Part shown: positions 1-44,520 of the stretch, piece after piece
Numbering within the stretch: the stretch's first letter is position 1
Layout: each line of letters starts with the position of its first letter
From: a virus
UHGV virus genome: UHGV-0202726
Strand: one strand, 5' to 3'
DNA length: 44,520 bases
The notes under the pieces: model-generated
Database searches by the model: none
What the model was told of the DNA's origin: nothing
What the model saw: only the letters and a program-made list of their open reading frames with translations
Position numbers and translations under genes: made by a program

Positions 1-59
1 ATAGACTCGTCAATATCGTCACGAGATTTAACTGGGCTGGTGAACTCTTGCAGTGCCAT
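1..59 (-). CDS. hypothetical protein, N-terminal part only (gene continues past the left edge)
   Basis: ATG at 59 on minus strand with GGAGA 5 nt upstream; reading frame open to position 1. Confidence 0.3.
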   Translation of the reverse strand, partial: MALQEFTSPVKSRDDIDES

Positions 60-128
60 AATGGTCTCCATTAGCAAATACGAAAAACTTGGCCTAACCA
101 GAATACTAAATGCCTTCGGATTCGTCCA

Positions 129-614
129 TCATTTCACCGCGCGTCCAATAGCCTCAGCCTCCTGCCACGGTTTACCGTCGAACAGTGCCAGACGTCCGGC
201 AGTACGGCGACGCAGGCCTAGTAATGGTTTGCCGTTCTGGTTAATGAACAGCGCCAGCTTAGCCCGCAGCGTCGCAATATCCCCGGAACGCAGCGCTTTA
301 CCCGTACCAGTGGTAGCGGCAATCACGCCAGCACCGGCGTTATACACCAGGTCACACACTGCGTCGAACTGTGCCTGTGTAAGGGAATGGTGCGCTGCGG
401 CGTCAACCGCAGCTACGGCCTTAGCCATATCGCGATTCAGTAACAGGAGGCCTTGTCCGGGGGTGATGGTCTGTCCTGCCTTAACATGAGGGCCATAGCT
501 TCCATATCCGATAGTAAGGTACTTCTCGTTTGGTGTAGCACGATACGCAGTTCCGCGGAATCCCTCGAACGCAGCGGTGAAATGCAGTCCATTATCTGAA
601 ATGTTTCGAGACAC
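129..614 (-). CDS. endolysin, T4-type lysozyme-like
   Basis: FEGFRGTAYRA...TIGYG motif typical of phage lysozyme catalytic region; GTG start at 614 with GGAGGA 7 nt upstream preferred over track ATG at 665, which has no RBS. Confidence 0.8.
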   Translation of the reverse strand: MSRNISDNGLHFTAAFEGFRGTAYRATPNEKYLTIGYGSYGPHVKAGQTITPGQGLLLLNRDMAKAVAAVDAAAHHSLTQAQFDAVCDLVYNAGAGVIAATTGTGKALRSGDIATLRAKLALFINQNGKPLLGLRRRTAGRLALFDGKPWQEAEAIGRAVK

Positions 615-864
615 GCTTATGTCCTCCGTACGATAGCCACGCCTGACGAATCTGACGCAGCGCAACTAATGTGATTAATGTCTCTGGCAGCGTGGGGGAC
701 ATGCTGCCCTGTAACAGGTGGATGCACCCGGCAGCGCAGACAATAGCGGTCAGGATATAGAGCACCCGGCCAAATAGTCCGTCGTCAACGCTTGGGTGGT
801 ATACATTAAACAGCGATGTGCCCCCGATTGCCAGCATACCGCCGAACCAGAATAACTCATTCAT
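592..864 (-). CDS. small membrane protein, holin or antiholin-like (2 hydrophobic segments)
   Basis: ATG at 864 overlaps the stop of the upstream holin (ATGA); two hydrophobic stretches (FWFGGMLAIGGTSLF, VLYILTAIVCAAGCIHLL); sits directly upstream of the lysozyme. Confidence 0.5.
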   Translation of the reverse strand: MNELFWFGGMLAIGGTSLFNVYHPSVDDGLFGRVLYILTAIVCAAGCIHLLQGSMSPTLPETLITLVALRQIRQAWLSYGGHKRVSKHFR

Positions 865-1165
865 CTGTACCCCCTCGACGTGCGATGTATTCTCCGGCAA
901 CGATACCAGAGAGGCGGGAATAGATAGGCATCCAGAGAATAGCGATAATGAAGCCCAGACCGGCGATTTCACGGTCGCCAGTAATGCCGAACCATTGTGC
1001 CGCGAGGGGTGCGCCAAATACGGCGCAAGTGAAGCCAGTTGCAATAAAGCAGAAGCCGTCGATGGGGCCAGAAATAACGGACTTATGCTGCCGTAGTCCG
1101 ATTACCCCACCAGCGAGTGCGGCAGCCAGAAGCCAGCCTGTCACAGTTTCAGTAAATTTATCCAA
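857..1165 (-). CDS. holin-like membrane protein (3 hydrophobic segments)
   Basis: Three hydrophobic segments with a charged C-terminus; TTG start with GGAGGA 6 nt upstream; first gene of the holin-holin-lysozyme run. Confidence 0.55.
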   Translation of the reverse strand: MDKFTETVTGWLLAAALAGGVIGLRQHKSVISGPIDGFCFIATGFTCAVFGAPLAAQWFGITGDREIAGLGFIIAILWMPIYSRLSGIVAGEYIARRGGTDE

Positions 1166-1224
1166 GATGAATCCTCCAGGTGCGTATTAAGTATGCAGTA
1201 ACTGGAGGATAGCACGGTTAGGAA

Positions 1225-1665
1225 TTATCCTAATAGTTGTTTGGTAATAATCTTGCCGCCGGTGTTAATGTCGAATTGAGAGGCTACAGTAATCGCGCGT
1301 GTTGCGGTTTCGCCCAAATACATAGCCGCTAACGCATAGGGCGAGCCGGACCCAACGGCGGCAAAGCTATCGGCGACAGGGATAACCGAACTAAGGGCAC
1401 AATCCCATGATTTATAAAACGCGACTTTATACACCTTTTCTGTGTCTTTCACGAACACCAGGGCTTCGAAATCGAAGTCATAGTGCTTTGCCCGAAGGAT
1501 ACCGGGGCAATCGATAAGCATAGCGCCTACCCCCGCATCACCCGCCACCCCGATAACAGCAAAATCATTCTCGTATATCTTAGTGCCAGTGTTGTAGCAG
1601 TTACTTCCGCACACAACACGCGTGTCGCAAGCCATTGTCTTTCCGTCAAACGCGATAGTAGTCAT
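1225..1665 (-). CDS. HslV/proteasome beta-type Ntn-hydrolase peptidase-like protein
   Basis: N-terminal MTTIA (Thr nucleophile after Met), central K...IGVAGDAG and AVGSGSPYALAA matching the HslV GSGG region as recalled from memory; GGAGA RBS; ATGA overlap with upstream gene. Confidence 0.6.
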   Translation of the reverse strand: MTTIAFDGKTMACDTRVVCGSNCYNTGTKIYENDFAVIGVAGDAGVGAMLIDCPGILRAKHYDFDFEALVFVKDTEKVYKVAFYKSWDCALSSVIPVADSFAAVGSGSPYALAAMYLGETATRAITVASQFDINTGGKIITKQLLG

Positions 1666-1955
1666 TTGTGTCTCCAGATGTATTGTCGTCTCTGCGGTTT
1701 CGTCGGAATATCATCGTATCCCAGAGATTTCCAGTAATTAAATAACCGGTTAGCGATAGCTGCACGTTCCTGTGTTTTGAACTCACCGAGATTTACGGCC
1801 TTCCCGTTCTGGAACCCACAGGCGCGGACAGCTTTGCGTCTGGCCTGAATCTCCGGGTACAGCGCGTTATGGCGGCGCTTGTGTATGCGCGTCTTAGCTC
1901 TCGGTGACAGCGGCTCAAGGCCTCTTCGTTTCAGGATGTCAGTTGCAAGGCTCAT
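1662..1955 (-). CDS. hypothetical basic protein, possible AP2-like DNA-binding fold
   Basis: ATG with GAGGG RBS; Arg/Lys rich; segment NLGEFKTQERAAIA resembles AP2-type DNA-binding domains (weak). Confidence 0.45.
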   Translation of the reverse strand: MSLATDILKRRGLEPLSPRAKTRIHKRRHNALYPEIQARRKAVRACGFQNGKAVNLGEFKTQERAAIANRLFNYWKSLGYDDIPTKPQRRQYIWRHK

Positions 1956-2170
1956 TTAACACCCTCAAGTATCTTACGAGCTAGTGATTCAGCATCGTCT
2001 GCACTTAATACAACACAACCGGTTTCGCTGTAAACCTGCAACTCTACAAGCCCACACTCGCCTTCATCGTCTTTATAAAATTGAATACAGCAGACATCCC
2101 CGTCTTTGTCTTCGAACTCGAACGTAGGACAATCCGGCGTTCTTAGGCTGCTACGGTCTCTGAATATCAT
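1952..2170 (-). CDS. hypothetical protein
   Basis: ATG at 2170 with GGAG RBS preferred over the track's upstream non-ATG start at 2218; stop overlaps next start. Confidence 0.4.
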   Translation of the reverse strand: MIFRDRSSLRTPDCPTFEFEDKDGDVCCIQFYKDDEGECGLVELQVYSETGCVVLSADDAESLARKILEGVK

Positions 2171-2443
2171 AATCACTCCACCCCTTCCACATGTGTAACC
2201 GACCCACAGTTCGCGCACTCGACGTAATCCGGGAACTGGTCTTTGTATTTCTGTAACTCGGCTTCGAGAGCCATTAAATCAGAGTACCGCACGCGCACAT
2301 ACTCGCCGCTATATCAGGCCTCCGGCGGCAGTGTACGCCAGTCGAATAGTTTAATCATCACCACGCCTCCATAGAGTAAAACGTTTCTGATGCCGCGAGG
2401 TGCATCTGGCCTGCGGACAGTACCCAGATAAAGAGGATGCTGG

Positions 2444-3136
2444 TCATAAGTTTATCACCCCGCATTTGGTACAACGCCGCCCGTTGGGGTAATAATATTC
2501 CCACTCATGTTTGCATTTCTGCGTATAGGCTTTCGGCTCATACTCCGGGTCATCCCACTCACGCGCACCGCATTCGCAGCAAAACAGACTACCGGGCACG
2601 TTGCCCTTGTGGCCTTCGGCGATAAACAATCCTGGAGCGATAAGCCAATTGTGGTCACATTCCTGGGTATCTTCTTTACGGCAACCGGATTTCTCAGTGC
2701 CAAGCGCACCTTTACGGATAAGTTTGTACGCCTCCACGTCACCGGTAGCCAGTCGTTTTACCAGGTCATCAACTTGCGCTTGAAAGCGCAACGCATCGCC
2801 GCGATATGCTGACGATTGCCCTGTCAGGTGCGATATGTGCTCAGATTTCTTAATGTTGTCTTCCCGCAACTCCTTAATCTGCGCCGACGCATCACGTAAC
2901 TGATTCTTAAGTGACTGCACCTCATGCGCCAGGTCTTCGCACTGTTGCTTGTACTGGTTGTGCTCCAGGCCGATGTAGGCATCGATTACGGCATTTTCCT
3001 CGTCGGTATAGTTACCGCGACCAGCAATACTACGGTCGATACTCCACCGTTTAATTTCACCCATTACATCTGCGACCGGTAGCTGCTGCCGTAGTTGGTC
3101 AATCAGGTACTCGAATACTTCGTTTTTGTTACTCAT
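2444..3136 (-). CDS. hypothetical coiled-coil protein with C-terminal Cys-rich zinc-ribbon-like region
   Basis: ATG at 3136 (MSNKNE...) with GGAGGA RBS and 8-nt overlap with upstream gene; C-terminal CCECG...CTKCG cysteine pairs. Confidence 0.5.
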   Translation of the reverse strand: MSNKNEVFEYLIDQLRQQLPVADVMGEIKRWSIDRSIAGRGNYTDEENAVIDAYIGLEHNQYKQQCEDLAHEVQSLKNQLRDASAQIKELREDNIKKSEHISHLTGQSSAYRGDALRFQAQVDDLVKRLATGDVEAYKLIRKGALGTEKSGCRKEDTQECDHNWLIAPGLFIAEGHKGNVPGSLFCCECGAREWDDPEYEPKAYTQKCKHEWEYYYPNGRRCTKCGVINL

Positions 3137-3347
3137 CTTCTGGTTCCTCCCCATTATATTCTTCGAACACAAAGTCATCGTCTGCGGATAGCGCCCATCG
3201 ACCATACCCCGCGTAGTAGACATCAAGTTCAGTGCCGTTGTCGTCTATTACGTAGCAGCGGCTCTCGTCGCCGTCTTCTTTGAGATGGTATAAGTCGTTT
3301 TTAGTCAGCACCCAATAGTCATCGTGGGATTTGCATTCCAGGAACAT
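3129..3347 (-). CDS. hypothetical acidic protein
   Basis: ATG with GAGGAGAGA RBS; first gene downstream of the promoter element at 3379-3408; acidic C-terminus. Confidence 0.5.
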   Translation of the reverse strand: MFLECKSHDDYWVLTKNDLYHLKEDGDESRCYVIDDNGTELDVYYAGYGRWALSADDDFVFEEYNGEEPEDE

Positions 3348-3378
3348 CTTCTGTCTCTCCTCTCGTCTGTGTAAATGA

Positions 3379-3408
3379 ATAGTAGCCTATTCTATTTCAG
3401 CGTGCAAG
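3379..3408 (-). promoter_or_regulatory. promoter, TTGCAC-N18-TACTAT class with palindromic GAATAG/CTATT core
   Basis: -35 TTGCAC (3408..3403), -10 TACTAT (3384..3379) on minus strand, about 35 nt upstream of the ATG at 3347; related to the elements at 5157-5185 and 27631-27659. Confidence 0.5.
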
Positions 3409-3414
3409 TAAATT

Positions 3415-3588
3415 TTATTGGTGTGTTATAGAGTCGATGAACGCCAGTAACGCGCGCTCCGCTTCTGCTTCTCTTTCCTCAAGTGACCAGGTAGCGGACT
3501 CCTCTGTTGCCGTTGCTAAATCGGTTTTTACATCAATCATCGTGTCAATTAACGTGATTAGTCGTTCGGCCTGTTCTTTAGTAATCAT
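3415..3588 (-). CDS. hypothetical small protein (57 aa, below ORF-track cutoff)
   Basis: ATG at 3588 with GGAGA RBS 7 nt upstream; fills the gap between terminator and promoter. Confidence 0.3.
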   Translation of the reverse strand: MITKEQAERLITLIDTMIDVKTDLATATEESATWSLEEREAEAERALLAFIDSITHQ

Positions 3589-3639
3589 TGTTGCATCTCC
3601 TGCAATAGTCTCTTCGATTGTTGCGTTTGGTGAAATAGA

Positions 3640-3679
3640 ACAAAAATGAGAAAAATGATACGCTGCTGTGTAGCAGCGT
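3640..3679 (-). terminator. rho-independent terminator
   Basis: Stem ACGCTGCT/AGCAGCGT with 4-nt loop followed on minus strand by TCATTTTTCTCATTTTTG. Confidence 0.6.
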
Positions 3680-3759
3680 AAGTCACTCAGTAAAATCCCA
3701 AACTATTGAACATCACACTTCCAGCGGCTCGGGTAACGGCATCCAGTGTGTTATACGTA

Positions 3760-4065
3760 TCAATCAGTCGCGTGTTTACGTACCCAGGCGATGCGTGCCG
3801 GATTTAGGTGGATTGTTCCATCATCGCACTCGACGTCATAGTTAGGTTCGCCGTGGTTAAACGGGTAGCCCGAATCTAACCCAGCGTTGGTAAACTGTGC
3901 TTTCAACTCCAGGCGCAGAGCGCGGAGGTTGTAACCTTTATCACCTGCCCACTTATGCAATGCGAAACATAGTCCGGTGCAACATGTGAATACGCCATTG
4001 TTAACCGCACCAGCATCGAGCCACGCAGCGTAGGCTTTATAAAATGCTTTAAGTTCTTCGCTCAT
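3760..4065 (-). CDS. hypothetical protein
   Basis: ATG with GAGG RBS; 101 aa; no recognisable domain. Confidence 0.5.
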   Translation of the reverse strand: MSEELKAFYKAYAAWLDAGAVNNGVFTCCTGLCFALHKWAGDKGYNLRALRLELKAQFTNAGLDSGYPFNHGEPNYDVECDDGTIHLNPARIAWVRKHATD

Positions 4066-4068
4066 ATC

Positions 4069-4212
4069 TCACCTCGTATTCATCGCATATTGCACACCAG
4101 CTTTCCACGCCCGCCACGCGAGACGTGTCTTAACGTTAAGGTACTCTTTCTTAGAACCCTTGTTAACCGGCAGACCCTCGACGACGGCCCACCGTTCAAA
4201 TGCTTCTCTCAT
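4069..4212 (-). CDS. hypothetical small protein (47 aa)
   Basis: ATG at 4212 with TAAGGA RBS; exactly fills the gap between 4216 and 4065. Confidence 0.3.
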   Translation of the reverse strand: MREAFERWAVVEGLPVNKGSKKEYLNVKTRLAWRAWKAGVQYAMNTR

Positions 4213-4215
4213 AAC

Positions 4216-4473
4216 TTAGTCCTTAACCTTTACCCAGAATTCACCACAATACCAGCACCACAAAAGATTAGGGGTCTCACGAACCCAACCATAATCCTTA
4301 CGTGCACGAATCGGGATAATGCCTTTAATGGAATAATAACCTGTCTGAAGAAACTCAGGGTCGCGCGTCGCAATGCGCCACATGTTATAGAACTGCTCCA
4401 GCCCCGCACCCCGACGCATGACCCGTATTTTACGGTTATATTCCGCTACTGTTTTCAGTTCAGTATTATTCAT
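4216..4473 (-). CDS. hypothetical protein
   Basis: ATG at 4473 shares TAATG overlap with upstream stop; GGGAGG RBS. Confidence 0.5.
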   Translation of the reverse strand: MNNTELKTVAEYNRKIRVMRRGAGLEQFYNMWRIATRDPEFLQTGYYSIKGIIPIRARKDYGWVRETPNLLWCWYCGEFWVKVKD

Positions 4474-4706
4474 TAACGGCAACCTCCCTCGGAGTCGTCG
4501 GCACGAGCATCATGATTCGATGCCGTTGTGTATATTTCCGCTTCGGCCTTAGTTACTGGCACTTTGTAATGCCTGACCTTAATCCACCAGCCGTACTCGC
4601 AGGAGTCCAGCACATCAAAAACATCGCCAATATTTACGCCTATGCTTTCCAGAGTATCGTTAGCTGTTTCATAGGTAACGGTGTTATCTGTAATTATGAT
4701 TTGCAT
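4473..4706 (-). CDS. hypothetical protein
   Basis: ATG at 4706 in TGATG overlap with upstream stop. Confidence 0.5.
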   Translation of the reverse strand: MQIIITDNTVTYETANDTLESIGVNIGDVFDVLDSCEYGWWIKVRHYKVPVTKAEAEIYTTASNHDARADDSEGGCR

Positions 4707-4885
4707 CACTTTGCCCCTTTGAATTTAAAATTGTTGCCGATGAGTGTTAGCTCGTACTCGTAAAACCACATATCAAAATCCCAGTACGGATTAGTCAAAA
4801 AATATCTCCCTGGTATTTTAGAACCTCGCACAATGACGCCGTACCCGCAGTCTTTCGTTTTAACCAACTGACCGTGCTTAAACAT
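4706..4885 (-). CDS. hypothetical protein
   Basis: ATG at 4885 with GAGGGG RBS preferred over track GTG at 4894. Confidence 0.45.
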   Translation of the reverse strand: MFKHGQLVKTKDCGYGVIVRGSKIPGRYFLTNPYWDFDMWFYEYELTLIGNNFKFKGAK

Positions 4886-4903
4886 AACCCTCACCCCTCT
4901 GTC

Positions 4904-5122
4904 TTATTTAAAGTAGATAGCGAATTTCTTGTAACCCGCAGGCTCGTTACGAAGCCCTTTACCGTTGGCGAAACGTTGTACGTTAATAAAATCATTTTCA
5001 TCCATTCCGTCGGTGTCGAACGTAAAGAAGTTTCGTTTGTTCCCGATGATTACTCGCTCTGAGATATCGATGCCGTAAACTTCTTTTATTGCGGAAACTA
5101 CGCTTGCGGTCGCTTTGTTCAT
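4904..5122 (-). CDS. hypothetical protein
   Basis: ATG with AAGGAA RBS; first gene of the leftward operon. Confidence 0.5.
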   Translation of the reverse strand: MNKATASVVSAIKEVYGIDISERVIIGNKRNFFTFDTDGMDENDFINVQRFANGKGLRNEPAGYKKFAIYFK

Positions 5123-5156
5123 TTCTAAATTCCTTATGTCTCGTTTCGATAAGTGA

Positions 5157-5185
5157 ATAGTATCCTATTATGTTGGGGTGTGCAA
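5157..5185 (-). promoter_or_regulatory. promoter, TTGCAC-N17-TACTAT class (leftward)
   Basis: -35 TTGCAC (5185..5180), 17-nt spacer, -10 TACTAT (5162..5157); 36-bp element 32/36 identical to the one at 27629-27664. Confidence 0.5.
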
Positions 5186-5560
5186 GAGAATAGTTACGTT
5201 GCCGTTGTGATTCGTTCGTTTCTTAAAAGAGTACGCAACGCAGTGGGTGGGCGTTAGCCCACCCCAGCGGAGTGAAGTACTCTCTACCTTGCTTACGGCA
5301 ACTATAGAAACTTTTAATTATCATATACTTAAGAGATATGCTGCCGATGAGAATAGAGCTTGCCCAGGGCAACCGGAGATACTAAGGAAGGAAAGTTACG
5401 ATAATTCTTATGTTCAGTAATCTGCCGCTTAACACTTCGCTGGCGCTGGTGCGCCGCTGCGTTTCAAGCGGGTATTACAAGGTGAACAGGAATCAAAGTA
5501 ACTAAGATATAGAAGCACCTTAAACGAAGATTTTCATAATGTCAATAGGTGCGATTATGT

Positions 5561-5589
5561 TTGATTTCCCATTATTCGCAATGTATACT
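5561..5589 (+). promoter_or_regulatory. sigma70-like promoter (rightward) for the HTH/replication operon
   Basis: TTGATT, 17-nt spacer, TATACT, about 30 nt upstream of the GAGGG RBS and ATG at 5622. Confidence 0.5.
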
Positions 5590-5621
5590 TGGTTTCGTTA
5601 ACTGATAATGAGGGTTTGAGA

Positions 5622-5792
5622 ATGACGCAGAATGAGGTAGCTGAGCGTATTGGGGTTACTCGTCGTACGCTTAATAACTGGTTAAAGAGTGGGAAGTTCC
5701 CTGATTGTTGTACCCGCATTATGGGCCGCCGGCAGCCAGGTACGTTTGACCCGGAGAAAGTGGAAGCGTGGATTAAGGAGAATGTAAAATGA
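5622..5792 (+). CDS. helix-turn-helix DNA-binding protein (AlpA/excisionase-like fold suggested)
   Basis: ATG at 5622 with GAGGG RBS preferred over track TTG at 5589; MTQNEVAERIGVTRRTLNNWLKSGKFP looks like an HTH. Confidence 0.55.
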   Translation: MTQNEVAERIGVTRRTLNNWLKSGKFPDCCTRIMGRRQPGTFDPEKVEAWIKENVK

Positions 5793-6022
5793 CCGAGTTC
5801 CAGTCCCGGGTATTTACGGCTGTCGTTTCGCTAACACGTAAAAAAGGGTCGTGCAGCGTTATGGACTTGCGTCGTAGTTATTTTAGGTACTATAGTTCCG
5901 CCATTATTGAAGGGTCGTTGAAGGTGCTGGTTAAATCTGGTGTCGTGAAAAATGTTGGTGGGAAATATAGTGCTGTTGCTGAAGTTCGCGGAATGACCGC
6001 TACTTTAGAAGACCTGGAATAA
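5789..6022 (+). CDS. hypothetical protein
   Basis: ATGA overlap with upstream stop; AAGGAG RBS. Confidence 0.5.
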   Translation: MTEFQSRVFTAVVSLTRKKGSCSVMDLRRSYFRYYSSAIIEGSLKVLVKSGVVKNVGGKYSAVAEVRGMTATLEDLE

Positions 6023-6080
6023 AAGAAAGCCCCGACGCGGTGAACGCCGAGGCCAAATTACTTGCTGAAGGAATTATAAT

Positions 6081-8348
6081 ATGTCCGATGTAATTTTATC
6101 CTACTCGTGGTCACGCCGCAACGCGCGAGCAGAGAAAAAGGATATAAACGTCAGAACCACACACACGGCAACACTGGACGACCTGAAAGCGTTAATCCAG
6201 CCGCTTGATGCTGTTCGTGATGGGATTAACCCGAAGACAGCGCCCGGCTATATCACCGCCGCGTGTGACTCTACACACAGCACCGTGAAAGACCCGGAAA
6301 CCGGTGACTTTAAGCAAGCGCGTAAAGGCTTTTTCTATCGCTGCGACGCATCTGTAAGCAAATCGTCGCTGGCGTATCTGGACTTCGACAGCGCAACGCC
6401 GGAAGAGTATCAGGAAGCGGTGCGTCTGGTTAAGCGAAGCCGCCGTGCGATGTGCCTCTATACCACGGCATCACATACCGACGAGTCCCCGCGCTTTCGC
6501 GTCGTCATGCCGCTGGCCCGTCCGGTTGAAGTCGGCGACATCATCCGTGTTCGTCATGGGTTGCTTGAGCACTTCTTCAAAGGCATGGGCGCGGACCGCA
6601 GCGGGTTCACTCTGTCGCAGCCGATGTACCTGCCGCCAGTTGGCTCTCATGTTATCTGGTCGCGCCGCAACGACCTGATTGACCCGGACGAATTACTGGA
6701 AGGCATCCCCGCCGTTGACGTTAGCAGCGCATCGGATTACCAGATACCAGAAGAACTGCGCACCGCGTTTACAGATGCGTTCGAAGCACTGGCGTTCGAG
6801 TACGGCGGCATCATGACACCGCGCGGCCTTAAGATGCCAGCTACACCGGAACACGCAGAGAACTACAGCGACCCGACGCCGCGCCCGGATGACTTTCTGC
6901 TGTGTTTCCCGCGAGAGGGGTACGAAGCGCCGAACGTAACCATGATTCACGACACCGACATTACGGCAACCGAAGGCATGTCGCCGAAAGAGGTGTGGAA
7001 ATACGCGTGCGATGCGACTGGTCTGCCGTTCAGTGAAGTAGCCGAGGCAATCGGCTGGGGTGCACGTGAATCTGTTTCATGCAGTCTCGACGACCTGGAA
7101 GACGACGAGGACTCAGAGGAGGACGAGTTACCAGAACCGGTAAAGGCTGATTTCGTCGTCGAAGGGTACATGCCGTCGGATTGTATCTGGGATATCGTCG
7201 GGGAATCTGGCACGTACAAATCGTTTTATACGCTGGGGATGATGTACCTCAGCGCCGCCGGATACCGGTTCGCGGGGGCGGACACCCAGCGTTGCCACCA
7301 TTTCTATATAGACGGTGAGGGCGGCGCGGCCACACGTACACGTATTGATGCGCTCGCGGCTAAATACGGCGTGGAGGGTAAAGATTATGTACATGTCATA
7401 GACATGGGTGAGGTCGGAAAACTTAAAAGCCTGATTAAGTTAATGCGCGAAACTGCTGGCGACGAGCCAATCGGCATGGTTGCGTTCGACACCCTTAACC
7501 AGACGCTGGCCCTGACGATTGATAAGTTCGACGAGAACAGCTCATCAACGGCAATCGGTATGGGTAAAGTTATCGCCATCCTGAAAGAAGTACGTGATGC
7601 GACTAAAGCCGCGGTAGGTGTTGTCCACCACACACCGAAGGGCGGAAAGAAAGCCCGTGGTAGTGGGGCGCTGTACGCTGGCGTCGACGTGGAACTGACA
7701 ATTGAACGCGCTACCGACCGTCAGATAAACGTATATCACTCGAAATTTAAGCACGGGCCACAACAGAAGACAGTTGGCATGGTTCTGGAGTCGGTACAGT
7801 TCCGTGAAGCCCCGCCGCCGAAAGAGTACCGTGCAGTTGAGTTCCTGGGTAGCACAGAGGAATACGGCACAATCGTAAACCTGGACCTGCCTGAGCCACA
7901 CAAGGCGCTTGTGCTGATGCCGTGGGGCTTCGAGCCGTTTAAGACTGACGAGGAGAAAGAGCGGGAAGAAGGACTGACGAAGGAAGGTAAAGAAAACGTA
8001 CGTAAAACCGTAGAGAACGCCGTCAACAGTTCAGAAGCCACGATACTGGCGGCGTTTGAACTGGCGGAAGGAACCTACAACGGCAACGAGGGCATCACGG
8101 TAGCCGCAGCGAATAAGCTCGCACAGTCCGACCCTAACGCAAAGGCGTTTAACTCCAAAGAAGCCATAGAACGCGGGAAGATTAAGAAAATGGTTGAGGC
8201 GGGGTATCTTGTGCCAGGGACCGACGAAAACAATCAGATAATACCAGGCCGTTACAGGCTGAATACCCGGATAACGGATAACAAGATTCCGAAGACACTA
8301 TACGAACCGAATGAAATGCTGGTGGTGACCGAGGATGATTTGGAATAA
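6081..8348 (+). CDS. replication protein, RecA-fold ATPase (putative primase/helicase)
   Basis: 755 aa; Walker A GESGTYKS, Walker B-like MVAFDTLNQ, HHTPKG motif in C-terminal half; GAAGGA RBS; large N-terminal domain of unknown type. Confidence 0.7.
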   Translation: MSDVILSYSWSRRNARAEKKDINVRTTHTATLDDLKALIQPLDAVRDGINPKTAPGYITAACDSTHSTVKDPETGDFKQARKGFFYRCDASVSKSSLAYLDFDSATPEEYQEAVRLVKRSRRAMCLYTTASHTDESPRFRVVMPLARPVEVGDIIRVRHGLLEHFFKGMGADRSGFTLSQPMYLPPVGSHVIWSRRNDLIDPDELLEGIPAVDVSSASDYQIPEELRTAFTDAFEALAFEYGGIMTPRGLKMPATPEHAENYSDPTPRPDDFLLCFPREGYEAPNVTMIHDTDITATEGMSPKEVWKYACDATGLPFSEVAEAIGWGARESVSCSLDDLEDDEDSEEDELPEPVKADFVVEGYMPSDCIWDIVGESGTYKSFYTLGMMYLSAAGYRFAGADTQRCHHFYIDGEGGAATRTRIDALAAKYGVEGKDYVHVIDMGEVGKLKSLIKLMRETAGDEPIGMVAFDTLNQTLALTIDKFDENSSSTAIGMGKVIAILKEVRDATKAAVGVVHHTPKGGKKARGSGALYAGVDVELTIERATDRQINVYHSKFKHGPQQKTVGMVLESVQFREAPPPKEYRAVEFLGSTEEYGTIVNLDLPEPHKALVLMPWGFEPFKTDEEKEREEGLTKEGKENVRKTVENAVNSSEATILAAFELAEGTYNGNEGITVAAANKLAQSDPNAKAFNSKEAIERGKIKKMVEAGYLVPGTDENNQIIPGRYRLNTRITDNKIPKTLYEPNEMLVVTEDDLE

Positions 8349-8350
8349 GT

Positions 8351-8374
8351 AAAAAGAAAGGGGCATTAAGCCCC
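8351..8374 (-). terminator. terminator for the XRE regulator transcript
   Basis: Stem GGGGC/GCCCC with ATTAA loop spanning the stop codon, followed on minus strand by TTTCTTTTT. Confidence 0.5.
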
Positions 8375-8581
8375 TTCACCGAACGCCAGCCACTTGGCGT
8401 CTACTTGTAGCACTTCCGCCAGCTTGAACAGCGTCGCCGGTCGGACGTCCTGAGTTACCCCGAGCGCAAGCTGGTTAATCGCGCCCTGGGAAACGCCAGC
8501 CAGGACCGCCAGACGGCGCTGGGAGATGCCGAGTTCTTTACGGCGTTGTTCTACGCGGATACCTAGTTCAGATGGTTGCAT
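8366..8581 (-). CDS. XRE-family helix-turn-helix transcriptional regulator (Cro/CI-like)
   Basis: 71 aa; LGISQRRLAVLAGVSQGAINQLALG is a typical XRE HTH; AAGGAG RBS; monocistronic with own terminator. Confidence 0.75.
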   Translation of the reverse strand: MQPSELGIRVEQRRKELGISQRRLAVLAGVSQGAINQLALGVTQDVRPATLFKLAEVLQVDAKWLAFGEGA

Positions 8582-8604
8582 GTCATTTACTCCTTAGTCA
8601 GTTG

Positions 8605-8630
8605 ATATGTGAATAGTACCATATTAATTA
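8605..8630 (-). promoter_or_regulatory. operator-like palindrome and probable -10 region of the XRE regulator gene
   Basis: TGTGAATAGTACCATATTAA; TACTAT on minus strand (8618..8613) about 30 nt upstream of ATG 8581; weak -35, AT-rich upstream. Confidence 0.4.
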
Positions 8631-8645
8631 TTTTAGAAAAGCCCA

Positions 8646-8674
8646 TTGACACGTGAATAGTTCGCTATTATAGT
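8646..8674 (+). promoter_or_regulatory. consensus sigma70 promoter
   Basis: TTGACA, 17-nt spacer containing TGAATAGTT, TATAGT. Confidence 0.6.
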
Positions 8675-8704
8675 TAACCCATACCAAACGAGAGGATACA
8701 TAGC

Positions 8705-8884
8705 GTGGATGTTAAAGACTGGTGCGGGAGGTTTAGCAAATGTGACGGTTGCAAACTTCAATCAGAATGCGCCGTAAGGCCAGAAGAGCTTTTTATAGTG
8801 TTCGAAGATGGTAAACCGGTAGACCGCTGGGCCATCAGAACGACAGAAATGATTAAACGAGAACTGGAGAAAGAAAAATGTTAG
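8705..8884 (+). CDS. hypothetical small Cys-rich protein (59 aa)
   Basis: GTG start with GAGAGGA RBS; DWCGRFSKCDGC...SEC cysteine cluster; stop overlaps next start. Confidence 0.3.
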   Translation: MDVKDWCGRFSKCDGCKLQSECAVRPEELFIVFEDGKPVDRWAIRTTEMIKRELEKEKC

Positions 8885-9375
8885 AGAAATTCTTAGTATT
8901 ACTGGAACGTTTCGTAGTTGCACATGAACTTATTGCTGCGAATAGCGCGAAACAAGTTGTCGTTTCCGAAGTAGATGGGTTACCCGCAGAGACTAAAGCC
9001 GACGTAGTTCGTGCCGTTGTAAAAGCCGAAGAAACAAAAGAAATCCCGGTCGAAGGTGAAGACCTCGTAGACACTAAACCGGCAGAAGAAGAGAAGCCAA
9101 AACGCAAGCCGCGTAAAGCTAAAGTAGAGGAACCTACGCCAGAGCCGGAAGAAGAGAAAGAAGAAGTCGATTATCAGTCTCTGCGTGACCAGATTCAGGC
9201 TATCGACGACGCCATTAACGAAGGTCCGAGCGACGCCGCGTGCGACGATTCTGATGAACTACTGGAAGAGTTCACCGGTAAGAAAATGAAGATTGCCGCG
9301 ATTAAAGACGAAGACCTGGCTGAATATCTGGAACGCCTGACGGCAATCAAGAACAAGTATTTCGAAGAAGAATAA
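8878..9375 (+). CDS. hypothetical highly acidic protein
   Basis: ATG with GGAGAAAG RBS; long Glu/Asp/Pro/Lys low-complexity centre and acidic C-terminus. Confidence 0.55.
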   Translation: MLEKFLVLLERFVVAHELIAANSAKQVVVSEVDGLPAETKADVVRAVVKAEETKEIPVEGEDLVDTKPAEEEKPKRKPRKAKVEEPTPEPEEEKEEVDYQSLRDQIQAIDDAINEGPSDAACDDSDELLEEFTGKKMKIAAIKDEDLAEYLERLTAIKNKYFEEE

Positions 9376-9382
9376 CTATCTT

Positions 9383-9402
9383 GCGGCCTTCGGGCCGCTT
9401 TA
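9383..9402 (+). terminator. GC hairpin with UUCG loop, weak terminator or attenuator
   Basis: GCGGCC-TTCG-GGCCGC followed by TTTAAC. Confidence 0.4.
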
Positions 9403-9418
9403 ACTGAGGGTCGGAAAT

Positions 9419-9706
9419 ATGAAATACGAAGATATGAGCGATTTTGAGATTAACTGCTGTGTACACGCAGAGGTTATGCAAATTTCAGGATTGAATTCGT
9501 TTAAGGCCAAAGACTACTGCAACAACCCATCTGATGCATGGCCCATAATAATTGATAATCACATATCAATTGAATGCGTTACGGCTAACCGGCATACGTT
9601 TACATATCGCGCGTACCACTCTGCATCTTTCACCAAAAGTACGCACGAAAACCCCCTACGCGCCGCTATGATTGTCTTTCTGAAAATGCGGGAGAAGGCG
9701 CAATGA
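9419..9706 (+). CDS. hypothetical protein
   Basis: ATG with GAGGG RBS; several Cys/His; no recognisable domain. Confidence 0.5.
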   Translation: MKYEDMSDFEINCCVHAEVMQISGLNSFKAKDYCNNPSDAWPIIIDNHISIECVTANRHTFTYRAYHSASFTKSTHENPLRAAMIVFLKMREKAQ

Positions 9707-9975
9707 TTTACCAACTCTACCGCGCCGTAGACAGGCGAGATAACACAGAGGCGCTATGGTTATTGCGTGCGCCGTCAGAGGCACACCAGATGGAAGAGAT
9801 GGCGTACTTAGGCAAAGTACCGCGGCCTAAAGACATAGGCCGTCATGTGTCGCAGATTAAGCGCACGACTTTCGCCAAACCTGACTTTTATGTCTTTGAG
9901 TCGATGTATGGCTGGGCTATGCACTGCGAGCATAAGACACGGCATTTAATTGACCAGTGGGAGAGCAGGGCATGA
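9703..9975 (+). CDS. hypothetical protein
   Basis: ATGA overlap with upstream stop; GGGAGAAGG RBS. Confidence 0.5.
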   Translation: MIYQLYRAVDRRDNTEALWLLRAPSEAHQMEEMAYLGKVPRPKDIGRHVSQIKRTTFAKPDFYVFESMYGWAMHCEHKTRHLIDQWESRA

Positions 9976-11213
9976 TTCTAAAAGAACGCGGTGGCAATAA
10001 CGATGTACACGCATTACTATCACCGTCAGGCGCTAAAAAGTGGTTAACCTGCCCGGCTTCTCTGGCCTGTGAAAAAGATATTCCTAACACGTCCGGTAAA
10101 GCCGCGGTATTAGGTACGGCTATGCACACCATAGCTGAGGTACATCTCAACGCCTATATCCGCGGCACTGCGCTACCATTAGAGCGTGAAGTCGGTGCTT
10201 ACGTGCTGGACGAGGGTAAAGGCCAGATTAAGGCGCTAATCAGCCCGATGAAATGCGCGGTACTGATTACGGCTGACATGATTGAGCAGGTGCGCAAGTA
10301 CACAGACTACTGCAAAGCTGTTATCGATGTAGCGACTTACGCCAAACTCGAGATGCGTGTCAATCTTACTGAGGTATTGCATCCAGGCTACGAAGGCGTT
10401 GAGACATTCGGAACCGCCGACCTTGTTGCCGTTCAGGAACTGGCGAACACCGACGAGCACATGCTCATTATTGGCGACCTTAAAACTGGACGGCATCGTG
10501 TTGAAGCGAAAGAAAACAAGCAGCTTATGCTTTACGCTCTCGGTGTTTATCGCCGACTCAAGAGACGTTATAACATCACAGTTGTTCGCCTGGTCATCTT
10601 TCAGCCGTACGCGGGCGGTGCGTCGGAGTGGGACATCTCGGTTGAAGGTCTGGAACTGTTCGCTAAGTTTGCACAGAAACGCGCACTGTTAGCTCTTGAC
10701 GCGTATTACCGAGGCAAGAAGAACCTGAAAGCATCTGACTTCAAGCCGTCAGTAGACGGTTGTCAGTGGTGCCGGTTCTCGGAACAGTGTGCCGCGCGTA
10801 CAAAAACCGTTAACGCGGTGCTGGCGGAAGAACTTGAAGACGACTTTGCGCTGGAACTGACACCAGAGCAACTCGTAGCTGAGTATGAGAAGTTGCCATT
10901 GTTGCGCCAGCACATCGACAAGGTCGAGAAAGCGATGTCCGCCGCGTTGCATTCCGGTAAGAAAGTGCCGGGGTACAAGCTGGTTGAAGGTAAGATGGGC
11001 AATCGTGCGTGGAAGGATGCTGAGGCGGTATACGAGAAATACGGCTACAAGCTGACTAAAGACGTGCTCATGTCACCTACCGAAGCGGTTAAAGTCATAC
11101 CGGAGGAGGAGCTAAAAGACTTCATTACCCGTAAGCCTGGCGCACCATGTGTTGCAACGGCGGACGACAAGCGTCCTGAGTGGAATCAGGTAACAGAGGA
11201 GGATTTGGAATGA
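9972..11213 (+). CDS. PD-(D/E)XK nuclease, Cas4/RecB-like with Cys cluster
   Basis: ATG at 9972 (ATGA overlap, GGAGAG RBS) preferred over track GTG 9957; GDLKTG (D-x-K), QLMLYAL (QxxxY), N-terminal C and C-terminal CQWCRFSEQC consistent with a Cas4-type Fe-S cluster. Confidence 0.75.
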   Translation: MILKERGGNNDVHALLSPSGAKKWLTCPASLACEKDIPNTSGKAAVLGTAMHTIAEVHLNAYIRGTALPLEREVGAYVLDEGKGQIKALISPMKCAVLITADMIEQVRKYTDYCKAVIDVATYAKLEMRVNLTEVLHPGYEGVETFGTADLVAVQELANTDEHMLIIGDLKTGRHRVEAKENKQLMLYALGVYRRLKRRYNITVVRLVIFQPYAGGASEWDISVEGLELFAKFAQKRALLALDAYYRGKKNLKASDFKPSVDGCQWCRFSEQCAARTKTVNAVLAEELEDDFALELTPEQLVAEYEKLPLLRQHIDKVEKAMSAALHSGKKVPGYKLVEGKMGNRAWKDAEAVYEKYGYKLTKDVLMSPTEAVKVIPEEELKDFITRKPGAPCVATADDKRPEWNQVTEEDLE

Positions 11214-11383
11214 TGGTTTATATTCTCACGCGGTATCACCGCCGATATTCTATTCAAGAACTTGATATTGTTTCTGTTCACGCTAAACGCGCCGACGCCG
11301 ACAAAATTGCAGAAGAGAAGAACTCGAAGCATGAGGCGGTGCAGCCCTATATTTATAAGGTAGTTCCGAAGAAACTTAAATAA
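11210..11383 (+). CDS. hypothetical protein
   Basis: ATG at 11210 overlaps nuclease stop (ATGA); GAGGAGGA RBS. Confidence 0.45.
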   Translation: MMVYILTRYHRRYSIQELDIVSVHAKRADADKIAEEKNSKHEAVQPYIYKVVPKKLK

Positions 11384-11387
11384 AGTG

Positions 11388-11416
11388 TTGACACCTGAAT
11401 AGTTAGCTATTATAGT
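11388..11416 (+). promoter_or_regulatory. consensus sigma70 promoter
   Basis: TTGACA, 17-nt spacer containing TGAATAGTT, TATAGT. Confidence 0.6.
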
Positions 11417-11472
11417 TCTAATCACTGGCCGGGCAGCTTCCCGGAGTAAACTGAAAACTGAGGAATCGAGAA

Positions 11473-12099
11473 ATGGGACTGAAACTGAATCTGCGTAAAG
11501 TAAACACTGCATGGGTTAACGTATTCGAACGTGAAAAAGACCGTGAAAACGATGATGGCTCAATCACTAAAGGGCAGTACAGCGCGACTATTATCCTGCC
11601 GTCTGACCATGCTCAAATCGACGCGCTATACGACACTGTCTACGCTGTAGTTGAAGAAGCGTTGGGTGCAGCCGCTGCCGAGAAGTGGATGAAGTCCAAC
11701 TACGGCGAAGGTAAGCACATGGATAAATGCGCGATTAAAGACATTGCCGAGCGCGACAATCCGTTTGAAGACTTCCCGGAGGGCTTCTACTTCAAAGCGA
11801 AGGCACAGAAACAGCCGCTGATTGTAACCTCTAAAAAAGGTGAGACTCAGGTAGAACAGGACTTCAATGTAGACGGCGAACAGATTGAAGGCGAACAGGT
11901 TTACAGCGGCTGTGTGGCTAACGTAAGCGTTGAAATCTGGTTCAGCCAGAAATACAAAGTCCTCGGCGTTAACCTGCTGGCAATTAAGTACGTTGGTGAG
12001 GGTAAAGCATTCGGGGGCTCTAAAGTCGCCGCGAGTGTTGATGACCTGGAAGATGACGAAGAAGATGAAGCACCACGCCGCGAGCGTCGTCGCCGCTAA
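11473..12099 (+). CDS. putative single-stranded DNA-binding protein
   Basis: Follows strong promoter; GAGGAA RBS; acidic C-terminal tail DDLEDDEEDEA typical of SSBs; sits between nuclease and polymerase as in phage nuclease/SSB/PolA modules. Confidence 0.5.
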   Translation: MGLKLNLRKVNTAWVNVFEREKDRENDDGSITKGQYSATIILPSDHAQIDALYDTVYAVVEEALGAAAAEKWMKSNYGEGKHMDKCAIKDIAERDNPFEDFPEGFYFKAKAQKQPLIVTSKKGETQVEQDFNVDGEQIEGEQVYSGCVANVSVEIWFSQKYKVLGVNLLAIKYVGEGKAFGGSKVAASVDDLEDDEEDEAPRRERRRR

Positions 12100-12118
12100 T
12101 ATCTGAATCAATTTAACT

Positions 12119-12141
12119 AAGGCCCTTCATTGGGCCTTTTT
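12119..12141 (+). terminator. rho-independent terminator
   Basis: AAGGCCC-TTCATT-GGGCCTT followed by TTTTT. Confidence 0.65.
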
Positions 12142-12160
12142 ACTAAGGGTCGAAAATAAT

Positions 12161-14413
12161 ATGCAAGACTTACTGTTTAAAGATACTGAAACTTTTAGCG
12201 AAGCCGATTTGAAAAAGGTTGGGGCTTACCGGTACTCGGAAGACCCGTCAACAGAGATTATTCTCGCCACTTACGCGTTTAACGATGAGCCAGTGGAGGT
12301 TTACGACCCCACAAAAGGCAGAAATATACCGAGAGAACTGCGACGTTGCCTTGCGGGCCTTGAAAAGCCGAATTACGGGTTGAAACTTGTTGGGCACAAT
12401 TTCCTTCAATTTGACAGGCTCGTCATAGAGCGCTGCTGGGGTTACAAAATTCACCCAACTAACATCATTGATACGATGATTCTTGCGTTTCGACACGCGC
12501 TACCCGGGTCACTGGCGGCGTTGTGCGAAGTACTTGGTGTGTCAGCAGAAAACGCGAAGGATAAACGCGGCAAGGCTCTGATTCAGCGTTTTTCTAAACC
12601 GACGCCGAAGAACTACAAAATACGTCGCTACACCGCGGATACGCACCCAGAAGAGTGGGCCTGGTTTATTAAGTATGGTATTAGCGACATTACATCGGTG
12701 CGTGAAGTCTTCCATAAGCTGCCGTGTTGGGGTAACTCTGAGTTCGAGGACCGTGTACTGGAACTCGACCAGCTAATCAACGATCGTGGGTTTAAGGTTG
12801 ACGTAGCGCTGGCGGAAGCCGCGATTGAAGCCGTGGAGAAGCACAAGGCACAGTTACAGGAAGAAGCCCAACGTAAATACGGCGGCTCGCTCACAGGTAA
12901 AGACTTCCTTCCGATTCTACGTGAACTAGCACCGGCGCACCGCATCCACAACGCGCAGAAGTCGACGCTTAACGACCTGTTGGCAGACGATGATTTACCG
13001 GACGACGCCCGCGCGATTATCGAAATGCGCCTCGGGGCCGCGTCCACCGCGTCAACGAAATATAACCCATTGCTATTAGGCCGCTCGTCGGACGACCGTC
13101 GCCGCGGTTGCATCCAGTACGGCGGGGCTAAGCGTACGTTACGATTTGCTGGCAAAGGCTTCCAGCCGCAGAACCTGGCGCGCGGGTACTATCACGACGA
13201 CCCGAAGAATAAAAAGAAGAAAGTCCGTTATGACTGGATGTCAGAGAAGGATTGGTGGAGAGTAACACACCCATTGTCCTACGGAATCGACCTGTTGTTT
13301 AAAGGCCGTGCTCATCGCCGTTTTGACGTAGCCAAGCTAACGGCATCGACGGTGCGTAGCTGCATTATACCTGAGGCTGGGCATAAGTTTGTCGTTGCCG
13401 ACTACTCTAACGTTGAGGGTCGTGGGTTGGCCTGGCTGGCGGGAGAAGAAACCGCTCTCGATACCTTCCGTGCGGGATTGGATATTTACTGCGTAACCGC
13501 AGGTAAGATGTTCGGAATGGACCCCGATTACATTCTCGAAAGCCGTAGTGACCTGCGCCAGATTGGCAAAGCATGTGAATTGGGCCTCGGCTATGCGGGT
13601 GGCGTTGGTGCTTTCGTTCAGTTTGCTAAAAACCTCGGCTTAAACCTTGTTGATATGGCTAAAACAATGGACGGAACTTTCCCCGACCACATATGGGCGG
13701 CTACTGCACGGGGCTATGAGTGGGCGCGTATTCAGGAAGCCAAGCGACCGCCGCGGCCTGGTGAAAAGGATGACCGACCATCGTATATTCTTGATAAGAA
13801 AGTGTGGCGTACCTGTGACGCTATCAAGCGCATGTGGCGCGAGTCTCACCCGGAAACAGTAGCGTTCTGGCGAGATATTGAAGATGCAGCTATGGCGGCT
13901 ATCCGCAATCCAGGCAAAGAGTTCACCGCAGGGCCGCGCGGCGTTAAATTTTCGCGCAACGTAGAGACAGACAACAACGGCAACAAAGTCGCGGGCTGGT
14001 GGTTGCGCATGACGTTGCCGTCGGGGCGCGTTATGTCATACCCGGGCGTCGGGTTAAGCGTGTCGAAAGAGACAGACGAAGATGGAAAGGTGACTACTAA
14101 CGTGCGCATCAAGTACCAGGGGGAGAATCAGTTAACCCGTCAGTGGGGTTTCCAGTACACATATTCCGGTAAACTCGTGGAAAACTGCACCCAAGCGCTG
14201 TGCCGTGATTTGTTGGCTAATGCGCTGCTGAACGTAGAGGCAAACGGCTACCCAATTGTACTTCATGTTCACGATGAAATTATCTGCGAGACACCAGATG
14301 CACCGGAATACAATGTCGCAGAGCTTGGGCGGTTGATGTGCGAATTACCGGAATGGGCAGAGGGGTTCCCTCTTGTAGCGGAAGGTGCTGAGATGAAGCG
14401 TTATGCTAAGTAA
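12161..14413 (+). CDS. family A DNA polymerase (Pol I-like) with 3'-5' exonuclease domain
   Basis: 750 aa; N-terminal FKDTETFS (Exo I), DYSNVEGRGLAWLAGE (motif A), RQIGKACELGLGYAGG (motif B), VHDEIICE (motif C). Confidence 0.9.
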   Translation: MQDLLFKDTETFSEADLKKVGAYRYSEDPSTEIILATYAFNDEPVEVYDPTKGRNIPRELRRCLAGLEKPNYGLKLVGHNFLQFDRLVIERCWGYKIHPTNIIDTMILAFRHALPGSLAALCEVLGVSAENAKDKRGKALIQRFSKPTPKNYKIRRYTADTHPEEWAWFIKYGISDITSVREVFHKLPCWGNSEFEDRVLELDQLINDRGFKVDVALAEAAIEAVEKHKAQLQEEAQRKYGGSLTGKDFLPILRELAPAHRIHNAQKSTLNDLLADDDLPDDARAIIEMRLGAASTASTKYNPLLLGRSSDDRRRGCIQYGGAKRTLRFAGKGFQPQNLARGYYHDDPKNKKKKVRYDWMSEKDWWRVTHPLSYGIDLLFKGRAHRRFDVAKLTASTVRSCIIPEAGHKFVVADYSNVEGRGLAWLAGEETALDTFRAGLDIYCVTAGKMFGMDPDYILESRSDLRQIGKACELGLGYAGGVGAFVQFAKNLGLNLVDMAKTMDGTFPDHIWAATARGYEWARIQEAKRPPRPGEKDDRPSYILDKKVWRTCDAIKRMWRESHPETVAFWRDIEDAAMAAIRNPGKEFTAGPRGVKFSRNVETDNNGNKVAGWWLRMTLPSGRVMSYPGVGLSVSKETDEDGKVTTNVRIKYQGENQLTRQWGFQYTYSGKLVENCTQALCRDLLANALLNVEANGYPIVLHVHDEIICETPDAPEYNVAELGRLMCELPEWAEGFPLVAEGAEMKRYAK

Positions 14414-14534
14414 ACTGATTATCGCGGTACTGGCGGGATTCGCCGCCGGTGTCTACTGTCACGAGGGTCAATACGGCATGATGGTTGCCATATTGGGTAT
14501 GTTCATCGCAATTTATCTGTGGGTGCTGGAATGA
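14403..14534 (+). CDS. hypothetical small membrane protein (43 aa)
   Basis: ATG overlapping the polymerase stop; single hydrophobic helix. Confidence 0.3.
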   Translation: MLSKLIIAVLAGFAAGVYCHEGQYGMMVAILGMFIAIYLWVLE

Positions 14535-14615
14535 AAATCTACTGGTTCTACGAAGAAGACTGTCGAATCTGTCCGCGCTGCGGGATTGAACACACGAAAC
14601 GCGAGGGGTGTATAG

Positions 14616-14933
14616 ATGAGTACGCCTGAGGGGCGCATCCAGAAATACGCAAAAGACCGATTCGAGGCCATTGGCGGCCTCGTTCGTAAACTTTCCTACG
14701 AAGGACGTTCCGGCGCTCCCGACCTGCTGGTAATTCTCCCCAACGGCATCGTCTGGTTCGTCGAGGTTAAGAAAGACGAAAACACGAAGCCAGACCCTCA
14801 CCAGTTACGGGAACACGAGCGGATGCGTAAACGTGGCGCAAATGTTTTTGTAGTTGGTTCGATAAAACAGGTTGACACCCTAGTAGCGGACTATTATAGT
14901 AAGTACATACCCCAACAATATAAGGAATTATAA
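14616..14933 (+). CDS. VRR-NUC domain nuclease
   Basis: PDLLVILPNG...VEVKK...Q..E arrangement typical of VRR-NUC PD-(D/E)XK proteins; GAGGGG RBS. Confidence 0.7.
   Translation: MSTPEGRIQKYAKDRFEAIGGLVRKLSYEGRSGAPDLLVILPNGIVWFVEVKKDENTKPDPHQLREHERMRKRGANVFVVGSIKQVDTLVADYYSKYIPQQYKEL
14872..14900 (+). promoter_or_regulatory. consensus sigma70 promoter inside the 3' end of the VRR-NUC gene
   Basis: TTGACA, 17-nt spacer, TATAGT. Confidence 0.55.
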
Positions 14934-14934
14934 A

Positions 14935-15189
14935 ATGGCTATCGAACTTCAACTGTCAGTAAACACTATGATTATTGGTTCAATCGACTCATCTGTTCGT
15001 ATCGGTAAATACACAGGGGCGTCAGTTAATTACTCATGGTCTATGAAGGTTTCGGAAGTAAACCGTATCCTGGGTTTCGGGTCAGTTGGCCGCAAAGTGC
15101 TGGCAGAAGACGTCGCTAAAGGGCTGTCGGTAGACTTCACAACGGCTGGGGAACTTATTAAGCAAGTTCAAGCAGAATTATCTAACTAA
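14935..15189 (+). CDS. hypothetical protein
   Basis: ATG with AAGGA RBS. Confidence 0.5.
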   Translation: MAIELQLSVNTMIIGSIDSSVRIGKYTGASVNYSWSMKVSEVNRILGFGSVGRKVLAEDVAKGLSVDFTTAGELIKQVQAELSN

Positions 15190-15192
15190 TAC

Positions 15193-15208
15193 AGGCCCTT
15201 CGGGGCCT
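15193..15208 (+). terminator. GC hairpin with UUCG loop (attenuator-like, no U tract)
   Basis: AGGCCC-TTCG-GGGCCT between two small genes. Confidence 0.3.
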
Positions 15209-15228
15209 TAACTATAAGGAATTGAGAA

Positions 15229-15420
15229 ATGAAACACGAATATGACCGCAAACCAGCACGTGACATCGTACCGGGCGACATGATTTTCAACGTTAAGACC
15301 CGTCGTCCTGTTGCCGTTGATACGGTGTACGTCGAGTCGAACGGTAAACTGGTTATCGAAGATGTAACCGGCAATATTACGGCGTTCGGGCGTAAAGAGT
15401 TAGTTCTGGTGTTGAAATGA
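15229..15420 (+). CDS. hypothetical protein
   Basis: ATG with AAGGAA RBS. Confidence 0.5.
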   Translation: MKHEYDRKPARDIVPGDMIFNVKTRRPVAVDTVYVESNGKLVIEDVTGNITAFGRKELVLVLK

Positions 15421-16100
15421 TTGTCTGGTCATTATTTGACGGTTCGGGCCTTATGGCCCAGCCGTGGGCGGAAGCGGGCCATACTTGCTACTGTTTCAAC
15501 TACGACGGCGCTGACCACGGCGACTACGCACTATTGGGTGCAAAGGTTGAACACGAGAACATCCACTATATAAACGCGTGGATTGATAATAAATTCGACT
15601 TCGAAGCCGCGCCGGATATTATTTTTGCGTTCCCTCCTTGCACAGATTTAGCCGTTAGTGGGTCGCGTCATTTCGAGGCTAAGCGCAAGAAGAACCCAAC
15701 GTTTCAGGTAGAGGCCGTGATTACATGCAAAGTGGCAGCGCGTCTGGCTAAAAAGTACAACGTACCTTATATGATTGAGAACCCAGTTAGCGTTCTTTCA
15801 TCTTTATGGCGTAAGCCCGATTATGTATTCGACCCACACGATTACGGCGGCTATCTACCGGAAGACGACACACATCCAATGTTTCCGGATGTTATTCCAG
15901 CGCGAGATGCCTATGTTAAAAAGACGTGCCTGTGGGCGGGCAATGGGTTTGTTATGCCCGACGTTGCCGATGTTGCCGCGGGTAGTGGAGATAATCCGGG
16001 CTGGGCTAAACTGGGCGGCAAGAGCGCCAGAACAAAAACAATCCGCAGCCTCACCCCGCGAGGTTTCGCAAAAGCAGTTTACGAGGCTAATCATGTCTAA
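15417..16100 (+). CDS. DNA cytosine-5 methyltransferase-like protein, short form without obvious target-recognition domain
   Basis: LFDGSGLM (motif I-like), FPPCTDLAVSG (PC catalytic motif IV-like), MIENPVSV (ENV-like motif VI); only 227 aa; ATGA overlap with upstream gene. Confidence 0.55.
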   Translation: MIVWSLFDGSGLMAQPWAEAGHTCYCFNYDGADHGDYALLGAKVEHENIHYINAWIDNKFDFEAAPDIIFAFPPCTDLAVSGSRHFEAKRKKNPTFQVEAVITCKVAARLAKKYNVPYMIENPVSVLSSLWRKPDYVFDPHDYGGYLPEDDTHPMFPDVIPARDAYVKKTCLWAGNGFVMPDVADVAAGSGDNPGWAKLGGKSARTKTIRSLTPRGFAKAVYEANHV

Positions 16101-17517
16101 GTTTCAAAGGCGAGAGTACCAGAAGCTCATGACTTCGTTCATGCTGCGGCACCATCGCTGCAACATATGGGCAAGCATGGGTGCCGGGAAGACTGGCAGC
16201 GTACTGTGGGCTTTAAACCGACTGTTCCGCAACGGCCAACTTAATGATGACGACCGTGTGTTAATCCTTGCCCCGCTACGAGTTGCGTCCGGTACGTGGC
16301 CCGCAGAACAAGAGAAATGGCGGTTCCCGTGTCTGAATGTTGTAGACGCAACAGGTTCAGAGAAGCGCCGCATCGCGGCGCTGGAGTCTGACGCTAACGT
16401 GGTGTGCACCAACTACGAAGTTATCGAGTGGCTGATTGACTACTACGGCAAAGACGACTGGCCTTTTACGGTTATTGTCGCCGATGAAAGCACGAAGCTG
16501 AAATCATTCCGCAGCCGTTCAGGCGGTAGTAAGAGGGCGAAGGCGCTCAGTAAGGTTGCGTTCGGTAAGGTTAAGCGTTTCATCAACCTGACGGGTACGC
16601 CGTCGCCAAACGGACTAAAAGACTTGTGGGGGCAGAACTGGTTTATCGACGCGGGTGAGCGCCTCGGTTCTTCGTACACAGCGTTCACGGACCGCTGGTT
16701 TAACTCGGTACAGAAAGGTAAGTCGGCGATGGCGCGCGAATACCACGCCCGCCCTGGTGCGGATAATGAAATTCACCAGAAGATGAAGGACATCAGTCTC
16801 ACGATTGACGCCGCCGAGTGGTTCGGTTGCGAGGCGCCGATTATTGTACCGGTTGAAATCGACCTGCCGAAGAAAGCGCGTCAGGCATACATAGATATGG
16901 AGGAGAAGTTATTCGCGGAACTGGAGAGCGGAGAAGTTGAAGCGGCTAACGCCGCGGCGAAGACCTCAAAGTGCTTGCAGATCGCATCCGGTGCCGTGTA
17001 TGTATCAGGGCCGGATGGTGAAGCAACGAAAGACTGGGAGAAAGTGCACGACACGAAACTGGATGCACTCGAGTCAATTGTTGAGGAGCTACAGGGTGCG
17101 CCGTTACTGGTGGCGTATCAGTTCAAGCACGAACTGGAGCGCATCCTTAAGCGATTCCCTCAGGCCCAGGCATTTTCTAAAGGCGCTAAGGGTAATAAGC
17201 AGATGGACGCGTGGAACCGCGGGGAAATACCAATGCTCCTGATACACCCAGCCTCCGCAGGCCACGGACTGTCGCTACAACACGGCGGGCACCACATGGC
17301 CTTTATGAGTCAGGGGTGGAACCTTGAACATTATTTGCAGGTTATCGAGCGTATAGGCCCGGTAAGGCAGATGCAATCTGGATACAAACGGTCTGTATTC
17401 ATTTATCAAATAATAGCCAGAGATACTCTTGATGAAGTTGTCGCCGCGCGTACAGACGAGAAAAGGTCCGTACAGGACGAACTACTTAATTATATGAAGA
17501 GAAGGAGTAAGAAATGA
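16093..17517 (+). CDS. SNF2-family helicase
   Basis: ATG at 16093 (GAGG RBS, 8-nt overlap with upstream gene) preferred over track start 15775; MGAGKTG Walker A, ADESTKLK (DExx box), LTGTPSPN. Confidence 0.8.
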   Translation: MSKFQRREYQKLMTSFMLRHHRCNIWASMGAGKTGSVLWALNRLFRNGQLNDDDRVLILAPLRVASGTWPAEQEKWRFPCLNVVDATGSEKRRIAALESDANVVCTNYEVIEWLIDYYGKDDWPFTVIVADESTKLKSFRSRSGGSKRAKALSKVAFGKVKRFINLTGTPSPNGLKDLWGQNWFIDAGERLGSSYTAFTDRWFNSVQKGKSAMAREYHARPGADNEIHQKMKDISLTIDAAEWFGCEAPIIVPVEIDLPKKARQAYIDMEEKLFAELESGEVEAANAAAKTSKCLQIASGAVYVSGPDGEATKDWEKVHDTKLDALESIVEELQGAPLLVAYQFKHELERILKRFPQAQAFSKGAKGNKQMDAWNRGEIPMLLIHPASAGHGLSLQHGGHHMAFMSQGWNLEHYLQVIERIGPVRQMQSGYKRSVFIYQIIARDTLDEVVAARTDEKRSVQDELLNYMKRRSKK

Positions 17518-17651
17518 ACATCATATCCACGATTCCGGCATTGCAAAAACGTATCAAAGAACTCGAAGAAGAGGTTCTACGACTACGACAACAGCGAGAC
17601 GCCGCTAATGCGCAACTGGCGTATGTACTGGAGAAGTTATCAGAAGAGTAG
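17514..17651 (+). CDS. hypothetical small coiled-coil protein (45 aa)
   Basis: ATGA overlap with SNF2 stop; AAGGAG RBS 8 nt upstream. Confidence 0.4.
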   Translation: MNIISTIPALQKRIKELEEEVLRLRQQRDAANAQLAYVLEKLSEE

Positions 17652-17655
17652 AGAA

Positions 17656-17682
17656 AAGGCCCCGTTTGGGGCCTTAGTTTTA
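17656..17682. terminator. bidirectional rho-independent terminator between convergent operons
   Basis: AAGGCCCC-GTTT-GGGGCCTT with T-rich tracts on both sides. Confidence 0.65.
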
Positions 17683-19599
17683 TAGGGTGTACGCAACAGA
17701 ACCGTCTGCTTTAAGCCATGAATTATTTCCATTATACCAAACAGGGAGGTTAAAAGTAGAGTCGAAAGTTGTGAACCCTTTTGCCTGTATGGCTACCTTG
17801 CTTTTTATCTCAGCAGTGGTGCCGAATGAGTACTCAATCAGGCGATGCGACACAAGACCTGTTGTGTTTGTCCATAATATTTCGTGTTTCTCTGTCTTTC
17901 CCCCGCTGGTTATAGGATTAACCTCGTACTCGACACGCACTGTATTTATAATGCCATTGTAAAAAGTAGCATATAGATGTAAGTATCCGGAGTAGTCACC
18001 TATAGCTGTTATCCACGGGAGAAAAACGTTACGTATATCGACGGTAGAGTCACCTAAAAACACTTTGAATTCAAAATTATTACGGATGTTATTTTCGTTA
18101 CACCATGTTTTAATGGCATTACACGCCTGTATCACCGTCATTTCTGGAGTTACTGTTGACAGGTACAAGTACTTAGCCAGCTCAGGGTCACTACTGGAAA
18201 GTATATCCGACTGCTGGATACTACTGGTGTAATTCACTACCGGGAATATACTACCATCTACCATATTCAGCACTCGAGTTAACGGGTACGATTTCCGCTC
18301 CATAGTATTTGTATATTCGTTTGTCACGGATGCATCTACCACATTAGCGGTATAGCCGTAGGCGTTAGGGTCCCAGATTGATAGGTCAAATCGGCAGCCG
18401 CTCATGAACCCCGGCGCGTGTTCCATATGCACAACCTTAACCATCTGAGCGTGAGGTTGTGATTGTAATCGCACATGCACATCACCAATTCCTCCAGCTA
18501 CGTTGCCACCAGATTGCGGGATGCTGGTATCCCTGAAATGATATGTACTGAACCAGGATACCAACTTAAGGTCAAGAGATGAAATAAAGTTAAGTGGATT
18601 TGTTCCTACGCCTATTGCATGAGCCACAGTAAACCCAGTGGATGAGACATCAACTTCGTTCCATATCAGTATTTCTTCATCTGCTGAGTTGCAGTCTATG
18701 GAGAAGCCGTACCCCTCATCGGTAACAGGAGCAGACGCTGATTCTTGTTTAACAGCCCCTTGTCGGTTAAACACGTAAAACGGACCGAATTTATTCTTCT
18801 GGGTTAATCGCCCAAGGTTAGAAGGTCCGGTGTAGTATTTGCTACCTCTTAAAGTTAAGGCTATCCTACTGTATCCACCGCCGGGGATGTCTACTGTTAT
18901 CCGCATGCCGTTTGCGTCGAAATTGGCGTTTGGATTCTTAAATATAAATCCGTTGATGTTGCTTCTAATGATAAATTCAACGTCCGGGCCAACCTCGACA
19001 TATTCAAGGGATGAAATATCCACCTCATGAGATGATGTTATTAGGTAAGTACCAGAGTTAACTATGAATTTTTTATCAGCTAGCATTTGCGAAATATAGG
19101 CGTCGCACGGCAATACCCCAGAAGCATCAGCACCGTAGGATTTTAGGTCACCTCCGACCATGTACATCCCATCAGGAGATTTTAAGTCGCTGCGCAAAGT
19201 GACATCGCCAACCACTGACCAGGCCCCGCTACCGATACCTCCGGTTGAATCAGGTGTGGATGCCGCCGGGATTACTTTAGGCAGTGACCCTTTCCATGCG
19301 TAATAGTTACCGTCCCCGCCGTCGGACTCCGGCCACAGAACGGCCAGGTCAGCGTCGTTCACGCCTAAGGTGCCGCCGGTGGTGAAATTAAAAGAAGCTG
19401 GCCTGAACCCGGCGTCACGCAACACCGCCGGCAGTGTCTTCTGGGTCTGCCCTGTAACGGCATTGGTCGCGTAATCGATATCAGCGCCACCAGCGACACC
19501 ACCTTGTTTCCCGGTAATTACCTCAGCTTCGAAAATCTGGTGTTTCTTAGCGGTTTGTAAATCCGCCAGGCTTAAAACGTCACCGCATCCGCTTGACAT
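17680..19599 (-). CDS. tail fibre / tailspike-like receptor-binding protein
   Basis: 639 aa; last gene of tail operon, immediately after the J-like protein; Gly/Ser/Thr/Asn-rich. Confidence 0.65.
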   Translation of the reverse strand: MSSGCGDVLSLADLQTAKKHQIFEAEVITGKQGGVAGGADIDYATNAVTGQTQKTLPAVLRDAGFRPASFNFTTGGTLGVNDADLAVLWPESDGGDGNYYAWKGSLPKVIPAASTPDSTGGIGSGAWSVVGDVTLRSDLKSPDGMYMVGGDLKSYGADASGVLPCDAYISQMLADKKFIVNSGTYLITSSHEVDISSLEYVEVGPDVEFIIRSNINGFIFKNPNANFDANGMRITVDIPGGGYSRIALTLRGSKYYTGPSNLGRLTQKNKFGPFYVFNRQGAVKQESASAPVTDEGYGFSIDCNSADEEILIWNEVDVSSTGFTVAHAIGVGTNPLNFISSLDLKLVSWFSTYHFRDTSIPQSGGNVAGGIGDVHVRLQSQPHAQMVKVVHMEHAPGFMSGCRFDLSIWDPNAYGYTANVVDASVTNEYTNTMERKSYPLTRVLNMVDGSIFPVVNYTSSIQQSDILSSSDPELAKYLYLSTVTPEMTVIQACNAIKTWCNENNIRNNFEFKVFLGDSTVDIRNVFLPWITAIGDYSGYLHLYATFYNGIINTVRVEYEVNPITSGGKTEKHEILWTNTTGLVSHRLIEYSFGTTAEIKSKVAIQAKGFTTFDSTFNLPVWYNGNNSWLKADGSVAYTL

Positions 19600-19611
19600 A
19601 TAGAGTCCTCT

Positions 19612-22167
19612 TTAATTAAAACCGTTGCTGAATCCGTCGGAGAAACCGCTGCCGTATGGCGCGACGCCGTCGTATTTGTAGAATCCGTCGTCATAGTTGT
19701 AACCCGTAATCTTGACCGTGCGGTCGTCGCCAGGGTCTATTGAAGAAACAACTATCTTCTGAGCATTATGCCTTGCTTCGTTACCGAATGAAAACTCAGT
19801 TTTTAGCGCGCTATTCCCTGTGTAGATTGCCTCCTCCGGCGCAGAGAGCATAATCACCTCGCGGTCGTGGCTTCCTTTGATAACAGATATACTCTGTACG
19901 GAGCCGTCGCGCTTCTTGAGGATGATGGAGTGGTCATCACCGGGAGTAAACGTAACAGGCTGGGACAGTGTCAGTGTAAGCCCATTAACGGCAACAACAT
20001 AACCATCTTGCGGCGCAATGCGAGAGCCTTTAACCACGCTGATTACCCCGCCGGGGGTAGCGAGCGCACCTTCTTCCGTAGCTTCGAACTCTACGACAAC
20101 TTTACTTAACGCATTGCGTTGGTAGCGACGCCACGCCAGCCAGTACGCTTGCTGATAGTTGCGCACGCCCTTTGATTCGTATTCCTCAGTGTTTGCACCG
20201 AGTTCTTCCGGGATATAAATAGTTTCCTGTACGTTAGTATCCGGGTCGATGTACGAGAACGACAGGCTATCGTAGGTTGTCGAATCATTGAACGTGCGGG
20301 TCCATTTCTCCGTACCGGTCGTTTTGCTGCGGTGGGTGAACACCATCTCTGGTCCAGCGACCGGACGGTCAAATCGAAGCATAATATCCGCGCCTTTACG
20401 GTACGCAGTACAGAACACGGCTTCCGCTATGGTCTGAACGATGTCCTGCATCGTAGTGTCGTAGTCGTCGAACGTGTAGCAGAACTGCCCCGCCAATTCA
20501 CTTCCGAAATAGGACTCAATCTCTTCCTGCACGGCGAGTAACTTGTCCATGTTTGCCGTTGTCAGTTCCAGATTACCTACCGCAGGGTCACGTGCCAGTC
20601 GAATTAGTGACTGCACAGCCTGAGTATTTGGTGACATTACCGTATCAAATACCCCATTGCCTAAGTATTTGTAGCACATCTCGGTTGCAATCATGCGCAG
20701 TTCAGGGTTATCGATACTGGCGGCGCGCGGCGTCTGTTTACGGGCGCAGTGTACGGTAGTTCGGTTTCCGTAGTGAGGGGTTGTATCCAGCGACTGGCCA
20801 TACAGGTTTATGAAGGTTATCTCGTCACTTACCGTACCGTCGTAGTCTTTATCGAAATTAGTTACACGACGCATACGGGCGCGGAAACGCGATGCAGTTG
20901 GCAACTGCCCATAAATGGACGTGCCGACGTAGTCAGTATTGTTACCTGTAATTGTGGCCTGTACCGTGTAAATATCGCTCAATGGGTTGCGCTGAGAATC
21001 AATCATCTGGTACTGGAGTTCTACGGTTACGCTGGTGCGGTTATAGCCGCCGTCGTATTTGTAGAGGCCGTTTTGCCCGGCAACGTTAGCAAGCACCCGG
21101 TCAACTTCTCCGCGTACCATGTAATACCAGTCCGTAAGAGAGACGTCATAGGTGTTGCTCGGACCGATAAACGTATCTGAACGCTCTGTAAGCGCGTAAG
21201 TCTCTCCGTTATTAAGGTTGCCCCAGTTACCTATATCCCCGACATACAACCGAACCTCAAAGTCGTCAACGTATAAAACCTCAAACGAGCCGTTCAGGTT
21301 AGTGACGTCCTTAACGTCAAAGTTGCTCAGCACCGCGACACCACCGACGCTAAGAAACTCAGAAAAAGCAGAGTCACCAGACGGGTCATAGATATAGCCG
21401 GTGGTTGAAATACGTTTGGCGGTTCCACCGGAGCTTGGGTTAGCCCCGATGTCGTTTGGCGCTTTCAGTACGATACCGTCAACGTCGTCGTTGGAGTATG
21501 TTACATAGAGTTTCTGGTCAATGACGTCGCCGATTTGTAGTTGCGGCGATGTGGTGTTGTTCGGTGACGTATACGGCGCGTATACGGCAACAGAGGAACC
21601 TGTGATGTCGCTTATCAGGGTGTCGCCCTCTGTTACGCCATCAGCCTCAATATGCAGATGCCCGCGCCCTGCGTCATAGTACGAATATTCCAGCAAAGCA
21701 CCAGTGGAGTTGAACGCCTTATACGTCTGCATAAGGTCGTTGGGGATTGTCTGCACAGTCCCGCAGATGTCATAAGAGCGCGCGTAAGGACGCGGCTTGT
21801 TGGAGCGGTCTGTGAGGCTGTTATTCGGTGATGTTGTCTGGTTGTTAGTCGCCGTGTAGTTGGCGTTGGCTGCCGTGTTCAGACCAAACAACTTAGCAAT
21901 TGGCTTAAGGATAAAGCCGAACACCTTACTAACTGCGCCAAGCGCGCCGCTGCCAGCACCCTCTATAATGTGGTACACAGCGTCTTCGTCTTTAAGCGCG
22001 TCGAAGTCGTCCGTTACGTCCGTGTCATCGCCAATCTCGCCGAGGTAGACGCGCACAGGCACACCGTCAGGAATACGGTTAACAACAAACTCCATCGGCA
22101 TCCCAACGTGTTTTGTACGGTCGAAAGCCCCGTCGGCATTTCGCGTGTAGTGCAGGATTATCGCCAA
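19612..22167 (-). CDS. central tail tip protein (lambda J-like host specificity protein)
   Basis: 851 aa; position after minor tail proteins and before the fibre. Confidence 0.65.
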   Translation of the reverse strand: MAIILHYTRNADGAFDRTKHVGMPMEFVVNRIPDGVPVRVYLGEIGDDTDVTDDFDALKDEDAVYHIIEGAGSGALGAVSKVFGFILKPIAKLFGLNTAANANYTATNNQTTSPNNSLTDRSNKPRPYARSYDICGTVQTIPNDLMQTYKAFNSTGALLEYSYYDAGRGHLHIEADGVTEGDTLISDITGSSVAVYAPYTSPNNTTSPQLQIGDVIDQKLYVTYSNDDVDGIVLKAPNDIGANPSSGGTAKRISTTGYIYDPSGDSAFSEFLSVGGVAVLSNFDVKDVTNLNGSFEVLYVDDFEVRLYVGDIGNWGNLNNGETYALTERSDTFIGPSNTYDVSLTDWYYMVRGEVDRVLANVAGQNGLYKYDGGYNRTSVTVELQYQMIDSQRNPLSDIYTVQATITGNNTDYVGTSIYGQLPTASRFRARMRRVTNFDKDYDGTVSDEITFINLYGQSLDTTPHYGNRTTVHCARKQTPRAASIDNPELRMIATEMCYKYLGNGVFDTVMSPNTQAVQSLIRLARDPAVGNLELTTANMDKLLAVQEEIESYFGSELAGQFCYTFDDYDTTMQDIVQTIAEAVFCTAYRKGADIMLRFDRPVAGPEMVFTHRSKTTGTEKWTRTFNDSTTYDSLSFSYIDPDTNVQETIYIPEELGANTEEYESKGVRNYQQAYWLAWRRYQRNALSKVVVEFEATEEGALATPGGVISVVKGSRIAPQDGYVVAVNGLTLTLSQPVTFTPGDDHSIILKKRDGSVQSISVIKGSHDREVIMLSAPEEAIYTGNSALKTEFSFGNEARHNAQKIVVSSIDPGDDRTVKITGYNYDDGFYKYDGVAPYGSGFSDGFSNGFN

Positions 22168-22523
22168 AATTCAATCTCCGTGTACGTGTCTCTGAGGTCC
22201 ACCAGCCTGTCAAGCCGTACCTGACGGGACGCAAGCTCGCAATGGCTCACCATCCCGTCGAAGTAAACTCCCGCGTGCCACACGATACGCCCACCACGGC
22301 GGTACCCCATAAGCACCGCACAGAAGTTTTCAGGCTTATCGATTTTCGTAAGCCCCTTCGTGTTGCGGTGGCCTTCGTCAAACGCTTCGTTAATTGCCGT
22401 GGGGCTTGTAACGTCGAACGCCGGAGTTTCTAACCCAGCATCTGCCCGTACAATGCGCACGTGATGCCAGCAATTGCGCTTGCGAAAGTCGTAAGGTATA
22501 CCCGTGTAGTCGTTAATATTCAT
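22158..22523 (-). CDS. minor tail protein, possible NlpC/P60-like (lambda K-like)
   Basis: 121 aa with conserved-looking Cys/His (NCWHHV...HAGVYFDGMVSHCE); position in tail tip cluster. Confidence 0.5.
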   Translation of the reverse strand: MNINDYTGIPYDFRKRNCWHHVRIVRADAGLETPAFDVTSPTAINEAFDEGHRNTKGLTKIDKPENFCAVLMGYRRGGRIVWHAGVYFDGMVSHCELASRQVRLDRLVDLRDTYTEIEFWR

Positions 22524-23035
22524 GTGGTCAACAGGCCGCGTAATAACGGTATCTCTTTAGGTGTCATCAGTATACCAGTGCTTCGTTGGTTCAGCATAGG
22601 TGTACCGACATCCGCGGAGAACTCGCCTTTCTCCTGGTTGATAGCCTGTAACTCGTACACGACAGGGCCGTCCGCGGGATAGGACAGGTCGGTGCTGACA
22701 TACCGGCGGAATACGAACTTTGGCAACTCGGTGTTACTCATCGGGATTTTATCCATCTCATCATCAAGTTGATTGAGAATATCCGGTAAAGTAAACGTCG
22801 TCGTCTGGTCCATATCGCTATTATTAGCCGCCCCCGACGCTTCCATCGGGGTGGGTTCGAATGTGATAGTTTCGCCCGTCTCCAGTGTTGCCGTAAGTTC
22901 CTGTAGCCCGCGCACAAGATAATACGTCTTCGATAGCAACGGGTGGCTGATTTGCAACGTGATGTAGTCCATCTCGCCGTCGGGGTTTGAGGCCAGCTTA
23001 CGGCGGTAGGCTGCTTCTACTGATTCCTGGCTCAT
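22520..23035 (-). CDS. minor tail protein
   Basis: Position between distal tail protein and K-like protein; overlapping stops and starts. Confidence 0.45.
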   Translation of the reverse strand: MSQESVEAAYRRKLASNPDGEMDYITLQISHPLLSKTYYLVRGLQELTATLETGETITFEPTPMEASGAANNSDMDQTTTFTLPDILNQLDDEMDKIPMSNTELPKFVFRRYVSTDLSYPADGPVVYELQAINQEKGEFSADVGTPMLNQRSTGILMTPKEIPLLRGLLTT

Positions 23036-23038
23036 AAG

Positions 23039-24439
23039 TTAACCGTCCACATTAAAATCAATACGGGTGATATATTTACTCCCCCACGCTGAATTAGCCC
23101 GTGGTATGGCGGCGTAGCCATCAACAGCCTGAACGTTTACCACAGAGCTGTCGGAGTAGGTGATGTCGATACTTGTTGCGCCGTTCATTGCTACTTTTGC
23201 AGTTGCGGAATACCGAGTAACGGGCGATGGTCCTGTGATTATAGGTGATGTCGCGAAACTACTACGCTCCATTTGCGGGGCACAAGACAGTACCCCACTA
23301 ACCCCATCTCCGATGAATGATGACCCTGTTGCGGAGTTATACACCCATGCCATTATGCCTAAGTATGCCGACCCTTTAGCTGACGAGAATGTTATTGTTT
23401 CTGTTACGCGGAACCATCCGCTACCGAGGTTAGTCACAGTAGTGCCGCTCGCCCCGGAAGACACCTCGCCGTCAGACAGGTCTACAACAGAATCGCCTAG
23501 TACCCCTATATCATCATATACGCGCAACCGTATAAACCTGTACCCGTAAGACTTGAAACACCAAGAGAATGTATACTTTGATCCATCCATAAAACTACCG
23601 GTAACTATCTGTTGTACAGAATGACTTCCGGATACCGCAGTTGGTATCAGGCTGTACGTGTAGTCCGTAGACAGTTCGTCAGAGGCCCAAATCACGTTTA
23701 CTCTTGTCCTGCTCCACGATGTTTCGGAAAGATTAGATGATTGTGTTAGAAAATTGACCACCCCATTGTCAGGAGGTACGCGCCCGACAGCAACCCCATC
23801 GATAAACGTAAGAGGCCATTCATCGGCAGCGGACTGCACAAGATTGCCGTTGCGGTTGATGTAATAAACCTGCGGCCCGTCATACACAATGCGGCTATCA
23901 AGAGTCGACGCCAGAAGGTTAATCGGCGGGTATCCTGCAGGCCCTTCATTGCTCCAGATGCGAGGGAACGTCGTCTCATAGTTCGCATATATTTTCAGGA
24001 AACTACCCAGACAATCCCCGTAACAACCGTACAAATCTGGAAGATTGTTAATCAGGCACTGGTTCTCTTGGTCCTGGAACGGCGATTTCTCGGCGGTTGC
24101 CGTGAAGGTAATCGTCCAGTTAATGCCGTCTTCGGTGGACTCCGCGATGGTGGATGTGATTGTTACCTGATAATCTTCGATGCCCATGCCGAAGTCGTGC
24201 GCCATCCAGAAACTTGACGCACCGCCGTCTACTTTTTCGAGGAACGACAGAAACGCCTGTCGCCCCATTGCGGATGTAATCAGGGTTACGCTAACAGGGA
24301 ACACGTCGTAATACGTGTCACGGCCCTGACGCACCCCGCCACCGGCTAAATCAACACTCCAGACGTTGTTGCGTCTGGTCATTGAGTAGCCTTTTGACAC
24401 CACTGGCTTAAGGCTACGTGGGAAATATAAGTCGCTCAT
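23039..24439 (-). CDS. minor tail protein (distal tail protein-like)
   Basis: 466 aa directly downstream of the tape measure gene. Confidence 0.5.
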   Translation of the reverse strand: MSDLYFPRSLKPVVSKGYSMTRRNNVWSVDLAGGGVRQGRDTYYDVFPVSVTLITSAMGRQAFLSFLEKVDGGASSFWMAHDFGMGIEDYQVTITSTIAESTEDGINWTITFTATAEKSPFQDQENQCLINNLPDLYGCYGDCLGSFLKIYANYETTFPRIWSNEGPAGYPPINLLASTLDSRIVYDGPQVYYINRNGNLVQSAADEWPLTFIDGVAVGRVPPDNGVVNFLTQSSNLSETSWSRTRVNVIWASDELSTDYTYSLIPTAVSGSHSVQQIVTGSFMDGSKYTFSWCFKSYGYRFIRLRVYDDIGVLGDSVVDLSDGEVSSGASGTTVTNLGSGWFRVTETITFSSAKGSAYLGIMAWVYNSATGSSFIGDGVSGVLSCAPQMERSSFATSPIITGPSPVTRYSATAKVAMNGATSIDITYSDSSVVNVQAVDGYAAIPRANSAWGSKYITRIDFNVDG

Positions 24440-26751
24440 TACTTGAACCCCGGCGCATTTCTTGTGGCCTTGCGGGCCTTGCTAATCTTACTGTTGCTGT
24501 TCTGCAAAGAGGCTGCCACTTGCTCTTCGATGATGATACGAAGACGCCCTTCATCATCTTGTTCGGTGGATACGTTGCTGATTTGAGAACTCGTGTTGTT
24601 TACGATAGTAACATTAGACGGGCCTGAAGAAGACCCGTTTTGCCCCATAATTTCTTTCATCTGCTGGGCGGTGCGCACACGGGATGCGCCGGCCGGCATG
24701 ATAACTTCCGGTTTACCGCGTTCTGCGATGGTGGAAGCCTGCCCTGCGGATAACTGTCCGCCCTGTTCACGCGCGGACCGGATAGCGGAAACCTGCGCCA
24801 TACCCGCCCCAACGGCAGCGGCAGCGGCTACGGGGGCCAGGAACGGGCCAACTACAGGGATAGCCGCCGTGGACTTGTACGCCTCGATAGCTGCGGTGTA
24901 CGTGGCTATGGTGGCCTGTACGATAGCGAATGCCTTATACGCACCAGAGGCCTCGCCCAACGCAGACCCGATGTTTGACGCCATGTTACCGAAGGCGGTT
25001 GCCGTTGCGTCGGCACGCTTGGTGGCGTATTGCTCGTTGATGGCGTTAAGCGCGGCCTGATACTGCTTCTCACTAATAAGCCCTTGCTCACGGTACTTAT
25101 CTGCGACCGCCAGTTTCTGCTGCTCCTGGATGTCGAGAAGCTCAAGCTCAGTAGCGTTCTGGCCAATAATCTGAGCCATGAAGTCGTCGCCTTTCTGCTT
25201 TTTCTCCTGCCGTTCTTTCTCGCGCTTATCCAATTCTTGCTGCCGTGCGGTATCCGCCTCCAGCATAATCTGAGTTTTGGCGTTTTCATACTGCTGCTGG
25301 CTTATCGTTCCGGCGCGGTTGAACTCTTCAAGTTTCGCCAGTTTCTGCTCTTCGGCCGCCGTGATGCGAGAAATTTCATCTCCGGTTGTACGGTCAACCG
25401 TAGCGAGGAAATCTTCCGCGGCTTTCTTCTGGCGTTGTGCCGCCGTTTCTTCACGTTTGGCCTGCGCCGCCAGACGTTTCTCGTTCGATTTAGCCTCGCG
25501 GTCTGCCTTCGCTTTTTCGGTCGCGTCGATGCGAGCGATGTCTTGCTGTGCTTCCGTGTCACGGGCTGCGTTATACGCGGCTATCTGTTCTTTGGTGACA
25601 GCTTCACGCTTAGCGAATGCCTGCTTGTCCAGTTCAGCTTGCGCCCGGATGCGTTCGCGGTCGCTTAAGATGGCAATTTGCTGATTCTTGACGATAGCTT
25701 CGTTCTGTTCCTGGAACCTCTGCGTGGTTGAGTTAACGTTACGACCGAGATTCTTTTGGGCCTCTGCTGCCGCGTTTGCTGACTTCTCCGCGTTCTCCAG
25801 TGCCGTGGCGTTCTTGTTGGCGTTGTCAGTCAGGCGGATAAGTTCCGGGTTCAACTGTTTTGTGTTACCGAGCCAGTCGGTAAACACATCGGCGATGCGG
25901 CGGGCATTCTCGGCGGTTGGCTCTTTGTTAAACGCGCTCTGCGCCGCTATCATCTCCAGCGCCTGGTCACGGTTAACCCCGAACTTACTGCTAAGCTCCG
26001 CTATATTCTGCGCCAGCATGTTGACGCCTACGATGTTACCCTCGTAAGTGCCGCCAAGTTTTTCTAACGTGTCGCCTACATCCGCACCCTTAGAGACCAA
26101 TGCATCGTACTGGCTAATAGCGGATGCCGTGGAGGCTTTCCATGTCTCCCATGACTCGGCGTCCTCGCGGACAGCTTTAGCTGTTTGCTGCGCGATAAGG
26201 TCTGCGTTAGCCTTAGCCAGAGCAAGCTGAGTCTCCGCCGCTTCTCTGCTGATTTGGGTAAGCTGGATAAGGCCGTCTGTCAGTTCGAGGGAGCCAGATG
26301 CCGTTTGCTGGAAAGTATCCTTTAACTGCTTCTGCGCAGCTTCGAGGTCTTTTGAACTGCCTTCTGCTTCGGTTAGTGATTTGTACAGGACACCACCAAT
26401 TGCTGATGCTAGAGCGATTACCGCCCCGAGCACCGCACCACCAGGGCCGAAAGCGCCAGCAAGTTGGGAACCTTGCTGCCCTATCGCAACGAATGCAGAC
26501 GTACCGGATTGCAACTGGACTACCATGTCCTGCACCTGGAAACCAACCTGCCCAGCAGCGTTACGGAACTTAGCGAAACCGTCGGACGCTGCTTTAGAGG
26601 TGGCGGTGTTAACTTTATTAACATCCGGCGTTAGTTTGTTTACAGATGTGTCCGCCCGGTCTGCGGATGCCGCCATAGCGTCAAGCTGTTTGGCAGCGAC
26701 GTCAGCCCCTTCAGTTTTTACTCTGGCGATTAGGGAAGCCGTATCAGCCAT
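24439..26751 (-). CDS. tail tape measure protein
   Basis: About 770 aa, Ala/Gln/Glu-rich coiled-coil, Gly-rich hydrophobic segment near C-terminus; ATG at 26751 with GAGGG RBS preferred over track TTG at 26766. Confidence 0.8.
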   Translation of the reverse strand: MADTASLIARVKTEGADVAAKQLDAMAASADRADTSVNKLTPDVNKVNTATSKAASDGFAKFRNAAGQVGFQVQDMVVQLQSGTSAFVAIGQQGSQLAGAFGPGGAVLGAVIALASAIGGVLYKSLTEAEGSSKDLEAAQKQLKDTFQQTASGSLELTDGLIQLTQISREAAETQLALAKANADLIAQQTAKAVREDAESWETWKASTASAISQYDALVSKGADVGDTLEKLGGTYEGNIVGVNMLAQNIAELSSKFGVNRDQALEMIAAQSAFNKEPTAENARRIADVFTDWLGNTKQLNPELIRLTDNANKNATALENAEKSANAAAEAQKNLGRNVNSTTQRFQEQNEAIVKNQQIAILSDRERIRAQAELDKQAFAKREAVTKEQIAAYNAARDTEAQQDIARIDATEKAKADREAKSNEKRLAAQAKREETAAQRQKKAAEDFLATVDRTTGDEISRITAAEEQKLAKLEEFNRAGTISQQQYENAKTQIMLEADTARQQELDKREKERQEKKQKGDDFMAQIIGQNATELELLDIQEQQKLAVADKYREQGLISEKQYQAALNAINEQYATKRADATATAFGNMASNIGSALGEASGAYKAFAIVQATIATYTAAIEAYKSTAAIPVVGPFLAPVAAAAAVGAGMAQVSAIRSAREQGGQLSAGQASTIAERGKPEVIMPAGASRVRTAQQMKEIMGQNGSSSGPSNVTIVNNTSSQISNVSTEQDDEGRLRIIIEEQVAASLQNSNSKISKARKATRNAPGFK

Positions 26752-27115
26752 CTTCTCTGCCCTCAAATATTCCGTCTAAGCCCATGATAACCTCGGCTTC
26801 GAACAAACTTATGCCGTAACCGGCGACATCACGAAACGCTACCAAATCTTGCCATTTGAGCGCATCGCGCGGGATTATAACGATAGTATCATCTGTTTCG
26901 CGCTGTAGGAATTTAATGGCACGGTATTTCTCGAACACGTCGATAAGAGAAACGGGGCATTCTGGCCCCGTCGCTTCTTTCATCTGCGGTTCTTTAATCA
27001 CGCCCATTGCAATCAAAGCCGCCTGGTGCCCCGCCGCGATGTCGTCGAATTGCTTACGTTTCTGGCGGTCGACAAAGCACCATTGCGCAAATTCATACAG
27101 CGCTTTTACTTTTCC
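26744..27115 (-). CDS. putative -1 frameshift extension of the tail assembly chaperone (GT-like product)
   Basis: Reading frame in -1 register relative to the upstream chaperone gene, open from 27130 through 26744 with no start codon near its 5' end; GGAAAAG heptamer precedes the chaperone stop. Confidence 0.35.
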   Translation of the reverse strand, partial: GKVKALYEFAQWCFVDRQKRKQFDDIAAGHQAALIAMGVIKEPQMKEATGPECPVSLIDVFEKYRAIKFLQRETDDTIVIIPRDALKWQDLVAFRDVAGYGISLFEAEVIMGLDGIFEGREDG

Positions 27116-27522
27116 GAGAGTTTCTCGCGGCTATCGGTGTGGTGCTTAACTACGGCTTCTGCCAACCCACTGTACTGGTCAAACAGGTTAGCCAGCGCCT
27201 CTTTGCTGAACGGTTCGTCGAATGACCAACCGGTGACGATTTCCACGGCAAGCTGCTTGTTCAGGTCCATCACCCGCCAGCCCTTCTCATCATTATAACG
27301 CGCCCAGTTATTCAGTGCCTCACACTCTTTATCTAATGGCGCAAGTTCTTCCGTAAGGCGTCGAATTGCCGTTGTGTAGGCGCGGCCCGCGCGAACCCCG
27401 ACATCACAATCAGGACCAATGACCTGCAACCATTCTCCGGAGTCTTTACCACTCGGCAGAAGGATAGGCATTTTAGTACCGGCAGCGTGTCGGTCAGCAA
27501 AATAGAAATCAGAAAGTTTCAT
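27106..27522 (-). CDS. tail assembly chaperone (lambda G-like)
   Basis: 138 aa immediately upstream of the tape measure; AAGGA RBS. Confidence 0.55.
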   Translation of the reverse strand: MKLSDFYFADRHAAGTKMPILLPSGKDSGEWLQVIGPDCDVGVRAGRAYTTAIRRLTEELAPLDKECEALNNWARYNDEKGWRVMDLNKQLAVEIVTGWSFDEPFSKEALANLFDQYSGLAEAVVKHHTDSREKLSEK

Positions 27523-27630
27523 TCTTTAGTCCTTTGGTTAAGAGGTTACAGGTTAAGGTTGACGCGCCAGACGGGAACCACCCGCTTTTCGTGTGCGACA
27601 CTAGGCGCAAACTTATTCTAGCACACTACT

Positions 27631-27659
27631 TGCACACCCCGATATAATAGGGTACTATT
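27631..27659 (+). promoter_or_regulatory. promoter, TTGCAC-N17-TACTAT class (rightward) for the plus-strand island
   Basis: TTGCAC, 17-nt spacer, TACTAT; 36-bp element 32/36 identical to 5151-5186 in inverted orientation; followed by GAGGAA RBS and ATG 27687. Confidence 0.5.
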
Positions 27660-27686
27660 CACCTGTAACTTACTGAGGAAATAATT

Positions 27687-28013
27687 ATGCGTAAATTAGT
27701 GTTAGCTCTTGGTTTTATGTCTTTTGCTACTTTTGGGTCTCCGTGTGAACAGGTGTTTAGTGAATCCGTTCTTATGACTTCTGGTGTGCTTGATAGAGCC
27801 GACCCTACTATTGTAAAGGCATTTAAGGACTCTACCGTTCGCGAGTGTGAGGCAGCCGTAGAGGTTGGTAAATCGGGCCTGCCTCCGCAAGCCGTAACAT
27901 ACACGGTAATACGTTCTGTAGAGAAAAACGGAGACGCGGTTTACAGCCTACTGACCGCCACCCGCCTGCAAATGGTAATGACTGGGTGGGCAATAGGCGC
28001 AGAAAGTAAATAG
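27687..28013 (+). CDS. hypothetical secreted protein (N-terminal signal peptide-like)
   Basis: MRKLVLALGFMSFATFG hydrophobic N-terminus; GAGGAA RBS. Confidence 0.5.
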   Translation: MRKLVLALGFMSFATFGSPCEQVFSESVLMTSGVLDRADPTIVKAFKDSTVRECEAAVEVGKSGLPPQAVTYTVIRSVEKNGDAVYSLLTATRLQMVMTGWAIGAESK

Positions 28014-28077
28014 TCGCCTTTATTTAAAGGAATGCACTGTGGTTAAATAGGACAAATCCTAAGCACGAGGAATAAGC

Positions 28078-29208
28078 ATGGCCAGGAAGAAAATAACCGA
28101 CGAACAGTTGCAGGAAGAATTGAACGCCGGTATGAAGAATATCGACATCGCCCGTAAATACGGCATCTCAGACCGCGTTATTCGCATCCGTAAAGCGAAG
28201 CTGGCTAAGAAAGGCGTAGGCCACGGGCGCGACGTTAGTCACCTTGTGCCAGATGGCTACAAGATTAAAGGAACGTCGTCACTTGTGGACGAGTTCGGCA
28301 ACACTAAGTTGCAATGGGTTAAGACCGACACAGACGCAGAACGTCAGGTCGAGTTGATGAAAGCCGTAATCGAAGGCATGAAGTCAGAGATTACTCCGGT
28401 TGCACCTGTTAAAGCAACCCGAGCCAAACGCGACGATAAACTGCTTAATCTTTACACTGTATCCGATTTTCATCTCGGTATGCTGGCCTGGGCCGACGAG
28501 AGCGGCGACGACTGGGATATGAAGATTGCGGAAGACCTGTTCTCTCGCTGGTTCGACGCGGCGTTTCAGAAAGCACCGGATGCGGGGACTGGGGTTATTA
28601 ACCTGCTGGGCGACTTCGCGCACTTCGATAGTCTGGTTGCCGTTACACCTGCAAGCGGTCACGCCCTTGACGCCGACACCCGTTACCAGAAACTTGTCCG
28701 CTACATGATTCGCATGGTCCGCCGTGTTGTCGATATGGCGCTGGTTAAGCATAAAAATGTTCGCTTGCTTATCGTGCAAGGGAATCACGACGAAAGTGGC
28801 ATGATTTGGTTGGCTGAGATGTTCAGTACGCTGTATGACAATGAGCCGCGTGTGTTCGTCGATACGTCACCGGATGTTTACAAGATGGTGCAACACGGCA
28901 AAACGACGCTGTTCTTTCACCACGGACATAAAGCACGCTTCGACGCTATCGAACCGGTTATGATCGCCAAGTTCCGCAAAGCGTTCGGTGAGAGTGTTTA
29001 CAGCTACGCCCATGTAGGACACCTGCACCATCAGAAGATTGTGGAAAGCCGTAACATGATTGTTGAGCAACACCGCACCTTAGCGGCTAAAGACGCCTAC
29101 GCCTCCCGCGGAGGTTGGATGTCGGGCCGTAGCGCAAATGTAATTACTTATAGCGCCGAATTTGGCGAGGTCGCACGTTTAACTATTTCACCGGAGATGC
29201 TGGGATGA
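28078..29208 (+). CDS. calcineurin-like metallophosphoesterase with N-terminal HTH-like segment
   Basis: DFHLG, GDFAHFD, GNHDE, HHGH, GHLHH motifs in the order expected for metallophosphoesterases; N-terminal NIDIARKYGISDRVIRIRKAKL HTH-like; GAGGAA RBS. Confidence 0.65.
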   Translation: MARKKITDEQLQEELNAGMKNIDIARKYGISDRVIRIRKAKLAKKGVGHGRDVSHLVPDGYKIKGTSSLVDEFGNTKLQWVKTDTDAERQVELMKAVIEGMKSEITPVAPVKATRAKRDDKLLNLYTVSDFHLGMLAWADESGDDWDMKIAEDLFSRWFDAAFQKAPDAGTGVINLLGDFAHFDSLVAVTPASGHALDADTRYQKLVRYMIRMVRRVVDMALVKHKNVRLLIVQGNHDESGMIWLAEMFSTLYDNEPRVFVDTSPDVYKMVQHGKTTLFFHHGHKARFDAIEPVMIAKFRKAFGESVYSYAHVGHLHHQKIVESRNMIVEQHRTLAAKDAYASRGGWMSGRSANVITYSAEFGEVARLTISPEMLG

Positions 29209-29690
29209 AAGATATTGTGATTTTCGATTTAGACGGGACATTGGCGGATGGTACTCATCGTTTACACCTGCTGCCGAAAGATAACTACGGCGAAACCTGG
29301 GCGTGGAAACCATTTAACATGGCGTGCAAAGATGATGAACCAATTATAGATAACATCGAACTGTGTAACGCCCTTAATCGCTGCTACGCCGTTGTTATTT
29401 TAACGGGCCGCAGTGATGACGCGGAAAAAGAAACAAGAATGTGGTTGCAGCGCCACCGCGTCGAATTTTACCAGTTAATCATGCGCAGCAAACACGACAA
29501 CAGAAAAGACATCGTAATTAAGGAAGAGGTGCTACGTGCTATCGGGCTGGAAAGAATCTTGTGCGCATTCGACGACTCTCCCGCGGTAATAAAGCATTTC
29601 CGCGAACTCGGCATAACCACTCACGCGGTTACCGAATATGACTGTAACGGGAACTCTTCACACTTAAAGCCACATGGGAGCGATAAATAA
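29205..29690 (+). CDS. HAD-superfamily phosphatase, polynucleotide 3'-phosphatase-like
   Basis: VIFDLDGTLA (DxDGT), TGR, KD..IKEE, FDDS motifs; resemblance to the T4 Pnkp phosphatase domain as recalled from memory; ATGA overlap with upstream gene. Confidence 0.6.
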   Translation: MKDIVIFDLDGTLADGTHRLHLLPKDNYGETWAWKPFNMACKDDEPIIDNIELCNALNRCYAVVILTGRSDDAEKETRMWLQRHRVEFYQLIMRSKHDNRKDIVIKEEVLRAIGLERILCAFDDSPAVIKHFRELGITTHAVTEYDCNGNSSHLKPHGSDK

Positions 29691-30259
29691 TGGCTAAGGT
29701 AATTATTCTTAATGGTCCTGCGGGTTGCGGGAAAGACACGCTTGCTATGGCACTGGTAGAAATGGGCTTTGCGAAAGGAACTACCAGTTTCAAGAATCCA
29801 ATGTTCAATATTGCTTTGGCGGCGTTAGGTCCGGATGCTTACCATGAGTTTCTCGACGGCTACGACGACCGGGCACGGAAAGAAAAGCCAGAATGTTTCC
29901 TTAATGGGTTGTCGCGACGTCAGTTCATGATTGCTATCTCGGAGCAATTCATTAAGCCTGTACTTGGCAATGATTATTTCGGTAAGTATCTTGCTGAAAA
30001 CTTGCCAGACGGCAACGAAGTTTTTGTAGTGTCTGATGGCGGATTCGCCAGTGAAGTGACTCCTATCGTCGCCGCGGGTCATGACGTGAGAATCGTTCGC
30101 CTTCATCGTGACGGCTATACGTTTGAGGATGACAGCCGTGGTTATCTGTACGATATTGATGGGGTAGTGCACCATGACGTCGCCGTCGTTCCGGGCGAGA
30201 TTACATTAACAGCGGCTGCGATTGCTAATAGAATCCTGGGGATTTACCCAAATGCGTGA
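29690..30259 (+). CDS. P-loop kinase, dNMP kinase-like
   Basis: GPAGCGKDT Walker A resembling the T4 gp1 dNMP kinase GKDT P-loop (from memory); start overlaps upstream stop. Confidence 0.6.
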   Translation: MAKVIILNGPAGCGKDTLAMALVEMGFAKGTTSFKNPMFNIALAALGPDAYHEFLDGYDDRARKEKPECFLNGLSRRQFMIAISEQFIKPVLGNDYFGKYLAENLPDGNEVFVVSDGGFASEVTPIVAAGHDVRIVRLHRDGYTFEDDSRGYLYDIDGVVHHDVAVVPGEITLTAAAIANRILGIYPNA

Positions 30260-30428
30260 AAACATTATGAAAACAATATATGTAATCCGCGTATTCGACG
30301 AAGAATGGGACGAGTGGGTCGATATTTACGCCGTTGGTAGCAAGGAGGAGGCCTCAAAAGAAATGACAGAACGAAGTGATCGAGGCCAGTTAACTAACTT
30401 CTATGAAATGCCATTCAAAAGTGAGTAA
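30252..30428 (+). CDS. hypothetical small protein
   Basis: ATG at 30252 overlapping kinase stop (alternative ATG at 30267); acidic. Confidence 0.35.
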   Translation: MRENIMKTIYVIRVFDEEWDEWVDIYAVGSKEEASKEMTERSDRGQLTNFYEMPFKSE

Positions 30429-30431
30429 GAA

Positions 30432-30458
30432 AAGGCCCCTTTCGGGGCCTTAGTTTTA
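30432..30458. terminator. bidirectional rho-independent terminator
   Basis: AAGGCCCC-TTTC-GGGGCCTT followed by AGTTTTA; between convergent island and major tail gene. Confidence 0.65.
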
Positions 30459-31622
30459 TGCGTAGGTGATACGCTGGATAACAATAGACGACTGGTACTG
30501 GTTGCCGGTAGCCTGGCCTTCAATGGACTGAGTGATTGACTCAGGCCCCCCAATCTCTGGTGTAACCGCCGTGAGTTCTGCACGTTTCAAACTGAAAGAC
30601 ATAGCTCCGTTTACCCCCGCCAGAATAGAGTTAATCTCCACCTGCTGTTCGTTGATAAACTTCTGAATCATCGCCATGTCATACAGCTTACCGGAGATGG
30701 AGAAGGTGTTAGCTGCACGGCTACGCTCCACAAACGCTACGTTAGTGTTGCCTAGTTCGAACTGCGCAGATGCGCTGTTATCGTTGGTGATGGTAAGGCT
30801 ATCGCAACGCAACGGCGTAGAGCCATCGAACACGGAAACGTCAACCGAAGAGAACGGCTCATCGCCAAAAGTAACAGATGAGAAGTTGGAATCGGTCGGC
30901 GGCGTAGTGAGAATCTCCTGACTGCGACCTATGAATGGGAAGCTGCCAGTTACCATCGCGTTAACAGCCTGTTCGATGGTAAAACCAGAAACTTCCACGC
31001 CTTTGGTTAACGTGTACGCGTCAGTACCGCCGCACTGGCCTTTGTACCAGGTAAGGATAGAGAACGTCTTACACGTGTTACCGGTTTCCAGCGTGTCGCC
31101 GGTTTTAGCCTTACTAGTTTTTGTCTCGGTGGTCAGGGTGTGTTGGATGCCTGCACCAGTAACAACCGTAGCCGTTACTGCAGTAACAATAAATGGTTTT
31201 GCGTTATCGCCTGTTAAATCGGTAAATGCAATCAGGTCGCCTACCACAACTCCGTCAGTGATAAAACTGCCGGTAGCGCGTGTGAACGTCTTGCCTGCGG
31301 GTGCGACGGTAATCGACAGACTGGACAGGGAAACACCGGATCGCCACGTAGAGCCTAAAGCACCCGCCAGCCAGTCATCCTGGCTTTTCGAGCTAAGCTC
31401 GATCGCGTATTCACCGCTAACCTGTTTGTTACCGGTGCGGATGGATGTAGTTTCACGGCTGCCGTCCAGTTCGTTGGAGGTCAGCGTGTCGCGGGTGATA
31501 GCAGGAACACCGCCAGTGTTACGCAACGGTGACCAGACCGGGTTAGCCGGTGTTACGCCCGGGGTGACTTCCGCCACATAGAATTGCGCGGTATTCGCGC
31601 CCTTAAAAGGAGTTGTAGCCAT
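30456..31622 (-). CDS. major tail protein
   Basis: About 388 aa, Thr/Ser/Gly-rich; follows the tail terminator-like gene; ATG at 31622 with AGAGG RBS preferred over track GTG 31628. Confidence 0.65.
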   Translation of the reverse strand: MATTPFKGANTAQFYVAEVTPGVTPANPVWSPLRNTGGVPAITRDTLTSNELDGSRETTSIRTGNKQVSGEYAIELSSKSQDDWLAGALGSTWRSGVSLSSLSITVAPAGKTFTRATGSFITDGVVVGDLIAFTDLTGDNAKPFIVTAVTATVVTGAGIQHTLTTETKTSKAKTGDTLETGNTCKTFSILTWYKGQCGGTDAYTLTKGVEVSGFTIEQAVNAMVTGSFPFIGRSQEILTTPPTDSNFSSVTFGDEPFSSVDVSVFDGSTPLRCDSLTITNDNSASAQFELGNTNVAFVERSRAANTFSISGKLYDMAMIQKFINEQQVEINSILAGVNGAMSFSLKRAELTAVTPEIGGPESITQSIEGQATGNQYQSSIVIQRITYA

Positions 31623-31624
31623 AT

Positions 31625-32041
31625 TCACAGCCTCTTGGTGAATGCAATAAAGTTAATTGACAATGGTCGTTTTGCCCATCCGTTTTCTACAATCAGTGGC
31701 CCCAGGCTAACCGATTGAACCTCGGCGCAGATGTTGTTACGTGAAAATGACTTACCTGCTTTAAACGCCGTGTTAAGTAAGTCTGCCATTTTATTGATCG
31801 GCGCGCTACCTTTCACCGATGCGTAGTTAATATCTACCTGGTAGACGCCAGCGCGTTGTTCCGTGAAGAACAAATCAGCCTGTTCCGTATCCGCGAGTAA
31901 CATGTAACTAGCCAGATACGGCGTATCGGTTGACGTCGGCGCGTCGATGTTTTCAAGTGCTACCTTGATGCCGTTGGTGGTTCCGAAGGCTACCAGCGGC
32001 ACGTCGAACGCTTTTGTTAAGTCCTCAAAGTAGCCCATCAT
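31625..32041 (-). CDS. tail completion / tail terminator-like protein
   Basis: 138 aa immediately upstream of the major tail gene; ATGATG overlap with upstream stop. Confidence 0.45.
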   Translation of the reverse strand: MMGYFEDLTKAFDVPLVAFGTTNGIKVALENIDAPTSTDTPYLASYMLLADTEQADLFFTEQRAGVYQVDINYASVKGSAPINKMADLLNTAFKAGKSFSRNNICAEVQSVSLGPLIVENGWAKRPLSINFIAFTKRL

Positions 32042-32433
32042 TTCACCTTGTTGGCTTCTTCGTTAATGAGTTGCTGGAAACGCGATATATTCACCCGGAC
32101 AAATCCTTGCGGCGCCTGTTGCGACCAGCCGTACTCCAGACGCTGTATATACGGCAGGTTATTGGTAAGTGTGAACTCGCTCCAGTCTGTAGCGGTGTTT
32201 ATAACCGCAGTAACACGCTGGATTGTTGCTGTTCCTTGCGGTGCGCCGTAGGTGGTAGTTTCCTGTGACGGAGTACTGCCAGACGCAAACCAGTTATTTC
32301 TCGCACGACCAGTATCAACTGGCGTCGCCTTTATGATAGCGGAAAACAGCTTGATAGACACCTGACGCATCACCTTCTCAGGGTTCTTCTTCGCCTTTTC
32401 CACGAACTTAGAGACATCAAGCGCGAAACTCAT
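32038..32433 (-). CDS. head-tail joining protein (HK97 gp10-like suggested)
   Basis: 131 aa in the connector gene run; weak motif similarity. Confidence 0.5.
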   Translation of the reverse strand: MSFALDVSKFVEKAKKNPEKVMRQVSIKLFSAIIKATPVDTGRARNNWFASGSTPSQETTTYGAPQGTATIQRVTAVINTATDWSEFTLTNNLPYIQRLEYGWSQQAPQGFVRVNISRFQQLINEEANKVK

Positions 32434-32789
32434 TTTCTCACCTGAATAAAGTATGCCACAACATCGTCGTTAACCATCTTCTTCTCGATGGCTTCGATGG
32501 ACCATTGCTCTCCGCCGAATTGTACCTTGTCTTCCATCTTCGGAACGACACTGCAATCCACTTTGACAATCATGTCGCCAGCCTGGATCGTCGTACCGTT
32601 TACCAGTCCCGCGTTTACCGGAACTGGAACGGCCTTCAACGGCAACACTTCATCGTCAGACCAGACGTACTCACCGAGAACTTCATCCCATACTTTCGAA
32701 CCAGCGCGAACAAGAGATACCGTACTGCCGAATTTGGTCAGCAGGCGCGTACCCACGCCTTGCATACGTTTACTGAAAGCGGTGCTCAT
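32430..32789 (-). CDS. head-tail adaptor-like protein
   Basis: ATG at 32789 with GGAGG RBS and ATGA overlap preferred over track start 32843. Confidence 0.45.
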   Translation of the reverse strand: MSTAFSKRMQGVGTRLLTKFGSTVSLVRAGSKVWDEVLGEYVWSDDEVLPLKAVPVPVNAGLVNGTTIQAGDMIVKVDCSVVPKMEDKVQFGGEQWSIEAIEKKMVNDDVVAYFIQVRK

Positions 32790-33403
32790 CAGGCGGCCTC
32801 CAGTCTCGAGATAACCAGTAACGCTGATGGTGCTGTGCCCCATGCGGTCACGGTAGCCGCTTGCGGGTATACGCCGCCGTAGTTGCTTCCGGAGCTATCT
32901 CGCATAATCTGAACGGCAAACGTCTGGCCTGCTGTCGGGTTAATAACGACGCGGGATTCAATCGGAATCGTTACGTCGGCGCTGACCAGTTTAGTAGCTG
33001 CGGGGGAGCCGTACTGAGCGCCGTTAAGGAGAATGCGTGATAAAAGGATTGATGTACCACTCGCCCCTGTACGCCCCGCCTGTAACTTGATACGAACGGC
33101 ATAGTTACCTGCGGTGTTGAATGTAACAAGCCCCGCAGCATTAATCATTACCGGGTCTGACGCGCTACCCTGCGCGGAGCCGAAAGTTAACTGCAACGCC
33201 GTATCTACTGCGGAAGGCGTTTGTGTTACGGTAGACGCAGCGCGGAGAACTTCAACCTCTTTAACACCCGGAGTGGCGTAAATAGGTGAGTCTGCCATCT
33301 GTGTCATTACTTCGCGCAATGCGGCGGGGGTAATAAGTCCGGTGGGGTTATCAGGGAGGTTCGCGCCGATAAGGGTAAACATCTCTGTTTTAGTCTTCGC
33401 CAT
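32789..33403 (-). CDS. hypothetical virion structural protein
   Basis: 204 aa in the connector gene run. Confidence 0.45.
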   Translation of the reverse strand: MAKTKTEMFTLIGANLPDNPTGLITPAALREVMTQMADSPIYATPGVKEVEVLRAASTVTQTPSAVDTALQLTFGSAQGSASDPVMINAAGLVTFNTAGNYAVRIKLQAGRTGASGTSILLSRILLNGAQYGSPAATKLVSADVTIPIESRVVINPTAGQTFAVQIMRDSSGSNYGGVYPQAATVTAWGTAPSALLVISRLEAA

Positions 33404-33405
33404 TT

Positions 33406-33918
33406 TTAACCCCGGTACACATTAAATGAGAAGCCATTGTTAAGCCCGCCACACAGTAACGGGCGTAAGGCGTCGTCCGCAGCGGTAATCGCGGTTGTAG
33501 CGCCACTGTTGCCGTTGTTGAAGTAGGTAACTGTTACTGCACCCTCGACACGCTCGGTCTGTACAGAACGCCCATCAGAGTTAGCCCGCACCTCAGTACC
33601 TGCACCATACGTGGCGGACGCGATTACCTGCGCAAGAATCACCTGTTTCGGGATGACATTGTTCGCGACAGGGAATCCGTTCAGCGTAACGCCGGTGCGC
33701 GGATACGCCAGAGACTGTTCAGCGGATACACGACGACCGCACATCTGCGGTTCTGCAAGCCCGACATACGTAGCGCCGTTGCGCAAAGCCACCTCCGCGG
33801 CGGTATCGTCCGCGGGCAACTCCAGGCCATAATCAGCCGCTAACGCGCGGGCGTCAGCCAGACTAATGTAACTGTCAGCGCCAGGTACTATTGACCCATC
33901 TTCCACGATTAGCGGCAT
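33406..33918 (-). CDS. hypothetical virion structural protein
   Basis: 170 aa in the connector gene run. Confidence 0.45.
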   Translation of the reverse strand: MPLIVEDGSIVPGADSYISLADARALAADYGLELPADDTAAEVALRNGATYVGLAEPQMCGRRVSAEQSLAYPRTGVTLNGFPVANNVIPKQVILAQVIASATYGAGTEVRANSDGRSVQTERVEGAVTVTYFNNGNSGATTAITAADDALRPLLCGGLNNGFSFNVYRG

Positions 33919-33921
33919 AAA

Positions 33922-34101
33922 TTATTCCTCTGACTTACGGCGACGGCGCTTGGCACCACCGCCGTTGTTGTGCGCTTCTTCGTTGTCCGGTTGGGTTGCG
34001 ACCAGTTCATCCGCTTCTACCACACCGCGAACGGGCATCACCTGACCGTCAATAATATCAACGTGGGTGTATTTCTCTCGGATTACATAGTTATCTGCCA
34101 T
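33922..34101 (-). CDS. hypothetical small protein (59 aa) with basic C-terminus
   Basis: ATG at 34101 with AAGGAAAGG RBS; ends 4 nt before the next start. Confidence 0.3.
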   Translation of the reverse strand: MADNYVIREKYTHVDIIDGQVMPVRGVVEADELVATQPDNEEAHNNGGGAKRRRRKSEE

Positions 34102-34137
34102 GACCTTTCCTTATTACGGCCCCGAAGGGCCGTTGTA

Positions 34138-34479
34138 TTAAGGCACAGTTGCTACAGTGCTGCTGGAGATAATATTACCATACGCATCGTGAACAACCAC
34201 TTTATACGTACCAGAATCGGCGGTAGTGGTTGACGCTTTAGCGTAGGTAGCCGCGGTAGCCCCGGCGATGGCGTTGTTGTTCTTATACCACTGGTAGGAA
34301 TACGGCTCCAGACCGCCAGTTACGGTTACGGTCAGTGTCATGGTTTCGCCTGCGGTAACGGAGGTAGTAGCCGCCAGCGCGGACGAGAAAGACGCAGGAG
34401 AAATAGTCACCATGTCAATCTTAGCACCCGGGGCGTCAGCGGAGACGCCGGTGATGCGTCGCTTCAATACGTCTGCCAT
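34138..34479 (-). CDS. Ig-like domain protein (probable capsid decoration)
   Basis: 113 aa; TLTVTVTGG...YQWYKNNN...GTYKVVV pattern of bacterial Ig-like domains; directly downstream of the major capsid gene. Confidence 0.55.
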   Translation of the reverse strand: MADVLKRRITGVSADAPGAKIDMVTISPASFSSALAATTSVTAGETMTLTVTVTGGLEPYSYQWYKNNNAIAGATAATYAKASTTTADSGTYKVVVHDAYGNIISSSTVATVP

Positions 34480-34499
34480 TTAGGAATCCTCTTAGTAAA

Positions 34500-34524
34500 T
34501 GAAAAGAGGGACCGAAGTCCCTCT
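34500..34524 (-). terminator. attenuating terminator after the major capsid gene
   Basis: On minus strand AGAGGGAC-TTCG-GTCCCTCT followed by TTTCATTT. Confidence 0.45.
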
Positions 34525-34540
34525 CGATTATAGCTTAACC

Positions 34541-35590
34541 TTAAGACCCAACACCAGTTACCAGGAAGGCAATCGGTACATGCTTACGGTCAACAACACG
34601 GTTCCAGTTGGAGGCGTTCGCCAGGTCCTGCCAGGAAGCGGAGCGCGGGGTAGTCTCGGTGCCGTTGCCGGTGATCACCGCGCTGGTGAAGCTGTAGCCC
34701 AGTGGGTGCAGCAACCAAGTCTTACGTGTCCACAGGGTTTCGACGCCACCACCGTTACCGCGAGACTCTTCGCGCGCATAGGCCAGCGGGTTGGACGGAG
34801 AACCTTCACCGTAACCAATAGCGCCGTTGCCGAAGATGATGGAGATGAACTTACGGCTGCCACCAGTACCGACTACGGTCATGCTGTCATCAACAATCAC
34901 GCGGTAGCCCTGGTAGGTGGCGAACAGGGTGTCGTTGTCAGCGTTCTTGATGAAGTCAATAAGCTGCTGCTTACGGGCCTGCGCATAAACGAAGCTGTGC
35001 ATCGCAATAGCGCCAAGCACTTCACCGCCGTTGCCCATCAGGGCATCACCCATAGTCTGGGTAGCGTCGATGAACGCGCCTGCATCGAAGCCCAGAGTAG
35101 AGGACACGTCGATTACCATGTCATTCTGCTCGTGGTAAGCATCGGTAGCAGCTACGTTGTCATTGTACAGACCGAGCGCGGTAGCAATCAGACGGCGTTG
35201 TGCCTGACGCTGCCAGAAGTTATCCAGGCGAGAAGCCACAGATTGCAGCGGGTTCTGGCTGGTCAGTTCAACGGTCAGGTCAGCCTGGCCAAAACCTTCG
35301 TTCAGGTAAGCTACGCGCGCCATCATCTCGCCGGTCTGGACATTACGCGGGGTAGCGATGTCCTGGTATACGTCGTTCGAGTAGTTCGGCTCAATAGAAG
35401 TGTCAATCGCTTTCCAGAAAGGAATATTAGCGATGTTGGACGAGCCGCGGGCAATCTCGGCAGCGTATGGAGTCGGGGACAGAATACCAGACTGGAAAAA
35501 CGCGGTTTTTTCTACCGGGTCCTCGGTCATATAAGACGCCAGGACCGGGATGTTGCCAGTTACGATATCGCCGATAGTGGTAATTGCCAT
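34541..35590 (-). CDS. major capsid protein
   Basis: 349 aa directly downstream of scaffold gene; GAGGAA RBS; flanked by attenuator hairpin. Confidence 0.8.
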   Translation of the reverse strand: MAITTIGDIVTGNIPVLASYMTEDPVEKTAFFQSGILSPTPYAAEIARGSSNIANIPFWKAIDTSIEPNYSNDVYQDIATPRNVQTGEMMARVAYLNEGFGQADLTVELTSQNPLQSVASRLDNFWQRQAQRRLIATALGLYNDNVAATDAYHEQNDMVIDVSSTLGFDAGAFIDATQTMGDALMGNGGEVLGAIAMHSFVYAQARKQQLIDFIKNADNDTLFATYQGYRVIVDDSMTVVGTGGSRKFISIIFGNGAIGYGEGSPSNPLAYAREESRGNGGGVETLWTRKTWLLHPLGYSFTSAVITGNGTETTPRSASWQDLANASNWNRVVDRKHVPIAFLVTGVGS

Positions 35591-35592
35591 TA

Positions 35593-36294
35593 TTATTTCC
35601 TCAGGGCTTTAAGTTGCCGTTCAAATTCGGCAGGGTTCGATTTATACAGTGCTAAACGCTCTGCTTCACTCATGTCTTTAAACGCTGGTGCGGCCCCGCC
35701 GCCTTTGCTACCGGAAGCCCCGCCGCCGGAAGCTGCATTTGCTTTAATCAAATGCGAAAACGCTTTGTGTTCGCGCAGGTATTTGCGGAACTGTTCCGGG
35801 TCAGTCGTGATTACGTTGCCGTCTGCGCCGACAAACTTAGTAACCACATCATCGCCTTCGAACTCAGTCTTAACGAACGGCGCAAGGATGTCCACTGCTT
35901 CCGGGGTAATAAAGTCACCCGCGAAAGAGCCTAACACCGCTTTACGTTCGCTGCCGAGGATGCGCTCTGCCATTCTGGAGATGCGGCCATCTTTCTCGGC
36001 TAACACCGGGTCATACTGGCTACGAATCGTCTTTTCGAACTCGTCCATCTTACCTGCGGCTTTTAACGCCTCCTGGTGTGCGCGCTGCCGTTCTTCTTCG
36101 GCCTCTTTTGCTTTGCGAGCGGCTTCTTTCTTCTCCGCCAGCAATGCTTCCTGATTGGCCTTAAGCCCGGCGACTTCTTTCTCAATCAGCGCCTGAACTT
36201 CTTCGGCGGTGAACATTTTCGGCGCGTCACCGCCACCGGCTTTATCTTCTGCCCCAGCTTCTTCCTGGAACGGATAACGTAAAAAACGATTCAT
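35593..36294 (-). CDS. scaffolding protein
   Basis: ATG at 36294 (MNRFLRY...) preferred over track TTG 36348; Ala/Glu/Lys-rich coiled-coil; immediately upstream of the capsid gene. Confidence 0.6.
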   Translation of the reverse strand: MNRFLRYPFQEEAGAEDKAGGGDAPKMFTAEEVQALIEKEVAGLKANQEALLAEKKEAARKAKEAEEERQRAHQEALKAAGKMDEFEKTIRSQYDPVLAEKDGRISRMAERILGSERKAVLGSFAGDFITPEAVDILAPFVKTEFEGDDVVTKFVGADGNVITTDPEQFRKYLREHKAFSHLIKANAASGGGASGSKGGGAAPAFKDMSEAERLALYKSNPAEFERQLKALRK

Positions 36295-36376
36295 AGTCAG
36301 TATGTCCCCTGGACGTTGGAATCCGGGCCACCCGGATTTACATGTCAAGAATAAATTATTCCAACATGCAAGGCAA

Positions 36377-36640
36377 CTATTCCAGAATATTCCTCACGTA
36401 GTCCTGCAACATGAACACTTTCAGTCTCAGTTGCCGTACACATTCAGCGTTCTGAACGTCGATAGCTAAATCCTCGTCCGCGTCGCTACTTGGTGCCGCC
36501 AGTTTGCACGGCGGCTGCATCATCGTCGTATCCGGGGATGGAATTGGCATTTGCGACGGCGCGGGACTTGAGCTGCACGCGCTCAGGGTCAAAAGTGCAC
36601 ACGCTGCGACCAGGCGTTTTAATGTACTTAACGACTTCAC
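36377..36640 (-). CDS. o-spanin (Rz1-like outer-membrane lipoprotein)
   Basis: Signal peptide with lipobox LSAC, Pro-rich mature part; overlaps the 3' end of the i-spanin gene in another frame. Confidence 0.6.
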   Translation of the reverse strand: MKSLSTLKRLVAACALLTLSACSSSPAPSQMPIPSPDTTMMQPPCKLAAPSSDADEDLAIDVQNAECVRQLRLKVFMLQDYVRNILE

Positions 36641-36872
36641 GGGTGATCACCTCTGATTTCGTCTTGCCTTCGTTGTCAGCGGCTGCGGCCTTCGATTCAT
36701 CCTGCTGCTGCCGTTGTGTTTTCTTCGCTAACGCAGCCTGTGCTTTCTGCTGTTGCTGCGAAACGAGATTCGCCCGGCCTTCGTTCCAGCCGATGCGGTA
36801 TTGATAGTAGCCGTGGGCATATAACAGGATGATGAAACATGCCCCTGCTACGACAGTTGCTTTAAGATTCAT
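36486..36872 (-). CDS. i-spanin (Rz-like)
   Basis: N-terminal transmembrane anchor, Gln/Ala-rich coiled-coil, periplasmic C-terminus; overlapped by Rz1-like ORF. Confidence 0.65.
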   Translation of the reverse strand: MNLKATVVAGACFIILLYAHGYYQYRIGWNEGRANLVSQQQQKAQAALAKKTQRQQQDESKAAAADNEGKTKSEVITREVVKYIKTPGRSVCTFDPERVQLKSRAVANANSIPGYDDDAAAVQTGGTK

Positions 36873-37123
36873 GTTTCTCCTTTCTCGATAAGTAAAGCCC
36901 CGCCATAAAGCGGGGCGCTAGTCCTTATCATTTAAACATAGAAACGGCGTAATCTCAGTAAACCCGTTCCTTTTTACACAAGCAATAGAGTATGGCCCTT
37001 CCGAACGCGTCAGCGTAACTACACTCAGGACTTACGTCCCGCTCCGTTACCTGCCCGCGCCGCGGTCGCTTGTTCATACTTCACAAGCTCAGGTGGAGCT
37101 TATCACATTTTTAGTGAAAAGTC

Positions 37124-37139
37124 AACTATTCGAATAGTT
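37124..37139. repeat. perfect 16-bp palindrome AACTATTCGAATAGTT
   Basis: Read directly; lies in the 340-bp non-coding region upstream of the Rz gene; shares the GAATAG/CTATT core with the promoter-associated motif. Confidence 0.9.
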
Positions 37140-37189
37140 TATTCCAACATTTACAATTAGGAGGAATAACTGGAATAATAACAGGCGCT

Positions 37190-37209
37190 AAAAAGCCCCT
37201 TTCGGGGCC
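37190..37209 (-). terminator. rho-independent terminator downstream of the Ig-like gene
   Basis: AGCCCC-TTTC-GGGGCT hairpin followed on minus strand by TTTT. Confidence 0.5.
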
Positions 37210-37214
37210 TTAGT

Positions 37215-37676
37215 TTATTCAGGCTTAGTGACCTTCGCCGCTTTACTGACGGCCTCTACACCATCGGCATCGGTAACTTTAACGAAGTATTCGCCTGCCG
37301 CGTTAACCGTAAGAGACAAAGCCTCTTCGGGTGCGTTTACAACTTCCTTACCATCTTTGTACCAGGTCAGAGCATACGGCGCTTTACCAGCCTTAACTTC
37401 GACCGTGATAGTTGCGCTGCCGTCTGCCAGTTCTGTGTCTTTCGGTTGCACCGAGAAATACACGTCGCCAGCATCAGCCAGATACGGAATTTCATAAAGC
37501 ATACCCGCCGCCGGCAGCGCAATACCGGTTTTATCTGCAAACGGCATGTCGTCTACTGGTGTACCAAGTACACTTTCATCTTCGATAAATACCACGTTCT
37601 CACCAGAACCAGACACTCGGGCGTACTGAACTACGCGACGCGACGGTACATCAGTTACTTTGAAAAAGCCCATCAT
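37215..37676 (-). CDS. Ig-like domain protein
   Basis: 153 aa; C-terminal ITVEVKAGKAPYALTWYKDGKEV...GEYFVKVTD pattern of Ig-like domains. Confidence 0.5.
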   Translation of the reverse strand: MMGFFKVTDVPSRRVVQYARVSGSGENVVFIEDESVLGTPVDDMPFADKTGIALPAAGMLYEIPYLADAGDVYFSVQPKDTELADGSATITVEVKAGKAPYALTWYKDGKEVVNAPEEALSLTVNAAGEYFVKVTDADGVEAVSKAAKVTKPE

Positions 37677-38752
37677 TAATCCCCTTTCAGATAATCAGCA
37701 ACACGTTTATCGAGTTCCGCCATCTGCTTAAGCGTGAGCGGATTCCCGAAACCATCTACAGATATTACGCGAAACTCTTCCGGCGATATACCGCTGTTGC
37801 GGAAAATCTTACCTCGCACCGGGCCGAGCGCCTGGTCCTGAAACCATGCGGGTTGTTGTTTCAGGAACTCGTAGTAAGTGGTGTCTGCGCTTACCTGAGT
37901 ACCGCCATCCGCACCCTTAGCCGCGCGTTTTGCACCTTTATCAAGGAAGTCGAACTCGGAACTGATTACCGGAGCCGTGCACGACCGGCAGTTCGGATGG
38001 GCGGGTGGCATCGGCCCTTTACCGATTTCCCACGTCATCCCGTCTCTGGCCCTGCAAATCGTACTGGTACGGCTGTCCAGCGTCGACACCCACTCGTACT
38101 TCTCGATGATGTCGTCGTTCTGGCGGTACGTCTCGTTACGTGCTTCGTTGGATACGTGAGACAGAGCGGTGCGGATTACCGTCGCAGCGTTTCGTTCTGA
38201 AATGTCCGCCAGTCCACCAGCGCCTACGACATTTTTAACAATCTGCCGTGTGGTTTGGCCTTGTACGAAACCCATCTTAACGCCAGTTACCAGGCGCGCG
38301 ACCTCCGTTTCACCCCAGCCAGACATCAGCTTCGTGAAATCAACAGGCTTGTCACTTAACGATAATGGCTGAAACTCGGCAGCGGCCCACACCTGTTCTG
38401 CGGTAGGCGTAACAAATTCCGCGTTAACGTTAGCCGTCAGCGTCTTTACGTTCCACTCAGCCTCATATGCCACCAGTTCCTTAAGGTCTTCTGTCAGTTT
38501 TGTTTGCCAGTCACCGGTAAGTCCTGCCAGTGCTTCTTCGAGGTCGCGTAACAGTTTATTCAGTCGCGCAGTGCTGCGACCGTCGTCACCGAATAGCAGA
38601 ACCTGCCGTTTGATTTCGTCTCGCATCTCCTGAATGAATGGTGTGAGGTCTTTCACTTCACCGGAAGCGGCTCGTTGTAGCCATATCTGGTGGCTTATTA
38701 GGGATGTAAGTAAGCTCATAGATAAACCCTGTGGTGCTAAAGTTAATAGCAT
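37676..38752 (-). CDS. head morphogenesis protein (Mu F / SPP1 gp7-like)
   Basis: 358 aa directly downstream of portal; PPAHPNCRSCTAP motif typical of the Mu F-like minor head protein family; alternative ATG at 38719. Confidence 0.7.
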   Translation of the reverse strand: MLLTLAPQGLSMSLLTSLISHQIWLQRAASGEVKDLTPFIQEMRDEIKRQVLLFGDDGRSTARLNKLLRDLEEALAGLTGDWQTKLTEDLKELVAYEAEWNVKTLTANVNAEFVTPTAEQVWAAAEFQPLSLSDKPVDFTKLMSGWGETEVARLVTGVKMGFVQGQTTRQIVKNVVGAGGLADISERNAATVIRTALSHVSNEARNETYRQNDDIIEKYEWVSTLDSRTSTICRARDGMTWEIGKGPMPPAHPNCRSCTAPVISSEFDFLDKGAKRAAKGADGGTQVSADTTYYEFLKQQPAWFQDQALGPVRGKIFRNSGISPEEFRVISVDGFGNPLTLKQMAELDKRVADYLKGD

Positions 38753-38760
38753 ACTATAAG

Positions 38761-38778
38761 AAAGCCCCTTTCGGGGCT
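38761..38778 (-). terminator. GC hairpin between portal and head morphogenesis genes (attenuator or processing site)
   Basis: AAAGCCCC-TTTC-GGGGCT; no strong U tract. Confidence 0.3.
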
Positions 38779-38788
38779 ATATGCGAAC

Positions 38789-40270
38789 TTACCGCTGAAT
38801 GGTATCTTGTTGCTGCGCCGACTGCGGAATCTCCCCCGCTACCTTGGTAACCGCGCCCATCGGCAGAGGTGCATCCTCGATAGCGTTCTGAATGTCCTCA
38901 TCCGTCCAGTCAGTTACACCCGCCTTACGCAACGCTGCGTAGTAAGCAGTAGCCGGTAACAGGCCTGCGTTAATGTCCGCCATCCACTGTGCACGGTCCT
39001 GAGCGGTCATAGGCTGCAGGAAGAACTCCATATTCAGCTTGAACTCAATCTCTGTGCCTTCACGTAGCCCTAGCATCGCAGCAACCCAGCGCAACGCATC
39101 TGTATACGCCATGCTTACGTTACGTGCGATTGTTGCCATAACGGACGTATCAGCGCCGCGTTGCAGCCGGGCCGATTCCGCGGTGATTTGCTGCGTCTGG
39201 GTGATAAGCTGCGCACCAATCTGGATGGCCTGATTCTCTTTGTCCAGCATATTCTGTTTGGCGAGGTTGTTCTCTCCCGCCTGAACCAGAAACGCATTGC
39301 CGCCGTAACCGATGTTATGGCCTGAGCGCGACCCCATGCGCACGCCGTGTGGGTTGGCTTCTGCCCACTGTTCCATGCTCATGTTCTCACCCGGGGCGAT
39401 GAACAGAGTGGGCTGGCCTACAACGAAGCTGGATTCCTCATTGTCCGCGCTGTTGCGGAAATGTCCGATATTAAGCTCAGCCAACGGCAGCAAAGGTGCG
39501 TCGTCGATGGTTGCATCGTTGTTGCTTGCGCCGATGAACGTGAACGGGATTTTGCCGCGCAACTGTTCGCCAAGTTCCGGGAAGATTTCTTTTACTTCAC
39601 CCTGTGCGCCACCTTCTGCATCGAAGCGGTAAATGCGCTGACGGTAGCGTCCATCAATAAGGTCAAGGACGCGATATTGCTCACCGAACTTTGTTTCGAA
39701 CTCTGCACCCGGTTCTGAGTATTCCCACACCTCACGCAGCACTACCATTGTCACGCGGTTAACCGAACCGATACGGGTCAGTCGCCAGTTGATGATGTTC
39801 TCCGCGGTATAGAACGCGATGACCGGGTTTAATAAACCGGCGTTCTGTTCAGCTGCCGTCGCCGCAGCCGTCTCCGGGGCGTCCACCAGCAACCCACCAC
39901 GCCCTACCGAGTCAATCTCCATCAACGTGTCCTGCGCGTGCTGCCACAGCCCGACGCCAGAACCGTCAGCGTTGCGTAACAGGTACTCCAGTTCAGGTGG
40001 AATGATCTGTTCCGGGTCTTTGCGCATGACACTGCCAACCATCCCCGCCAGGGTGCGTTTAGTGAAGTTGTAGCAGATAGCCCCGTTCTCGTATTCTTCC
40101 TGGCGCTGTGCCGCGTAGGCCGGGTCTGGTTCGTTCTTCCCGACATTTCGAAGATAGCGAATAAGGTCGCCTTCCAGTGCGTGGCGTACCTTCTGCCATT
40201 TATCGAAGTGATGCAGCCATTCCCGGTGTTTTGTCTTAACACCCTGATTCTGACCGTTCATAGTTAACAT
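38789..40270 (-). CDS. portal protein
   Basis: 493 aa immediately downstream of the terminase large subunit. Confidence 0.75.
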   Translation of the reverse strand: MLTMNGQNQGVKTKHREWLHHFDKWQKVRHALEGDLIRYLRNVGKNEPDPAYAAQRQEEYENGAICYNFTKRTLAGMVGSVMRKDPEQIIPPELEYLLRNADGSGVGLWQHAQDTLMEIDSVGRGGLLVDAPETAAATAAEQNAGLLNPVIAFYTAENIINWRLTRIGSVNRVTMVVLREVWEYSEPGAEFETKFGEQYRVLDLIDGRYRQRIYRFDAEGGAQGEVKEIFPELGEQLRGKIPFTFIGASNNDATIDDAPLLPLAELNIGHFRNSADNEESSFVVGQPTLFIAPGENMSMEQWAEANPHGVRMGSRSGHNIGYGGNAFLVQAGENNLAKQNMLDKENQAIQIGAQLITQTQQITAESARLQRGADTSVMATIARNVSMAYTDALRWVAAMLGLREGTEIEFKLNMEFFLQPMTAQDRAQWMADINAGLLPATAYYAALRKAGVTDWTDEDIQNAIEDAPLPMGAVTKVAGEIPQSAQQQDTIQR

Positions 40271-40282
40271 TGAATAATCCTC

Positions 40283-41533
40283 TTAAAGTGCGAAAGTCAC
40301 CGGGATGTTGATTACTGGTTTAACCACCGGCATCTCGTAAACTACAGGGTAGCCGAGAGCATCCGCCATATGGTCAATGATGCCGTCTTTAGCTGGCTCT
40401 CCGTTATCATCGTATGCCTGCTGTTCCAGCGTCTTGGCTATCTCGGGGCATAAGTGGTCATTAACCCACAGCTTACCTTTTTCCAGCGCGGTATTCACTG
40501 CTAAAACACGGTCTTTAACCGGAGGGTTGGCGGATTTAGCGCGAACATCGAACCCGGCCTGCTGGAGTAATGCAATATCAGAGATTGACGCTGAGTTTGT
40601 CTTGCGGTTCTTGCCGCTGGCATCGGGGTAAACGACAATGCGGTGGCCCTGCGACTTCCACTTCTCGGTAATTACACGCACGGTGTCTGGTGTATCGAAC
40701 AGGCCCTTCAGTTCCGCCACCGCGTGCCAGCCGTCTTTTCGCTGTACATATACGGCGCTCGCGTTCTTCGTAACGTTGAAGTCCTGCCCGATGTACAGCG
40801 TGTCGCCCGGTTGAATTGTCTCTTTGCTGCGGTGCTTACGGCGGTCATACGCGTAATACACGCTGCCGGAGGTAAGGTTGACGAACTCACCGTTCAGATA
40901 CGCGTTAATCAGTTGCGCCGGATAAGTCTCGGTCAGCGAGCTAATGTAGTCCGGCGGCAGAAAACGCGCATTCTCATGTGTGGATGCCTGCACCATCGAG
41001 TAACTAGGCGTCGGGTTCTCTTTGAACTTGGCGTAGACGAACTTGAACCCTTCTGGCGTCGTGGTGACAGAGATGTGGTTAGTTATGCCAGGAATAACCA
41101 GACGCATACGGGCTACAATTTTGTTCCACGCCAGCTCAGCTTTCTCGCGACTCAATACGTCCAGCTCATCCACGACAGCTGCGGCGATTTTGAAGCCCAC
41201 AATCGAGCCAGGGTTATCCATTGAACGGCAGATAACAGTTCCGAGCACCGTCTTACCGCGAGTAACCACAACCTCTTTGTCGCCGGATTTAACCAGCACA
41301 TCGAGGCCAAGCAGGTTAGCCGCTTCCTCGAATGTCGGGTAGAAGATGTCGCGTATAGCGGGATATGTCGGGCCGAAGTATCCAAGGCGCGTACCTGGAT
41401 GCTTGAGCATGAACGTAAGCAGGTCCAGACAGCCCACAAACGTCTTGCCACTGCCGAAGCCGCCGACGTATGCTTTGTATTTATTGTCACAATTCAGGAA
41501 CAAAGCCTGTGGCGCGGATAGCTGAATACTCAT
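40283..41533 (-). CDS. terminase large subunit
   Basis: 416 aa; Walker A GGFGSGKT near N-terminus; nuclease-like C-terminal half; overlaps small subunit stop. Confidence 0.85.
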   Translation of the reverse strand: MSIQLSAPQALFLNCDNKYKAYVGGFGSGKTFVGCLDLLTFMLKHPGTRLGYFGPTYPAIRDIFYPTFEEAANLLGLDVLVKSGDKEVVVTRGKTVLGTVICRSMDNPGSIVGFKIAAAVVDELDVLSREKAELAWNKIVARMRLVIPGITNHISVTTTPEGFKFVYAKFKENPTPSYSMVQASTHENARFLPPDYISSLTETYPAQLINAYLNGEFVNLTSGSVYYAYDRRKHRSKETIQPGDTLYIGQDFNVTKNASAVYVQRKDGWHAVAELKGLFDTPDTVRVITEKWKSQGHRIVVYPDASGKNRKTNSASISDIALLQQAGFDVRAKSANPPVKDRVLAVNTALEKGKLWVNDHLCPEIAKTLEQQAYDDNGEPAKDGIIDHMADALGYPVVYEMPVVKPVINIPVTFAL

Positions 41534-42075
41534 TCCTCTACCTCACCCATATTCGTTGTTACGATTTTACCCACAGGCTCCGCAACACTGAAAATAATCT
41601 CTGTTGGCGCTGTTTCTTCGGTCGATTCAACCGGTTTCTCTTTGCCGAGTCCCAGCTTCGCGGCGGCAAACGTAGCAGAGATGCCCGCGGCCCCAGTCTC
41701 AGTGAAATATGCCTCTTCCAGTGCCTGTGCTGTTTCATAGGCTTCGGCAAATGCGGGAATCTCGCGCAGCCACAGCTTAATAATCGGGATAGTGACGCCG
41801 ATATGTAAGGCAAAGCGGGCCAGAGATGGTGGCTTATCCTGAATCAGCGGACGTTCGTCACCTTTGGACGTAGGCACCAGTTCCCACGACGTGCGGTCGA
41901 AGAACTCGATTAATTCGTCGCAATAGTCCGGGTCCCACAACGCGGCGGAATTACGGGATGATTGATAAAGGCTCTGTTTGCCACGCGGTCGTCTACGGCG
42001 ACGGTTTGCGCTAACCGCTTCTTCATGTGCAGCTTGCACCACCTCTGGCGATGGCTGCTTAAGTTTCAGCTTCAT
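41530..42075 (-). CDS. putative terminase small subunit
   Basis: ATG at 42075 with AAGGGGA RBS preferred over track start 42114; basic N-terminus RRRRRPRGK; position directly upstream of the large subunit. Confidence 0.5.
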   Translation of the reverse strand: MKLKLKQPSPEVVQAAHEEAVSANRRRRRPRGKQSLYQSSRNSAALWDPDYCDELIEFFDRTSWELVPTSKGDERPLIQDKPPSLARFALHIGVTIPIIKLWLREIPAFAEAYETAQALEEAYFTETGAAGISATFAAAKLGLGKEKPVESTEETAPTEIIFSVAEPVGKIVTTNMGEVEE

Positions 42076-42170
42076 AGAATCCCCTTGCTTATGCGTCTGA
42101 CCATCAGAGCGCATCAGACGCGCCCTACGCGTCTAAAAGGATTATATAAGGGGATTGGGAGGGATGTACA

Positions 42171-42192
42171 GAAAAGCCCTCCGTAGAGGGCT
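42171..42192 (-). terminator. rho-independent terminator separating the small-gene operon from the terminase operon
   Basis: AGCCCTC-TACG-GAGGGCT followed on minus strand by TTTTCTGT. Confidence 0.55.
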
Positions 42193-42251
42193 TGTATCAG
42201 TTATATAGGCCGTGTCGTGGTGCTCTTTTACCATCGCCGCCGTAATGGTCG

Positions 42252-42524
42252 TTAGCTACGACTATAGTCCAGGCATTCGGAAAGACTAAAAGTCGCATTA
42301 AATTCCTCAAGGTCTATTTTACGAATACATGGTGAAAGGCAATCAGCGAAAACCAACTCACCAGAATCAATAACGACGAACCGCCAGCCTTTGAATATGT
42401 TCTCGGAAATACCCTCTGCAACTTCGCGAACATTAGGCATGTGTTCTGGGAAATCGTGGAAGTTTCTGGACAAAAATTCAAGTGCCTCACACCGGTTTAT
42501 GTGGTAATTATCATATTCAATCAT
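42252..42524 (-). CDS. hypothetical protein
   Basis: 90 aa; overlaps upstream gene stop. Confidence 0.45.
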   Translation of the reverse strand: MIEYDNYHINRCEALEFLSRNFHDFPEHMPNVREVAEGISENIFKGWRFVVIDSGELVFADCLSPCIRKIDLEEFNATFSLSECLDYSRS

Positions 42525-42757
42525 TCCCCACTCTCCTCTTTAGCAATGCGTTGCTCGGTTTTAGTGATACCGCGTCGCGTGAATAACACCGGGCTTGTCT
42601 TAACGTGCGTCATCAGACGGTTGTTATAAATTACGTGGCGCTCGCAATCAACGTCTTTGCTGTACTTCGCAATCGTCATTTCGTTGATGCCGGTTTGACG
42701 GCATGTCTCGGCCATCGTGCCGTATTCTTTAATCAGGTTCGGAATGCTGGTAATCAT
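42521..42757 (-). CDS. hypothetical protein with HTH-like segment
   Basis: ATG at 42757 in ATGA overlap with upstream ORF preferred over track GTG 42781; GTMAETCRQTGINEMTIAKY. Confidence 0.45.
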   Translation of the reverse strand: MITSIPNLIKEYGTMAETCRQTGINEMTIAKYSKDVDCERHVIYNNRLMTHVKTSPVLFTRRGITKTEQRIAKEESGE

Positions 42758-42924
42758 CCTACGAAATTCCTCGTTGTCCACATCGCATTCGGATATTTGT
42801 TATCGCGGTCCTGCACTACGGCAATCATGTTCCCACGTTGCACCAGGCAGAAGTGCCGTTGTTGCTCGCCGTTGTAACGACGCCATATTGCTTCTTCGAT
42901 TGCCGCGTTGATGTCACTGAACAT
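42754..42924 (-). CDS. hypothetical small protein (56 aa)
   Basis: Fills the gap between 42927 and 42757 exactly; ATGA overlap at its 3' end. Confidence 0.3.
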   Translation of the reverse strand: MFSDINAAIEEAIWRRYNGEQQRHFCLVQRGNMIAVVQDRDNKYPNAMWTTRNFVG

Positions 42925-42926
42925 AA

Positions 42927-43121
42927 TTACCCTACTATCTCATCACCAAGCCACGCCGTTTCTCGTATATCGTCTACCACACAAGCAGCGTGCTCACGGC
43001 TAATTGCAAAAATGTAGAAGCTGAACTTCTTCCCGTCGGCGTCGATGTGGTTAACCGAGTAGGGTTTCCACAGAACGCCATCGATAACTACTGGTTTAGG
43101 AGACTCCATACGCTTTACCAC
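42927..43121 (-). CDS. hypothetical protein
   Basis: Track ORF (GTG start); alternative ATG at 43109; no clear RBS. Confidence 0.4.
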   Translation of the reverse strand: MVKRMESPKPVVIDGVLWKPYSVNHIDADGKKFSFYIFAISREHAACVVDDIRETAWLGDEIVG

Positions 43122-43341
43122 ATTTAACGCATGTCACTCGATGTACCCCATCAAAATGTATGTAGTAGTCGTGTGCACAAGGCCTTTCGTCCGCTTTCAA
43201 CTTATCAAGTAACTGCTTAAACGCCTCCAGTTGAAACTCACCGTTAATTGACAGTTGTCCGCCTAACGTCTGTTTCTCTGACTCGAGTACCAGAATACGG
43301 CGCTCGAGTGATGCGATTGTTATTTTAGGCATTGGCGTCAC
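43096..43341 (-). CDS. hypothetical coiled-coil protein with C-terminal zinc-ribbon-like Cys/His
   Basis: CAHDYYIHFDGVHRVTCVKCG; overlaps neighbours. Confidence 0.45.
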   Translation of the reverse strand: MTPMPKITIASLERRILVLESEKQTLGGQLSINGEFQLEAFKQLLDKLKADERPCAHDYYIHFDGVHRVTCVKCGKAYGVS

Positions 43342-43510
43342 CTTTGTTCAGGTTGAAGCGGTTAATCAGTTCACGGCGTGTCTCATAAAGCGACTCAACC
43401 ATTTGCTCGGCTACCGCGATTTTAGTATTCAGGACGTGCATCACGTGGCTGATGTCTACGCCGCTGTTAACGGCCTCTACCATCATCTTTTCGTATTCAC
43501 GGTCAGTCAT
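43325..43510 (-). CDS. hypothetical protein
   Basis: 61 aa; start overlaps upstream stop. Confidence 0.4.
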   Translation of the reverse strand: MTDREYEKMMVEAVNSGVDISHVMHVLNTKIAVAEQMVESLYETRRELINRFNLNKGDANA

Positions 43511-43742
43511 TTTTATACCCCTTAGGCAGTTTATACTGGTTGACTAGCCGCTCGTCTGCTTTCATCTCATCGATGAACTTTGGAAGTTCTCCGTGCTGGC
43601 AATTAAATAGCCACCACTGGTCACATATGCTTTGAGGGATTGCAAGTTCGTAGGTAATACCAAGTTCACGCATTACGGTTTGTGGATGTCGGGTTTCACC
43701 CGCATAATACGCACCAATGCAGTCATATCGTAAATGTTTCAT
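43503..43742 (-). CDS. hypothetical protein
   Basis: ATG at 43742 in ATGA overlap preferred over track start 43757. Confidence 0.45.
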   Translation of the reverse strand: MKHLRYDCIGAYYAGETRHPQTVMRELGITYELAIPQSICDQWWLFNCQHGELPKFIDEMKADERLVNQYKLPKGYKND

Positions 43743-43894
43743 TTCTTCTCTCCCCACATGCGATTGAGATACTTGTTCTTGTCCGGCCCCGGGAAACTGT
43801 TACGTTTCATCAGTTCCTCGCGTGTCGGGAACGGGGTGTTGCTGACTTTACGGCCTACTCGTAATGGCTGGCTTACTGGGCCTTGTTCGCTCAT
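43739..43894 (-). CDS. hypothetical small protein (51 aa)
   Basis: ATGA overlaps at both ends, fills the gap between 43891 and 43742. Confidence 0.3.
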   Translation of the reverse strand: MSEQGPVSQPLRVGRKVSNTPFPTREELMKRNSFPGPDKNKYLNRMWGEKK

Positions 43895-44175
43895 TTCGTC
43901 TCCCCTCTGTATCCGGTTACAGCGCTTCCGCTGTTAGGTATTCCGTTTATATCATCAACAACTATCGTGTCCTTACTTATACAGCGTCTGTAATAATCTT
44001 CGGAATTGCGCTCACCTAGATTAAGAACCCACTCCATCCCTTCGCCGTCTGCATCCCACGGGCATTGATGTTTAGCCAACACCTGTTTCCAGTCCGCGCG
44101 GTCTATGCGAGAAAGTGTCTTATGCTTTCGCGACACAACCCTATAACCCGCGCTAATTAACTGTTGGTTTATCAT
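43891..44175 (-). CDS. hypothetical protein
   Basis: 94 aa; ATGA overlap with upstream small ORF. Confidence 0.45.
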   Translation of the reverse strand: MINQQLISAGYRVVSRKHKTLSRIDRADWKQVLAKHQCPWDADGEGMEWVLNLGERNSEDYYRRCISKDTIVVDDINGIPNSGSAVTGYRGETK

Positions 44176-44321
44176 TTCTTCTCTCCTGCATAAGCTGCTT
44201 TCAGTGTCTGCATCGCAGCAAACCAGAACGCGTCCGCTGGAATACTGCTGCTCAGGTTGCTAACGGCGATGCGCGCCATCAGTTGTGCGTCTTTGAATGC
44301 TTCGATATCTGTGATTTTCAT
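44172..44321 (-). CDS. hypothetical small protein (49 aa), first gene of leftward operon
   Basis: ATG at 44321 with GGAG RBS 8 nt upstream. Confidence 0.3.
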   Translation of the reverse strand: MKITDIEAFKDAQLMARIAVSNLSSSIPADAFWFAAMQTLKAAYAGEKK

Positions 44322-44405
44322 CTTCTCTACTCCGTTCTCGTTGTCGATGGAGTAGATATAATATGGTCGTAGGTAATAGTCAACTAGTCATTACAGAAAA
44401 TAGAT

Positions 44406-44437
44406 AAAAAAAATCCCGGCTGGGTCAGGGCCGGGAT
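44406..44437 (-). terminator. strong rho-independent terminator (minus strand)
   Basis: ATCCCGGC...GCCGGGAT stem followed on minus strand by TTTTTTTT. Confidence 0.65.
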
Positions 44438-44520
44438 AAAACTGGAGAGCAGAGGGATGGAGCAGGAGGTGATTTAAGTATCGTAGGATTGGCCTTAGGT
44501 GTCAACCTTCGCCGTAACCA

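Follow-up and report, generated by a model that had tools for sequence, protein, structure and literature searches.

Two-component spanins consist of an i-spanin in the inner membrane and an o-spanin, an outer-membrane lipoprotein, which together bridge the periplasm and disrupt the outer membrane after the holin and the endolysin have acted. The closest described system is the Jersey family, whose members include K1G, K1H, K1ind1-3, Jersey, and SETP3 (Kongari et al. 2018, PMC6139136), and in which the two spanin genes of Jersey overlap by 155 bp (PMC6139136). The placement of spanins apart from the holin and endolysin has also been published already (PMC6139136, PMC6763661), and in the Kagunavirus phage Schulenberg the spanins are likewise distant from the holin and endolysin genes. 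The DNA analyzed here, referred to as the window, is the whole 44,520-nt stretch of UHGV-0202726; it is a complete Kagunavirus genome. Its spanin pair does not differ in any substantive way from the Jersey family (PMC6139136), sharing the architecture, the length of the overlap, the o-spanin cysteines, and the PHROG families, with a nucleotide identity of 93 to 95% to K1G-type phages, and is a further isolate of genes that are already known, published, and catalogued.

The initial annotation had described an overlapped Rz/Rz1-like pair with a lipobox in the second gene, and the coordinates, the PHROG matches, and the hydropathy all agree that the pair is real. The i-spanin matches PHROG 2536 ("Rz-like spanin") with an E value of 2e-56 and is annotated as i-spanin in phage Sciku. 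It has an N-terminal transmembrane segment (Kyte-Doolittle 17-mer maximum of 2.06 at residues 3 to 19), beyond which the protein is polar and Q/A/K rich by hydropathy. The o-spanin gene begins within the i-spanin gene in another frame and runs past the i-spanin stop, giving an overlap of 155 bp, and its product matches PHROG 5672 (Rz-like spanin; E=3e-30) as well as PHROG 1267. Its signal, MKSLSTLKRLVAACALLTLSAC, was verified on the sequence to contain the lipobox LSAC with Cys22, in the context MKSLSTLKRLVAACALLTLSA before the cysteine and SSS after it. Under the lipoprotein sorting rule, Asp at +2 is the residue for inner-membrane retention; the +2 residue here is Ser, not Asp. Cys45 and Cys67 of the o-spanin occupy the invariant cysteine positions of the Jersey family (PMC6139136). 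Judged from their sequences, the two ORFs make up a true two-component spanin with the overlapped Jersey-family architecture. Many GenBank records truncate the o-spanin to 47 aa, a form that has no lipoprotein signal, and other errors in these records are swapped i-spanin and o-spanin labels and the annotation of a spurious ORF in the leader described below.

As had been proposed, the pair lies between head genes, with a Hoc-like head gene on one side and the scaffold gene on the other. Both holins (857-1165 and 592-864) and the endolysin (129-614) were confirmed by PHROG and Pfam, the endolysin matching Pfam Phage_lysozyme at 6e-26. The reported distance of 35 kb between the spanins and this cassette holds in the linear coordinates of the window and fails on the circular map, where it is 7.8 kb: the ends of the window abut in a relative deposited as circular, and the 35-kb figure is therefore a linearization artifact. 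By the short path, 7,776 nt separate the endolysin stop from the i-spanin start, with the endolysin upstream on the same strand. The features of the locus are listed in Table 1. A scan for tRNA and tmRNA genes found none, and a "tRNA-Ser" annotated in phage demigod, which sits on terminator T1 and is antisense to the end of the Hoc-like gene, is regarded as false.

Table 1. Coordinates of the lysis cassette, the spanin genes, and the features around them in the window
Feature	Position	Strand	Basis or remark
Holin, holin, and endolysin cassette	129-1165	-	Pfam and PHROG matches
Scaffold 5'-region hairpin, ATCCGGG-TGG-CCCGGAT	36321-36337	-	Compensatory versions in relatives
Promoter-like region before scaffold gene, TTGCCT, 17 nt, TATTCT	36348-36376	-	Overlaps TGG-AATAAT
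o-Spanin (Rz1-like lipoprotein), 87 aa, GTG start	36377-36640	-	ORF; lipobox; PHROG 5672 and 1267
i-Spanin (Rz-like, Jersey family), 128 aa	36486-36872	-	ORF; PHROG 2536; hydropathy; Sciku annotation
Predicted leader 3' domain, multitier hairpin topped by T2	36864-36956	-	Folds; compensatory T2 changes
Spacer between Hoc-like gene and i-spanin	36873-37214		342 bp
T2, candidate terminator, GC-rich hairpin then UUUACUUAUC	36897-36916	-	24 nt before i-spanin AUG
40-aa ORF within leader	36955-37077	-	"Hypothetical protein" in several GenBank records
Predicted leader 5' domain, hairpin P1 then long irregular hairpin P2-P3-P4	37001-37090	-	Folds, covariation
Predicted P1 hairpin pairing	37088-83 with 37073-68	-	Folds
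Leader/spanin promoter, TTGACT, 17 nt, TG-n-TAAGCT (extended -10)	37097-37125	-	Read directly; conservation
Two overlapping palindromes, GAATAAACTATTC and CTATTCGAATAG	37126-37144	.	Between divergent promoters
Divergent promoter-like site, TTTACA, 18 nt, TGG-AATAAT	37150-37179	+	Faces accessory-gene slot
T1, after Hoc-like gene, hairpin GGCCCCGAAAGGGGC then T5	37195-37209	.	Symmetric GC hairpin, T-runs on both strands

The reading that we prefer, with a probability of about 0.75, is that these are standard Guernseyvirinae spanins at a conserved, nonmobile site in the late structural block and that the locus is distinguished by an expression signal in the form of a structured leader. All 47 IMG/VR loci share the order of Hoc-like gene, spacer, spanins, spacer, and scaffold gene, which is complete wherever the upstream sequence suffices; these loci were retrieved with the i-spanin as the query (62 to 97% tblastn identity), so all of them contain it. 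A further IMG/VR scan with an alignment of the i-spanin yielded one additional locus (L055). The same gene order was seen in the annotated records examined from Kagunavirus, Jerseyvirus, and Cornellvirus, and no relative with these flanks that lacked the spanin pair was found among the IMG/VR loci and the annotated Guernseyvirinae records examined.

The initial annotation had suggested a separately acquired lysis module, pointing to a motif that recurs on both sides of the pair. The recurrence itself was confirmed: the exact 12-mer ATGTTGGAATAA (reverse complement, TTATTCCAACAT) has its only copies in the window at 36356-36367 and 37139-37150. Identical flanks of this kind could be expected of a cassette that is mobile or was captured recently, with a 12-bp direct repeat at its ends, and the slot is indeed variable at greater evolutionary depth, being empty in Shewanella phage 3/49 and occupied in Serratia phage Eta by a full and unrelated holin-endolysin-Rz cassette. 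That reading is nevertheless scarcely credible for the spanins discussed here. Checking the flanks in relatives revealed no presence/absence polymorphism across the Guernseyvirinae loci examined, in which the pair was always there; homology of the spanins extends over all three genera (56 to 97% identity); and one locus (L034) has a recombination breakpoint within the i-spanin gene, near codon 45. Nor do the two repeat copies behave as the ends of a cassette, as the upstream copy is changed in Jersey-type (J-type) phages (TTCATGAATAC) and the downstream copy stays beside the scaffold gene in Cornellvirus, where an extra gene parts the o-spanin from it. No genome with fused repeat copies and without spanins was seen. 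By our estimate, finding a single 12-mer repeated within 44.5 kb is unremarkable on its own. The 12-mer is part of two promoter-proximal GAATA-N3-TATTC sites and is no cassette boundary; what stands out is this palindromic core, of which there are two exact copies and eight with at most one mismatch (1.2 expected; 0 of 100 shuffles reached this number), and which is kept in the Jersey-type phages, where the upstream 12-mer is not conserved. On these comparisons of sequence and gene order, a mobile or recently acquired spanin cassette is not supported.

The spacer of about 340 bp had been reported to hold a terminator and a palindrome, and both are present, the palindrome, AACTATTCGAATAGTT at 37124-37139, being perfect over 16 bp. 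We interpret the 342 bp as a transcription unit in which a structured leader of ~215 nt follows an extended -10 promoter, with a predicted start near 37090 and a predicted end near 36890. Among 38 relatives, substitutions in the promoter are confined to its spacer and the "n" position, with the TG and both hexamers invariant, and the record of phage PVP-SE2 has a promoter annotated at the equivalent position. The divergent promoter-like site includes both TTATTCC copies, and relatives of both the K type and the J type conserve its hexamers. The two overlapping palindromes that lie between these promoters are a candidate site for a dimeric regulator. A hypervariable slot for antisense cargo adjoins the leader and is empty in UHGV-0202726. 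The earlier suggestion that the pair is separately regulated or acquired can therefore be kept in its first half, which the promoter, the leader, and the hairpin make plausible, and not in its second. It is very likely that spanin expression has a control point of its own, comprising this promoter, the structured leader, and a terminator-like hairpin.

Conservation of the leader is high (median identity of 97.8%) compared with the third codon positions of the Hoc-like gene (71%), the i-spanin (84%), the scaffold (91%), and the capsid gene (78%). In Salmonella phages whose i-spanin is only 75 to 84% identical, the K-type leader is still 94 to 97% identical. The spacer was found in 182 GenBank records in its K-type form and in 269 in its J-type form. 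Rfam gave zero matches for the whole window at gathering thresholds and only chance-level matches for 36850-37230 at E values up to 10. Because a BLAST search of the spacer against 5,426 complete Escherichia coli genomes returned nothing, we consider it to be neither host derived nor prophage borne. Scanning 185,579 genomes of bacteria and archaea for a strict motif produced two matches, one on a 738-bp contig of a Taishania assembly that is a Jerseyvirus contaminant and the other a chance match in GC-rich coding DNA; a looser motif scan of IMG/VR was discarded since chance matches swamped its output. A search of this genome for a second copy of the leader found only the T1 hairpin repeated. 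The Cornellvirus leader has no sequence-level alignment with the K and J types and no obvious terminator; it folds into covarying hairpins and a similar GUAA-capped hairpin, with no confident alignment to the other two types.

A micro-protein of 36 to 40 aa encoded in the spacer is a highly improbable source of this conservation. Of the 31 K-type variants, 24 have the ORF intact, and the records of Sciku, Bas73, and PVP-SE2 annotate it. It is disrupted in the other seven, however, four having indels that shorten it to 9 to 17 aa, two lacking its start, and one carrying a frameshift, and it is missing from all Jersey-type leaders, which keep the RNA structure nonetheless. The region is conserved without a codon signature, the least conserved positions not being the third codon positions of the ORF, and searches of Pfam and PHROG gave no match to a known family. 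The ORF was judged to be noncoding.

The leader folds more stably than shuffled sequences (z-score of -2.8), and the K-type and J-type leaders, folded separately, have a common P1-P2-P3-P4 layout. The local P1 hairpin suits both types, unlike the long-range AGUAUG/CAUACU pairing of the single-sequence lowest-energy fold, which was rejected, its 3' strand varying freely and uncompensated. Compensatory changes occur in the P2, P3, P4, and T2 stems. Within the K type, there are five two-sided pair changes, compared to 0.6 in shuffled alignments (0 of 500 reached five) and 0 to 1 in slid controls. Between the types, a C-G pair of P2 is replaced by U-A in 11 sequences, C-G pairs of T2 are replaced by G-C, A-U, or U-A, and the lower stem, formed by GAUAAG/CUUAUC in the K type, has AUACG/CGUAU as its J-type counterpart. 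As most of the sequences are close relatives, the covariation as a whole depends on few lineages (L019/L004, L020, L030, and the J type). The 3' domain is predicted to pair GAGAUU with codons 2 and 3 of the i-spanin, GUUUCU with the AGAAAC immediately ahead of the AUG, and GAUAAG with CUUAUC. Pairing of the start region is predicted in both types (-36.8 and -27.5 kcal/mol), with the outer tiers using different registers in K and J. A joint RNAalifold of the 3' domain recovered the T2 stem alone and missed the outer tiers because MAFFT offsets them, and the same offset made the J-type lower stem appear unpaired in one joint comparison. The lowest-energy structure of one J variant (L040) is without the outer tiers, and Sciku (L001) has a mismatch in them.

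Compensatory changes would preserve hairpins in DNA as well as in RNA, and the spacer is a recombination junction beside the hypervariable slot; its conservation could on these grounds reflect a function of the DNA itself, for example in packaging, as a replication origin, or as a recombination hotspot. We regard this as very improbable, as the promoter, the strand orientation, and the terminator fit together coherently as a transcription unit, the structure reaches into the ribosome-binding site and the first codons, and neither iterons nor an AT-rich unwinding element was seen in the spacer.

T2 is a candidate leaky terminator or attenuator. Its U-run is merely UU in Jersey-type phages, and because the run is so poor, T2 may not terminate at all. 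This bears on whether the leader is instead mainly a trans-acting small RNA of ~195 nt, running from the promoter to T2 and acting on host or phage mRNAs, with its position next to the spanins incidental. Such an RNA would have its own promoter, a terminator-like 3' hairpin, and extreme conservation, including the invariant, predicted single-stranded stretches UUCGGAAGGGCC, CUAUUGCUU, and AGAUUACGCCGU, and the 6S RNA of lambda (194 nt, from the late operon, Hfq bound and processed) provides a precedent. We consider it unlikely, however. After T2, the K type has the tail UUUACUUAUC and the J type the tail UUAGCGUAU, and this short U-run (UUUACUU and UUAGCG, respectively) is unlike the long U-tail of Hfq-type small RNAs; the lower stems reach beyond the terminator to the AUG and covary between the types; and no complementarity or homology to E. 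coli genomes was detected at the level of BLAST.

A different role for the 5' domain would be that of a cis-acting antitermination RNA of the HK022 put kind, allowing read-through of T2 and of the terminators that resemble T1. The T1 hairpin is repeated at 38764, 30435, and 17659, so that four near-identical terminator hairpins punctuate the late genes, and the layout of a promoter, two stem-loops, and a terminator is what a put-like element would have. Searches of the 37 small ORFs for the Pfam families of Q-type and N-type antiterminator proteins found none, the only DNA binders among them being HTH_17, HTH_3, and NinH-like proteins; many of these ORFs are unassigned, and a novel factor is conceivable. 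This role seems doubtful all the same. The element is present in a single copy and at no other operon start, and the genes from terminase to the Hoc-like gene are also late and yet lie upstream of it. P1 and the P2-P4 hairpin are adjacent (0 to 2 nt apart), they have no sequence relation to HK022 put or to any Rfam family, and the case for antitermination is one of similar layout alone.

Under our preferred reading of a conserved spanin site with a structured leader, the 342-bp spacer would carry two back-to-back promoters with a palindromic site between them, and the one facing the spanins would start the leader of ~215 nt. The 3' domain of the leader would form a long hairpin with a weak intrinsic terminator at its tip and a base that would pair with codons 2 and 3 of the i-spanin and with the nucleotides separating the ribosome-binding site from the AUG. 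Most transcripts might then end at this hairpin or remain folded, so that spanin synthesis would be low or delayed relative to that of the head genes. Transcription of the scaffold and capsid genes would restart from the conserved element downstream of the o-spanin. This element is a promoter-like region that holds the second 12-mer copy and the palindrome GAATAATTTATTC; its hexamers are conserved in three genera, with the intervening spacer variable, and the hairpin in the scaffold 5' region has compensatory versions in Jerseyvirus (CACCGGG..CCCGGTG) and Cornellvirus (AGCCGGG..CCCGGCT).

The spanin pair and its separation from the holin and endolysin genes confirm the published annotation of K1G- and Jersey-type phages and offer nothing new. 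The only possibly new item is the unannotated, highly conserved leader, which probably throttles spanin expression. A broader hypothesis, to which we would give slightly less than even odds, is that the spacer represents an undescribed RNA family restricted to the Guernseyvirinae, a two-domain leader of ~215 nt with its own promoter that occludes the i-spanin start as a lysis checkpoint, is perhaps also an abundant late small RNA, and forms a regulatory hub together with the palindrome and the accessory slot. If the leader truly gates spanin synthesis, it would be a rare case in which the last step of lysis is under dedicated control at the RNA level. The idea is testable, as these phages are easily grown and are widely used in therapy and biocontrol, and cargo, whether accessory or engineered, has a convenient natural site in the hypervariable slot. 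The practical value of the analysis lies in its corrections, both of the distance produced by linearization and of the faulty spanin and leader annotations in GenBank.

Spanin genes that are unlinked to the other lysis genes are also known from T4 (pseT.3/pseT.2); unlike that case, the spanins here are within the head-morphogenesis block, on the same strand as the lysis cassette and only 7.8 kb downstream of it. In the same slot, Serratia phage Eta has a comparable arrangement of Hoc-like gene, terminator, antisense small gene, divergent promoters, lysis genes, and scaffold gene; it differs in that the slot contains an entire holin-endolysin-Rz cassette, the Rz of which is unrelated to the i-spanin described here. 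The lambda N leader and sites in the T7 early mRNA are phage 5' leaders that are processed by RNase III or occluded by structure, and the leader here resembles them in having a predicted long irregular hairpin with internal loops upstream of, and overlapping, a translation start, with no relation in sequence. In the late leader of lambda, the PR' promoter is followed by the 194-nt 6S RNA, the tR' terminator, the S-R-Rz/Rz1 genes, and then the head genes. The locus described here is predicted in silico to have the same succession of promoter, leader of ~200 nt, and intrinsic terminator directly upstream of lysis genes. It differs from lambda in that the sequences are not similar, the leader precedes the spanins alone, and the predicted RNA is far more structured, with a 3' hairpin that extends into the start region of the first gene.

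Kagunavirus Escherichia phages matched 36200-37400, and then 30000-44520, at 90-95% nucleotide identity in megablast searches. The relatives recovered included the Guernseyvirinae phages K1G, K1ind1-3, ST20, Golestan, and Sciku, and the Salmonella Jersey-type phages showed weaker identity than Kagunavirus. The length of 44,520 bp is the full genome length for the Kagunavirus group, both ends abut in the circular deposit of phage Bas73, and headful packaging has been reported for a sister phage (PMC6776780). Holins, endolysin, terminase, portal, head genes, and spanins are all carried on the minus strand. The gap of about 35 kb that the initial annotation placed between spanins and lysis cassette is the long way round; along the minus strand and over the window junction, 7,776 nt separate the endolysin stop (129) from the i-spanin start (36872), and the corresponding distance in Bas73 is ~7.6 kb. 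Small open reading frames at ~1166-6050 and 42115-44520 had Pfam matches that included a homologue of the Ral antirestriction protein (E = 2e-30) and an HslV-like peptidase, and HTH_17, HTH_3, and NinH-like DNA binders are encoded among the small phage ORFs.

All of the features listed initially are present, and the spanin ORFs, lipobox, holins, and lysozyme were confirmed. The o-spanin N terminus reads MKSLSTLKRLVAACALLTLSA followed directly by Cys22, giving the lipobox LSAC with Ser at +2. The spanin reading of the two ORFs is right, yet it is already in the literature. Kongari et al. (2018) defined a "Jersey" family of overlapped spanins, including those of K1G, K1H, and K1ind1-3, in which the two genes overlap by 155 bp and o-spanin cysteines 45 and 67 are invariant (PMC6139136). 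The pair studied here agrees exactly in both overlap and cysteine positions, and the central point of the initial annotation has therefore been published. Several annotation problems were seen in GenBank relatives (Bas73 5861-6004, Golestan E1_8, K1G-type RefSeq, PVP-SE2 ORF_51/52, demigod 11898-11975): the o-spanin is annotated as a 47-amino-acid fragment that lacks the lipoprotein signal, PVP-SE2 has the names of i-spanin and o-spanin interchanged, a "hypothetical protein" is annotated within the leader described below, and a doubtful tRNA-Ser lies over terminator T1 (demigod 11898-11975).

Coordinates of lysis genes and of the leader terminator-like hairpin
Feature	Position	Strand	Remarks
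i-spanin ORF	36486-36872	-	ORF call; N-terminal hydrophobic segment; PHROG "Rz-like spanin," E = 2e-56
o-spanin ORF	36377-36640	-	GTG start; PHROG "Rz-like spanin," E = 3e-30
Holins	857-1165 and 592-864	-	Confirmed
Endolysin, lysozyme family	129-614	-	Confirmed
T2, terminator-like hairpin of leader	36916-36897	-	7-8-bp GC stem, then UUUACUUAUC

The 342-bp spacer between the Hoc-like gene and the i-spanin (36873-37214) is, judged by the order of its motifs, a transcription unit. On the minus strand it contains the terminator hairpin of the Hoc-like gene (T1, 37195-37209), ATTATTCCAGTTATTCC...TGTAAAT, palindromes (including the perfect one at 37124-37139), TTGACT-17 nt-TG-n-TAAGCT, a leader of ~215 nt, and the i-spanin AUG. 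Read on the other strand, ATTATTCCAGTTATTCC...TGTAAAT is promoter-like (TTTACA, 18 nt, TGG-AATAAT). Among 38 relatives, the leader promoter changed in its spacer and in the "n" of TG-n, and the TG and hexamers never changed. The Jersey-type (J-type) spacer has diverged in sequence and keeps the layout (TAGACT, 17 nt, TG-n-TACGCT), and the PVP-SE2 record annotates a promoter at the equivalent place. T1 is one of four near-identical hairpins (AAGGCCCC-N4-GGGGCCTT; 38764-38777, 37195-37209, 30435-30448, and 17659-17672) that follow the genes for the portal, the Hoc-like protein, the major tail protein, and the tailspike across the late block; all are symmetric and probably bidirectional.

The repeated motif flanking the spanins was found again as the 12-mer ATGTTGGAATAA, with an exact copy at 36356-36367 only, and the exact 12-mer is restricted to Kagunavirus. 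The 12-mers were rejected as cassette ends, since the upstream copy diverges in the Jersey type (TTCATGAATAC or TTCAGGAATAC) and the downstream copy is still immediately 5' of the scaffold gene in Cornellvirus, where an antisense gene intervenes before the o-spanin. These sites are promoter-proximal elements. They share the palindromic core GAATA-N3-TATTC, whose two exact genome copies both lie in the spanin-flanking spacers, and the extended -10-like TGGAATAA(T). With at most one mismatch, the core has 8 matches against 1.2 expected (0 of 100 shuffles reached 8), and a dimeric regulator may bind there.

Conservation and covariation indicate strong selection on the leader as RNA. Its median identity is 97.8% across 32 loci of the Kagunavirus type (K type), compared with third-codon-position identities of 71%, 84%, 91%, and 78% in the neighboring Hoc-like, i-spanin, scaffold, and capsid genes. 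Salmonella phages with an i-spanin just 75-84% identical still carry the K-type leader at 94-97%; in GenBank, the K type occurs in 182 records and the Jersey type in 269. The leader folds more stably than shuffled sequences (z = -2.8), and a divergent K-type variant (L030) and Jersey-type leaders, folded independently, gave one common architecture, in which hairpin P1 is followed directly by a long irregular hairpin, P2-P3-P4. P2 consists of CCG.GGYGCG paired with CGCRUU.CGG. In the K-type alignment, both sides changed in 5 pairs (0.6 in shuffles, 0/500), and sliding the partners by one to three columns left 0-1 pairs. Between the types, 11 sequences have U-A in place of C-G at one P2 pair, and one pair of T2 is replaced by G-C, A-U, or U-A. 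P4 differs by lineage as GGGAC/GUCCU, CGGAC/GUCCG, GGUGC/GCAC(U), or GGGCGU/ACGCCC. That a function at the DNA level explains the conservation seems to us very improbable.

A 40-amino-acid ORF annotated in the leader in some records was considered and rejected, as it is truncated by indels, startless, or absent in many variants; it had no family match in Pfam or PHROG. No Rfam family matched the leader, and no leader homology was found in E. coli genomes. The sole true match in a scan of 185,579 prokaryotic genomes was a phage contaminant contig: this locus (L060; NZ_JACVEL010000048.1, Taishania pollutisoli, 738 bp), in a Bacteroidota assembly, is Jerseyvirus DNA spanning the Hoc-like gene end, leader, and i-spanin start, and is almost certainly contamination of the assembly. 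The conserved leader RNA is the sole candidate for novelty at the locus. It also contains a direct repeat (37083-37088 and 36978-36983) that covaries between types, both copies reading GCUUGUG in K-type leaders and GCUUUCAG in J-type leaders. Copy one forms the 5' strand of P1. Copy two of the K type could also pair with the P1 partner strand, making an alternative folding possible.

In the 3' domain, the T2 tail of the Jersey type is just UUAGCG, and T2 would thus be a weak terminator at best. A second stem lies beneath it (GAUAAG/CUUAUC in K, AUACG/CGUAU in J), and when the first codons are included, two more tiers are predicted in both types, with stabilities of -36.8 (K) and -27.5 (J) kcal/mol. 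In the K type, GUUUCU (36945-36940) is predicted to pair with AGAAAC (36878-36873), which separates the Shine-Dalgarno sequence from the AUG, and the invariant AGAUU (36956-36951) with AAUCU of codons 2-3; the predicted J-type equivalents are GUAU/AUAC and GAUUCG/UGAAUU. From these models, we infer that the outer tiers may pair with the i-spanin start region. Their register is not the same in the two types, RNAalifold on a MAFFT alignment did not recover them, and they are absent from the lowest-energy structure of one J variant.

It is most likely that the leader attenuates spanin expression from within the late block twice. T2 would cause partial termination and the folded translation start would restrict initiation, keeping the membrane-fusing spanin pair low or late. 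A conserved element 3' of the o-spanin (TTGCCT, 17 nt, TATTCT, and a 5' hairpin covarying across three genera) would then restart or stabilize abundant scaffold and capsid expression. The stem of this scaffold 5' hairpin (36321-36337) varies in a compensatory manner among Kagunavirus, Jerseyvirus, and Cornellvirus, and the loop is TGG, GGG, CGG, or AGG; the hairpin is not a terminator, because no U-run follows it, and may stabilize the mRNA 5' end. RNase III cleavage of the long leader hairpin would be one possible route to freeing the start site; the lambda N and T7 leaders are processed by RNase III. The leader might instead be a trans-acting small RNA, by analogy with the lambda 6S late leader (194 nt, Hfq binding, and read through under Q), which we regard as unlikely. 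Less likely still is a put-like antitermination RNA. Among 37 small ORFs, no antiterminator protein of the Q or N family was detected. In the favored scheme of attenuation, the suggestion of separate regulation remains plausible, given the promoter and leader layout in the spacer, whereas that of separate acquisition is unsupported.

Acquisition was assessed in 47 IMG/VR loci, retrieved via the i-spanin and compared segment by segment. In all loci with enough flank, the order was head morphogenesis, Hoc-like Ig, spacer, spanins, 83-nt spacer, and scaffold. Spanins also lie directly upstream of the scaffold gene in annotated Jerseyvirus (PVP-SE2) and Cornellvirus (Shemara, VSiP) genomes; the i-spanin of Cornellvirus shares 56% identity with that of the window, and the "separated" spanin arrangement of that lineage has been described before (PMC6139136). 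No genome among these loci and the annotated Guernseyvirinae relatives had the flanks without spanin genes. The L034 i-spanin is chimeric, Kagunavirus-like in residues 1-45 and identical to the Jersey type in the remainder, which places a recombination breakpoint inside the supposed cassette. Three Salmonella phage loci (L034, L035, and L048; locus positions 2197-2887) are mosaics of a Kagunavirus-type part (Hoc-like gene, leader, and first ~45 i-spanin codons) and a Jersey-type part (remaining i-spanin codons plus the o-spanin); the breakpoint was read directly in L034 only and deduced from segment identities in L035 and L048.

The modularity initially suspected of the spanins actually resides in a slot beside the leader. 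Relatives carry 0 to ~800 bp of extra DNA between T1, which has T-runs at both sides, and position 37176; the slot is empty here (37177-37194), and the divergent promoter-like site leads straight into T1. Insert-bearing loci include L006, L007, L008, L010, L011, L012, L014, L016, L018, L032, and L035 (about 1390-2196). The inserts represent at least 12 unrelated classes, nearly all with a main ORF that runs antisense to the spanin genes. Cargo includes a lipoprotein, an HNH-like protein, small membrane peptides, and a 173-amino-acid protein from an insert class whose XY2 homologue seems to be the one annotated as "sliding clamp." Every insert is preceded by the same ~55-nt adapter, AAATAGTTTGCA...TATAATAGGGTACTATTCAG, and then a ribosome-binding site.

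At greater evolutionary depth, the region between the head genes and scaffold is variable, and the spanins are fixed residents within Guernseyvirinae. Shewanella phage 3/49 has nothing between the head-morphogenesis gene and scaffold, and Serratia phage Eta (L051, 442-2762) has a complete holin-endolysin-Rz cassette between the Hoc-like gene and scaffold, with an Rz unrelated to the window i-spanin. This variability points to the gap between head accessory genes and scaffold as an old lysis-gene locus of the wider phage group. The layout in Eta suggests the same ancient role, as its syntenic slot shares the terminator, antisense small gene, and divergent promoters of the window group and differs in holding the whole lysis cassette.
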